Assembly: GCA_002633005.1 (NCBI GenBank)
Contig: NMRA01000062.1
Location: 729,981 to 793,980 of the forward strand
Length of the DNA: 64,000 nt
Direction of reading: 5' to 3'
DNA from: Phoronis australis
Taxonomy: Eukaryota > Animalia > Phoronida
This document shows positions 1-64,000 of this stretch, in pieces. Below the pieces are notes generated by a model. That model was not told where the DNA came from. It did not search any database and saw nothing but the letters and a program-made list of their open reading frames with translations. Numbering within the stretch: position 1 is the stretch's first letter; each line of letters begins with the position of its first letter. A program made the position numbers and the translations under genes.

Positions 1-89
1 GCATTTATTTTGTGCTAGTATATACATTTCAATTCCGGCTAAATGTCGACAAACTCTTGACTGGTATACTTCGTCCACATTGTTGAAAT

Positions 90-500
90 CGCAACATCTT
101 TGCAAACAAAAAGCTTATTACATCGTAGATCATATACAACAGATCTGCAACTCCGACGTTTTCTTGTGCGGATTCCTAGTGGAGGCACCACTCTCCTAAA
201 TTACCAATGTCAGTTTCTGGTTAGTGTATTGTGACGGGAAATTCTCGCATCCATTTTACTGTCCAGTGCAACGAAAAAAATAATTTTGGCATTGAAACGC
301 TATTCAAAGTCTTCCAATAGTAGAACTGTTGGTATCATGAGTACTTTTGGCACCTGAACACACAACAGCCGACCATGTTAGCAGACGACGTACTTGCTGG
401 AAGTAAAACTTGCTAATTTTGCCAGGTGTCGCTAGTGTACAGTGACGTCAGGATTATGCGTAACTAAGATCACAGATTTCGCCCATTGAAAATATACGGA
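90..500 (+). repeat. Dispersed repeat; inverted copy at about 22360-22736, continuing after 23496
   Basis: ccattttactgtccag..caacgaaaaaaa...ttccaatagtagaact..tggtatc.tgagtacttttggca matches the reverse complement of 22515-22610. Confidence 0.8.
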
Positions 501-2440
501 GTTGGCGGACCATGTACTATTATATTCTATGATTACATGAATCGACTATTGGTGGCTTTGAACAATACTGTCATGTTAATGTCTGACCAAATTCGACAAA
601 ATCATTATTTTATTGCAACAAATAGTTGCTTGAATTTCCAACTCCTGAGACAATCCCGTTTTATATTTCACTACATTCTTTGGGGGTTTAATACTGCTCT
701 GAAAAGCCCTGGTGTACATGTCAGTCATTGTGTTGAGTAGGCAGGTCACACAACAGAGATCATCCACCATATGTCAACAAAGGACAACAATTACAATGCA
801 CATTTCTTTTCTTCTGGACAGCAGTAGTAAAGCATTCTTTGCCATTCAAACAATGAAGAAGTTCGAATTTCAATTACGGTTTTAGCTTTTTATACATGAC
901 AGTCATGTTTATATTTGGGTGCTTTATGTTATTACCCCTGTCCATTGTCTGGCATCCGTCACTCTATCTTCCGGTATGTCACAGACAATAAAAAGCTCCA
1001 AATCCCTTGGAATTGCATGGTCACAAATTTTTCAGATTTATGATTTGGTTCCTTTCATAGATGTGACGACATGAGCATATTTTGCACTGATCTGACCACT
1101 GATGTGCCCTCTACTGGCAATTTTGATTTGTTTACGTTAATTGCCTGCATGCTTTCCGAGTTCCTTAATGAATTTTCATAAAATTTGGCAAATAACTGAT
1201 ATCTGTTGGTCCGATGATGCCACCTTTCTGTTTTTGGATGGATTGGACACATTTTTCACTTAGTGGCCATTTTTACTGTTTTCTAGTCTGTGTATTGACA
1301 TCCGTCCCTTTTTCAGCCAAACCACTCAAAGGATGATTACAAAACTTGGCATTCATGCTCCTACTCAGAAGATGTCAAAGCTGATGACGTTTTTTAGAGG
1401 CAACCAACTACTTTGGCACCTCCTAGTATCAGTTTTGTTTTTTGCACCCATGGCTATATCTCATAAACCCTCTACATGATCTATATTGAATTTGACAAGT
1501 TTATTTATAAGAAGGTGACAACGATGGGTAACTTTTGGAATGTTCCGAGTACTGCTGTGCCTCTTATGGCAAATTTAATGATACCCTTTTTCCTCTGCAT
1601 CTTTGGAGTTCCTGAACGGATTTTTTGAAATTTGTTGTCATGTAAAATGGGTTTCTGTTAAAAAAGCAATGACATCTTTCCGTTTTCAAATGAATTTGTT
1701 GTAGTACACTCCAGCTAGTGGCTATTTTATTATTTTTGAGTGTTGTTATCTCGCCCAAAGCACTCAAAGAATCATTGGTATATGTGTTCCTACTGGGAAG
1801 TGCATGGCTGATGAATATTTTGACAATTTTGACCACTAAGGTGCCCCCCAGTGGCTGTTCTGTTTTTTTCATATTCACAGCTGTTTCTCCTGAATCCTTG
1901 CACGATCTTTGGGAAACTTGGCAAGTGTATTTCTATGAAAATGACCATCGTGGTGACAATGGTGGGCGCATATCAACGCTTTGCGTTGCTGTTGTATATT
2001 CTGCAGGGTCCAAAATGGGCGAAAAAGCATGTTGCCACAAAACGGGCATTGGTTATCATTGTGACACCCACCGCTGTTCCTTAATCCCCAAACGCCAGCC
2101 ATACAAGTCCAGGCCTTGAGGTAAGTGCCTGTTATAATCCCTGGGGATATGGAGCATGAGTGGCAGGTTGGGAAATGAGATGTAGCGCCTAGTGCAAATC
2201 CAAGATTGGTAGTCAGAGTTCTGTCGCAGTCCGAGGTCTGTCTAGTTTATTTTGAAAACTACAGTTGCTATACTTCACCCGTTGGCTTAGAATGTGAAAA
2301 CGAAAGTAAGAATTTTTAGTCTTCTCACACAGCATATGTGAGACGCATCACGCGACCTTGTTAATTAGCATAGGAGTTGTCTCATGATCAAACTGGCCAT
2401 GATTGTCATCAGCCTCTCAGACTGTGTTTTGCTTGTGCAG

Positions 2441-2556
2441 GTGGTTCCATTTGTAACATGTATGGCTTCAGCCTGGCACGGTTTCGCAAGTATCCAGAGG
2501 TCAAGTCAGTAGGCATGACTGGCATTCCACGGATATGTGCCTTCACATCAGAGCAT
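2441..2556 (+). CDS. Decarboxylase exon (GGSICNMYG...AFTSEH)
   Basis: ttgtgcag acceptor, gtaagt donor; phase-1 start; conserved GG(S/A)xxNMY motif. Confidence 0.9.
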
Positions 2557-5500
2557 GTAAGTCATAGTGCTAATACTGCATTCACAAGGGGCAAATAATG
2601 GATCAGACGTGTGAATCAGATGGCAGGTCAACTGTCAACGCCTTTGATAAAATAGCATTCTACAGCAACTATAAACCTGTGTTCCATCAAAGAAGCAAGC
2701 TTATGACTTGGACCGCTCATGGTTATCAAATTGGTATCACCTCAGGTGGTTTCTGGTCTCGCAAAGTACTGAGATGTTGTTATTTCATGAGACCATGCTC
2801 GGTGCATAAACTGACAAGTGACACCTTAAAAGCTTGGGGCCTGTTCCAAGAAACTGACTTACCCGGTAAGTTCATTTTTGACTTAAGTTTAAGATTTGTC
2901 TTAATTTCCAAACTTTGAAACTTCCACATTAGGCAAGTAAGTCAAAATTAAGACAAAACTTATGTCCAACACTTAAAACAAACTTAAGATCTCTTTCTTG
3001 AATTGGTTTTGAGACAAATTTAACTTTTATTCTAAAATTTACAAATATTTAAGATTTGTCTTAGCTAAGTCAGTTTTGTTGGAACGGGCCCCTGGACTCC
3101 AGCAATAACAAGCTGTCTGCTTTTTGGATGTCACGAAATCACCTAAAATTTGACTAACAGAAGAACAATTTCCTAACAAAACGTAGTCTTAAATCAAAAT
3201 TTGGATTTTATGTTGAAAAGCGGGTATACAGCCACTTTAAAAGGAAATTTGGGGATTTTTGAACCTTTAAGCATAAAGAGAAGACTGAAATAACTTAATA
3301 GATAACTGATTAGCAACCTTATTATGAAAAATCAAAAAGTTGATCTTCAAGTATTCCAGAAACTGGAACTTGACGTCACATGTATTCATTGGGTCCACGG
3401 CTGTGATCTCCTGAATCCTTTCAAGGATCTTTGTGAAATTTGGCAAGTGTTTTCCTATGATTGTGGCAAAGACTGACTACGGGTTTTTCGACAAATCTGA
3501 CTGTGGCTGTCCCCCCTAGTTGCAGTCTTATTTTTGGCATTTGCCTCCAATTTCATTATTCTTTGATAGTTTTTCTCTAAGTTTGCCAAACAGGGATTTC
3601 TGTTATGGAGATGACAGTGCCTTTTTATTTCAGGACAGATGCCACACATTATGCACCACCTAGTGGCCACTTTCATTACTCTTGAGTCCTTTTTTGGTGT
3701 CAGTTTCTCTAGCTGCCAAAAGGTTCAAAATACCAAAAAATGTTCTTCTGATTTTCGGATTGGCCTTACTGCTGTGGCATTATTTTGATCCTTGAATATA
3801 TCTCCCAAATTACGTACACGGTCTTTGTGAAGTTTGGCAATTGATGGACGGATCCGACAACCACTCTGCCCTCTAGTGAAATTTGACTTTCCATGTTTAC
3901 CTCAGTATCTTTTCAATCAGTATCTTTTTGAGGCCCTTGATGAATTTTCATGAAATGTGGCAAATACAGTAAGTTGTTTTCCATCAGGAAGATGGTGACG
4001 TCTTGGCATTTTCAGACAGGTTCTGGGTATTTTAAGCTTTCCGTTTGTAGTGCAGTCATAGACACATTTCAACAATTTGCTCCTGTTAAAAAATTTGAGT
4101 CTGTTTTTGGGCATCTTCCCAAAGGATCATGAAAATTGGCAGATGTACGCCTGTATCTTCTCAATCCTTTGAAGGAACTTCGTACGGTTGTACAAGTGTT
4201 TTGAATTTGTATAAATGTGACAAAGGCTGCCCACGACTTTTGTATAGCTTTGAATACTGAATGTGGTTCCTAATGCAATTTGTCTTTTTTCCATTTTCGC
4301 CTTTATACCTTTAGCATCCCTTGACAGATTTGCATGAAATTTGACAAATTGTTTTTTATCACACCTATGATGGCACCTACCAACTTTCAGGCAACTTGAC
4401 TAATTCTGCACCAGCTTATTAGATTTATCGGATACAGCTGCCATCTTTTGCAAATCACTGCACTCAAATCACTTGTGCATGGGCTTGTTTTTTGCCCACA
4501 ATTTTTACGAGCCCAAACCCGGGAATACAGGTGGCAAATATGCCTTCACCCATATTTTCGAACCAACACGTTCGCCAGTGATGGGTGCTGCGCTGCAAGA
4601 TTTTTCATCTCTGACATGGAGTATTAATAATGATAATAATCAATTAACACTTCTCTCATTAAATAAAGACACAGTGCTCTTGTGATGTACAAGAAAATTG
4701 GAATAGATGGGAAAACTTGGTAGGGCTTTCTGACAACGCACCTCACCCTTATAGAATGTCGTGTACTACACGGCTTTGGTGGTACAAACCGTGTCACACG
4801 TATGAAGGAGTTGTCATGTGCAAGTAGTATTGTGACATGTGACTTACGTGTGTGACATACAGCTATATAAAGCCTCTCTAAAAGCGTTTGCCTAGTGGCA
4901 ATTGGACGCTCCGCCAACCCTGATTCCAGTGTCGGTGTTGACAAAATTTTAGCCTCAACTTCCTTTACAGGCTCATTATTCGTGTAAGAAAGGTGTGAAT
5001 TTCATGGGGATTGGACTAGACAGTCTTGTTACTGTCACGTGTGATGAGAGAGGACGAATGTTGCCCTCTGAGCTGGAAGCTGCCATATTGAAAGCCAAGC
5101 AAGAGGTGCATATAACTGCTGGTTTGTGTTACAGTATGTAATACATGTACTCATATGTGACTAGCTAAATGTGCTTTTTTAATTATAAATCTGCAAAATG
5201 ATGTCTTTTGGAATCGGGAATTTCCAAACTTGTAACTTGGATTCAGCATTCACATTCCCCGTTATAGGCTTGACCCATTTACTGCTTCGATCAACTAATC
5301 CCTAAACTTGAATCCCTTTGAATACCTCTGCATGGTTGCCTTACTCCATTTTAATAGGATAATAGGCTTGTCCGCTGACCTCGCCTAGTGCAGGATAAGA
5401 GTTAAAGAGTCAGTTTGTTATGTGAGTCACACCAGCAGACTGGTTATGCCTTCATGATCCAGGTGACAGGCATCTCGATAAGTTATTTTGTGGTAAGCAC

Positions 5501-8500
5501 GACTCATTAATAATTAAAGCGTCTCAGAAAATTCATAGAAAGTCAAACCACAGTATGAGTGGAACTGAAGCCTGGCTGTGATCATGTAGCTGTTGAATTG
5601 CAACCCGAGCCTTTTTCATTTTCAGGGTTCTGAGCCTTTTATTGTCAATGCTACGGCTGGCACAACTGTGTACGGTGCCTTTGACCCCTTGAATGAAATC
5701 GCCGATGTCTGTCACAAGTATGACGTATGGATGCATGTGGATGCCTGCTGGGGAGGAGGGGCTCTGTTGTCACGGCAACACCGCATCAAGCTGAAGGGGA
5801 TTGAGAGAGCTGACTCGGTTGCATGGAACCCCCACAAAATGATGGGTTCCCTCTTGCAGACTTGTGCCTTTCTCACCAAACATCAGGTGGGTCCAGAGTT
5901 GTCCTCTCAAACAACAAAATTCGACCAAATTATTGAACATGGCATGTTTTTCTGTCTACAAACCTGTCCGACATGGCGAGTACTAGCTCACAAAATATGA
6001 CCTCACATATTGCAGTACTTGGGGATTTTTGCTGGAAAATCCCTCGTCAATAGCTCACTTGCGAGTTTCTCGTTAGTCAATGTGACGTCACCGGAAAAGG
6101 GGCAAAACCCGCCATATTGCTCTTGTTTGGCCCTGAGTCTTAGCTACACACGCTAAATTTTACTGGAGTTCTTATGGTGAATTTTACGCTTAAAACGTAA
6201 ACACGACTTAAAAGATGGTACATGGATCGTGGAATAACTGTGAATGAACGAAGAAAATGTGAACTTGTTATGTTGTGCGAAGCTGTGAACGGACTGAAAT
6301 TGGAACTCAACCCGGTCTAGGCCTGAATGCCGCAAGCATATAGGGGCGATAGTTTATCCCCATAAAAAGTTACTCACTTCAAAATACAGCAAATAAAATC
6401 AAATGGAACATGCATATGTGCACATGGAGTTATAATTAATTAACACATACCCTGACTCTGGATACAATTTAGTCTACAAATAACTTGAACCTATCCATGA
6501 AAACCTCGCGGTTCGCTCAAGTTTCTCTCACAGGGCGCCATCTTGAGGAAGTTACGTGAAATCACGAACAATAAGACCAAGGAACACAAATCTTACAAAT
6601 TCACTTGATGTGTTTTCATGTTATTTTGCAAGTGTCACGCGCTACGTCTCGCGCTTCACTCAGTCTCGCGCTAGCCTTTGCCTCATACTCACCTGACCAG
6701 TTGAACTACTTTGTGGTTATCGCGCGCGCGGTTTAAGTTAACAGTAACCACAATGTGGAGTTGGAATTCTTCGCCAAAGTCACCTGAATTCCCGTACCTA
6801 TGCTTCATCAAAGATATATTTAGAAGCAGAAAGGACCACTGGAGAAAGTAAGCGCCTGTTTAGGTGATAATTTTAGATGTAGAATGTATTTTTGACGTGG
6901 TGAAAACTTAATCAGTGAGCGGATTTCGCCTATCGCTCGTTTAAAATACACGAAACGAAATTAGTACAAAACGTGATAAAACGTATTGAAGTGCGAATCT
7001 GAATTTCATTTGCCATAACAGCAGTACTTGTTCGGCATTTTTTGAACTAAACGGCCAAAAAGTGGAAGAAAATAACAGAATACACTCTGCTAACCTATTG
7101 GGCAAATGGGCCAAACGACAAGCTTTTGCCCAATGGGATAAATATAAAGCTCATTGCTTTTGCCCCACTTCCCGTGACGTCACAATTAAGTCTCACGTAA
7201 TCTCGCGTTATTGTTATAAACTCGCAAAAGGACTATTGGAACTTCAAATTCCCATACAAACCGCAACTTGTGAAACATTACATTTAGGGTTTGCCACTTT
7301 GTTCTATGCTTCCTGACATGTTAATTGACAATTTCGAAGTTTTCCTGCCCATCAGGCACCCAGTAGTTTTTTACAGTTACTTTGTGAAATTAAGGTTGTA
7401 AAATTTGTTCTCGGTCAAGTACAGAGCGACATAACTTAAATATTGTTATGCTCTCCCATGTTTAACAGTCTGGAGTGCATGTTTTCAATGTTGCTTGTGT
7501 ACTGCAGCAGTTTCTTGTAACGGTTGTGTAGTGAGACTAGCTGGGCTGCCATCTGTAGGGATTTAGCTGTATTCTACGCACTTTTAGGGTACATAGGGGT
7601 TTCAAATGTTGCAGTTAATGGGCATTAACCCTCTTTACTCTTCTTCAAACATCAGATGAAAGTTAAACATTTTTTTAAAAATTATCAGCATTTTGAAGTG
7701 CCAGGTCGGCAAAGACAGAGGCAGAAAATACCAGAAAGTGATGTGGTCGCAAAAATCCTTAGGCCCACATGAATGAACGGGAGCATGAGTTGTGGTGAAG
7801 TTAAACTTTATTTCTTCGTTAGTTTTTGTTGCTCACGTTAACTGTAACATACAAAAAACGTTCCATGAGACAATTGCACAATGCGTTGGTCGTTTACAAG
7901 TTACACTACTAATATTTAACGTTGCCTAATATACTTACTCAAACTAACGTCAAACTACTTGAATCTATGCAAAAGAATACGCGTTACATTATGTTGAAGT
8001 TCTGACTATATAACAAAACTAGCTACAATATACTTAATGTACCAATTTGCGGCATAAATTACGACAAAACTGTGAGATTATAGTAAACTCATCAGTGAAG
8101 GCATTGAAATAAGAATGAGTCAAGTTCGCATGTCACACCTACAAACCATGGTCTGTCGATACTAATTGAAGAATTAGCCACGTGGAAACTAGACACAGTA
8201 GAAGCCACATCACAAATACAAAACCACCAACAGATGGCGAATAAAGTCAAACTACTAACGGAGTGCGTCGGCACTTAAATAGTCAATAACGCAAGATCCA
8301 ACCAATATTATGTATCATCAGTACCAGTGTATGATGTAATTTACATACAAGAGTTCCCTTTCATGATTGTTCAGTTGATGCTGCTTTGTGAAGGACTGAC
8401 CAATGAAAACCGTGCTTACAATTTCTTAGTTCTTGTGCTCACCAGGGTCTTCTCAATCATGCCCACTGTGCTAACGCCACCTATCTGTTCCAACAAGACA

Positions 8501-10028
8501 AATTCTACGATGTCTCCTTTGATACGGGAGATAAGTCCATCCAGTGTGGCCGTACAGTCGATGTACTGAAAGTATGGTTCATGTGGAAGGCATACGGTAA
8601 CGAGGGCTTGGAGGCTCGGATAGACAACATTTTCACTTTGTCCAAGTACTTGACAGACAAGATCAGGAGAACGGAAGGATTTAGGCTTGTAGTGGATGAG
8701 GTGAGTGGCCGAATAGATTTTTTGAATTAATCACTGAAAATTATTGTTCTATTTGGTGATGCAATTTCATAATGCAAATGTACTATAATCTTTATTTTGT
8801 TCCCTAGTTATTTTGTACATGTAATTCATCATGGTGACTGTAATGCAGGCAAACTTTTGTTAAATAGTGGCATTTTGGAATGCAATGGTGACAGGATGCA
8901 CTTAACATTTGTCTCTGATACATTGAGTCACACATTACTTTGTCTATTTTCACAGCCAGAATGCAGTAATGTCTGTTTCTGGTACATTCCTGAGAACATG
9001 AGAGGGCAAGAAGAGACAGCAAGCTGGTATCACAAACTGGGAAAGGTAAGACCTGTTGTTCGCTCTCGTTTATCTGCATTTATTTACTATGAGTTTCAGC
9101 TTTTTAAACAATGTTTACCAACTCGTTGTAAGTAAAAACTCAATTTAAAATTAGCTGTGGTGACGTAAGGAAGATGGACAGGGAGGGGATGTTTATATCA
9201 TGATGGGTGAAATGTGACCAACAGTTTTGGATGACACAATATGTGAAGGGTCCCTTAGTGCAAGGGGCCAGCTTGCCGAGCTTGTCCTGCAGGTCCATAC
9301 TTAAAGCAGCATGTCAGAGTGGTGATTTGTGCGTATTGACAAGCTAAATGTAGGTATACCTTTTGTGTACCTATGACGCACTTATTGCAGCAAAATCTCA
9401 CCGACTTCGAACAAAAACAATTACTGCAAAATTGGTGTGTAAAATCATTTGTTTTGTGCTGCATAAATACGCAAAACTGAAAATTAAGTAAAATTTCACG
9501 TATTGTTATGTCCTGTCCTAAATTGATGAGATTTTACCATAAATGTCACACCGTAGAATGTTACGTGATCAAAGCTTTCTTCTGTAAATCCTGAGCATGT
9601 AGTGTAATGGCAATGTTACTGGACAATTAATGCTGTCGTGATTTAGTTGGTAACACAGCTTTACAAACACAGCCACCAGTTTTCTTCTAACTTCCTGGAC
9701 TCCTTTAGGTTTGTACGTTTGGGAAAAACGCTACGCTATATCTTGTGTTACTGGGCACTTTGAACCAGTTGTTTTATGTCGTGGACAATGTAAATTGAAT
9801 CACAGTGTTGCCTGTAAGACAGTGTACTGTTTTCCTATCTAGGTCGCACCAGCCATTAAAGGCCAGATGCAACAGGAAGGCACAATGCTGATTGGATATC
9901 AGCCACTGGGTCATCTGGTGAACTTTTTCCGATTTGTTCTGGCCAATCCAGGGGTAACAACTGGTGACATGGACTTTGTCGTCGATGAAATCATTCGCTG
10001 TGGCAAGGATTTAAAGATTGACAGTTAA
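2441..10028 (+). CDS. CSAD: Spliced 3' part (6 exons) of a group II PLP-dependent decarboxylase, cysteine sulfinic acid decarboxylase / GADL1-like (GAD family); 5' exons are outside the window
   Basis: Exons 2441-2556, 4971-5105, 5626-5886, 8446-8700, 8956-9045 and 9843-10028 have AG/GT boundaries and join in frame. Motifs: [42 protein letters not shown] (PLP lysine), [42 protein letters not shown]. The symbol is a family-level best guess; CSAD versus GADL1 is not resolved. Confidence 0.9.
2837..3091. mobile_element. Harbinger-like MITE, family copy 1
   Basis: TIR gggcctgttccaagaaactgactta / taagtcagttttgttggaacgggccc; related copies at 56037-56251 and 57531-57768. Confidence 0.8.
4971..5105 (+). 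CDS. Decarboxylase exon (AHYSCKKG...KAKQE)
   Basis: tcctttacag acceptor, gt donor; 45 codons matching the HYS..K...GIG...V..DERGRM.P..LE segment; not in the ORF track. Confidence 0.92.
5626..5886 (+). CDS. Decarboxylase exon containing HVDA and the PLP-binding NPHK lysine
   Basis: ttttcag acceptor, gtgggt donor; 87 codons [14 protein letters not shown]...[20 protein letters not shown]. Confidence 0.95.
8446..8700 (+). CDS. Decarboxylase exon (GLLNHAHC...FRLVVDE)
   Basis: accag acceptor, gtgagt donor; contains [24 protein letters not shown] and KVWFMWKA. Confidence 0.95.
8956..9045 (+). CDS. Decarboxylase exon ([12 protein letters not shown]...KLGK)
   Basis: ttttcacag acceptor, gtaaga donor; NVCFWYIP motif. 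Confidence 0.93.
9843..10028 (+). CDS. Terminal decarboxylase exon (VAPAIK...GKDLKIDS*)
   Basis: tttcctatctag acceptor; VAP.IK..M...[15 protein letters not shown]...[14 protein letters not shown]; TAA at 10026-10028. Confidence 0.93.
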   Translation, partial: VAPAIKGQMQQEGTMLIGYQPLGHLVNFFRFVLANPGVTTGDMDFVVDEIIRCGKDLKIDS

Positions 10029-10759
10029 ATGGCGCTTGGTGTCCATTTGCCTCAGGGATGGGTTGGTTGTGGTTATTGATCAGTTAATTAAAAACTTATA
10101 ACAAAGATGGACTGTCTCCTGCTGTTATTTTAGTCATAATGGCTGATCATTATTATACACCATCCCTCATAATGATATGTATATGGTTACGGCTGTGTCT
10201 GTCGTCATCCTTCTCTAGCTGCTATTTGTCTGGCGAGCCGCACCTGTGTCTCCTAAAACCCATACAGGATCTTTGTAAAATTTGGCAAATATGTTGCTAT
10301 CAACATGACGAAGGACTATGACTTTCGGATGGATCCGACCTGCTGTGACCCTTGTGGCAATTTTCTTTACATCAACCTTTGTATCTTTGGAGTTCCTCGA
10401 CAGATTTTCATGAATGCGGCAAATAGGTTTTTGAAGAAAGACCATGGTGCCTTCATGTTTAGACAGATACAGCATGTTCAGTGCCATCTAGTGGCCATCT
10501 TCAGTGCCATCTAGTGGCCACTGTTATTTATTTCCAGTTTTTTTTTTGGTGTCCTGCTCTATGTGCTGGACTTCTTTTGAAAAGAATCATGATCAAAATT
10601 CTTAGATGTGCTCCGACTGAGATTTTCATATGGGTGCTAGACTAGCAAGTGCTGTGGCTCCCCCTAGTGACATTTTTTCGCATAGTGAGTGTTTCTCCTA
10701 ATGCTTTCAAGATGTTTCGGAAATTTGGCAAGTGTATTCCTTTCAGCTTCACCATAGAG

Positions 10760-10932
10760 GAATGGATCCTAGTATTACTGTGCTTCCTAATGACCACAAT
10801 AGATGAATGGATCCTAGTATTACTGTGCTTCCTAATGACCACAATAGATGAATGGATCCTAGTATTACTGTGCTTCCTAATGACCACAATAGATGAATGG
10901 ATCCTAGTATTACTGTGCTTCCTAATGACCAC
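10760..10932 (+). repeat. 45-bp minisatellite, about 3.9 perfect copies
   Basis: gaatggatcctagtattactgtgcttcctaatgaccacaatagat starts at 10760, 10805, 10850 and 10895. Confidence 0.95.
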
Positions 10933-11450
10933 TTGTTTTTTCACGTTTGTCTCTGTATCTGTTGAATTCCTTGAAGGATTTCCATGAAATTTGCAAATCG
11001 TTTTGTATTAGAGAGATGATGATTTTTTCCTATTTTCGGATGTGTCAGACGTACTCTGCCATTAGATGGCCATTTTTTTTGCATACCAATAAACACCCCT
11101 TGATGCCATTTGCGATGCAGTTGTGGGTGCATTTCAATTCCTCAGGTTGCTTAATTGTTAATGTTTAAATCTGCCTCAGTTACACCAAAGTATAGGTGGA
11201 TCATTGTTGAATTTGACTTATTTCTATTGAGAAAACCCGACTAATAGCGATTTTTTTGTATGGGTGCAACTACAGTAGCACACCGTAGTGCCACTTTTGT
11301 TTTAAGGAAACGACACCTCCCCATTTTCAGATAGATTCGATCTTTTTGTGCTCTAGTGGCTGTTCTCATTGCGTCAGTGTCTGTTCTACGTCACCGACCT
11401 ACTTATCATTGAATTACCATGAAAGTTGAAAGATGATTGTATTCCTATTG

Positions 11451-11507
11451 AGGAGAGAGAGAGGGAGGGACNGAGGGAGGGAGGGAGAGAGTGAGAGAGA
11501 GAGAGAG
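11451..11507 (+). repeat. (GA)n/(GAGG)n microsatellite
   Basis: Direct reading. Confidence 0.9.
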
Positions 11508-11963
11508 TATGGCCCACATTAATTTTCCCACTGTTCCACTGTAGCACCCCCTAATGGTAAATTTAATTTTCTCCACATTTGCCTGTCTACCAAGTTCTTT
11601 ATTTTTTCATGAAATTGTGCATGTGTTCCTATTGAGTAAAGCTGAGATGTTGTCAATTTTTGTATGTATGTGACTATTGTTGGGACAGTGTTATTTAGTC
11701 CGTCTTAATATCTGCCGAAATTCTTTGATGGATTTTTGTGAATTTTTTGTATGCTCCTAATGAGAGCCAGCAGATTGATGCTAATTTTCTGGGGACCACG
11801 CTACCATGCAATTATTTCATAAAATGAGTACCTGTTTTCTGTACCCTTTGCGATGCTATGACTAGATGCATATATATGTCCTGCATTGCACCTGTACCTA
11901 TAGTTGTGGTGATTGCATTACAATCTCATGTACTGGCAATGTCTTGTGGTTAATAATTCTATA

Positions 11964-11969
11964 AATAAA
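11964..11969 (+). promoter_or_regulatory. Candidate polyadenylation signal (AATAAA) for the decarboxylase gene
   Basis: AATAAA about 1.9 kb after the stop; another AATAAA occurs at 11088, so the site used is unknown. Confidence 0.3.
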
Positions 11970-13080
11970 ATCTGGAAAATATAACGAAGTCTTGTTCATC
12001 TTTGAGCCCACTTATAACAGCAAAAACTGGGTTTCTTAGCCCAAAAAAATTTGATGGACTAGTGGAATTTTTAGTTAAACCATGAGTAATCAGAACATGT
12101 CACGTATGCCATAAACATCCTGATCACTACTGATACTGAGAAGTGTGGTTTCCTTTTCTTTTTTCGATTTTACCGTTCCAATTAGAACCACAAATGATTC
12201 CCAGAGAAAATGCTTGATCACTCCACGGTAGCGGAAGTGATACATGACCCAAGTATTAAAATACTTGTATGTCATGTATCTTTTCCGCTTAAAAGCAGAC
12301 AAATCAAAAGGACAAATTTTATTCAAGATTTTTCACTTGGCGGTTGTCGGATGGTTCATTTGGGATCCTTTATAAAATCTCTTGAAATAACTTGGTCTAA
12401 AAGATTATTATAAACTGATGATATTGCCCGGATAGCTATTCTGACGACAAATGACATTTTCATTTTTTTTTCATTTTAGTAAACTATTTTACCAAACTTT
12501 ATCCAAGGAAAGAAAAAAATTGTTTTTGCAAGAAGTTTTTAGAGCCGTTGAAGATTTATCCGGTACATTGGAGGTTATACTAAAGATTTGGTCCATTATG
12601 AATTGCTGTGGTTTAATACAAAATTATTAATAGATAAAAAACAATATTTTATAGACAATAGTATAGAAAGGGTACACCGTATATTTATGATCTCTTAAAT
12701 TCCAATGGTAAACTGATGACTTATGACCAGTTTTGCTCCTTCTATGATTTTTGTCCTCCGTTCACTGTTTTCCTGGATGTGCGATTTATTTTCAGGAATT
12801 TATTGAAAAGTTTATTATACACCAGACATGCGAGTCCATTTCAAGATACCCTGGGAAGTTAGGCCTATAAAAGGAATGAACCCGGGCTGGGGGCACTCAC
12901 ATTGACAAGATTACCACATTCGCGAGCACTGTACAGTACCAGAAATTGCGGGTAGGCTATACATGTACTTTCTCAGCAAAGTTTTGCGGGACTCGCGCGG
13001 TATTCAAAAGCCCTGAGTCCCACATCAGCTTTGGTCGTCTTCTTACCGACAAGAAGCACCACGGCAGTCTTCTATACTGA

Positions 13081-13395
13081 GAATTTCCGGAGAAAGGCCC
13101 ACCCAATGAAACGCCCATGTCCAAGCACGCAGACGGCGACATCTTCCCAAACGCCCGGGAGCTGTTATTGATAGTATGTCTATCCCCTATTGGATCCAGT
13201 GTGGCAGAGAGTTCACTTTCTGTGCGTGTGAAGACACATTTGAGGGCTACAATGTCTGAGGAAAAGCTCGCTGGGTTATCAATGATGGCCATGCATTACG
13301 AAGCTACGAAAAGACTAGACAAGTCACTGGTCGTCAAGCGCTTTATCCAGAGCAACCCAAGGCGTTTGTTTTGCAAGTCTATCTTATTTCACTGA
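13081..13395 (+). pseudogene. hAT transposase C-terminal dimerisation-domain fragment (THAP12/ZMYM1-like class)
   Basis: IFPNARELLLIVCLSPIGSSVAESSLS.RVKTHLRATMSEEKLAGLSMMAMH...VVKRF...NPRRL matches the FPN..L..P.....ERSFS.L..K..LR.TM...RL..L pattern; 5'-truncated. Confidence 0.8.
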
Positions 13396-13524
13396 AAGTG
13401 CGCCAAGTTTTGTCTGTTAGTAACGGCAAGATGCATAAAATACATGCATGAGCAACCACTCGGGATTAAAAAAATTCTAGGGAACAGTTTTCAATTCAGC
13501 TTATTTGTAGCTATTGACTTTTAG

Positions 13525-13930
13525 TGTTCTGGTCTCTCGGTGAAGTGGTCTTGTAATATTTTTTACCACAGTGTGCTTCGTAAAGCTATCTACCGAGTCG
13601 GTACTTTTTGCTCTCACGACAGTTCGAGAATTTTTTGAGATATTTAGGATAGTGAAGTTTTTGTCTCTCAACGAACCATGTAGATATTGACCCTCACTGT
13701 AGTTCTGGTCCCTCGGCGACCTAGTCTTGTGATATTTTTTAACACATTGTGCTTTGTAAAACTATTTACCTCAGTCAGGACTGTTTAGTCCCGCGACAGA
13801 TTTACTATTTTTTACTAAGCACAGGTGTACTTTTGGTCTCGTGACGGACAAGGCTAGCTTATTTACATCTTGATTCTCAGTGGGCACCTGGTCTCTCGGC
13901 GAATTGGTCTTGTATATCTTTTCACCACGG
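13525..13930 (+). repeat. Degenerate tandem repeat of about 180 bp, 3 copies
   Basis: ctggtc(t/c)ctcgg..a...gtcttgt..tat.tttt.a.cac at about 13529, 13705 and 13888. Confidence 0.65.
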
Positions 13931-13932
13931 TG

Positions 13933-14088
13933 CAGGGGCGGATCCAGGCAGGGCACAGGAACAACCAGAATTGCGGCAGAAGCGCGCGCGCAGCCTAAAA
14001 TGTGGAGATGTTGGGGTCTTGAATTTTGGTATCTGGTAGAATCTTAGGGGAGGGCATGGCCCCCTTGGCCCTCCTAAATCCGCCACTG
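13933..14088. mobile_element. MITE with CAG(G/T)GGCGGAT termini and 5-bp TSD (CGGTG)
   Basis: cggtg|caggggcggatcc...aaatccgccactg|cggtg. Confidence 0.85.
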
Positions 14089-14218
14089 CGGTGTACAGCA
14101 TGTTTTGGTTCCGTGAAAATATTTTCAGGTGATTTGTTCCCTGGTACATTTGACGTTTTTCAATTGTGACATACAGTGACCCAACAGTGAATGTGGTTCA
14201 GTTTAATAAAGTGATACC

Positions 14219-15382
14219 CAGCCGATTTCATAAAGGTGGTTTAACGAAACCAGGTTTAAGACTTAAACCTGGTCTTCCTAAACCTGGTCTAATTTTAGAG
14301 CTAGCTTGCATTTCACCAACGTGGTTTAAAAGTCTGAAAGCCTGGTTTTGTTAGCCCTGGGAGCCAGTTTAGTAAAACCAGGTTTAAAGTATCCAAGCCA
14401 CCCTGCTGTGTCGATCTGGCTTAACCCAACAAAGAAACTATAGAAGTGCTTCAATGAAACCTTGATCAAGGCACGTGGGTATACAATGGCACACACTAGT
14501 AGAATCAGTGCAGGCATTTGCGAAAAAGGTCTAAAAGCTTTTCACATGAGGAAAAATGTAATGTCTGTGCCCAACTCACGTACACACATGCTCACGATTA
14601 GCCGCAACACAATAAATGTCCAAATTTATTTCTGTGCCGTTTTAGTGTTTATTGTTCGCGGCCAAAGGGGTGGAGCAAGACCCCTTCCCGGCAACATTAA
14701 GTCGGAGACCAATGGAGGTGGAACTCAGACGAATCAGAAGATGCTGTCCTCAGTCAAACCCGTAGCGTGTACGACGATGACGCCCTGCTCGACCAGTCGT
14801 ATTCTGAGGAATCAGCAGGACGCCATCCAGCACGTACTGGTCTACACATATGCGGTTGCAAAGCGGTCAAGAGGTCCAGACCCCCTTTTCCCTTGATTTT
14901 AGTGATATCAAATCTATAATTTTCAAATGGTTGACTTGTTCCCTCCTTTTAAAAAGCCCTTGATCAACCCTCCCCCTTAAAAATCGTGGATCCGCCCCTG
15001 CTACGTTTGACCTTGTGGCGTCGTAAAACTGAATATTGAAAATAGTCCATTTTTGCTCAAAAACTGCGTCGCAACTGCACACCACGGCACCATTCCGTTG
15101 CACCTATATCGTGAAGTCTGTCATATTTAACAGTTAAACGTTGGTCTGACCAAGTCTAAAGTTAAACCTGGTTTAAGATCTTAATACAGGTCTAAAGAAT
15201 ACAGACCTCGTTGGTGAAATGAAAATTGAATTAGACCAGGTCTAAGTTGGAGTTAAACCAGGTTTTACTAGACCACTGGTCTAAAAGTTAAGCCACCTTT
15301 ATGAAATACAGATTGTCTTTAACCTGATCTAAGTCCAGTTTAAACCAGGTTTAACTTTAAACCACCTTTATGAAATCGGCTG
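14219..15382. mobile_element. Non-autonomous TIR element (probably PIF/Harbinger-like) with subterminal aaacctggt repeats and a nested MITE
   Basis: 26-bp perfect inverted repeat cagccgatttcataaaggtggtttaa (14219-14244) / ttaaaccacctttatgaaatcggctg (15357-15382); no clear TSD. Confidence 0.8.
14847..15000. mobile_element. Nested copy of the 5-bp-TSD MITE family
   Basis: ctaca|catatgcggtt...ggatccgcccctg|ctacg (TSD 4/5 match). Confidence 0.65.
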
Positions 15383-16096
15383 CAAGTGTTTATTATCGCT
15401 TTTAATGATAGACTATAAGCTGAGATCCCCATCGTTCGTCAGTTTTTCTCGTAACGAGACTGAACATATGTTTATTTCCGGATGTAACAGTGCCTGTCTT
15501 CGTTCTTAAACAACTTACGCGATCATCTGACATTCAAGCGTTGTGTTTTTATTTGGCCGTCGGTGCTTCTTATGCTATTGAATGTTCGGTAGTTGTCTAA
15601 ACCCATGTGTAAACTATAGACATGTTCGTATACGCTTTTTCGTATGCTATAATCGATGTGTAGTCAGATGTTCCAACTAAAATTTTGCTGGTGGCTTGAC
15701 TCATTCCCAGATACGCACAAATATTGTTTTACGGAACTTATGAACCGAGTTTATATGACGAAATCGAGAAGAGATTTGAATCATCTTAAAAAAAGTCTAG
15801 AGTCACGTTAATTAACACATAACTCGCCAGGGTGCAAGGAAATTACACTACTTGGGTACAAAAACAAAAATTGTCTTACAAGGGCGAGCGGAACCCCCCN
15901 CGGCTCTACGCGCTTCGGATTCGCGCCTTGCGCCTTACCCGAATCCTAAACCCTCCCATTTACCACTGTGAAATTATGGCAGGCCCTCTCGCGACATCCT
16001 AGATTCAATTTCGTTTTCCCTTTTCGTAAATCCTGTGCATAGTGATCAAGAAACTGTTTAAAATACTTCAAGTTATAATGAGATTTTATACTGCTG

Positions 16097-19000
16097 CTAC
16101 GATGGGGCATAACATAGCGAGTTTCGTTGGCGATGGTATTTTCTGTCTCTGCCTAGCAATGTCATTTTTTGAATATTAAGAAACGCCAGCAGCTCGTAAC
16201 TTGGAAATTCGGTGTACATGTAAGTGTCTGAGTAAGAACTTTGGCTTGATGTGGATAATGTCCATAACGAATTATTGGCATTCTTCATTATCCTCTTCCC
16301 CAGTGAAGGCATTTTAAACGTTGGCGACTTGCCATTCCGACTTTTGACTGCTCGCTTCGGGCTCTTTCTGGATAATGCCGACGATCCTCTTCTTGAAGAA
16401 CGAGAATTACGTCTTGGATGTTGTTGTACAGCAGGCAACTGTGGGGAGTGTGGTGGCGATGGGACTGGGTACTTTTTCGATGTCCACTGTTGCTGTTGCC
16501 GCTGTTCAGCACCCATTTCACGGCGTACCTCTACATCAGGCAACGGCTGGCATACACCAGTTGTTGCAGATGGAATACTTCTTTCCGTAGCTGCCATCTC
16601 CAGCCTTTGCAACAGTTGTGGTGGCAGTGGTGGCCGTGGTGGTTTCGTCTTTTGCTTTGAAGTCTGTGGCAAGTTTCCACACGGCATTCCTGCCAATTCA
16701 CCAACCATTTGCGGTTTCGATTGTGATAATCCTGTTGCAGGAGCTGGTGCCTGGTTTAATAGTTCAAGTGGCACTTGCTGCCTTGTATGTTGTGGTCTTT
16801 GCACGACTGTTGTTGAAATTTGTATTGGCGATGCTTGCGGTCTTTGCTGTGCTGCTGTTCGAGCTGACGGTACTTGCGTTCTTTGCTGTTCTGTTGCTGA
16901 TATCTGAACTGGCAGTGCTTGTGGTGTTTGCTGTGCTGTTGATGTTGCTGTTGTTGGAGCTGGTGGTGCTTGTGGTCTTTGCTGTGCTACTTTTGGCATT
17001 TGAACTGGTTGGGCTTGCGCTTTTTGCTGTGTTGATGGCGATATTGAAGCTGTCGGAGCTTGCGGTCTTTGCTTTGCGGCTGCTGACGTTTGAACTGGTC
17101 GCCCTTGTGGTCTTTGCTGTGCTGTTGTTGATACTGGGGCTGTCGGTGCTTGTGGACTTTGTTGTGCTGTTGCAGACATTTGAATTGACTTTGCTCGCGG
17201 TCTTTGCTTTGCTGCTGCTGACTTTTGAACTGAGGGTGCTTGTGGATTTTGCTGTGCTGTTGTTAAAATTGGAGCTAGCGGTGCTTGTGGACTTTGCTGT
17301 GGTGCTGTTGGCATATGAACTGGCTTTTCTTGCGGTCTTTGCTTTGCTGCTCCTGACGTTTGAACTGGTGGTGCTTGTGGTCTTTGTTGTGCTGTTGTTG
17401 ATACTGGAGGTGGCTGCGCTTGTGGACTTTGTTGTGCTGTTGCAGACCTTTGAATTGACTTTGCTCGCGGTCTTTGCTTTGCTGCTGCTGACTTTTGAAC
17501 TGAGGGTGCTTGTGGATTTTGCTGTGCTGTTGTTAAAATTGGAGCTAGCGGTGCTTGTGGACTTTGCTGTGGTGCTGTTGGCATATGAACTGGCTTTTCT
17601 TGCGGTCTTTGCTTTGCTGCTCCTGACGTTTGAACTGGTGGTGCTTGTGGTCTTTGCTGTGCTGTTGTTGATACTGGAGGTGGCTGCGCTTGTGGACTTT
17701 GTTGTGCTGTTGCAGACCTTTGAATTGACTTTGCTCGCGGTCTTTGCTTTGCTGCTGCTGTCTTTTGAACTGGGGGTGCTTGTGGATTTTGCTGTGCTGT
17801 TGTTAAAATTGGAGCTTGCGGTGCTTGTGGACTTTCCTGTAGTGCTGTTGGCATATGAACTGGCTTTGCTTGCGTTCTTTGCTTTGCTGCTCCTGACGTT
17901 TGAACTGGTGGTGCTTGTGCTCTTTGCTGCACTGTTGTTGATACTGGGGCTGGCTGTGCTCGTGGACTTTGTTGTGCTGTTTCAGACATTTGAACTGACC
18001 TTGCTCGCGGTCTTTGCTTTGTTGTTGCTGATTTTTGAACTGGTGGTGCTTGTGGTTTTTGCTGTGGTGTTGTTGATATTGGAGCTAGCAGTGCTAGTAT
18101 ATTTTGCTGTGCCCATGCACACGTTTCAACTGGCTTTGCTTGCGGTCTTTGTTTTGCTGCTGTTGACTTTTGAACTGGTGGTGCTTGTGCTATTTGCTCT
18201 GCTGTTGTTGATACTGGAGCTGACGGTGCTTGTGGACTTTGTTGTGCTGTTGCAGACATTTGAATTGATTTTGCTCGCGGTCTTTGCTTTGCTGCTGCTG
18301 ACTTTTGAACTGAGGGTGCTTGTGGATTTTGCTTTGCTGTTGTTAAAATTGGAGCTAGCGGTGCTTGTGGACTTTGCTGTGGTGCTGTTGGCATATGAAC
18401 TGGCTTTTCTTGCGGTCTTTGCTTTGCTGCTCCTGACGTTTGAACTGGTGGTGCTTGTGGTCTTTGCTGTGCTGTTGTTGATACAGGAGGTGGCTGCGCT
18501 TGTGGACTTTGTTGTGCTGTTGCAGACCTTTGAATTGACTTTGCTCGCGGTCTTTGCTTTGCTGCTGCTGACTTTTGAACTGAGGGTGCTTGTGGATTTT
18601 GCTGTGCTGTTGCTAAAATTGGAGCTGGCGGTGCTTGTGGACTTTGTTGTGCTGTTGCAGACATTTGAACTGGCTTTGCTTGTAGTCTTTGCTCTATTGT
18701 TGCTGACATTTGGAATGGCGGTGCTTGAGGTATTTCCTGTGATATTGGAGCTAACGGTGTCTTTTGCTGTGCTGCTGCTGACATTTGAAGTGGCAGTGCT
18801 TGCGGTCGTTGCTGTGCTGTTCCTGAGAGTGGATTTGGCGATGCTTGCGCTTTTTGATTTGTTATTTTAACTGGCGGTACTTCTGTTCTTTGTTGGATTG
18901 AATTTGGTGGTGGTCCTTCTCGTTGTTTTTCTGCTGACACAGGTGGCTGAGGCACTTTCGTTTTCAAAATGTTCGCGGGTGCTGTCGGGCCAGGATGAGG

Positions 19001-19885
19001 CACCATCTGCCGAGTGTGGCCTTGAATATTTTGCTTCGAAGGCAGCACTGGTTGCTTTTGTTGCAAATTGTCTGAAACTACTGATTGTTGAGCTTGGGTC
19101 TTGTTTTTTAAAGCTTTTAGTTTTTCTGAAGTCGTGGCAGCGTCTTCATTACGGTGGTGTGAGTGCTGTTGTTGTTGTTGTTGTTGTTGTTGTAGAAGTT
19201 TCTGTTGCTGGTGTTGTTGTTGCTGTTGCTCTATACGTGTCCGCAGATCAGGTTGTTTTACTTTAGCTACCTTTTCCGGATAGATTCTGGGAATATCTGC
19301 TGTCTTCTTTGGGTTGACCGGCACCGTTCGATCTTGAGAGGGTGGTGGTACTCGTGCAGGTTGGTGGTCTTGCGCGACTTCTGTCTGCTGATTACAGATT
19401 GAATGTCTCCGTCGTTTCCCTTCTTTCGCTTGCTGTGCCTTTGGTTGATCTTCTGTCGGCACTGTAAATTTCTTTCCTTTGACGTGTTTTGGATTTCGTG
19501 GGGGCAGCGGTGGCGCCTGTGCAGTTTCTTGTGACACTGCTATGTTGTCATCCCAGTATTGGGCTTTTTTGATATCGTAGTACTCCTGTGAATCTATCGT
19601 TTCCCATTGGCCGTCGTCCGCAATAGGGATGTGGCACGCCTCATCCAAAATTGGTGCATATTCGCTTTCCTTGTGTGGTTCAATTTTTTTGTTCACCTGA
19701 TCATCGAATTTTCGAGGAGACCCGGCGTTGTATTGTTGTATGCATGTACGCTCGTCTTTGGTAACAGTCTCAGTCGTATGTACGGATGGCGATATTATCC
19801 ATCTGCCGTCTCGCACAAGACCCTCCGGGCGTGGAGGTACAGGGGGCCTTTGTCTTGCGTTCCTAGCCTTAGTAATGTCCGCCAT
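16097..19885 (-). CDS. Uncharacterised 1262-aa intronless Q/P/A/T-rich protein (paralogue A): SH3-ligand motifs, polyQ, 15-aa repeat array, basic C-terminus, broken ITAM
   Basis: 3.8-kb open frame with an in-frame upstream stop and gaaATGG context. Collinear with 30685-34374 through in-frame indels. Motifs PPVPPRP, PPLPPRNPK, KPPRPPLPP. Confidence 0.8.
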   Translation of the reverse strand: MADITKARNARQRPPVPPRPEGLVRDGRWIISPSVHTTETVTKDERTCIQQYNAGSPRKFDDQVNKKIEPHKESEYAPILDEACHIPIADDGQWETIDSQEYYDIKKAQYWDDNIAVSQETAQAPPLPPRNPKHVKGKKFTVPTEDQPKAQQAKEGKRRRHSICNQQTEVAQDHQPARVPPPSQDRTVPVNPKKTADIPRIYPEKVAKVKQPDLRTRIEQQQQQHQQQKLLQQQQQQQQQHSHHRNEDAATTSEKLKALKNKTQAQQSVVSDNLQQKQPVLPSKQNIQGHTRQMVPHPGPTAPANILKTKVPQPPVSAEKQREGPPPNSIQQRTEVPPVKITNQKAQASPNPLSGTAQQRPQALPLQMSAAAQQKTPLAPISQEIPQAPPFQMSATIEQRLQAKPVQMSATAQQSPQAPPAPILATAQQNPQAPSVQKSAAAKQRPRAKSIQRSATAQQSPQAQPPPVSTTAQQRPQAPPVQTSGAAKQRPQEKPVHMPTAPQQSPQAPLAPILTTAKQNPQAPSVQKSAAAKQRPRAKSIQMSATAQQSPQAPSAPVSTTAEQIAQAPPVQKSTAAKQRPQAKPVETCAWAQQNILALLAPISTTPQQKPQAPPVQKSATTKQRPRARSVQMSETAQQSPRAQPAPVSTTVQQRAQAPPVQTSGAAKQRTQAKPVHMPTALQESPQAPQAPILTTAQQNPQAPPVQKTAAAKQRPRAKSIQRSATAQQSPQAQPPPVSTTAQQRPQAPPVQTSGAAKQRPQEKPVHMPTAPQQSPQAPLAPILTTAQQNPQAPSVQKSAAAKQRPRAKSIQRSATAQQSPQAQPPPVSTTAQQRPQAPPVQTSGAAKQRPQEKPVHMPTAPQQSPQAPLAPILTTAQQNPQAPSVQKSAAAKQRPRAKSIQMSATAQQSPQAPTAPVSTTAQQRPQGRPVQTSAAAKQRPQAPTASISPSTQQKAQAQPVQMPKVAQQRPQAPPAPTTATSTAQQTPQALPVQISATEQQRTQVPSARTAAQQRPQASPIQISTTVVQRPQHTRQQVPLELLNQAPAPATGLSQSKPQMVGELAGMPCGNLPQTSKQKTKPPRPPLPPQLLQRLEMAATERSIPSATTGVCQPLPDVEVRREMGAEQRQQQQWTSKKYPVPSPPHSPQLPAVQQHPRRNSRSSRRGSSALSRKSPKRAVKSRNGKSPTFKMPSLGKRIMKNANNSLWTLSTSSQSSYSDTYMYTEFPSYELLAFLNIQKMTLLGRDRKYHRQRNSLCYAPS
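16840..18830 (-). repeat. Coding tandem repeat: 45-bp (15-aa) units with a 270-bp higher-order period
   Basis: Units such as QAPPVQTSGAAKQRP; identical blocks at 17221 and 17491. Confidence 0.92.
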
Positions 19886-20425
19886 TTCTAGTGTTGTGAC
19901 ACCTTGCGTGGCTTATTTTTCTCCATAATTTGTCCAATAGAATGCAAACTATCTCACCGAACGAAGGTTTAAATATGTATTGCCGCTATCTCATCATCCT
20001 TGGTGAACCCATTTCATCTAGAATATCAAACATTAAATTTTTAGAACATAAGTATTGAAAATGCGCTAACTGCTGATGATTTATTGTTGCCTAACAAAAT
20101 CGTGTGCTGAGTTCCGTGTACGCAAGAGTCTCTCGAACGTTTGCTTGATCTTGAGGTTTCGCGAGGTTCTCATGTTTACAGAACCGCACACTTGCATACT
20201 CCTGACTATTGCGGAGTTTGGGAGGATCTACACAAATGTAAGTTATCCTCTGTGCATATCCTACATTGTGCTACAATTCTATTCACAGGTAGTTTAGGAA
20301 TCAAAAGTCAGCAAATTGGGCATGACTTTTGAACCAATGGGGTACCCCAGGCACACGCCTCAGTGATTTGCGATGGCGGTCCTTTCTCGCCACAGAACAC
20401 ATTCTTTGAACATTTTGCAACTTAC

Positions 20426-20580
20426 CAGGGGCGGATCCTGGATTTTGAGTGAGAGGAGGCCAGGACAGAGTATTTTCGAAGATTTTGCCCATCAGACATT
20501 TGTACCCCCGTATTGCCAAATGGACTCTAGGAGAGTTTTAGGGAGCAAGGCCCCCATGGCCCCCCTTAAATCCGTCACAG
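20426..20580. mobile_element. 5-bp-TSD MITE (TSD CTTAC); empty site in duplicate copy 2 at about 34950
   Basis: cttac|caggggcggatcc...aaatccgtcacag|cttac. Confidence 0.88.
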
Positions 20581-22736
20581 CTTACATGTACGTGCCACTT
20601 TATTGCCACATCAATGCATGATTTTGCATTCCTAAATATGTTGACCAAATGACATGAGACACGAGTGTTGAGCATTCAAATTCCATTTTGAATTCATACG
20701 ATACTGAATCTTTGATGATTTTGTTACCAAGAGGGCGCGGCGACAAAGTCAGATACAAGTCGGAATTTGCGTCAGCGGCCGTGGAGGATAACAACAAGGT
20801 ATCAAATAGATTCTGGCAGTTTTGAATTGTTCGAAAACTTGACTTCTTGACAGAGCAGCACATTCATGGTTGTAAGTATTTCACTTATCAATGACTCAAT
20901 GAAGAACTCGAAATGAATGATCGGGAAAACCGAGTGAATTGTGGCTCGTAGGTCTACAATTTTTAGTTGTTGATTGTTCGAAATCCATACTTAACTGGTG
21001 ACATTTTGGAGACACACTTTAAACCAAGGACAGCATTATCTGTGACTCGTTTAATGCAAAAAAGAAAACTTGATCATGATGTGGTACCCGTTTGTTAAAC
21101 TTCCGATCGCCTGCTATCTGTGTTCGCGATAATGGCGACAAACGTGCTGTAATTTCTCTAAAATAAGTCATATACGGACTGTGCAACGGCACGGGCTATT
21201 TTAAATTGAAAGGACAGTAATTTTTTTAATTCTAAAAAGTTGGTGACAATGAAAGATATTCAGCGAATGTTTGGACTTGCAACCAACAACGTTAGTTTAT
21301 TCTTCAGCTGTCACAGCCAGCACCCGCGACCCACATTGTAGATCTCCATCGGTGACTGGCGGCTGGCGGAAACGTGTCTTGGCAGCAATACCGCCATCGA
21401 CGTGGATTATTGTCTGAAAGTACTCGTTGATTGAACCACAAGCAGTCGCCGTCTCTCTGGTCTATAAGATATAGTCAGTTGGCAAATCATCTGCTAGTTG
21501 AGCGACCAGTTAAATCATCGAGGCGGATTGCCGTGTTGGCCATAATTAGTTCCAAACGTTTGAAGTTTGCCTGCTTTAACAGGGCACCATCTTCTGTTTA
21601 AGAAGGCAGTAAAACCTGGTCTGATGACTCAACCAATCCTCATTCTTTCCCGTCGTAACGCACCATAGGCGTCTCATTTGATTCCGCGAGTAGATAAATG
21701 CAGGATTCAACACCATCACTGCCACACAATAGATGTTGAGGCTGGTGTTCAGATCTTAGACCAGATATATAATGCCATCCCCAGGCACCTCATAAAGGAG
21801 GCTATGCATGTACATGTACGGTTGAATCAAAAAATGATATAAACACTGGCTCATTTGAGCACCGACTGTTTGGATTTCTGATCTTTCCCATCCCAATGCA
21901 TTTTGACGTGTACCTGTACAGTCTGTTCTCCATCTGTGAATAATGTGAACTTTTGCCATGAGAATGGTTCATAGTGAATGAACTAAACGTCGGATCAATT
22001 TATCTTCGTTTCCTTACGCGATAATTTTAAAGTTCGTGCCCATGCTTTGGCCAAAAACAAATGTTGTTTGCATCAAAGATCAAAGGTAGCATTTTCCATA
22101 TAAGGGACATGTGCTACGTCTATGTTTTGTCATAGCAAATAAGGAGACATATTTTGCCTTTTGGGAGAAAAATCGTCGAAACGGCAAGCGATGGCTTTTT
22201 TAATTTGAAACTGAAGGAAAGTGTTTAAATAATGTAGTTTAGCCCGTTTTCCACGTTCTGTGCCACCTACGTTAAGCCCGAAGTTGGTCCAAGTTAAGAC
22301 AGAAAAACCTCATGGAATCACAGACTACAGTACATGGACAGTCAACTCCGTATATTTTCAATGGACGAAATCTGAAATCTTACGCATGAGCCCTGACGTC
22401 ACTATTCACTATCGACAACTGGCAGATATAGCACCTTTTATTTCTGCCAAGTACATGTAGGCCTACGTCATCTGCTAATCATGCATGGTCGGCTGTTGTG
22501 TGGTCGTGTACTATTGCCAAAAGTACTCACGATACCAAGAGTTCTACTATTGGAATACCTTGAACAGCGCTTCAATGCCGATTTTTTTTCGTTGTGCTGG
22601 ACAGTAAAATAGATACGAGAATTTCTCGTCGCAATACACTAACCGGAAGCTAATTTTGTGCTACGTTTATAAGGTGGCGCCTCCTCTGGGGTATTACGCA
22701 AGAAAATGTCTGAAATGCGAATCTGTTGTCTAATAT

Positions 22737-23491
22737 CAGTGGCGGATCTAGGTTATCACAAGGGGGAGGCCAACATTTTGTCCGGCTGTAAGAATTTGTG
22801 TAAACTGAACCACGATTGTAGATGCGTATAGCACCGAATGGGGGGAGGTCGGGAGGGGGGTTTGACCCCCTCCCGCTCAGGAAATTTTTCTGTTTTTACC
22901 TCTAAAAATCAAGCATTTTCCTTGATTCCTGAAGTATTATTCACGAAAAAAGGCAAAAAACGAAGAACGTGTCAAACAGGAAAAACTGCAAGTAGCAAAG
23001 ACTCGAACTCACGACCTGGCGATTAGTGCGCGCGTACGTTGCCACTACACCACCACGATTTAACTACTAATCACATACTAAGAGACCTACTTGTTTATGG
23101 TCCACAGCGTTTGCGCGCGAAACCTACTTCTTTTTGTAATGCTTATTACACTTTTATATTTTGTGCCATCGATTCTTAACAAATTTGTCGTATTTAAAAT
23201 AGTCTTCAAATGCCAAAAAGACCAAATCCATTTTTCGTGTTGGCAATAATGACGGGATTGCTTTGGAATCGTCTTAAGATAAGGTTTGGCAAAGAGAGTA
23301 TTGCGAGTTTCTGAGTGATTCACCAAGGCTTCGATTAAAATTCACATCTTACCAGCAGCTTCTGTTTTTTCATCGTCACTCAGGTTCCATTTTCTTTAAA
23401 AAATGAAGTAAATTTTCTTCATTGCACAGTGGAGCAGACGACGGAAACGGAGTCGTAGTGCGCAGCGCCGCTGCCTNTAAATCCGCCTATG
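22737..23491. mobile_element. Longer (755-bp) element with the same termini and 5-bp TSD (AATAT)
   Basis: aatat|cagtggcggatct...aaatccgcctatg|aatat; it interrupts another dispersed repeat. Confidence 0.82.
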
Positions 23492-23571
23492 AATATCCGT
23501 GATGAAACGAGCCTCTGCGTGGGAAAGTTGTTTCTGATATCTATTGTTGGGCCAAACCTTTATGTTATTAA

Positions 23572-25229
23572 AGGAGAATGCCACCCGATTTAATTAGGCT
23601 TCTTTACCGTCGTAATCCGTCTATATCCACATTGCCTCTTATACGGTCGACCTCACCTTGCCTAGAGGTGTCGCGTTGACCTGTGAGGAAGGTGAGAAAC
23701 GATGCAGTGACGTCAGTGGTTCGTCTGCAGAGTGAATGTCGCTATATTGCGGTGCATCGTTCCCGCTTGTCCGAACTATGTGAAGAAAGCGGGTATATCT
23801 TCCTCGAGAACCCGAAAATGCTTAGGAAGTGGCTCGCGGTTGTGAAGAATGAAAGTTAGGCTGTTAATAGCAAGAATGAGGCCGTGAAACGTCTCCGTCT
23901 CTGTGGCCGGCAATTTATTGACAGTGACTTCTCTGACGAATTCCGGCTTACCAAAGAACTATCCATACGTACCGTTGCCTGTGCATGTTCATGGCACCTC
24001 TCTAGTATTTCTTGATCAATGTATTCTGGTTCGAACTGATAGTCTGTGAAACCTAACGTGAAGTCTTTGTCGCCTGAGCCCTTGACTAAATGGGGATTGG
24101 CGCGCGGCGAGTTGCCATGTAGACGTTTATCATTCTGCGTTCTGTTTCAAAATGAATTATTCTCATCCTAACCAAAGCTTATATGAAACTGAAACAAAGT
24201 CTGTCTCATTAGATACAATTTGTGATGTCGGAGTGCTCGTGAGTTCAAATGTTTTGAGAAGCCAGCAATGAATAAGCCACTGCGTTACCGGCTTTTGATG
24301 CCGATATCAAAGGTAATTGACCGGGCACCGAGGCCGTGTGAGCGCATGCTAATTCAGTGTTTGCCGACAGAAAGCTGTTATGAAACAATTACTCGATTTT
24401 ATATGCTATGGTCACAAGTGAGGGAAATCTTTATTTAGAAATACAAATACATTATTCAAATCATTTTTACTGTACAACCTTTGCCCTGACGGTCTGTGGA
24501 AGGGGAACCCGACTTCGCGGCCCCCGACAAGTAAGTAGATTTTCAGTATCGTGGCTAATTCACATGAATAATTACGTGCATAATTATTGCTTTGGCTCAT
24601 TATTATAGTCTTTTCGTGACTGGAGGTTTAGTTTCCAACTCAAGCTGGTTTATGTTCGTGCCAGTCCTGATCAGGTTCCGAGCCACTGGTTGGGATAACG
24701 AGTCAGTCCCGCCGCGACGGGCCTGATCGGGTTCCGAGCCACTGGCCGGGATAACAAGCGTTTTGTGTGTTTAGAACTCAAAAGATCACAAGTAGAACAA
24801 CACAGATCTAGGTTCCCCTGTCTGTATTTCATGGAAGAATACTTTGAAATTATCTCCGAACAGACCCCAAACTCCTCAGTGCTACGGACCTTGGTAAATT
24901 GGCCTGCCGAACTTTGTAGGCTACGGTGTGTCCAAATACCAGTAAATCCGTAACAGCGAAATAAAACAACGCGTTTTTATAAGGGTTTGACATTTAATTT
25001 GATGATTAATTTGTATTAAATGATGAATTCAAGCTATAAGCTGACACCAGTAACCCGTGTTGTGAATTGCTGAACATACTCCGTGTGAAACCAATTACGT
25101 CATTGGATAATTTAAACACACCCATCTCCCGTAAGATGTCAGGTAACGCAACCGAACGTGCCGTTGTTGAGTAGAACTACTCGGTCTAAATTGATACAAA
25201 ATAGGTTGTGTTTTGGGTGGCATGCTCCT
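23572..25229 (+). mobile_element. Kolobok-like DNA transposon relic with TTAA TSD and a decayed THAP domain
   Basis: ttaa|aggagaatgccaccc ... gggtggcatgctcct|ttaa. At 23750-23930, RCIVPACPN / FLENPKMLRKWLAVV..* ..LRLCGRQF with a frameshift and a stop. Not seen in duplicate copy 2. Confidence 0.78.
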
Positions 25230-26353
25230 TTAACATCTTAAGATTTCATTGATTCAGTCATAGTTCATATCATTTACATGCTAAAACCGGACTTAACATT
25301 AAGGAAAACACAGTCTAATTTGGTTTATTCAGGAAACTCCATTCACACACCAAAATCTAATTCTTCCGAACGCTCTCTGCTGCCTGGGAACATCGTTTAC
25401 TTCGTCAAAAGCCCACCTTTGCTCCTTGTCGTAATGACCAATCGTTTCATTCTATATAGGGAAAACGTTACTTAAATTTAAAATTGCGGCAACTCTTTTT
25501 AAATAGAGTTTGTTAAGAGTTTAAGTTTTTGTTTTAAACGCCACAGACTTAAAGCGTAGTCTCAAAACTATCAAAGCTTCTTACCGGATCGTTTTTGGCT
25601 ATTCTAGCCATTGCCCCTGTGCTCTGCCGATTCCCCAGTATATACACGCTATGCCATTTTGCAACCAGCAAATTCACTAAAAAATAAGAATTTAGCGTTC
25701 AACTTTTTTCTTGTTTGCGACACGTTACATTCACGAGAAACGGCTCGTGCCTTATTTCGTCACGAAGCACATTTTTGCACACATGTGCATCCTCTTAACC
25801 CTCTGACGCCACCACTCTAATGAACGCAGACCATTCGTTACTTACACAACACAGTTGTTCCCCCAGTTATAACGCTTCAACGTAAATTATTAAAGCAACT
25901 GCTCACAAAATTTTGCGACTTTTGCATATTCAAAAATTAAATTCCGTGAGTTGCTACAACACTCATTCGATTGCACAAACTATGAATGGTTGAGATTTGA
26001 ATAGCAATAACCAAATATCCATAAAGTTGTTTGAGCATCATTTTTGTTTAGGACTAAGGCAAAAGAGAGGTCTTCACGTTTGCTGCTTTTTCACGGTTCC
26101 TTTTGAACGAATTTGTTTTGAAGGATAAAAGTAGGATTAAATTAGACCCTCATGCCCATATCTCCCAAATTGGACATTGTGGCATTGGTGGTCCTTCATA
26201 CGCACTGGTGACCCCTACTACGTAACCATGAGTCACTGCAGTGACTTCAGTTCCATGCGACGCTTACAAAAGGCACCCTAAGCAGGTGGCAACAGGATAG
26301 AGCTGAGAAGCAGCGGTATCACAGGGACACCTTGATTGTCTCATCGTACAGTT

Positions 26354-26596
26354 GTTTTTTTTTAATTTAATTTAATTTAATTTTAAAGGAAACGTGCTCT
26401 AGTCAAGAGCTAAATAAACTTGGTCTTCAACAGGTTCTCATTCACTCCATTGCACACATTCACAAGTAAGACCAAGCTCAGAAAAATAGGAGACATCTTG
26501 GTGCAATGCTCGAATGTCAACCAGTGAAGCCAGGATTTGAACCCAGGGTCTCATGCGGGAGTCCGGAGCTTTAACCACTGAGCCACAGTGTCTCCT
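26354..26596 (-). mobile_element. tRNA-derived SINE with A/B boxes and an A-rich tail
   Basis: Minus strand reads ggagacactgTGGCTCAGTGGttaaagc...gGGTTCAAATCCtgg; tail (aaatt)n followed by poly-A. Confidence 0.7.
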
Positions 26597-26904
26597 TTCG
26601 CAATAAGCTAAAGAAATGTTTGCTCCACTCATAATTCTTTGCGTAATCGGCAACGCTGCCTTCTTGACACAAACTAGCCAAGTTCAACAAATCTTGTTTT
26701 CTACAGGGCATCGGTGAAACGAAGCACTTAGGCTCATAACTTTCTTTGATGCGCTTCTGGGAAATTTGTTTTGCATGTTCCTAATGACGAGTGCCAACAT
26801 ATTTGTGCTAATTTTTCTGTGAACCATACTACCAGGCAATTATTCTATGAAATGAGTACCCTTTTTCTTTACCCTTTGCGAAGCTATGACTGGACGCATA
26901 TATA

Positions 26905-27694
26905 GGCACCGGTGCCCTAAATTATAAGCATAAAAAACAGCTGATTGTCATACGTGTACTACCCAATGTCCGTTAGCATCTGCTCATGTGATGTCATGGA
27001 CATATATCAGCTTTCACAAATGTACGTGCTTTGCCAATCTTAACCCTTGTTTGTCTCCGTAAGCAGAGTTTTGATACGGTCTCTGATATCGCTGAATGAG
27101 GCCCTAAAGTCGTGACCGTTGCGTTTAGACGGAAATGCACGAAGTAAGACCACACAAATCAACTACAGTGCTTACAGTTACTCTAGACGACATAAAAACG
27201 CATTGCATTGTATATTAAATCAAATTCAATTGAAATAAATTGTTATGTGTTTTGCACCCACCTGCGATGTGTGCAGACGTTGAGGTTGTTTACGTAAAAC
27301 GCTAAGAACCCAGCATCAATTATCTCTCTGTATTTTATTGCTTTGGCCTTGCAAAACTTGATCGACCCTGGGACATTTTGATACATTGTTCAAGCCATCC
27401 CTGGAGCGCCTGTTACAGCAAATCTGAACGATGTTTAGTTTCGAAAGTATATTCTGAAAATGCACAAAAAGTGGGTTAGTGAAATATGATGCTTTAAGAT
27501 ACATTTGTAAAAATAAGCCAACCACTCACTGTTTATTTTGATATTGTGAATATCAACACGTCCGGGTATTCGTTTGACTTTCGTAAGCAGACAAACGCTG
27601 GAAACGTCAACGCTAGATGTCGTGGGACAGCGCAGAAGCAGAAATAAGATTGTTCACGACTTAAGGGCACTCACGACTTTAGGACCTCCGACGG
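26905..27694. mobile_element. Insertion in duplicate copy 2 at a TA-rich site, with inverted repeats
   Basis: Interrupts gatgcatata|tatgtc, which is contiguous at about 11870; gaggccctaaagtcgtga (27098) and tcacgactttaggacctc (27671) are inverted. Confidence 0.6.
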
Positions 27695-30684
27695 TATGTC
27701 TTGCATTGCACCCGTACTTATAGTTGTGGTGATTTCATTACCACGTCATATACTTACAGTGTCTTATGGTTTATAATTCTTTACATAAAATCTGGAAAGT
27801 TTAATAAAGTTTTGTTTATCTCCAAAAACTGTGCTTCTTAGCCCATAACATTGCAACTAATGTGACGGACTAGTGGAATTTTTGGTTAAACCACGTCACA
27901 AATGCGGTAAACATCCTGATCACTACTGATACTGAAAAATATGGTTACCTTTTATTATGTCAGTTTTACTGTTCCAGTTAGAGCCACAAGGGACTTCAGG
28001 TCTAATTTAAGCATCTGTTGTTTCACGTGACTGACACAGACGAATGAACTAATTTGGATAGTATAGTTAGATTCTCGATGAATCTCGTACAATTGATGGA
28101 TTTTCCTCAACACAAGGTTCCATGAACTTCCTGAAAGTGTGTGAAATTTCTGGGAGAGGCCAAAATCTAATAATATCCACCGTTGGCAATTGTGGCATTT
28201 GGATTTTTAATGACGCAGTGGTCTTAACTATGCAAAATATGTGAACCAATCACTTTGTGGTGAGGAAATACAAATTTTATGTCCATGCATAAGATTCAAC
28301 GAATGGATGACCTTCAAATCTAAACTGGCTCTCGATATTTTCAGTTCGAGTAGGTCAAATTTTCAACATTGTCTGAAAGTATCTACCTAAGGGTCAACTG
28401 AAAGCTGCTTTGAAGCTGAATAATTCTCTGATCAAAAATATTAGCGTGTGTGTTCATTCTAATGTTCATTTCAGTTTTAGCATGGCCTTCCCTGGAATCA
28501 GTCGTCATCTGATGAGAGATCACGGTCGTGTGTTTTGTCGTCACTGTTTGTATCCGACACTTGGTTGGCTTCTATATGTGTTGGACCAGAGGAGGTATAC
28601 TGTATTTTGTGGTTTGACACTTCCTGCTAATAACTTCCCAACTTTGGGTGATGGGGGAAGGAGCTTAATTGAAGCGCATCTGGCGTGCGTTCAGTAGACG
28701 CTAGGACCTACACTAGGACCTAGCTAAAACCTAGTCAAAGTCACGTGTTCTCATTTAAAATACACGACAATATCTCACTTAATCTCGCGAAGTCTTGCTT
28801 TTTTGCGAGGTCCTAGCGTTACTGAACGGGATTCTGGTCAGTAGCACGTTAACTACAGTAGTTCACTTGATGCAGATGCTGGCTGAGTGAGTCTTCATCG
28901 GGGAAGGCGTCTCGTGGTTTTCTTCAGATTGTAAAATAATGAGACCCTTGCCTAAATACAGAAACCTCAGCATTTTTGTTGTGCATGCAGAGAGGACAAA
29001 AATCTTCATGAACCATCTATTGCCAACGGCGGCCATATTGGATTTTGGCCTCTCTCGGAATTCCTCCCCGTGGAAATTTTTTCTTTAAAATCCATCGATG
29101 GCGTGAAATGTACTGAGAAACAAAGCTTAGGGGAAGTGAAATATATGTTCCAACTGTTAAGTTTTCATTTATAGTTGCAGAACAATCACTAAGAAACCAT
29201 ATGTCAGTTTTCCGTGAAAAAATGAAACACGATTTTAACACCCCGAAAATGTCTTGTCGCAAATTCCGAACATGTATTTTGAAAGGTTGTCGAAAGTAGC
29301 TATAAGGCTGGGTCTGAAAACCTTTCAGAAGCAAGGCTGTGACTATTGTCGTTGTAGAGTCCAGCCACGGCTCGCCGCTACGTGTAAAATATGACCATGA
29401 GTGTAGTTGTCGGGTTTGTTAACAATTTTTCCCGAGAAATCGCTGGTTATCTGGAACCGTGTCTCGAGAGTTTCGCTTGATGATTCCGTTATGAGCAAAA
29501 ACGTCAAAATACGCAATAAAATTTGGCTTGGTTTAATAACTACAACACTCCATCTAAACTCAGTCCAACAGGTAACCGGAAGTTCAGAGTGCAAGCTCTC
29601 GCTGCTAGTGATGTGGGTATCAAGCACTCAGACAAGAATGCATGGGTTATTTGCTGGAGTTAGCATTCCATGCTTTGTCGAAAACTATATGAACATATAT
29701 TAAAACTTGGGATTCATTTCACTTCAAAAGCGCTATGCGTGGCCGCAGAAAATGTATTCTGTCTCGTATTTCAGCCATTTTCCTCCCACAGAAGAAACTT
29801 TCAGACTCAGAAAAGGTTCACAGACGCAAAAGCGACAGTTTTCAGCCCAAAATCACTGATTAGATTCTGAAAGTGAATTTACTACAGACTTTACATAGGT
29901 GATATGAATCTGCTGCTATTCAGTCTTTTTGTTCGCAATCCTTTGAAGGCTACCTTAATTCACATATGACTCCTCAGCACCTGTACTGCAATACAGCGAT
30001 GCCACTGCCGGAGCTGCAAAAGTGAATCTTGTCATGCTATTGGACTTTTCTTGTTCTCAAAATATTTGAGCCCGCGCAGGTAGACCAGATTCATTGAACC
30101 TACTTGCAAAGTAGACGCCAGCACTGGCCTACTTAAAAACATTAGAGAGAGAGCAAACTAGACACGGCTGTTTAACTGTACAGTAGCACTTCACCCATCA
30201 AACATTTGACCTGGTAGCCATTTTGCTGGGGTGCTCTGGTAAGGTGATAAGCATCCTCGCAAAATAATAGCCTTTTACTTGCGTGATCTTTTACGCGTTC
30301 ACGCACCCTTGCCCATGTGCATTACTCGTGTCGCCGTAGCTAAATGACAGAAACGCACGTGTGAGCGATTGGTCCGTACGGCAGCTCCGGTTGCAACGGC
30401 CCCTATCCATAGTGCAAGCTCTGAATCGCGGACTCCCTACACGTATACGACGTGTTAGTTAAGAGCGGAACCTGGGACCGGACTCTCTCCTGCACGACCA
30501 AATATAAACAGCCGCGTTTACTTATTTCATTTTTAACAAAACCATTTGCCTTCTGAAATTATGGCTGGCCCCCTCGCGATATCCTAGATTAGTCAATTTC
30601 GCTTTCCGATTGGTAAGTCCTGTGGGTTGTGATCAGGAAACGATTAACTTTTTAAAGTACATGTACCTCAAGTTGTTTTGAAAT

Positions 30685-33600
30685 TTAATACTGCTGCCAC
30701 GATGGAGCATGACCAGGACAGTCTCGTCTGCGATGATATTTTTTGTCTCTGCCTAGCAAAGTCATTTTTTGAATATTAAGAAACGCCAGCAGCTCGTAAT
30801 TTAGAAATTCGGTGCACGTGCCCGAGAATGCACTTTGGTTTGATACACATGTGGATAATGTCCATAACGAATTATTGGCATTCTTCATTTTCCTCTTCCC
30901 CAGTGAAGGAATTTTAAACTTTGGCGACTTGCCATTCCGACTTTTGCTTACTCGCTTCGAGCTTTTTCTGGATCTTCCCGACGAGCCTGTCGCTGAAGAA
31001 CCAGAACTACGATTTGGAGGTTGTTGTACAGCAGGTAACCGTTGTGAGTATGGTGGCGGTGGGGCTGGGCGACATTTCGATGTTGATTGTTGCTGTTGCC
31101 GCTGCTCAGCACCCATTTCACGGGTTACCTGTACAGCAGGCAACGGCTGGCGTACACCTGTTGTTGCAGATGGAATAGGACTTTCCTTTGCAGCTATCTC
31201 TTTCCTTTGCAACAGTTGTGGTGACCGTGGTGGTATCGTGTCTGGCTTTGAAGTCGGCGGCAAGTTCCCACCAACCATTACCGGTCTCGATTGTGATAAT
31301 CCTGTTGCAGGAGCTGGTGCCTGGTTTAATTGTTTAGGTGGCGCTTGCTGCCTTGTCTGTGGTGGACCTGTCTTTTGAACTGGGGTTGCTTGTGGCCTTT
31401 GCTGCGCTGCAATTGGCATTTCACCTGCCGGTGACCGAGGTCTTTGTTGTTGAATTTGAGTTGGGGGTGCCTGCGGTCGTTGTTGTGTTGTTGTTTTAAT
31501 TGGAATGGGTGGCGCCTGCGGTCTTTGTTGTGCTATTTCTAGTGTTGTTGCCTGTGGCCTTTGTTGAGCTGTTTTTGGCATTTGAACTGGCGGTGCTTGC
31601 GTTCTTTGCTGTATTGTTGTTGATGTTGGTGTTGACGGTACTTGCGGATTTTGTTGAGCTGTTTTTGGCATTTGAACTGGCGGTGGTTGCGCTCTTTGAT
31701 GGACTGTTGCTGATATTGGAGCTGACGGTGCTTGTGGTCTTTGCTGTGCTGCTGTTGGTGTTGGAGCTGACGGTGCCTGCCTTCTTTGTCCTACTGTAGC
31801 TGACATTTGAATTGACAATGCTTGTGGTCTTTGCTGTGCTGTTCCTGATATTGGAACTGGCGGTGCTTGTGGTCTTTGCTGTGCTGCTGTCGATGTTGGA
31901 ACTGGCGGTCTTGGCGGTGCTGTTGTTGACATTTGAACTGGCGATGCTTGTGGTCTTTGCTGTGCTGCAGTCGATGTTGGAGCTGGTGGTGCTTGCGGTC
32001 TTTGCGGTGCTGCTGCAGACATTTGAACTGGCTTTGCCTGCGGTCTTTGCTGTACTGTTGTTGATATTGGAGCTGACGGTGTTTTCTGCTGTCCTGATGC
32101 TAAAATTTGAATTGGCGGTACTTGATGTCTTTGTTGTGCTGTTGTTGACACCGGAACTTGCGGTGCTTGTGGTCTTTGCTGTGCTGCTGTTGCTGTTGGA
32201 GCTGACGGTGCCTGCACTCTTTGTCCTAATGTTGCTGACATTTGAATTGGCAGTCCTTGTGGTCTTTGCTGTGCTGTTGCTGATATTGGAACTGGCGGTG
32301 CTTGTGGTCTTTGCTGTGCTGCTGTCGATGTTGGAACTGGCGGTCTTAGCGGTGCTGTTGTTGACATTTGAACTGGCGATGCTGATGGTCTTTGCTGTGC
32401 TGCTGTCGATGTTGGAGCTGGCGGTGCTTGTGTTCTTTGCGGTGCTGTTTGAGAAATTTGAACTGGTGGTGCTTGTGGTCTTTGCTGTGCTGCCGTTGGT
32501 GTTGGAGCTGACGGTGCCTGCGTTCTTTGTCGTTCTGTTGCTGACATTTGAATTGGCGGTGCTTGTGGTCTTTGCTGTGCTGTTGCTGATATTGAAACTG
32601 GCGGTTTTTGCGGTCTTTGCTGTTCCGTTGGTGACATTTGAACTGGTGATGCTTGTGGTCTTTGCTGTGCTGCTGTCAATGTTGGAGCTGGTGGTGCTTG
32701 CTTTCGTTGCGGTGCTGCTACTGACTTTTGAACTGGCGTTGCTTGTGGTCTTTGCTGTGCTGCTGTCGATGTTGGAGCTGGTGGTGCTTGCGGTCTTTGC
32801 GGTGCCGCTGCAGACATTTGAACTGGCTTTGCTTGCGGTCTTTGCTGTACTGTTGTTGATATTGGAGCTGACGGTGTTTTCTGCTGTCCTGCTGCTGACA
32901 TTTGAATTGGCGGTGCTTGATGTCTTTGTTGTGCTGCTGTTGACACCGGAACTTGCGGTGCTTGTGGTCGTTGCTGTGCTGTTGCTGACATTGGATTTGG
33001 CGAGGCTTGCAGTCTTTGGTTTGGTAGTTTAACTGGCGGTATTTCTGCTGTTTGTTGGCTTGCATTTGGTGATGGTCCTTCTCTTTGTGTTTCTACTGAA
33101 ACAGGAGGCTGAGGCGCTTTCCTTTTCAAAGTTTTCACGGGAGCTGTCGAGCCAGGCTGAGGCACCCTCTGCCGAGTGATGTCTTGGATATTTTGCTGTG
33201 ATGGCAGCACTGGTTGGTTTTGTTGCAGATTGTCTGAAATTAGTGTTTGTTGAGCTTGGGTCTTGTTGTTCAAAGTTTTTGTTTTTTCTGCAGTTGTGGC
33301 AGCGACTTGATTACGGTGCTGCTGTGAATGCTGCTGTTGTTGTTGTAGTTGTTGTTGTTGGTGTTGTTGTTGTAGAAGTTTCTGTTGCTGGAGTTGTTCA
33401 TGTTGTTGCTCTATGCGTGTCCGAAGATCCGCTTTTGTTACGTTTGGTACCTTTTCCGGATAGATTACGGGAATATCTACCGTTCGATCTTGAGCGGGTG
33501 GTGCTATTCGTGCAGGTTGCACGGCGTGAGCTACTTCTGTCTGCTGATTACGTATTGAAAATTGCCGCCCTGTCCCTTCGGTAAATTCCGCTTGTTGTGT

Positions 33601-34374
33601 CTCTGATCGGTCTTCTTCCGGCACTGTAAATTTCTTTCCGTAGACGTGTTTTGGTTTTCGTGGAGGCAGCGGTGGCCCCTGTGCAGTCGCTTGGGGTCCT
33701 GCTGTGTTGTCGTCCCAGTTTTGGGGTTTTATGGTATCGTAATATCCCTGTGAGTCTATCGTTTCCCATTGGCCGTCGTCCGCAGTAGGCATGTCGCACG
33801 GCTCATCGAATATTGTTGCATATATGCTTTCCTCGTCCGGTTCAATTTCTTCATAGACGTGCTCGTCAAGGTTTCGAAGAGCCTCAGTGTTATGTGCAGT
33901 CTCTTGGGGTCCTGCTGTGTTGTGTTCCCAGTTTTGGGGTCTTATGGTATCGTAATATTCCTGTGAGTCTATCGTTTCACATTGGCCGTCGTCCGCAGTA
34001 GGCATGTCGCACGGCTCATCGAATATTGTTGCATACATGCTTTCCTCGTCCGGTTCAATTTCTTCATAGACGTGATCGTCAAGGTTTCGAAGAGCCTCGG
34101 CGTTATATTGTTGTCTATACGCTTCTTCAGTAACCGTATCAGTCAGTTCAGAAATATATTCGTAATCAACATCAGAGAAGGTCTGTTCCGCCTCCGCATG
34201 CGATATTATCCATCTGCCATCTTGTACCAAACCTTCCGGACGGGGAGGTACAACTGGCCTTGTGACCAGACGTTCGTCCACTTCTTCATAGATGTGTGGC
34301 TCAGGCATATAAACAGGATCATATTCGTGTTCGATTGTAGCGTAAATGTCATCTCCCTCAGTATTATCCTCCAT
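30685..34374 (-). CDS. Uncharacterised 1229-aa intronless protein (paralogue B): acidic Tyr-rich N-terminus with two consensus ITAMs, SH3-ligand motifs, polyQ, 15-aa repeats, basic C-terminus
   Basis: 3.7-kb open frame with TAA directly before the ATG. DHVYEEI-x7-YATI and EHVYEEI-x7-YATI; PVVPPRP, PPLPPRKPK; no signal peptide or TM stretch visible. Confidence 0.82.
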   Translation of the reverse strand: MEDNTEGDDIYATIEHEYDPVYMPEPHIYEEVDERLVTRPVVPPRPEGLVQDGRWIISHAEAEQTFSDVDYEYISELTDTVTEEAYRQQYNAEALRNLDDHVYEEIEPDEESMYATIFDEPCDMPTADDGQCETIDSQEYYDTIRPQNWEHNTAGPQETAHNTEALRNLDEHVYEEIEPDEESIYATIFDEPCDMPTADDGQWETIDSQGYYDTIKPQNWDDNTAGPQATAQGPPLPPRKPKHVYGKKFTVPEEDRSETQQAEFTEGTGRQFSIRNQQTEVAHAVQPARIAPPAQDRTVDIPVIYPEKVPNVTKADLRTRIEQQHEQLQQQKLLQQQHQQQQLQQQQQHSQQHRNQVAATTAEKTKTLNNKTQAQQTLISDNLQQNQPVLPSQQNIQDITRQRVPQPGSTAPVKTLKRKAPQPPVSVETQREGPSPNASQQTAEIPPVKLPNQRLQASPNPMSATAQQRPQAPQVPVSTAAQQRHQAPPIQMSAAGQQKTPSAPISTTVQQRPQAKPVQMSAAAPQRPQAPPAPTSTAAQQRPQATPVQKSVAAPQRKQAPPAPTLTAAQQRPQASPVQMSPTEQQRPQKPPVSISATAQQRPQAPPIQMSATERQRTQAPSAPTPTAAQQRPQAPPVQISQTAPQRTQAPPAPTSTAAQQRPSASPVQMSTTAPLRPPVPTSTAAQQRPQAPPVPISATAQQRPQGLPIQMSATLGQRVQAPSAPTATAAQQRPQAPQVPVSTTAQQRHQVPPIQILASGQQKTPSAPISTTVQQRPQAKPVQMSAAAPQRPQAPPAPTSTAAQQRPQASPVQMSTTAPPRPPVPTSTAAQQRPQAPPVPISGTAQQRPQALSIQMSATVGQRRQAPSAPTPTAAQQRPQAPSAPISATVHQRAQPPPVQMPKTAQQNPQVPSTPTSTTIQQRTQAPPVQMPKTAQQRPQATTLEIAQQRPQAPPIPIKTTTQQRPQAPPTQIQQQRPRSPAGEMPIAAQQRPQATPVQKTGPPQTRQQAPPKQLNQAPAPATGLSQSRPVMVGGNLPPTSKPDTIPPRSPQLLQRKEIAAKESPIPSATTGVRQPLPAVQVTREMGAEQRQQQQSTSKCRPAPPPPYSQRLPAVQQPPNRSSGSSATGSSGRSRKSSKRVSKSRNGKSPKFKIPSLGKRKMKNANNSLWTLSTCVSNQSAFSGTCTEFLNYELLAFLNIQKMTLLGRDKKYHRRRDCPGHAPSWQQY
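31380..32990 (-). repeat. Coding tandem repeat: mostly 45-bp (15-aa) QAPPxxxSTxAQQRP units
   Basis: Recurrent cttgtggtctttgctgtgctg on the + strand; some shorter 12-13-aa units. Confidence 0.9.
33682..34105 (-). repeat. 213-bp (71-aa) tandem duplication of the ITAM-bearing module
   Basis: ttggccgtcgtccgcagtaggcatgtcgcacggctcatcgaatattg occurs at 33769 and 33982. Confidence 0.95.
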
Positions 34375-35091
34375 TTATTGTGTTGCGACACCTTGGGTGT
34401 TTTTCTCCGTAATTTGTTAATAGAATGAAAACAAACTCGCCGCACGAAGGTTCATGATTTTGCACTATCTCGTCGTTGTTGATGAACCCATTTCATCTGG
34501 AATATCAAGCATTTACTTTTTAGAACAACGAAAATGCTCTAACTGCTGAGGATGTTTTGTTTCCTAGCACAAAATCGTATGTTGAGTTCCGTAGATGCAA
34601 GGGTCTCGCAAAGGAAGCTCGTGGGATGACGTGCTTCGTTTGCAATACATGACGATATCTCTCGAACTTTTGCTTGAACTTGAGTTTTCGCCAGGTCGAT
34701 CTCCTGTTTACGGAACCGTATATTTCCATACTCCTAACCATTACGAAATTTGGGAGGAATTTCACTAATGTAAACCATCCTCTATGAACATCCTACACTT
34801 TACTACAGGTCTGCTAACAAACTGTTTAAGAATAAAGAAGTCAGCAAATTTGGAATAACTTTTGCACCAATGGTACCCGGTACACGCCTCAGTGATTGCG
34901 GTGGCGGGCCATGTGCGCCACAGAACTCATTCTTTGAACATTTTGTAACTCACGTGCCTGCTTATTGCCACATCAATGCACGATTTTGCATTTCTAAATC
35001 TGTTGACCAAATGACATGAGACACGAGTGTTAAGCATTCAAATTTCATTTTTAATTTATACGATACTGAACCTTTAGAAAATTTGATGATG

Positions 35092-35156
35092 ACCGGGACT
35101 TGAAGCCGGGTTGCACGAGCGACAGTCAAGCATCTAAACCATTCGGCCAAGAGGCA
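35092..35156 (-). mobile_element. tRNA-derived SINE head (GTC anticodon-like loop), inserted in copy 2 only
   Basis: Minus strand cctctTGGCCGAATGGtttagatgcttgactgtcgc...gcTTCAAGTCCcggtc; absent at the paralogous site at about 20710. Confidence 0.55.
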
Positions 35157-38100
35157 ATTGCCACTTGGTAAGCGGCTTAGAGAGGCTTTATCTGACTGTA
35201 CGTGTCGTGAAAACCGAAAGTCACGCTTCACAACACTTCCAATGAGTATCTTTGAGGATATTGTTACCACGAGAAAGCGGCGATAAAGTTAGATACAAGT
35301 CGAAGTTTGCGTCTGCGGCCGTGGAGGATAACAACACGGCATCAAATTGAATTCGATTCTGGCTGTTCTGGGTTGTTAAAAAATGCGAACATTTGTTCCC
35401 TCTGCGGTGCAGCACATTCATGGTTGTGAGTATTTCACTTATAATTACTCAACGAAGAATTCAAAATGACTGATCGGTAAAACGGAGTGAATTGTGCCGC
35501 CTGCATACCCGGCCAGAATTGCCCTGTACTGTTACCATGCACTTTGTTTTTGTATGAAGCGAGCAAAAGTTCTTGAGTCTTGAAATGGTTTAAGATATCA
35601 TATGTTCCTGACTACCCTTTTACAGTTGTACTTGAATCACCTTCGGGGTTTTGTTCTTTTTCTTTTGGTATGCACACGTAACAAAATTAGTTTTGTTGCA
35701 TAATACAGTGACTTTTTGTGCGCCACCATATTTATTTTGGGTGCATTGTGCCGTCATCTCCGTCCGTCCGTCCATGCTGTATCTCCGAAACCCCTTGACG
35801 TGTCATTCGTGAAATTTTGCAGATATGTTTCGTTCATGGATGGGACGGCATGGGCGAATTTTCGACCAACGGTGTTTTTTTTATCCTTCACTTGTTAGAG
35901 CGCCGACGACTCCATCGGTGACTGGCAGAAATATGGGAGCATATGCAGTAGCCGTCTCTCTGGTCAAATAAATACAGTTTGGCAATACATCTCCAAGTTG
36001 AGCTACCAACTAAATCTTCCTGTTCTAGCCGGATTTCTTGTAGTAGTCGATAATTATTTCCAAACGTTTGTTGACTTTTAACAGGGCACCATTTTCTGTT
36101 TAAAGACTCTAAACGATGTTCTGACGACTCAGTTAAACCTCATTCGGTACCGCTCTAATTCACCATTGGCGTCTCATTTGAGTCCGACTTTAATCAGAGC
36201 AGGATTCACCACCATCACTGCCACATACATGTAATGGATGTTACCGCTCTTTGGGGTGCCGTGCAACTCACTTGACATGCAGGTAACACGCCTGTCGCTA
36301 ATCAGACTTTGTAAGGTTTCGATGGCTACAAGAGAGCTGAGATCCGTTTCGTGGTTTTAGACTTAAAGAATTACGTCCAAAGACCGAAATGGGGCTCGGT
36401 AAGACCAGAGCTATTACGAACCAGAAAAGATTGTTTCATCAACACAAAATGGGATTTTGGCCTTTAATTCGGGTTTTGACATAGATGATCATACAAACTA
36501 CGCTTACGCTACCTTGATCTTGCCTAACTCCCCGGCTTTTGAAACAAAGAAAAATCTGTCGTCGACTTGGAAACAATACCCTCTTGACACACGCGCGAAC
36601 CATTTGCTAATTTTTTAAAAATCTTTTGGGAGGTGATGACAACGTCGCCGAAGCATCGTTAACTGATTTAATTTACTCTAGTTCTGCTTCATAGAACGGT
36701 GCATATTTATACAAGTTTGCACTAAGAGTAACCCGGTAGCAGGCTTAAATATTGCGGTCTTAAAGAGGCAGGCACAGAACGTGAAACCTCGTAAAAATAC
36801 CTTCACTTGAATAGATCGTGGCGATTCTACTTCTTGGGGGTTCACTATTTTAAAATACAGTCGAAATATCAATTGAATCATCATTATACGTTTTTAAATT
36901 CTGCAACCCTGATAACATATATGCGCGAATGCGCTCAAAGAAATCGGACTGGCTGCAGCTTGAAATTTCCATTGTTTTGTTTACGCCAAACAACAAAGGT
37001 CGCATTTTCCATATGAGGGACATGTGCTACTTCTGTGTTTTATTGTAGCAAATTAGGGGTCGTATTTCTTACCTTTTAGGAGAAAAATCGACGAAACGGC
37101 GAGTAATTGTCAGATCGTTTTTGAAATTTGAAACTGAAGGAAAATGCTTTCACATCAACAAAAATTCAAAATCTTTACAAACAAACCGTACAAATACCTT
37201 GTGAACAGTTTGACGTGTGTTTTGGTGGCAAAGCACCACTTTGAATAATGAAATCAAATAAATGTTGTAATGCCGTGCAGTTACCGACGAATAAACATAT
37301 AAAATAGTAAAACTAGTAAAACTAAAATTACGAGCGTTTTTCACGTTCCATGCCACCGACGTTAAGCTTTATTTTGGTCTGACTAAGTTAAAGGCAGAAA
37401 AGCTTCTTGATCCGGGCCTCTGTATGGGAAGGTCGTTTTTGATTTCTATTATTAGGCCAAAAGTCGACGTTGCAAACATCTTAAAATTTAATTGATTTTG
37501 TCATAGTTTATATCATTTCTAGGCTAAAATCGGACTTAACATTAAGGAGAACACAGTCTAATTTGGTTTATTCAGGAAACTCCATTCACACACCAAAATC
37601 TAATTCTTCCAAACGTTCTCTGCTGCCTGGGAACATCCTTTACTTTGTCAAAACGTTCACCTTTGCGCCTTGTTGCAATGACACCTCGTTTCGTTATAGA
37701 TAGGGAAAACGTTAGTTTAATGCAAAATTGTGGCAACTCTTTTAAGAGTTTGTTAAGAACCTCAAAGTTTTTGGTTTAAAGGCACAGACTTACACCAGAG
37801 TCTCGAAACTATCAAAGCTTCTTACTGGACCGTTTTTTGGCGATTCTAGTCATTGCTCCTGTGCTCTGCCGAGTCCCCAGATGTAAACATGCTATGCCAT
37901 TATGCAACCAGCTTAATATAAAATATTATTTGAGCGTGCAATTTTTTCATTTACTACATGTAACATTCACGAGAAATGGCTCGTGCCTTATTTCGTCACG
38001 AAGCACATTTTTGTACATACATGCGTCCTCTTGACCCTCTGGCGTCACCACTCGAATGAATGCAGTCACATCCGTTACCTACACTACAGCGTTGTTACCT

Positions 38101-38854
38101 AGTTAGAATCGACAAAACTATGAATAGTGGAGATTTGAACTGCAATAACCAAACATCCATCATTTTGTTTAGGAATGAGGCAAGAGAGGGGTCTTCATGT
38201 TTGCCGCTTTTTCACGGTTCCTGTTGAACGAATTTGTTTTGAAGGGATATTAAACCCGGCAGGCGCTTTACACGTTAATATAATACACCCTGAGGAGTGG
38301 ATTTTGCACGCCTGTTTGGTACATTTTTAACATTTAGAAATTCAATGAACGCCAAAATCCTACCCTATCCGCGTAACCCCACAACGTCATCAAGTCTTTA
38401 AAGATAACACCCGCGAAATTTTGTTGAATAATGGGTTGCTAAGAGTTTGGTGTTTGGCCGCGACATGTTTTTTTCCGTGAACTGCAAAAAGCACGTGCTT
38501 GTGCCGAAAGAGCTGATATGGTGGCGATAAGAAAGAATCTGACTTTTGGACTAAAGTGGTAACTGTTTGGTAAATTCAAGTGGCTTCATACCCCCCAATA
38601 CTGTTGATATTCCTACGGACATTATGCGTCAACAAAGAAGGGGGCTGGGGTAAAAGTGTTGTGGGGGCGGGGGTGTAGCTGACAAGTCACATCCGTCGAC
38701 GGGTGTTGCAGGTGGAGGTAATAGGGAGTTGAATGGGGATAGAGGGATTTAAAACTTGTGTAATTGTTCATGAAATATGTAAATTTTCAATCGGAGTGAG
38801 GGTATAGGTTACCAACATTTTTAAGTCTGGCCTGCACGCCACATAGGTCTGCCC

Positions 38855-38920
38855 CAACCAAACTCGAACCTAGGACCTGCTAACCTTGCGCGCTCTAGTC
38901 CACTGAGCCATCGGGACCAC
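38855..38920 (-). mobile_element. tRNA-derived SINE head; related copy at about 54520-54585
   Basis: Minus strand ggtcccgaTGGCTCAGTGGactagagc...aGGTTCGAGTttgg. Confidence 0.6.
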
Positions 38921-41088
38921 AAGTCGAAGCCAAAAATCCAATAAGACTTAGCGGTAGACATCCAACTAGTGAGTGAATGGGCAGGATGCCCACTGCTAAG
39001 TCTGACTGGATTCCTGTGTTCGACCAGAGGAGAGGCTACACTCATTGAATAGTATATTAATAATATTGGCATTAAAAGCTGTTGTACAAACTACATTCGC
39101 ACCTACGGCATTGATTTTGAAGTTATTAGTTGCGAACTTGGATTGAACATTGATCCACGCAGACGATGATATATTCTGCAAAAGGTCAATAGACTTTTTA
39201 CTATTAGTCTAAAGTAGAGTGGAAAGTGCCAAACATAGTTTCGAGTTTGAGTAGTTCGGAGATTAGACCTCGGGACCAGACGTTGCATTTTTAATTCAAG
39301 GAAGATAAAATTCTGTTCACGACTCAGGATTTCATTCTCCGTACTTCGAATAAACTTAAGTTTGCAATATTCGAAATGATTACAAAGTTTAGTAGGGCTG
39401 TGTTTACTCGGAATATGCCGTGTAATTGGTGAATTTTGGACTCGAGCCTCGAGACTGATATTAGGTCCCGGGGCCTGAAAGAAGATAAGTGCTTAATTAA
39501 AGGAGTCATACATGTATATACGTCCTATCAGCCGCCTTGCAAGTAATTGACTTAATATTTTTGTGCGAAATACAAATATACCATTGCCAATCCCTTGCGC
39601 TCACCGTGACGATGGGCGAATTCAGGAGACAATCTAATATTGACGCCATTAAAATTTCGCGATGAGAAGGCAAATCTGGCGTCTAGTTTGGTGTGGGCGA
39701 TACAAATGTAGTTCACAAGTGACTGTTTACTTACAGAGGGTCAGACGCCTGAGCTTTCCTCTGATGGAACGAAATCTGAACGCTGTGTAAAAGTTATTGA
39801 ACCCATGTAAATCTGGGCTGCGCTACTAGACCCCAAGACATTAGCCGCAATATGCTGGGAAATCTTCGCCATGGATTGGAAATGATTTCAGTCCCGTAAT
39901 AATGCATTTAAACCTAACCGACCAATCGCTTCAGTGGCTGATGTTATGCTTGGGCGGGTTAGTAATGGCCCGGGCATACTTGAGAACAACTCGCCGTTCA
40001 CAGGTGGGGCTTTGCGAGATCTTTGTTTTCTCGCAAGATATTTGATGTACGTAACGCTAACCTGGTCACCTGCTATTGTGGAATTAAAGCGTCCCATGAG
40101 CAACAAAGTATTGTTCTAAAAATCCTCTTAGGCGAGGGCATTGTCGTCAGTTGCTCACTTGAATTACCGTTCGTCACAATTGATGTTGTCACAGGCTTTA
40201 AAAATGATTTTCATACTCGGTCCAAATTTTTGAGAGTTGAGGATTGTGAAGCCACATTTTGTTTCCATTGAATGTGGATAGGTTTAAACCGTCAAAGCAC
40301 TTTAGTTATTTACTAAGTTTAAAGTACCTACAGTGGGTTGTTATGCACGTGCACGATCAACTTATAATGTAAAAATAAAAGAAAACGTGGTACGTTGTAT
40401 TCATATATATGTGTTTATTTGCAATACATGTCCCTACATGACCCTTATCCAGTGATATCTTATACATACTTACTGTATATTGCTTACATTTGTGCTTACG
40501 CTGTAAGTTTCAGTCACAAATTTGCAGAGCTGAAAGAGCTTCAGTTTGAAACGGATAACTACATATCAGTCAGTTCCAGAGGAATCTCATGCAGGAAGGC
40601 AAACGTGTTTTGAAGTTAATCAAGTGTCCCTGAAATTGTATTAATCATGCATGCGTCACGCCGGAAGTGACGTTTGCGGCCCAGGTTTTTTGCTCACCAT
40701 TTTTATTGTACTCTAGTTACGAAACATTCCTGTAATTATTTGACATTCGACGAGTTTTCTTAGACATTGTTAGATTGAATGAGAACCCACTTGAGTCGGA
40801 GTTAGCCGTTGTTTGATCTGCAGTGGATATGGCTAGAGTCCACTGATAACCGAATTTGAGACTAAGAGGACGACACGGCAAATTCTTTCACAATCAGACA
40901 GCAGGAACGTTGTTTGTCTGAATCGGAGTACAAGATGAGACAGCGACCGAAACAAGTGAATAAGTCGTCAAGGCCAGAATTAAAGGGACGTCTTTGTGCA
41001 AGGTATATTGTCATAACACCCTCGGTGAAATGTGAACAATGTTTCGAGTACGTAGTGGCTAAACATTGCTGTTTAATGTAGAGCTGCA

Positions 41089-41241
41089 GGGCCCAGTTGT
41101 ATAAAAGTTATACGCCGTATAGCAACAATGACGTGGCATTATCACGCATCACGTTGTTATTGTTGAACAATGCACCTGACGTCATGCAACAATCAAACTA
41201 ATTCAGCGGATAACTTTTGAAGCTTTATGCAACTCAGCCCT
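41089..41241. mobile_element. Short Harbinger-like MITE
   Basis: gggcccagttgtataaa / tttatgcaactcagccc inverted ends. Confidence 0.55.
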
Positions 41242-41449
41242 GGTCATAGTCTCTGAGCTGGATACACCACCAGCACGTGGTGAAGCTGTGCCGATTACTG
41301 TCCCTGGACTCTCCGGTATCTGTTCGTACTCACGACACCAACTCCGTAACCTTTGGTAGCTGCAGTGTCTTGAGCAACTTGCGACGCTTCACGTCTCATC
41401 TTTCTTCATAACAAGTATCAGGGATACCTCGGTGGTGTCTGGGTACACT

Positions 41450-41650
41450 TTTCCCTTCGTAATTAGCGCAGGAATGTTTGCTGCACTCACAATTATTTGC
41501 ATGATCGGCAACTCTGCCTTCTTGACGCGAACTTGCGAATTCCAACATATCTTTTCATCTACAGGGCATCGGTGAAACGAAGCACCCATGCTCATAACGT
41601 GAGTGCGTGCATCATTGTACGCACCAACCGCCGAACGGATAAAATAAGAC
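41450..41650 (-). pseudogene. Decayed THAP-domain fragment of a DNA transposon; partial copy at 26610-26740
   Basis: GASFHRCPVDEK (SFHRFP-like), followed after a frameshift by CECSKH. Confidence 0.5.
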
Positions 41651-42717
41651 AATGAGACGGAGAAATAACAGCCTAACCTGACAAACACAATGCCACCTCC
41701 GATGTCAAACAAAGGTGGCGTGGCAGGAACTGCTCTGAGCCATCGAAGTCACTTCCGGACCGTCGCAAACATAATTTAGTAGATATACGGGAAATTCGAT
41801 CAACTTTAAAATGTGTCTATTATAACCAGAATTACAAGTAGCATTTTAACCAAAAACGTGGTTGCCTCCTTAAACTGCAATGATAAAAATCGTAAACATA
41901 GTCTCTATAAAGAAAGCAAATTAAATTAAAATGATATTAAACCTTGTTATGGTGATCTCCATCAGTCCTCGTGCTGGCACCTAATAATGCAACATCGGCG
42001 TTCAAATTAATTGATGAAAACAATATTCAACCAAAAACTAATACCCAGAAAATCGACAACTCACAACAGTGACCTTAATGAGTTCTGTCTTCATGAAGGC
42101 CGCTGCCAAATTATTCATAGAAAATAACTGTAAATAATTCTAGTCAAGATAACTAATTACCGATAGTATTTGATGAGCTTCTATATGTTTCTTCGTAAAT
42201 AGTTTCCATGCGAAGAAAGCCCGACCTTGCAACATAAGGTTAGAAAGATATAGAGTGCAATGCAATCCTTACACTATATCGAATCGCATTTCCCACGCGT
42301 CTACCAATATATATCACCATATTAACGTATATTATATATTTCAGGTATAAAGAAAACATTCTGTCTAATTCACTGCTCCGCAAGAAGAAAGAAATCAAAA
42401 AAAGAAAGCTAATGGTTCGTGCTAAAACATGCAAGTGAGTGTTTTTTCAGGAATGACGCCGCATCCATTTTGAACACTGAGGTCCCCCATTAGAATAGTA
42501 TTTGCTTCCCCTCGTCCAATCGTTAATGAGCTGGGAAAGGTATGTCAATAGGTAGAGCAACTGATTTCATCACAACCTGGGGCGTTTTTTCTCATGTTTG
42601 TTGCGATGAATTTACTACTGAAAAATCTTTTGTCAGGTATCAAAATATTTCAGTGGCGCACAAGCTTTTGCGCATGGCTGTGTTAGGTTTGCACCTTACT
42701 CATCATTATTTTTACTC

Positions 42718-45700
42718 TCAAATTTCCGTCGTGTCAACGGCGTTTGATGAATTCGCAGCTGCCTGACCGTTTAAGTTAATGCCAATGGCAAATGTGTTGT
42801 TACTGGCTTCCGGTAAATCTGTTAACACGGAGATACCGCCCCCAGTCGCCATGTTACTTGCGCCCCCATTTGTTAGCATCGCGCTCTCGTCTCCGTCGAT
42901 GCTTAGGTCAACATCCGCGGTCACGGCAGGCTTTAGTGTCGCATCATTGTTACACGAACTGTTGACGTCAGGGCCGCTCTCCTCTTCAGAGTCGTCTTTG
43001 GAAATTCGAAGTTTCTTCGCAATGCCGTTGAAGAAATTGGAAAATCGTTTTTTGGCGTGCGAACCGTCCGAAGAAACATTCACACTAGGTTGCAACGTAG
43101 CTGATTTAGGACTGAGTTCCGCGGACGCGCTGCTTTGAGAATGCAAATGTGTTGTTTCTAGAGTTGTCGACTTAATTCCAATTCCCACCCCAGCTTTGTC
43201 TCCAAGCTTACCGTTACCATTGCCAGGACTGATTTTGTCATGGTTTGTTTTCTTCTTGGAAGCATTTCTTTTTTCATTCCGAGATTTTTTTTTCTTGGTC
43301 GTTTTATTGACTAACACCTTTGGGGTACTTGTGTGGACACCTGTGTTAAAATTCACCTTTGTGTCGTCATCTGCCTCGCTTGATAACGACAGTCGCCGTT
43401 TCAGTTTCCCGAAAAACCCTTTTCCTGTTCTTTTTCCATTTCCTTTTACGGTAGCTCTGCCGTCCACTGACACATCGATATCACCAGACAAATGTGAACT
43501 ATCCATTGCTATATTGGGATCGTGTTGACCTGCTCTTGTGCCAGCAGCTGCATCTAGACTAGCAGAGGGAGAAGGCAACCTGGGACTAGGGGACTGATTT
43601 AGTCCTCTTACAGTATGTGACCCCGAGGCTTCAACATCCAAACCGATTGTATCCCGGTCAGTATCGATTTTCACGTCGTCGTTGCTTTTGTCATTTGACA
43701 AAGAAAATCTACGTTTAACTTTGTCAAAGAAATCAGAGATTTTTTCTTTTAGACTGGTGTCTTCTTCGGTAGTTGGTAAACTCCCTTCCCCGGCTACATC
43801 ACAGTCAATGTTTAAAGACGGGTTATCAATCGAATAACGAATGCCGGTATCTTTGTCAATATTCACGTCTCCAAGCGCATTCGCAGACTGATTCTGTTCG
43901 GAAATGCCAGCACCACTTCCCAAACTGACCCTTCCCTTGGTAGTAGTGTTGGCCGAGGACCTGTCCAAGTTGAGACTGCCACTTGTCTTGATATCCGGTA
44001 TAGGGTCATTTATTCCATTAACATTCACATCGGGAGACCCATACTCCGCACTGGGCGTTGAAAAATGTATTCCAGAAACAGCCTCGTCAACAGGTTTTTC
44101 TACATCGAGTATGGGTTTTCTTGTCTTCGCGTCAAAATTTAAGTCTTTACCTCCTGTTTGAAATCTCGGTAGTTCGGCTTCTATGTTTCTGTCCTTAATT
44201 TCTATGTCCGCATTCACGTTAATATCTTCAGTTGTGCTTGAGAAGCTGGGTTTTACTTTATCCACCAAACCAACATCTTCATCATTTAAATTAAAATCTG
44301 CATCTACTGAAGCACTTGCTGTCGCTTCGCAATCTTGTTTCCCCGATAAACGTTTTTTAAGCCTACAGAAAAACCCATGCTTAGACTTTCGGGGAGATAC
44401 CATTCCAACATCTCCTACCTTTCCGGTAGCGTTAAATTCTAAATTAGGACTACCACCCGCTGAAACGTCACTGTCAATTTTCATATTTGGCTGAAAAACT
44501 TTTACGCCCGACGGCAAACGAGGTCTTCCAATATCACATGACAAATCGATTGGCTCAAGTGCTCTATCGGCATGTACACTCACGTCACAGTCATCCTTCA
44601 ACACATCTGTATTAAAATCTCCACCTACCGGAACAGACATTCCGCCGCTCAAGGACATATCTTTATGAACCTGCGGCTTGTCAATATCTGTCACCGCTTC
44701 CAATTCAAGCTTTGGACTACCCAGGGTTATGCTACGATCACTGTTGGCTTTACCATTTAACGAAAAGCCCATGCCATTTTTTGGCATGTCACAATCTACG
44801 TTGCCCGTCTTGAGAACAGCTACAGAGGATCCTAGACCTAGACCTGGGTCTTCATTAGGCATGCCAACTCCTCCAGGGTGACTGTGTTTCCAGCCTAAAG
44901 AACCACAGTTGCCAATACTTGGCTTATCAAAATCTGCTGACAAGCCAACTTCAGACTTTCCCTCTGGCAGACTCAATTCTCCAGAAATATTTTCTTTACC
45001 GGACAAGGTGAAGTCTTCATCAGTATTTGAATCCCCAATAGTTCTTGACTCCCCTGTAATGGGCGTCGTTCCGTGCAAACCAAATTTTCCAGAAACATCA
45101 TGTTCACGTTCCAAAGACAGGCTTTTATCAAGGTTCGTTTTTCCTTGATAATTGCCACCAAGTCCCACCTTTACACTGGGAAGACATGCTTCTGTATTTT
45201 CTTCCTCACCTTTTGCACCCAAGGAAATATTTGGAAACTGTATGTTTGTAGTCACTTCAGGCTTAACAGTAACGGACATGTCACTGCTAATGTCAGTGTC
45301 AACCTTAGAACCCAAATTAATGTTGGCGTCATCGTTCTTACTTGGACTAGAGAATCGATTTTTGACACCATCAAAGAAATCGGAAATTTTGTCTTTTAAG
45401 TTGAAATCCGCATCTGATGATATGCTTGTGTCGGGGTTTTTCGCACTTAGCTGGACATCTGGTGAAATGCTAGTACTGGCGTTTCCATTTATGATGTCAT
45501 CGGGGATGTCAACTTCCAATCCACCACTTTTCACGTCTGCGTCAACTTGATTACTGAATGAAATATCTGGTGTGTCTAGGTCAATGTCACCTGTTATATT
45601 GGGTTTAGACTTGTGCTTGCCTGAAACTCGCCTTTTGAGTTTACCAAAAAGACCACCCTTGACTTTTTTCTTTCCGGAGAGATTGATATCCACACGCGTT

Positions 45701-48700
45701 TCTGGAACTGTTGGTTGTGATTTAGATATGTTTGTGTCGCCAGAATCAGAACCCCCTAATCCTAAATTTCCACCTAATGAGAGGTCTTTGTGAACGTTTG
45801 GTGTGTCTTTATCTGTAGAAAATTCTAGTTTAGCTTCGCCACTGGGCAGACCGAACCCACCAGAAACACTATTTTTGTCAGTACTTGGTCCATCAATACC
45901 TCCAGATGGTCCAGTGAGAGAAGTCTCTCCCTGTAGACCAATTTCTCCAGAAACGTTATGTTTACTTCCCAAGGAGACGTTTTTATCCACATATGGGAGG
46001 CCGGAATTATTACCATTCAGCCCCACATTTACAGTGGGAAGATTCATTGCTGCCTGTCCCTTCACCGATTCACTTGCGTTCGAAAGGTTTGGAGTATGAA
46101 TATCCGAAGTGATTTCAGGTTTTATATGATGAGACGTATCAGTGTCAAGGTCAACTTCGAGTTTGGAACCTAAACTAATATTAGCGTCGTTGTCTTCATT
46201 AGATCTTGAGAATCGCTTTTTGAAACCATCAAAGAAACCGGAAATTTTGTCTTTTAAGTTGAAGTCCGTATCTGATGAAATGCTTGCGTCGGGATTCTTA
46301 ACACTTAGTTTGACATCTGGCGAGATGTTGGCACTGACATCTCCCTTCATATCACCGGTAACGCCACCCTCGAGTCCTCTACTTTTCACGTTTGCGTCCA
46401 GCTGATTATTCAATGAAATATCAGGAAGGTTAGCGTCAATATCACCTGTTGCGCTATATTTGTGTGCGCCTGACCTGCGTTTTTTCATTTTACCAAAAAG
46501 TCCACCTTTGGTTCTTTTCTTACCTGATAAATTAATATCCATTTTCGGTTCTGGAACTTTCAACTCTTCTCCAGACCCGACAGCAAATCCTATGTTCCCG
46601 CCTAGTGACGAATCTTTGTCAAGATCGGGCGTGTCTACATTTGTAGACAATCCCAACTTTGACGGCCCACTTAGGAGATTATCAGCGCCAGAAACGTTAT
46701 GTTCATCGCCTAGAGAGAGGCCGCTTCCAATACCGATTGTCAATTCATCATTTGTAGACATGTCGAGTTCAGGTTTTTTATTCGCCATATCGATTTCTCC
46801 AGAAACTCGCAGTTTATTATCAATTGGCAGGCCAGTGTCCATTGGCGTCATATCCACGTCTTCATCACCAAGCTCAAGCGTTCCACTAGGAAAAGTACCA
46901 TGCTTCTTTCCACCTTTAACCCCCAATGAAACGGTTGGTGCACTGGGTGTAGAGAAGTTGGTATCAAGAGAGATGTCTGCAGACGGTTTTGCATTTAGGT
47001 TTGTAGACATGTCACCGTTTCCATCGAAGTTCAGTTTGGGATCTAAATCCACGCCAGTGTGTCCTTCTTTACTTGGACTAGAAAAGCATGCCTTCAAACC
47101 ATCAAATGAGCCTGTAACATCTTTTTCTTGTCCGACACTGGCGTCCACATCAACACCAACATTTACAGCAGTTTTAGATTTACGTTTGCCAGACAAACGT
47201 CTTTTGAGCTTTCCAAAAAGGCCGCGTTCATGTTTACTCTTCTTATCGGGAGAATCAATGTGTATATCAGAGTGTGGTATTTCAAGAGTTGCTTCAGGAC
47301 AGCTTGTGTTACCATGGATATTTCCATCCGAAAACCCAAAGGAGAGCTCTCCGTCGCTATTTGGCCGTCCAGTACGAGCACACAAACCAACTTCAGGCTC
47401 CGCGCTTGGCAGGTTAATACCTCCGGATATTCCACCCTTGTCAATGCCTGCAGGGAGATCAATTTGCATATTAGTACCTCCAGAAACATTCACATTCTGT
47501 ACAGAGGGGAATTTGTTTTCAATATTCGTTTTTTCGACATCTGCGGACACCTTAAAACCTAGGTCCTCGCCTCTACCACTACAAACATCTCTGTTCTCGC
47601 CCAAAGCAATGCTTTTTGCATTGTCAAGATCAGCATTCAGTTCAATTTTTGGCGTTTTACCATGTTCGCCTTCTAGGGAAACATGTTGGGTTAGACTCGG
47701 ATTTTCCGCGTTTTCATGACCAATTCCCAATTTCGCAGTCGGCAGGTTAAAGCTGGGTTGCTCTTTGATTCCGCCAAACGCTATTTCGTTGTTGGATTTA
47801 TCTCCCGACAGCTCAATTTCGGGGAATTCAACAGTTCCTTTTTCACCAGAATTCAATTCAAGGGACATGTCTTCACGCCCACCAATATCAAGATCCGAAT
47901 TAACGTTCACGTTAACGTTGCATTCTTTCTTTGGACTAGTGAATCGATTTTTTATCCCGTCAAAGAAACCTATGATTTTGTCTTTAACGTCAAAATCGGA
48001 CGAACTACTTGTGTCTAGGCTCACATCCACTGAAGTATCTACATCCGCAGCCCCGGTGATGACGTCCCCTGACACGTTTGCATCGGCATCTACATTACCC
48101 ATTACAGCTTCACCTGGCATGTCTACATCAATTTGGCCTGTGATATCAGGTTTATTTTTCTGTTTGTCCGATAATCGCCTTTTGATCTTACCGAAAATGC
48201 CACCTTTGTGTTTCCCTTTCTTCAAAGGTGTCTTGGGAGATTTTCCATCAGATAAGCCTTCTTCAATATTTGGTGTGTCAATTTCAGCAGAAAATCCAAG
48301 ACCAGGTATACTACTGGAAATACCAAATCCGCTTTCTTTTTGATTTCCTCCATCACTCCCAATTCCAATGTCTTTGTCCACAGTTGGCGTGTCAATTTTA
48401 CCAGATATTCCACCCTCACTTCCGATTCCGATGTCTTTGTCAACATTGGGCATGTCCGTTTTACCTGATATTCCAAGTCCAGGTACATTACCGGAAAGAC
48501 CAAAACCGCTTTCCTCTTCCTTTCCTCCCCGACTTCCGATTGCGATGTCTTTGTCAACATTTGGCGTGTCAATTCCAGCAGTTATTCCTAATCCACCAAT
48601 TCCACCGGGAAGACCAAAACCACTATCTTCTTCATTTGCTCCCTCACTTCCGATTCCAATGTCTTTCTCAACATTTGGCATGTCCGTTTTAGCAGATATT

Positions 48701-51700
48701 CCAAGTCCAGGTACATTACCGGAAAGACCAAATCCGCTTTCTTCTTGTTTTTTTCCCTCAATCCCGAAAGCACCGTCTTGGTCTACAGTTGGCGTGTCAA
48801 TTCCAGCAGATATTCCAAGTCCGGCTATTCCACCGGAAAGACCAAAACTGCTTTCTTCTTCATTCCCTCCTTCAATTCCGATTGCAATGTCTTTGTCCAC
48901 AGTTGGCTTGTCAATTTTACCAGATATCCCAAGTGCAGGTATATTACTGGAAAGACCAAAACCGCTTTCTTCTTGGTTTTTTCCCCCACTCCCGAATGCA
49001 CTGTCTTTGTCAACAGTTGGCGTGTCAATTTCAGCAGACATTCCAAGTCCGGCTATTCCACCGGAAAGACCAAAACCACTATCATCTTTTTTTCCTCCCT
49101 CACTCCCGATTCCGATGTCTTTGTCAACATTTGGCATGTCCGTTTTAGCAGATATTCCAAGTCCAGGTAAATTACCGAAAAGACCAAAACCGCTTTCTTC
49201 TAGGTTTCTTCCTTCACTCCCGAATGCACTGTCTTTGTCCACCGTTGGCGTGTCAATTCCAGCAGATATTCCAAGTCCTGCTATTCCACCGGAAAGACCA
49301 AAACCACTATCATCTTTATTTCCTCCCTCATTTCCGATTCCGATGTCTTCTTCAACATTTGGCATGTCCGTTTTACCAGATATTCCAAATCCAGGTACAT
49401 TACCAGAAAGACCAAAATCGCTTCCTTCTTGGTTTTTTCCCTCACTCCCGAATGCACTGTCTTTGTCGAAAGTTGGCGTGTCAATTCCAGCAGATATTCC
49501 AAGTCCGGCTATTCCACCGGAAAGACCAAACCCGATTTCCTTTACATGTCCTCCCTCACTTCCGAGTCCGACGTCTTTGTCAACATTTGGCGTGTCAATT
49601 CCAGCAGATATTCCAAGTTCGGCTATTCCACCAGAAATACCATAACTGTCTTGTTCTTCATTCGCTCCTTCACTTCCGATTGCAATGTCTTTGTCCACAC
49701 TTGGCTTGTCAATTTTCCCAGATATCCCAAGTGCAGGTATATTACTGGAAAGACCAAAACCGCTTTCTTCTTGGTTTTTTCCCCCACTCCCGAATGCACT
49801 GTCTTTGTCAACAGTTGGCGTGTCAATTTCAGCAGACATTCCAAGTCCGGCTATTCCACCGGAAAGACCAAAACCACTATCATCTTTTTTTCCTCCCTCA
49901 CTCCCGATTCCGATGTCTTTGTCAACATTTGGCATGTCCGTTTTAGCAGATATTCCAAGTCCAGGTAAATTACCGAAAAGACCAAAACCGCTTTCTTCTA
50001 GGTTTCTTCCTTCACTCCCGAATGCACTGTCTTTGTCCACCGTTGGCGTGTCAATTCCAGCAGATATTCCAAGTCCTGCTATTCCACCGGAAAGACCAAA
50101 ACCACTATCATCTTTATTTCCTCCCTCATTTCCGATTCCGATGTCTTCTTCAACATTTGGCATGTCCGTTTTACCAGATATTCCAAATCCAGGTACATTA
50201 CCAGAAAGACCAAAATCGCTTCCTTCTTGGTTTTTTCCCTCACTCCCGAATGCACTGTCTTTGTCGAAAGTTGGCGTGTCAATTCCAGCAGATATTCCAA
50301 GTCCGGCTATTCCACCGGAAAGACCAAACCCGATTTCCTTTACATGTCCTCCCTCACTTCCGAGTCCGACGTCTTTGTCAACATTTGGCGTGTCAATTCC
50401 AGCAGATATTCCAAGTTCGGCTATTCCACCAGAAATACCATAACTGTCTTGTTCTTCATTCGCTCCTTCACTTCCGATTGCAATGTCTTTGTCCACACTT
50501 GGCTTGTCAATTTTCCCAGATATCCCAAGTGCAGGTATATTACTGGAAAGACCAAAACCGCTTTCTTCTTGGTTTTTTCCCCCACTCCCGAATGCACTGT
50601 CTTTGTCAACAGTTGGCGTGTCAATTTCAGCAGACATTCCAAGTCCGGCTATTCCACCGGAAAGACCAAAACCACTATCATCTTTTTTTCCTCCCTCACT
50701 CCCGATTCCGATGTCTTTGTCAACATTTGGCATGTCCATTTTAGCAGATATTCCAAGTCCAGGTACATTACCGGAAAGACCAAAACCGCTTTCTTCTTGG
50801 TTTCTTCCCTCACTCCCGAATGCACTGTCTTTGTTCACAGTTGGCGTGTCAATTCCAGCAGATATTCCAAGTCCGGCTATTCCACCGGAAAGACCAAACC
50901 CCCTTTCCTTTGCATTTCCTCCCTCACTTCCGAGTCCCACTTCTTTGTCAACATTTGGCGTGTCAATTCCAGCAGATACTCCAAGTCCGGCTATTCCACC
51001 GGAAAGACCACAACTGCTTTCTTCTTCATTCCCTCCTTCACTTCCCATTGCAATATCTTCGTCCACAGTTGGCTTGTCAATTTTACCAGATAGTCCAAGT
51101 CCGGCATTTCCACCGGAAAGACCAATACCGCTTCCCTCAGCATTTTCTCCTTCACTTCCAATTGCGGCGTCATTGTCAACATTTGGAGTGTCAATTCCAG
51201 CCGATATTCCAAGTCCGGCTATTCCACCAGAGAGACCAAAACTGCTTTCATCTTCCTTCCTTCCTTCATTTCCGATTGCAATGTCTTTTTCGACAGTTGG
51301 CGTGTCCGTTTTACTAGATATTCCAAGTCCAGGTACATTACTGGAAAGACTAAAACCACTTTCTTCTTGGTTTCTTCCCTCACTCGCGTTTGCAAAGTCA
51401 ACCTTCGGCGTGTCAATTCCTGCAGTTATTCCTAATCCTGTTATTGCACCGGAAATACCAAAACCACTATCTTTTTCATTTCCTCCCTCACTTCCGATGT
51501 CTTTGTCAACATTTGGCATGTCCGTTTTACCAGTTATTCCTAGTCCAGGTATGTTTCCGGAAAGACCAAAACCGCTCTCTTCTTGATTTCTTCCCTCACT
51601 CCCGATTGCAACGTCTTTGTCAACGGTTGGCGTATCAATTTCAGCGTTTTCATTCGATAAGTCAACTTTCACAGACCCTTGAACACCATCGATTTGCTTG

Positions 51701-52187
51701 TCATGTGTTTTTTTGTTCAAAGCAAGATCTGGCAGGTCCAATTCAACGCCAACTGAATCAGATGTTGTGTCTTGGTAATCAGTGGATTCAGGTGAGTTGG
51801 CGGCAGGTGAATTCTCGCCCTGGACTGTTGGCAAATGCACACCATTGTCTACTAGACACTTACCATTGGTTGCTGGAATCCCAACGCTCAATGACGCACC
51901 AGTGTGGCCTTCCGCACTTGTGTTTTGTTCTAGTCTAGCTTCATCCTTTTCCGTGTTGAGTGAAAAACCTGTGGCGGCGCTATCATCCGGTAAACCGACG
52001 TCTAAAGACACCCTCTTGTCTTGTTGGTCGTGTTGTGAACCAATCCCAACATTTAAAGCGGGTAAACCGATATGTCCTGAAATAAAATTTTTGGAAGTAT
52101 ATTTATCTTCATTTTCTCTTCCATCCGTGTCTATCGTTGATACCTCTTCCTCATATGATTTTGAAGCTGATAATTTGACAGCACCAC
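42718..52187 (-). CDS. Giant 9470-bp terminal coding exon of a Gly/Asp/Ser-rich repeat protein (AHNAK/periaxin-like composition only)
   Basis: The ORF-track start at 52011 is a GTG. The frame stays open upstream to an aattttag acceptor (exon starts 52187, phase 1). Stop at 42718-42720. Confidence 0.88.
48290..51650 (-). repeat. Coding tandem repeat: about 29 units of 114 bp (38 aa) with a 798-bp (7-unit) higher-order period
   Basis: Unit is approximately ESGFGLSGGIAGLGISAGIDTPTVDKDIAIGSEGGNEE. Identical antisense ORFs at 49224 and 50022 are offset by exactly 798 bp. Confidence 0.95.
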
Positions 52188-52479
52188 CTAAAATTTTTAG
52201 GCATGTGTTTTATTTACAAGGAAGGGCAATGACCTAATTTGCGGTGCCGTCAAATTTTTGTAAATAGTAGGTTGCCTTCTTAAGACAGCGTAAATGATCG
52301 CTGCTGCCCGTCCTCTCCCATTACACCAGACTCTTTGGAGGTTTCCAAAGTCCCTGAGCTACCAGTTATGCCGGGAACTTCTCTGCAAAGTTCTGGCTCA
52401 TGTGAAGTTGTTTAGAGATTTGTATCATGGGGTGTTTTGTGGCTTATAAAAGGGTTAGGTCACGCAACATCAGTCTCAC

Positions 52480-52671
52480 CTTTTAATGCAGGACTATCTA
52501 CGCCTGCCGACGCACCTGATGAAGCTGGACAGTCTGCCTTTTCATTTGGATTAGGTGCTGTATTGTCCCCTTGTTGTACATCGGGCCCATCGACTGCAGC
52601 CGAAAAGTGAATTTGCGCTTCCGGAAGTCCAACCTGTGGAGTTTTCTCCTTGGCGTCATCATCATCATCAT
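52480..52671 (-). CDS. Internal exon of the giant repeat protein (DDDDDDAKEKTPQVGLP...DSPALK)
   Basis: ttgtttcag acceptor, gtgaga donor; 192 bp, phase 1 to phase 1, no stops, in frame with both neighbours. An alternative phase-0 acceptor would start the exon at 52696. Confidence 0.75.
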
Positions 52672-55199
52672 CTGAAACAAGATGAGAGGCAATTTGCTAA
52701 AGAGAAATATAACAGAAACGTTACGATCATAGTTTTTGAAATTGAAGCCTGTATTGCAGGCTACTAGTTTGTTTCGTTGGCGACGTTAAATGCAACTGTC
52801 ACCGCACTTTAACACGTCTTGCACTCATTTATATAGAACATATTTATTTTTGCGATTCCTTGAAACTGACGGAAACGCATGTTGTGTGCTAATGATAGGT
52901 TTTAAATTTCCAATATTTCTCCTAATCGTTGACTTGCGGGAGTAAATGTCCTACGTTAGGACNAAACACATCTACATTTCTCGGAATCATATGGGAAGGA
53001 ATCACACGCTCATCATGGCTGGTGGACTTTAGAATTCTTACACACCATTCGAAATTAGTTCCAGATTGCTACATTCATTTATTTTAGGCCTGATACAATT
53101 GTGATTCGCCGGTTATTGTTCTTGAACATGCCGTTGAATTCATACGTTTTAGATCTCCTCAAGCAAGCTTGGGCATCTGTCACGGGTGTTGTGAATCGAA
53201 CTGAGCACCGACGTTTGGAATTATTTATGACATGATTTGGTCTGAAAAATAAGTTTTAAACTCGCCAGCTGTCCACATTTCAATAACTGCTCGCCCAAAT
53301 TCCTTAATCCTGGTAATTTGATATTTCGCTGTTTCGATCTCATGCTTACGACGTGCTTTAACCATCGAGCCGATTATTGTATCCATTTCGTACTTGGGTT
53401 TTCGTATCAGGTTCCCAGCGCGTGGTGTGGCTAACAATGAACTGTTGCCCTACATTAAAGTGGACTACAATGCACCAACTTGACACTCTTCATTTACTGG
53501 CTCCACCCGTGACAAGATCTACCTATTTTAGATTATTTTTTTGGATAATTAAGTTAATTACGCACTGCAAATTCAGATGACATTGCGCTTGAATGTTGAA
53601 ATAATGGACGTGGCTAAGGGGCGTATAGGTTATATTGACCAAAAAAAACAAGTGTTCTCCTAATAATTAACCGAAGTTATTGACTCGTCCTTGAGATTTT
53701 CACGTCTCGCCACATAACCGGCTTTTTCTCGGCTTCGCCAAATCGACTTAATTTGAACTTAGGAACACTAGTTCTCAAAAACGGCTTATTAGATTTTGCT
53801 GAACCTTTCCAAACTAAATATGTATTCATCAGTCTCAAAAACGCTGTTAGGACTTTCGATATAAAGGCCTAAGATTTTGCACAATGTAGCAAAGACAAAT
53901 ACGACTTCTATTTTTTACAGTGATACCTTACGATTTGCTAGTTAATTGTCATAGAAATCAAACGAAAAGGCTAATCGTATATTCCTAACAGCGTTTTGGA
54001 GGTAACTGGTGACGTTTTCATTTAAAAAAGCTTCCTCAAAATCGATCGTGGGTTTCTTTGCCATGAATGTACCTTTATTAAACGTAGACTTTCGACTTAA
54101 AAAGTTGTTAACGTACTAATAATAATGACACATAAATACAAAACATATTCTTATATTCCCTCATCTCCTTTCGTTCAAACAATGTTCTGAGTTGGAACAG
54201 CCTATATTTTGATATACGATGGAGGCCACTAAACAAGGTGTGGGATAAGCTTAAAAAGGTTGCTTCTTGCCGTGTTGATCGGTGGTAAGTGGCTCACTGA
54301 ACAGATGTAAACCAGGTGTGCGTCAGTTGCTCTGATACGTATGCAGCAAGATACAGTAAGAATGAAAATCACTGTGGTGATGATAGAACTCAGTGCCATC
54401 CTACTTCAATTGTGTTTTTATGAATCAGCGCCTCCATGTGGTGTTAGAAAGAAGTATTAGTCTTCTTACGCGCCATATGGTCACATCACTTGTGCTATAG
54501 TTAAGTCTGAAACGACCTTTGTCCCAAACGGGACTCATCTGCTAACTGTGCAGACGCTCTAGTCCACTAAAGTATCAGGACCATCAGGCGGGACCCAAGA
54601 ACAAACTAAACTACATGTAGCTTAGAAATTGTTTAGCCTCAAGAAAATGAAATGTGGTCAGGTGTTTTTCGCCATCTTCGGAGCGAAACGCTCCGTGGTC
54701 TGTCTTTACAAATGTACCTAACACATTGAACAGGCATCAAACTTTTCCTTGATAGACGAAAGTTATAGGTGGCGGATGACGAAACTGATAATTCAGGATT
54801 CGTCTGGCGGCTGGTGCATTTTGTAGCAAAACGCGTGCGCAGGAGACAATACTTGAGAGGAGTGATTTCAAACCACAGTGATGACGACTACGACAACCGT
54901 TGACAACAGTTCATATTAGTGAGAGAAAACTTGTGACCTATGTTGAATTAGCCTTAGAAATGACAAAACATTTTCAATAATAGTAACATCAAAACATTCG
55001 GCCCGAGGACTACATAAACTACTCGACTCTGGCTTATAAGCTAATTCCACGGAAACGAAAAAATGAAGTTACACTGTACTTGTAGACGATTATTTGAGCT
55101 GAGGAAACAATTACAATAATATACCAGATGCTGTTATTCTTACGAGTTCACTATTTTCCAACACATCAAATTTTTATTCCCGAAAGTTAGTGTAACAGC

Positions 55200-55812
55200 A
55201 ATTCGTACGTACTCTAATAAATAGACCACAGTGTTGGAAGTCGACTTGGCCTGGAGACCCCGGCAGAGAATTGGAAAACTATTTCAATTTTGTTTACAAT
55301 GGTGTGCACCATTCAGGATGTCATATGTTTATTTATAATAGATTCCTTGTCACTACAAAGTTCTGATCCTCATTAAAAGGGTCTATCTCAGGTACGTTTT
55401 TCTCTATGTTGGCGTATAATTCCGCGTTTTTTCAGTGCACACCTATTTTTAAGGCTACAATTAATACTTTCAAACTTAGTATTAAAAGTGTCTGTAATTT
55501 ACTTAACCATTCTTACATCGTTCTTGTCTTAATTGACGTCATTTCCACTATTGTAAATACTCTCGCTATTTAGTGTCATCTATTTATTTCACTTCTCTTA
55601 ATTAAATTTTCATCGTCCTCGACATTTATTTATTATCTGAATTCTCAACCTGTTTTAATTGTATATTTATTACATGTATTTAATCATTGTTTTACTTATT
55701 TATTGTATTAACTTACTGTTTTATATTTTGTTGTTGAGGGCCCTCTTGGAAAGCGGTGCTATCACTGAAGAGGCCAGACTCATTTTACAATAAATGAAAA
55801 TAAAATAAAAAA
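55200..55812 (+). mobile_element. Possible decayed 3' end of a CR1/L2-type LINE
   Basis: AT-rich UTR-like stretch, stem-loop ctcttgg...gaagagg and an aataaa-rich tail; coding remnants are barely readable. Confidence 0.35.
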
Positions 55813-56036
55813 TTGACAGCTCGGCCTGCCTATTTGACCTGCAGATATCCATTTACTACGTTTGCCAACCCTACCGTGTACAGTTGCTAGGCGACAAGAG
55901 CGACTTTCGTGAAAATGGTAGATAATTTCACATCTAATTACTAACAATGAATAGCACGCGAACTATTTTCATATTACTCCTCATTGCATTGACAAGAAGA
56001 TCCTATATGATGCCTTCATAAAAACTTTAAGGTCAG

Positions 56037-56251
56037 GAGCCCGTTACATTCATTTTTGACTTAAGTCTAAGATTTGTCTCAACTTCCAAACTTTGAAACT
56101 TCCACAACCGGTAAGTTAGTCAAAATTCAGACAAAGTCAAACACTGAAGATCGCTTTCTTGAACGGACTTGAGACGAATTTAATTTTTTTCCTAATATTG
56201 GCTGGGATTTAAGATTTGTCTTGTCTATGTTAGTTTTCTTGGAACGTGCCC
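56037..56251. mobile_element. Harbinger-like MITE, family copy 2 (TSD CAG)
   Basis: cag|gagcccgtt...ggaacgtgccc|cag; shares ttcatttttgacttaagt..aagatttgtc with the copy at 2837. Confidence 0.78.
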
Positions 56252-57530
56252 CAGGATTAGAAACAGTATTCAGCCAACTGTAATTTCTCAACGATCACTT
56301 GCAATTGCATACCACAAAGGAGACAGGTTGATAAGTATAGGAACTATTGGGACAACCAATGGCGCAATAAATGTGGACCATCGCACATGAACAACTCCTA
56401 TACTAGTAAATATCTTCCACCTCTCTATCTGTTTAAACGACGTAAAGAGGGCCATTCTTCACATGCCCTTCCCTTTGGATATCTATCTTATTCAAGAATG
56501 GCTTATGCAACTCCAATTACCGGGCTTATGTGTAGTGGGAGTGCTACTCTGCTACTGGCAAGGCATGTTTACACACCTTTGTATTCACACCTGTAAGATG
56601 GTCATTATACACCACGCAAGAGTACAACTGCTCCCGAAGATGTCATGATAAGAATGTTCAACACCTTTACAACCAAAGAAATCACTGGCGTCATGTCCAG
56701 TAGACTGACTACACCGCGGCCACAATGTTATACAACGTACGAGATGATAACTGCGCTGATTATGTCGAGAGCGGTGCTATGCAAGACGATATAAACGAGG
56801 GCGGAGCCCAAGAGATTTGTTCGCATATCACGAGTCGTGGTAAACGTTGCGTGACAACGATGCGAATTTACCAAATCTGTTGCTGATGAGTCAAGCGGGG
56901 TTTTTGCAAAACAAAAACGGGTAGATGTTTCTTTTTTGAACCGGAAAACTTTTTGCATATATGAAGGAGGATACACATATGAATATCGGACGGCCATGAG
57001 CATAACAGAGTAGAAGCCGACTACCACTAGACTCCAAGACGTGCGACGTCTTTGCGGCAAGTGGTTCAAGAATTTGGAATTGCCTTTAATAGACGACACT
57101 AACCGTGGGCGTTACATTTGTCTAAAAAAATGTGCGTAAAATTGAACCACACCAATAAAATATCCGTGAAATTTAAAGGTTTTCATTACACTATATTTCC
57201 ATTTCTTGGAATTGTAAATTCTATCTGTTTTTTCCAAGTTCGCTTAGGAGTAGGACTCTTGTTCGCCGTAACAATGAGTCACTCGTTGGCCAGTAGAGGT
57301 CGCCGAAGTTACTGTCATAAACATTCATTTCGCGTATTTTAGCATGTGTTCATTCTAATTTTCGTCAGTGTTCAATTACTATCAAAGTAAAAACACTCGC
57401 GACTATTCGTGTGCTTTTTAGCTTCTTCTTAGATTTAATTTTGTTTAGTATTTAATTTTGTATTTGGCAACCAGCAGCACCAATGAGTAGATGAAAGTAT
57501 ATTGAAGCTAGGAACCTAGATTGAAGATTA

Positions 57531-57768
57531 GGGGCCCGTTGCAAGAGACTCACATGTAAGTTCATTTTTAACTTAAGTCTAAAATTTGTCTCAGCCTCCA
57601 AATTTGAAACTTCCACATACGCTGAGTTAGTCAAATTTGAGAAAAACCTAAGTAAAAAATTAAGTTTAAGTTAAAATCACTTTCTTTGAAAGGACAAATT
57701 TAAATATTACTTTAAAATTGGCTAAAATTTAATATTTGTCTTAGCTAAGACAGTTTTCTTGGAACACA
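57531..57768. mobile_element. Harbinger-like MITE, family copy 3 (3' end eroded)
   Basis: ggggcccgttgcaagagac...aagttcatttttaacttaag...ttggaac. Confidence 0.72.
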
Positions 57769-58522
57769 CTCTATACCTATAATATACATGTACCGACGAG
57801 TTTTCCGCAGCGAAATAACTATGGTAATTCCTGGTGCTAGTGCCCAAAGTTCAATGAGGAAGTAAGGCAGCTATTTTACGAGTAAAACATGGAAAATTAT
57901 TCTTCCTTGCTTCACCATTGCATAACAAGGATATTGTGCGGCCGTGTCATCACGGACGTGTGTATGCCTGTCTTTTGATTTACAAATTAATTACAAGCAT
58001 ATCTGAATGGACAAGCGATTTCAAATATATATCTATTCTCTCTAGGTGTCAGCGGTAGACAAGAGGACTTGACAGTTATTATCCTTCATAATTAGATTTT
58101 TAGCGAGGGCATATTATCAATGTAGACTTGATTAATCGTTTCTTTCGTTTAATGGTGTAATCACGAGTGACGCGTACGGTAAGTTTTGTTGTTGTCAAAT
58201 CCTTGCACATAAAGTTTTATGGATTACATGATACCACGCAATTGCACCTCGAGTAGTCCTTGCTGAACAATAGTGCTGTAGATATATTACGTAACCGTTA
58301 AATTTTAACGTGATGGGAATTTTGAGCTGCAAGCCACTCCTGACGGGATACACGACCTATTTGTATACGAATTTATTGTTCGTTAAGCCCATGGGGAAAA
58401 TACTCTTGAGTACCTAAAACTGAATAAAACGACAACAATTAACCTTAACTCGAGAATAGTTCTAAACTGTTACAAAACCTTAAAGTTGGAAAGTTGGAAA
58501 TTAAGCGAATTAATTTGCAGAA

Positions 58523-58572
58523 GTGTGTGTGGGTGTGTGTGTGTGTACGTTCGTGCGTGCGTGCGTGTGTGT
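58523..58572 (+). repeat. (GT)n/(GTGC)n microsatellite
   Basis: Direct reading. Confidence 0.85.
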
Positions 58573-58721
58573 GGGGGGGGTTAAATCATTCAGCGGATAC
58601 GATCAAAGTCTAACGATCAATTCGGTGACAAAATATCACGCGAAACTTTATACAGAGTTAAAAAATAATCGTAAGCTGCTGTTTGTTTACTTTTTCTTTT
58701 CCATGAATATCTCTGTCATTA

Positions 58722-59220
58722 GACCCTTCATATTGACTTAGCTCCGGTCTGAGCGGAGCGTCGACGTAATGAGCGCATTTAACTGGACCGTTCATACTGG
58801 TTTCGGTAGTTAATGAACATCGAAGTAAAAGGTTGGTGACGCTGTCGTCATCGAAGTTATCGCAAGGTAGCGCTGCACGCTAAGATTTTTTTCAGTGAGA
58901 CAATTTGAGAACCTTTACATGTGCTAAATGACATTAAACTTATTTTTAAATCGATTAGTTGTTAGTAGACGAAAATATAAGCAGCTATCAGTGACGACAC
59001 TACCCTGTAACTGTTGACGATAACAGTGGCACCTGGCGATAACTTCGATTGGACCGAAGCGTTCATACTGCACCGCAGCGTCGACGCTGTGCTATTAAAT
59101 CCACCTGTTAACTGCGATGTTAACTGGAGCTGTTAACTGTGATCCAGGACTGGAGTTATGCGTTCATACTGACCGCAACTCCGCAAGCCATCGACGCGTC
59201 GACGTTAGTATGAAAGGCCC
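58722..59220. mobile_element. Harbinger-like MITE with TTA TSD
   Basis: tta|gacccttcatattgac ... gttagtatgaaaggccc|tta; internal gttcatactg repeats. Confidence 0.72.
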
Positions 59221-59353
59221 TTATAGAGCGTTTCAGAAAAATGTTTATTCGACCCTGATATCATGTAGTGTCGGAAGTTTAAATAGGCTGATCGGGGTGC
59301 TTTTAGCTCTCATTAGATTTGAATTTGCAAGGCGAAGGTCCCCACATCGTGAC

Positions 59354-59485
59354 CAGGGGCGGATCCAGGACAGAATATTAACCAGGATTCTGCCGTCAGA
59401 CATTCAGACTCCGAATTGCCAAATGGAATATGGGGAGTTTTAAAGGGGGCCGTGGCCCCCTTGGCGCCCTCTAAATCCGCTAATG
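59354..59485. mobile_element. 5-bp-TSD MITE (TSD GTGAC) abutting a splice donor
   Basis: gtgac|caggggcggatcc...aaatccgctaatg|gtgac. Confidence 0.88.
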
Positions 59486-59494
59486 GTGACTCAC

Positions 59495-59552
59495 CGGAAT
59501 CGAAGCCCAGTCTGTCCTTTACTTCTTCAAACACGTTTTTGAAGAAAGCCAT
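59495..59552 (-). CDS. Probable first coding exon of the giant repeat protein (MAFFKNVFEEVKDRLGFDS)
   Basis: acaaacATGG context, gtgagt donor in phase 1 matching the next exon, and a ttgtttcag acceptor 21 nt upstream of the ATG. The peptide resembles the internal FFDxVKxRF motifs. Joined CDS is 58+192+9470 = 9720 nt = 3239 aa plus stop. Confidence 0.68.
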
Positions 59553-60714
59553 GTTTGTGAATCTTCAGTTTATCTGAAACAACCAGGAAAAAGGTATCAA
59601 CTGAAATTATCCCTCTCCACGGCCGCAGCGTGCGCCTCCGTCGTAACACGCGTTCAGCAGCCTACTTCGCCTCCCTACTGGTTCCTGTAGAGTTCACGTG
59701 AAGAACAGTTGTGGACACAACAATGTGATGATGTCCAAACAGTAACCATCTCGTAAGGCGTTTACGTAAAATGTAAGTTGGCCGTGAAGTACCCAAACTG
59801 TATGGGGAATTCACGTACGCAGAACAGGCTGGAATTACAGTAGGGGTAGAGCTCTCACGTGCGTTGCCTAGGATAAAGACTGTTCTTAATGCATTAAATT
59901 GCTTTAAAAAGTGACAATTTTCTCATTATAAACCATCCTATGTAAATGTGGAAACTTTTAAAGATACATCTTTAAAAAACGTTGTTTACTTCATGTTGTG
60001 GGTGGAGCTCTCTGTTGTTGCGCGTGATAAGACATGCAGTTTAGTAAAGGCCTCAACCGAAAGATTCGCCGCAGCTGACTTCTATTATTCCATATTGCAA
60101 TTTGGAATTAGCTAGTGCTCTGTGGAGGTTCCCTAGTTGCGACTATAAACAATGGGTGAGTGTTACTTGTTACTGAATATTAGTCAACAAGACTGCAGTA
60201 CGCTCGCTTAGTTGAACAGAAGTTAGCAGATTGGGTTCTGTATCAACGATTTTATGCGCCCACGGAAATTATGGTCGCTTATAGTCGGCATTCCATCCGT
60301 CGCCCGTGGTCCGTCGTTGTTTCCTTTGTCTCAACAACCACTTGACGATTCATGATGAAATTTGGCGTAGTTATATCAAGGAGTGTAGTGCAATAGGAGA
60401 GCTCACTTGTGAGTTTGCCGCCAAGTGGTGAATAACCAACGGTCACGTGCGAAGTGCGAGACCAAAAAGGTAGAGCGCATTAATTGCAGTGCGATAAAAT
60501 GCGCTAATTTCTCCACAAAAACCCCCCTAAAGATCCAGAAAGGTATAGACGATTTGTTATTCAATAATATGTACATATTGTCCTTCATTTTGTGTGTTCT
60601 GTTCACGGTTGGATGACATAGACAGGTTTGTTGTGTAACTTTGTTGGAATTTTTTGGGGAAAGTGAGAACTATACATTTTTGAAAACCTCATGGAATGAA
60701 AAATCAGAAAATAA

Positions 60715-61030
60715 TTGATTCCATTTTGGCAGCCATCTTGGCGGCCATCTTAGATTTTCAAAAATGGCCCCGGTAAAATGGATTTTGCCCAACATCTCCA
60801 CTTTTGGGTCACTTAGAATGTTGGTTTTTATGGGTACACCTGCATTTCTCAGGTCAAGGAATTGGAAATTTAAATTTTTGGGCGCCATCTTGGCGGCCAT
60901 CTTGCATTTTTTAAAAATGGCGCCCGGAAAATACATTTTCCTTAGTATCTTTGCTCTTGGGTCACTTAGAATGTTAGTCTTAATGGCTGCACCCACATTT
61001 TTGTGGTCAAGAAATCTGATTATTAAATGA
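60715..61030 (+). repeat. Two direct copies of an approximately 151-bp ggcggccatctt-type subterminal repeat of a DNA transposon
   Basis: ccatcttggcggccatctt...aaaaatggc.cc.gg.aaa...gggtcacttagaatgtt at 60734 and 60885. Confidence 0.75.
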
Positions 61031-61376
61031 TAAAAATAGTCAAAACCCCATTTATCAGCAGCCACACTTTCTAAATGCATTCTTCATGTAATCCGAGACA
61101 TATGATCACTATCTTACTTAGTCGGTGGGCCAGATCTCATAGCGTTCATCCTTGTGAGTACTTTGGGGGGGCAACCTAGTTTTTTCTATGTGGCTAGATA
61201 ATATACCCATAAATCAAATTCCAAAAAGTTCCCACGTCTACACTTGCACATTTTTTTTAAAAAACGTGTTTTTGTTGCACAAAATATGATGCACATTCCT
61301 GCCACTTGATGGCGCTTTTCTATTGAATTGACCAATCAGAGAGCCAGATTGTATTGTTGTGCTTAGTTACTTCAAT

Positions 61377-63544
61377 ATGGCTGCTCCCATGGAGTGTGAT
61401 GCCTGTATAATTCAAGGTTTATCAAACAGCACAAAATTGTGATGTCAGAGCCTAAAGAAGCTTAGGAAAGCTTCCTGACGAAAGCTGATTGACTGTGGAA
61501 CTCTGTAGATCAGTAGATCAAAAAGAAGAAGAGGTGTCACAAACGTTTGTGCAGAAAACAGCTGCATGCCCTGGTAGCCTACACAGTATACTGCTGAGTG
61601 CTATAGACTAGAATACCAAGTGTCAGACCAGAAAATTGAAAGGACATAGAACGGCATAGCAACGTTTCAAGGCACCAACAGTAGTACTAAAGCTGAAGTT
61701 GCTGAAAGTGATACAGATGTTATCCAAGATTTCCCAAGAAAATCAATCACTTCCAAAATCTGAAACACCCAATTAACCTGAACAAGATAGGAACATTCTG
61801 AAACATGAGTGCATCATTTGTTAGCAGGAAAAGTACATTATGGGCCACATTTCAAGAAAGAGAAAGAAGTATAGCTTTCAAAAACAGGTACGTGTTTTTT
61901 AAAAATACATCTTGGTGTTTTCCATGTGTGTTTCAGTATTATCACCAGTTGTTTTTTAACTTGTTCAGCCCCTTGGCTGCCTAGGCCTTAGACAATACTG
62001 CTGACCCAGTAGAGACGATGATCATACCATAGGTACTTCATATGCCGGATACTTTTCGGCAAATTATGTTCCTATAAGTTTAGAAGTACCGCGTAGAGAG
62101 ATGCCTCTGAGGAGGTCGTTAATGTTTTCATTTGTTCCCAGTTTAAACAAATACTCCTGCAATCCTGTTTTTCGAACACTCCATTCAGTTGCCACATCGA
62201 CACTGCTTGCGCTAAGGGATAATCCTATGGCGTTATACTGTGGGTGTGATTTTAAAGCACTTTAAGTCAAAAATTTTTGAGAAGGTTAAATGGAGTAGAT
62301 GGTTGCAAACAACATGCCCAAGTGGCCGTCATCCCCTGCCGTAGTCTCAATTTTTTGTAAACATTAATTACTTAGGTAGCTGCAATGATAATTAAATTAA
62401 AGTGCCTAAGTGGCCATCGTCGCCGTCGAAATTTGAGGACGATGGAAGCCACTGTCCATTTCGTCAAACGTCGATTACCTTAAGTGTAAATCGATTGACT
62501 ATGGTTTGAGCATCTGATTTAAAAAAATTAAATTTCAATCACTGCACTGGTATATCAGCTGATTTATTTTCAGTTGCATCAACTGATCTAATTATTAGAC
62601 GATCAACATTATTAGGCTACAGATCAGACGGCATGTAAATTTGTTAGGCTGGTGGTGGATCAGTTCCTGATAAGTCCGTCTGAAAAAGTTGCATGCCAAC
62701 TCACTCATAGTTGAATGTTAAATTAGTGTTAACAGTTCGGGTTTTTTTCAGTTGGACTTGTATCGCAAGCAACAGCTCAGTCCAGAGCCCTGAATATACA
62801 AATGAAATTCAAAGATAAAGACCTTGTGTCTTAGAAGCCAAGTACCACAGATCATCATGCTATAAAAAATAGAAAGACAACGATTGTGAAGAGTGACGAA
62901 TTCACAGTTTTCAGAGATGTTTTTCTACAGTTTTGTTTGGAGTTCATTGAATCGAAGCTTCTAACACAAGGAGATGTCATTTGCCTTTCAAAACTAAAGC
63001 AAGACTTTGAAGCTGTTCTTCAGAAAGCTGGTGTGCATGAAGTTATTTGGACAGGCAATCTTAAGAAATATTGTTGAAGCTACTCACTGTTGTAGTTTGT
63101 GCCCGACTAAGAGATACGAAAGTGAATTGAGGCTAGTGTTCAATAATTCACTTGCTGACTCTAATTAACACAGCCCATTATAACATATTTTGAATCAAAC
63201 GTTTGCCCAAATAGTGCCCGCCTCCAAGGAAGGACTTAGTGTTTGACCCTTCATTGCCTGCGAGCTAATCACCAGTGTGCAGTGCTGTACCCTCTCTAAT
63301 CGACCATTGTTGGTTCCTTGGCGGTGGAGCTTTGCAGTTAATATGTATGGCAATGACCGCATCTCCATTGACAGTACTAAACGTTGAACGCTGCAAGTGC
63401 AAAAAGAACATGTGTGCTGGGAAACTGAGTTTGTGCTGCAATGCTGGGTCAAACTGTACAGAAATGTGCAGCTGTGACAACTGTAGTAACATCAGCAACA
63501 CTGACTGCATAATATTGGATAGTTCTTTGACAAGTCAACCCTAA
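61377..63544 (+). pseudogene. Heavily decayed, internally deleted Academ(X)-like transposon ORF
   Basis: KDLV/(frameshift)LEAKYHRSSCYKK at about 62815-62870. C-terminal PSLIDHCW and Cys-rich RCKCKKNMCAGKLSLCCNAGSNCTEMCSCDNCSN at 63290-63495. Many stops. The family call rests on recalled motifs. Confidence 0.55.
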
Positions 63545-64000
63545 ATAGACCTCCAACCCCGTTATTTCCTTTTTTGTATCAAAAAGTTAATTTTATTTGT
63601 TGATTAAGTCTTAGAAAGTGCATACTTTGATCATTGTCATGAATTTGTCTCATACTGCTTGATAAACGCTGTCAGAATAATCTATTGTTTTCATACAGTC
63701 TTTGTGCACATTCACAGAGATCATTCAACTTCCGGTATATTGTTTTTGTACTATAACGTATTTCTGGTGCATAATGCAAACAAGCTGTATTTTACACCAT
63801 TAGTCAATGTTTTAGTCATTGAGGCACAAATTTTGCCCAGTCTCAAGTGTTTTGTGTTATTTTTTGTTGCCTGACAATGCCAGAATAACTTCCTAGTAAC
63901 ATTCAGACTTAGTTTGCATTTTTGCCACTAGGTGTCTCTTTACGTTTTTAAAATTTCACTGTTTACAATTAATTTACAATAGTGAAACGTGTAATGTGAG

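What the first reader, a model, noticed from the sequence alone, without database searches (positions are those of the whole stretch)
33682..34374. Soluble, intronless protein with two consensus ITAMs and a dense EPIYA/YEEI-like tyrosine cluster
Seen: the N-terminal 240 aa of the 1229-aa ORF contain DHVYEEI-EPDEESM-YATI (34024-34080) and EHVYEEI-EPDEESI-YATI (33811-33867). Both fit D/E-x2-YxxI-x7-YxxI exactly. DDIYATI, HEYDPV, HIYEEV, VDYEYI and two YYDTI also occur, in acidic context, bracketed by PVVPPRP and PPLPPRKPK. A TAA sits directly before the ATG, and no signal peptide or TM segment is visible. Known: this spacing is the ITAM consensus read by Syk/ZAP-70-type tandem SH2 domains, pYEEI is the optimal Src-family SH2 ligand, PxxPxR is a class II SH3 ligand, and similar motifs occur in pathogen effectors such as CagA EPIYA and Tir. 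Inference: a receptor-independent cytoplasmic ITAM scaffold in an invertebrate, or a captured viral/symbiont signalling mimic.
Basis: partly seen in the sequence, partly recalled or inferred. Interest (0 to 1): 0.82.

Follow-up and report, generated by a model that had tools for sequence, protein, structure and literature searches.

The report
Orphan phosphotyrosine scaffold with tyrosine-stripped twin
This expressed, spliced gene encodes a protein with no predicted membrane segment and no recognised domain, whose acidic front end is packed with tyrosine motifs, so it likely works as a docking platform for Src-family kinase signalling; its two 'ITAMs' are one motif copied by a 213-base duplication, and a neighbouring twin gene expressed in the same samples lacks them.

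Summary
The motifs are there, and the gene is real. It is transcribed on the minus strand in 2 of 3 raw RNA runs (one study) and silent in the third. Three corrections. (1) The two ITAM-spaced motifs are one motif in a 213-bp, 95%-identical tandem duplication. (2) The gene is not intronless: a 3,297-nt GT-AG intron lies in the 5'UTR. All three frames close behind the acceptor, so no upstream receptor exon joins. (3) A co-expressed tandem paralogue 10.8 kb away (64% identical) keeps both PxxPPR SH3-ligand motifs and the basic tail but lacks the ITAM spacing and most tyrosine motifs. The YxxI/V cluster is beyond chance (7 vs 1.9 expected, P=0.0005). The ITAM spacing is not, once those motifs exist (P=0.36). 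No homologue was found anywhere, and nothing points to viral or symbiont capture. Best reading (0.5): a lineage-specific disordered docking protein. A Src-family kinase would bind PPLPPR, phosphorylate the cluster and recruit SH2 proteins (Src, SHP2, Nck, perhaps Syk/Shark). Binding and phosphorylation are untested. The scan had not noted this protein on other DNA.

The parts
30685..34374 (-). CDS of P0001, 1229 aa, no Pfam domain, no homologue found
37794..37900 (-). Non-coding exon 1; the 5' end is approximate, inferred from depth
   Evidence: depth 140/166 at 37833, bin mean 27-32; frames read
34497..37793 (-). 3,297-nt GT-AG intron in the 5'UTR
   Evidence: joint 34496->37794, CT..AC, 140 and 151 reads, absent from DNA run X1
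34375..34496 (-). 5'UTR part of exon 2; all three frames closed; three short upstream ATGs (14, 8, 12 codons)
34279..34353 (-). N-terminal tyrosine cluster aa 8-32 (DDIYATI, EYDPV, HIYEEV); absent from the paralogue
34237..34257 (-). Class II PxxPxR SH3-ligand motif 1 (aa 40-46), kept in the paralogue; the 22-codon block around it has dN/dS 0.28
33680..34106 (-). 213-bp tandem duplication (two 71-aa units, 95% nt identity)
34024..34077 (-). ITAM-spaced motif, copy 1 (aa 100-117)
33811..33864 (-). ITAM-spaced motif, copy 2 (aa 171-188)
33748..33783 (-). Trp-acidic block ADDGQWETIDSQ (aa 198-209), identical in both paralogues; resembles cortactin's Arp2/3-binding acidic motif (lead only)
33649..33675 (-). 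Class II SH3-ligand motif 2, PPLPPRKPK (aa 234-242); APPLPPRN in the paralogue
31444..33018 (-). 45-bp (15-aa) Gln/Pro/Ala/Ser/Thr repeat array, about 33 units, no Tyr
30883..30975 (-). Polybasic stretch aa 1134-1164 (last 100 aa net +17); candidate membrane anchor or nuclear signal
30745..30798 (-). 18-aa block identical in both paralogues (aa 1193-1210), predicted helix, not amphipathic
30548..30684 (-). 3'UTR; RNA 3' ends pile up at 30667 (19 molecules, just after an ATTAAA overlapping the stop) and 30548 (6 molecules) in run X5
16097..19885 (-). Paralogue P0002, 1262 aa, 64% identical; no ITAM spacing, net charge of aa 1-125 is -6; co-expressed
20018..25584 (-). 5'UTR intron of the paralogue (GT-AG, 184 and 174 reads)

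Best explanation
This is an expressed, lineage-restricted host gene whose product is likely a disordered, domain-free docking protein that a Src-family kinase would bind and phosphorylate at many tyrosines, creating a platform for SH2 proteins. SHOWN: transcription, two-exon structure, motif content, the 213-bp duplication, and a co-expressed paralogue that keeps the SH3 motifs but not the tyrosine cluster. INFERRED, in order. (1) The kinase SH3 domain binds PPLPPR/PVVPPR. (2) It phosphorylates the acidic I/V-Y-E/D/A sites. (3) pYEEI/pYEEV hold the kinase's SH2 domain open and make phosphorylation processive. (4) pYATI/pYEYI recruit SHP2-type tandem SH2, pYDPV Nck-type SH2, and the doubly phosphorylated YEEI-x7-YATI may also bind Syk/Shark. 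(5) The roughly 530-residue Gln/Pro array acts as a spacer, and the basic C-terminus tethers the protein to a membrane or another partner. The duplication would raise avidity for tandem-SH2 partners. The ITAM is one possible reading of the cluster, not its defining feature.
For: Motif enrichment after removing the duplicate: Yxx[ILV] 7 vs 1.87, P=0.0005; Y[DEA]x[IVL] 7 vs 0.58, 0 of 20,000 shuffles (pattern chosen after seeing the sequence). 13 Tyr in the 179 de-duplicated N-terminal residues vs 5 in the other 979. Both class II motifs are kept in the paralogue, whose APPLPPRN matches the first 8 residues of the high-affinity Src-SH3 ligand APP12 (PMC7830187, passage). A class II ligand C-terminal to a tyrosine site lowered Src's Km from 28.7 to 6.1 uM (PMC4509517, passages), the same arrangement as PPLPPR here. 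A pYEEI peptide binds all eight Src-family SH2 domains at 310-675 nM (PMC5417323, passages). IYATI matches the core of the CagA EPIYA-C/D segments (PMC8042891, table passages), and duplication of that segment raises SHP2 affinity by avidity (PMC5408210, passages). N-terminal motif blocks show purifying selection between paralogues (pooled Fisher P=0.013-0.022). The frame is maintained: neutral change would give 16.7 stops, and 0 of 2,000 simulations had none. No Pfam domain and pLDDT 38 fit disorder.
Against: No binding, phosphorylation or translation was shown; all partner assignments rest on mammalian motif preferences. There is no orthologue with which to test conservation. Overall protein constraint is weak: pooled non-array pN 0.152 vs pS 0.189, P=0.12; two segments have dN/dS 0.95 and 1.2. 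The more highly expressed paralogue does without most of the tyrosines. Without aa 1-37 the enrichment falls to 4 vs 1.19, P=0.019, and YATI and YEE[IV] each recur, so the motifs may not be independent. Short upstream ATGs lie in the leader, and the main ATG has T at -3. The C-terminal helix is not amphipathic (moment 0.13), so the membrane tether is unsupported. Low pLDDT from a two-sequence alignment is weak evidence of disorder.
Confidence: 0.5

Rival explanations
1. A true cytoplasmic ITAM scaffold: its main job would be to recruit and activate Syk/Shark through doubly phosphorylated YEEI-x7-YATI, independently of a receptor.
For: Exact fit to Yxx[I/L]x(6-9)Yxx[L/I], the consensus used for invertebrate Alr tails (PMC9546547, passages). 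Unconditional shuffle P=0.02. The unit that was duplicated is the one carrying it. The paralogue keeps Ile at both +3 positions, which suggests decay of an ancestral motif. Amphioxus Syk phosphorylates an ITAM receptor and binds a hemi-ITAM of MyD88 (PMC13344425, passages). Moesin is a precedent for a non-receptor ITAM.
Against: It is one motif, not two. The spacing arises in 36% of shuffles given the YxxI blocks. The longer D/E-x7-D/E-x2 consensus (recalled) is not met. The motif is absent from the co-expressed paralogue. The loose pattern has 1,085 hits in mouse. No membrane anchor was shown.
Confidence: 0.18
2. An intracellular structural or matrix protein of one tissue (cornified-envelope-like or granule/cytoskeletal filler). 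The Gln/Pro array would be the working part, and the tyrosines would be cross-linking sites or incidental.
For: One non-coding plus one coding exon, tandem copies and Pro/Gln-rich disordered repeats parallel vertebrate SEDC genes (PMC9365767, passages). Expression is high and on/off. The array makes up about 43% of the protein, and both paralogues keep it while only one keeps the tyrosines. Overall constraint is weak. A large repeat-protein exon lies next door.
Against: It does not explain why 7 of 13 Tyr sit in Y-[DEA]-x-[IVL] context, nor why two class II SH3 motifs survive synonymous change. The array region is Lys/Arg-poor (9%) and has no Tyr. No homology to SEDC proteins.
Confidence: 0.2
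3. An actin-nucleation adaptor in the manner of cortactin/HS1: the conserved Trp-acidic block would bind Arp2/3, and Src phosphorylation would bring in Nck.
For: ADDGQWETIDSQ is one of the longest identical blocks between the paralogues (12 aa) and resembles cortactin's DDWETDPDFV Arp3-binding motif (PMC10613254, passages). It is compatible with the best explanation.
Against: Two residues are inserted between DD and W, and there are fewer acidic residues after W. No actin-binding repeat or WH2 was found by Pfam. The resemblance was spotted by eye, with no statistic.
Confidence: 0.07
4. The ORF is the cytoplasmic tail exon of a transmembrane receptor, or a captured viral or symbiont mimic.
For: Motif resemblance to receptor tails and to bacterial EPIYA effectors. 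Only about 18-19% of each RNA run was read, so a rare isoform could be missed.
Against: The only splice joint listed for the gene leads to a short exon whose three frames are all closed behind the acceptor. The paralogue has the same structure. No relatives in viral, prokaryote-genome or metagenome contigs. Neighbours are intron-split host genes.
Confidence: 0.05

Closest known systems
Multi-site docking/scaffold proteins (Gab, IRS, Dok, Cas families; described in PMC3593179, passage)
   Same: Long disordered region with many tyrosine motifs and SH3-ligand motifs; inferred kinase-substrate and SH2-platform role.
   Different: Those have a folded N-terminal domain before the disordered tail. 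This protein has no recognised domain, its tyrosines are N-terminal, and it has no sequence homology to them.
ITAM-bearing proteins: receptor tails (Hydractinia Alr) and the non-receptor ITAM of moesin
   Same: YxxI-x7-YxxI with acidic residues around it.
   Different: No transmembrane segment or FERM-type anchor. One duplicated motif lies inside a wider YxxI cluster and is absent from the paralogue. Syk binding is untested.
EPIYA-type proteins: bacterial CagA, Tir, Bep and host Pragmin (PMC3593179; PMC5408210; PMC8042891)
   Same: Disordered, tandemly expanded tyrosine segments; IYATI core like EPIYA-C/D; EHVYEE/ESIYA match an EPIYA-like pattern (pattern recalled).
   Different: A host gene with a spliceosomal intron; no literal EPIYA; no homology, so the likeness is convergent.
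[quoted passage not shown]
   Same: Non-coding exon plus one coding exon, tandem copies, Pro/Gln-rich disordered repeats.
   Different: No homology; acidic tyrosine-motif head and SH3 ligands; not from a tetrapod epidermal cluster as far as can be told.

Membership tests
ITAM-bearing signalling protein | Yxx[I/L]x(6-9)Yxx[I/L] core | tested here: met
   aa 103-117 and 174-188; consensus from PMC9546547
ITAM-bearing signalling protein | Extended acidic consensus D/E-x7-D/E-x2-Y (recalled, not from a call) | tested here: not met
   No match in either copy
ITAM-bearing signalling protein | Spacing beyond chance given the tyrosine motifs | tested here: not met
   P=0.36, or 0.10 with D/E-x2
ITAM-bearing signalling protein | Spacing conserved in relatives | tested here: inconclusive
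   Absent from the only relative, the paralogue; no orthologue found
ITAM-bearing signalling protein | Membrane association (TM segment or lipid anchor) | tested here: inconclusive
   No TM segment and no upstream coding exon; a polybasic tail is present, but the helix is not amphipathic
ITAM-bearing signalling protein | Dual phosphorylation and Syk/Shark tandem-SH2 binding | not testable with these tools
   Needs biochemistry
Gab/IRS/Dok/Cas docking proteins | Folded N-terminal targeting domain | tested here: not met
   No Pfam hit, no PDB sequence hit, pLDDT 38
Gab/IRS/Dok/Cas docking proteins | Disordered region with multiple SH2-type tyrosine motifs and SH3 ligands | tested here: met
Gab/IRS/Dok/Cas docking proteins | Phosphorylated by a tyrosine kinase in cells | not testable with these tools
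   No phosphoproteome available
Bacterial/viral EPIYA-type mimic | Encoded by or derived from a microbe or virus | tested here: not met
   Spliceosomal intron; no relatives in three collections (single-protein queries find close relatives only)
SEDC structural genes | One non-coding plus one coding exon; Pro/Gln-rich repeats | tested here: met
SEDC structural genes | Homology or synteny with the tetrapod EDC | tested here: not met
   No homologue; no S100-type gene among the Pfam hits of 143 scanned frames and 3 ORFs

The most novel reading that the evidence does not exclude
A host-made, domain-free phosphotyrosine 'master key': a cytosolic protein that, like bacterial EPIYA effectors, grows SH2 docking sites by tandem duplication and switches on Syk/SHP2 signalling without any receptor. 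It is paired with a co-expressed twin that keeps the Src-SH3 hooks but has shed its tyrosines and would act as a built-in decoy. This would be a cytosolic counterpart of paired activating/inhibitory receptors.
Probability: 0.15. Interest if true: 0.75.

Novelty: new variant of a known kind. Interest (0 to 1): 0.45.

Why it matters
If the best reading holds, it shows a signalling scaffold built from short motifs alone and caught in the act of evolving. One gene copy has gained or doubled SH2 docking sites while its twin lacks them, giving a natural wild-type/mutant pair for testing how phosphotyrosine networks recruit new parts. If the Syk reading holds, it would add a receptor-free ITAM outside vertebrates and bear on what Syk did before adaptive immunity, a question PMC13344425 calls largely unknown (abstract). 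The tempering facts: non-receptor ITAMs and multi-site docking proteins are known kinds, the gene is an orphan, and nothing is yet shown biochemically.

Tried and rejected
Homology searches, all blank: aa 1-330 against proteins of 675-2151 aa (0 of 3,217 candidates) and of 30-674 aa (0 of 3,253); C-terminal two-sequence profile against 197-2000 aa (0 of 2,731; weak evidence by the tool's own note); aa 1-330 against 1.84 billion representatives (0 at E<=0.001); PDB sequences (0 at E<=10); Pfam (0 of 3 ORFs); viral, genome and metagenome contigs (2, 19 and 34 pattern matches, none confirmed). The protein Atlas gave no answer, and no whole genome is held, so further paralogues and this animal's Src/Syk/SHP2 genes could not be checked. 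The run search listed no RNA holder; RNA evidence comes only from laying raw reads. AlphaFold models were low-confidence (pLDDT 58 and 38), so no fold search was run. No complex was folded, because phosphotyrosine cannot be modelled there. The P=0.0006 for 'two ITAMs' was rejected because the copies are not independent. 167/159 loose-ended reads at 30849 were considered as a 3' splice and rejected: by eye their letters match the paralogue (alignment), so they are likely cross-mapped. A 35-base non-GT-AG skip at 31233-31269 (42/46 reads) is probably cross-mapping or an allele, but is unexplained. An amphipathic membrane helix at the C-terminus was not supported. Literature searches for a soluble invertebrate ITAM scaffold (listings only) showed none by title or abstract start; this does not prove absence. 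Scan look-ups by place, words and sequence found nothing on this protein. No supplements were opened; the 1,085-hit list of PMC6189171 was not seen.

Full report
WHAT IS THERE. The ORF at 30685-34374 (-) encodes 1229 aa. It has an acidic head (aa 1-240; 26% D/E, 16 Tyr, net -52), a Gln-rich linker, a roughly 530-aa array of 15-aa Gln/Pro/Ala/Ser/Thr repeats with no Tyr, and a basic tail. No segment is hydrophobic enough for a membrane span or signal peptide (maximum KD19 0.86). Pfam finds nothing. The window is eukaryotic: intron-split exons of a PLP decarboxylase lie on the + strand. 'Animal/invertebrate' rests on that context and on unreviewed scan notes for the same genome; I did not test the taxon.

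ONE ITAM, COPIED. Both ITAM-spaced motifs and both YYDTI lie in a 213-bp tandem duplication at 33680-34106, 95% identical, with 10 of 71 residues different. It is no assembly artefact: the go-back-213 joint stands in 137 and 103 RNA reads and in a DNA contig, and with one copy laid the depth over the unit is about double (355-359 vs 140-170 in X5). Counting both copies gives P=0.0006, which is invalid. On the de-duplicated 179 aa, one ITAM core has P=0.020 and Yxx[ILV] is 7 vs 1.87, P=0.0005. Keeping the five YxxI/L blocks and shuffling their places gives an x6-8 spacing in 36% of trials, or 10% with the D/E-x2 lead-in. The real signal is thus a cluster of Y-[DEA]-x-[IVL] motifs (7 vs 0.58, 0 of 20,000 shuffles; post hoc pattern). 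Dropping aa 1-37 weakens it (4 vs 1.19, P=0.019). For background, the loose ITAM pattern has 1,085 hits in mouse (PMC6189171, passage).

GENE STRUCTURE AND EXPRESSION. The gene is transcribed on the minus strand in X5 and X6 and has zero depth over the coding bins in X7 (2 of 3 raw RNA runs, one study, 18-19% of each run read). A GT-AG intron spans 34497-37793 (140 and 151 reads) and joins a short upstream exon. After the acceptor all three frames hit a stop before the main ATG, so no upstream coding exon can be added through this joint. RNA 3' ends pile up at 30667 and 30548, and no GT-AG joint is listed at the 3' end. The gene is therefore not intronless, but probably has one coding exon. 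The leader holds several short upstream ATGs, and translation is not shown. The frame is under constraint, however: neutral change at the paralogue distance would give 16.7 stops on average, and 0 of 2,000 simulations had none. Indels were multiples of three in 9 of 16 coding vs 8 of 38 non-coding gaps (P=0.022).

THE TWIN. The gene lies in a tandem segmental duplication (15956-26740 matching 30542-41598; blocks 71-91% identical). The paralogue (16097-19885, 1262 aa, 64% identical) has the same 5'UTR intron, is expressed in the same two runs at higher depth (about 260-420) and is silent in X7. It keeps both PxxPPR motifs, the ADDGQWETIDSQ block, the array and the tail. It lacks aa 12-37 and the VDYEYI stretch, and reads QVNKKI for HVYEEI, YAPI for YATI and HVKG for HVYG; its head is nearly neutral (-6). 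Two Tyr codons differ by two bases each, which hints at directed change but is post hoc. The RNA donor's allele of the paralogue loses a further Tyr and the Ile of NKKI. Which copy is ancestral cannot be told without an outgroup. Between paralogues dN/dS is 0.28 for the first SH3-motif block (22 codons; P=0.02-0.10 by rounding), 0.60 for the unit plus second motif (pooled P=0.013-0.022), 0.75-1.2 in the linkers and 0.67 in the tail (P=0.46). Pooled, P=0.12; non-coding blocks diverge 0.11-0.23. The protein is thus kept open but evolves fast, with modest constraint at the motifs.

RELATIVES. None was found in 5.8 billion clustered proteins, 1.84 billion representatives, PDB, or viral, prokaryote-genome and metagenome contigs. 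The protein itself was not listed either, so this animal's proteome may be missing from those collections, and 'orphan' is provisional. Nothing supports viral or symbiont origin.

HOW IT LIKELY WORKS. The features kept in both copies are class II SH3 ligands. The paralogue's APPLPPRN equals the start of the Src-SH3 ligand APP12 (PMC7830187, one passage), and such a ligand C-terminal to a tyrosine site lowers Src's Km about fivefold (PMC4509517, passages). pYEEI is a sub-micromolar ligand of all eight Src-family SH2 domains (PMC5417323, passages). IYATI is the core of the CagA EPIYA-C/D segments (PMC8042891, table passages); phosphorylated C and D segments bind SHP2, and duplication of the C segment raises affinity by avidity (PMC5408210, passages). 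That YDPV is Nck-type is recalled, not read. I therefore infer a Src-docked, multiply phosphorylated SH2 platform (0.5). Syk/Shark binding is one possible output; as the main role it gets 0.18. A structural, SEDC-like role gets 0.2 (PMC9365767, passages), a cortactin-like Arp2/3 adaptor 0.07 (PMC10613254, passages), and receptor exon or captured gene 0.05. AlphaFold on two-sequence alignments gave pLDDT 38 for the head and 58 for the tail, with one helix at the conserved 18-mer; this fits disorder but is weak evidence.

COMPARISON AND NOVELTY. It works like the multi-site docking proteins (Gab, IRS, Dok, Cas; PMC3593179, passages) but lacks their folded domain, so it is not a member. It meets the ITAM core pattern (PMC9546547, passages) but fails the chance test and is not conserved in its only relative. 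Receptor-free ITAM signalling is known from moesin, and amphioxus Syk reads a hemi-ITAM in MyD88 (PMC13344425, passages). Three literature searches (listings only) showed no soluble invertebrate ITAM scaffold. All papers were seen as listings or passages, none whole, and no supplements were opened. Verdict: new variant of a known kind, interest 0.45. The boldest open reading is a tyrosine-rich activator paired with a tyrosine-stripped decoy twin (probability 0.15, interest 0.75).

Noticed in passing
window 42718-51519 (-): 2933-aa ORF with 38-aa repeats and recurring basic G-[IL]-F-G-K-x-K-R-R motifs, AHNAK/periaxin-like by eye (recalled; no Pfam hit). The frame stays open to about 52250 without an ATG, so it is probably the last exon of a larger gene. 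Nearly silent in the three RNA runs over the part laid (42718-48200).
   Followed up: partly
window 4953-8727 (+): Exons of a PLP-dependent decarboxylase (PF00282; GAD/CSAD-like by eye) at 4953-5138, 5590-5997 and 8407-8727.
   Followed up: no
window 19684-19979: RNA reads of the paralogue differ from the window at 13 listed fixed sites in about 300 bases, against 3 fixed sites listed for the studied gene's 5' 600 bases (lists are truncated). Either a very divergent allele or a third copy.
   Followed up: partly
window 20017-25585: The paralogue uses three 5'UTR donors (25585 main; 25558 and 20426 minor). The window copy has TT where the studied gene has its GT donor.
   Followed up: partly
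window 31233-31269: 35-base non-canonical skip in 42 and 46 RNA reads; cross-mapping from the paralogue or an allele; unexplained.
   Followed up: no
window 31050-31059 (-), aa 1106-1109: A PPPY (WW-ligand type, recalled) motif in the studied protein, absent from the paralogue.
   Followed up: no
window 13081-13392 (+): Remnant of a hAT transposase dimerisation domain (PF05699, E 4e-5).
   Followed up: no
window 22496-25344, 28680-28831, 41087-41244: High-copy interspersed repeats, read on both strands in all three RNA runs.
   Followed up: no
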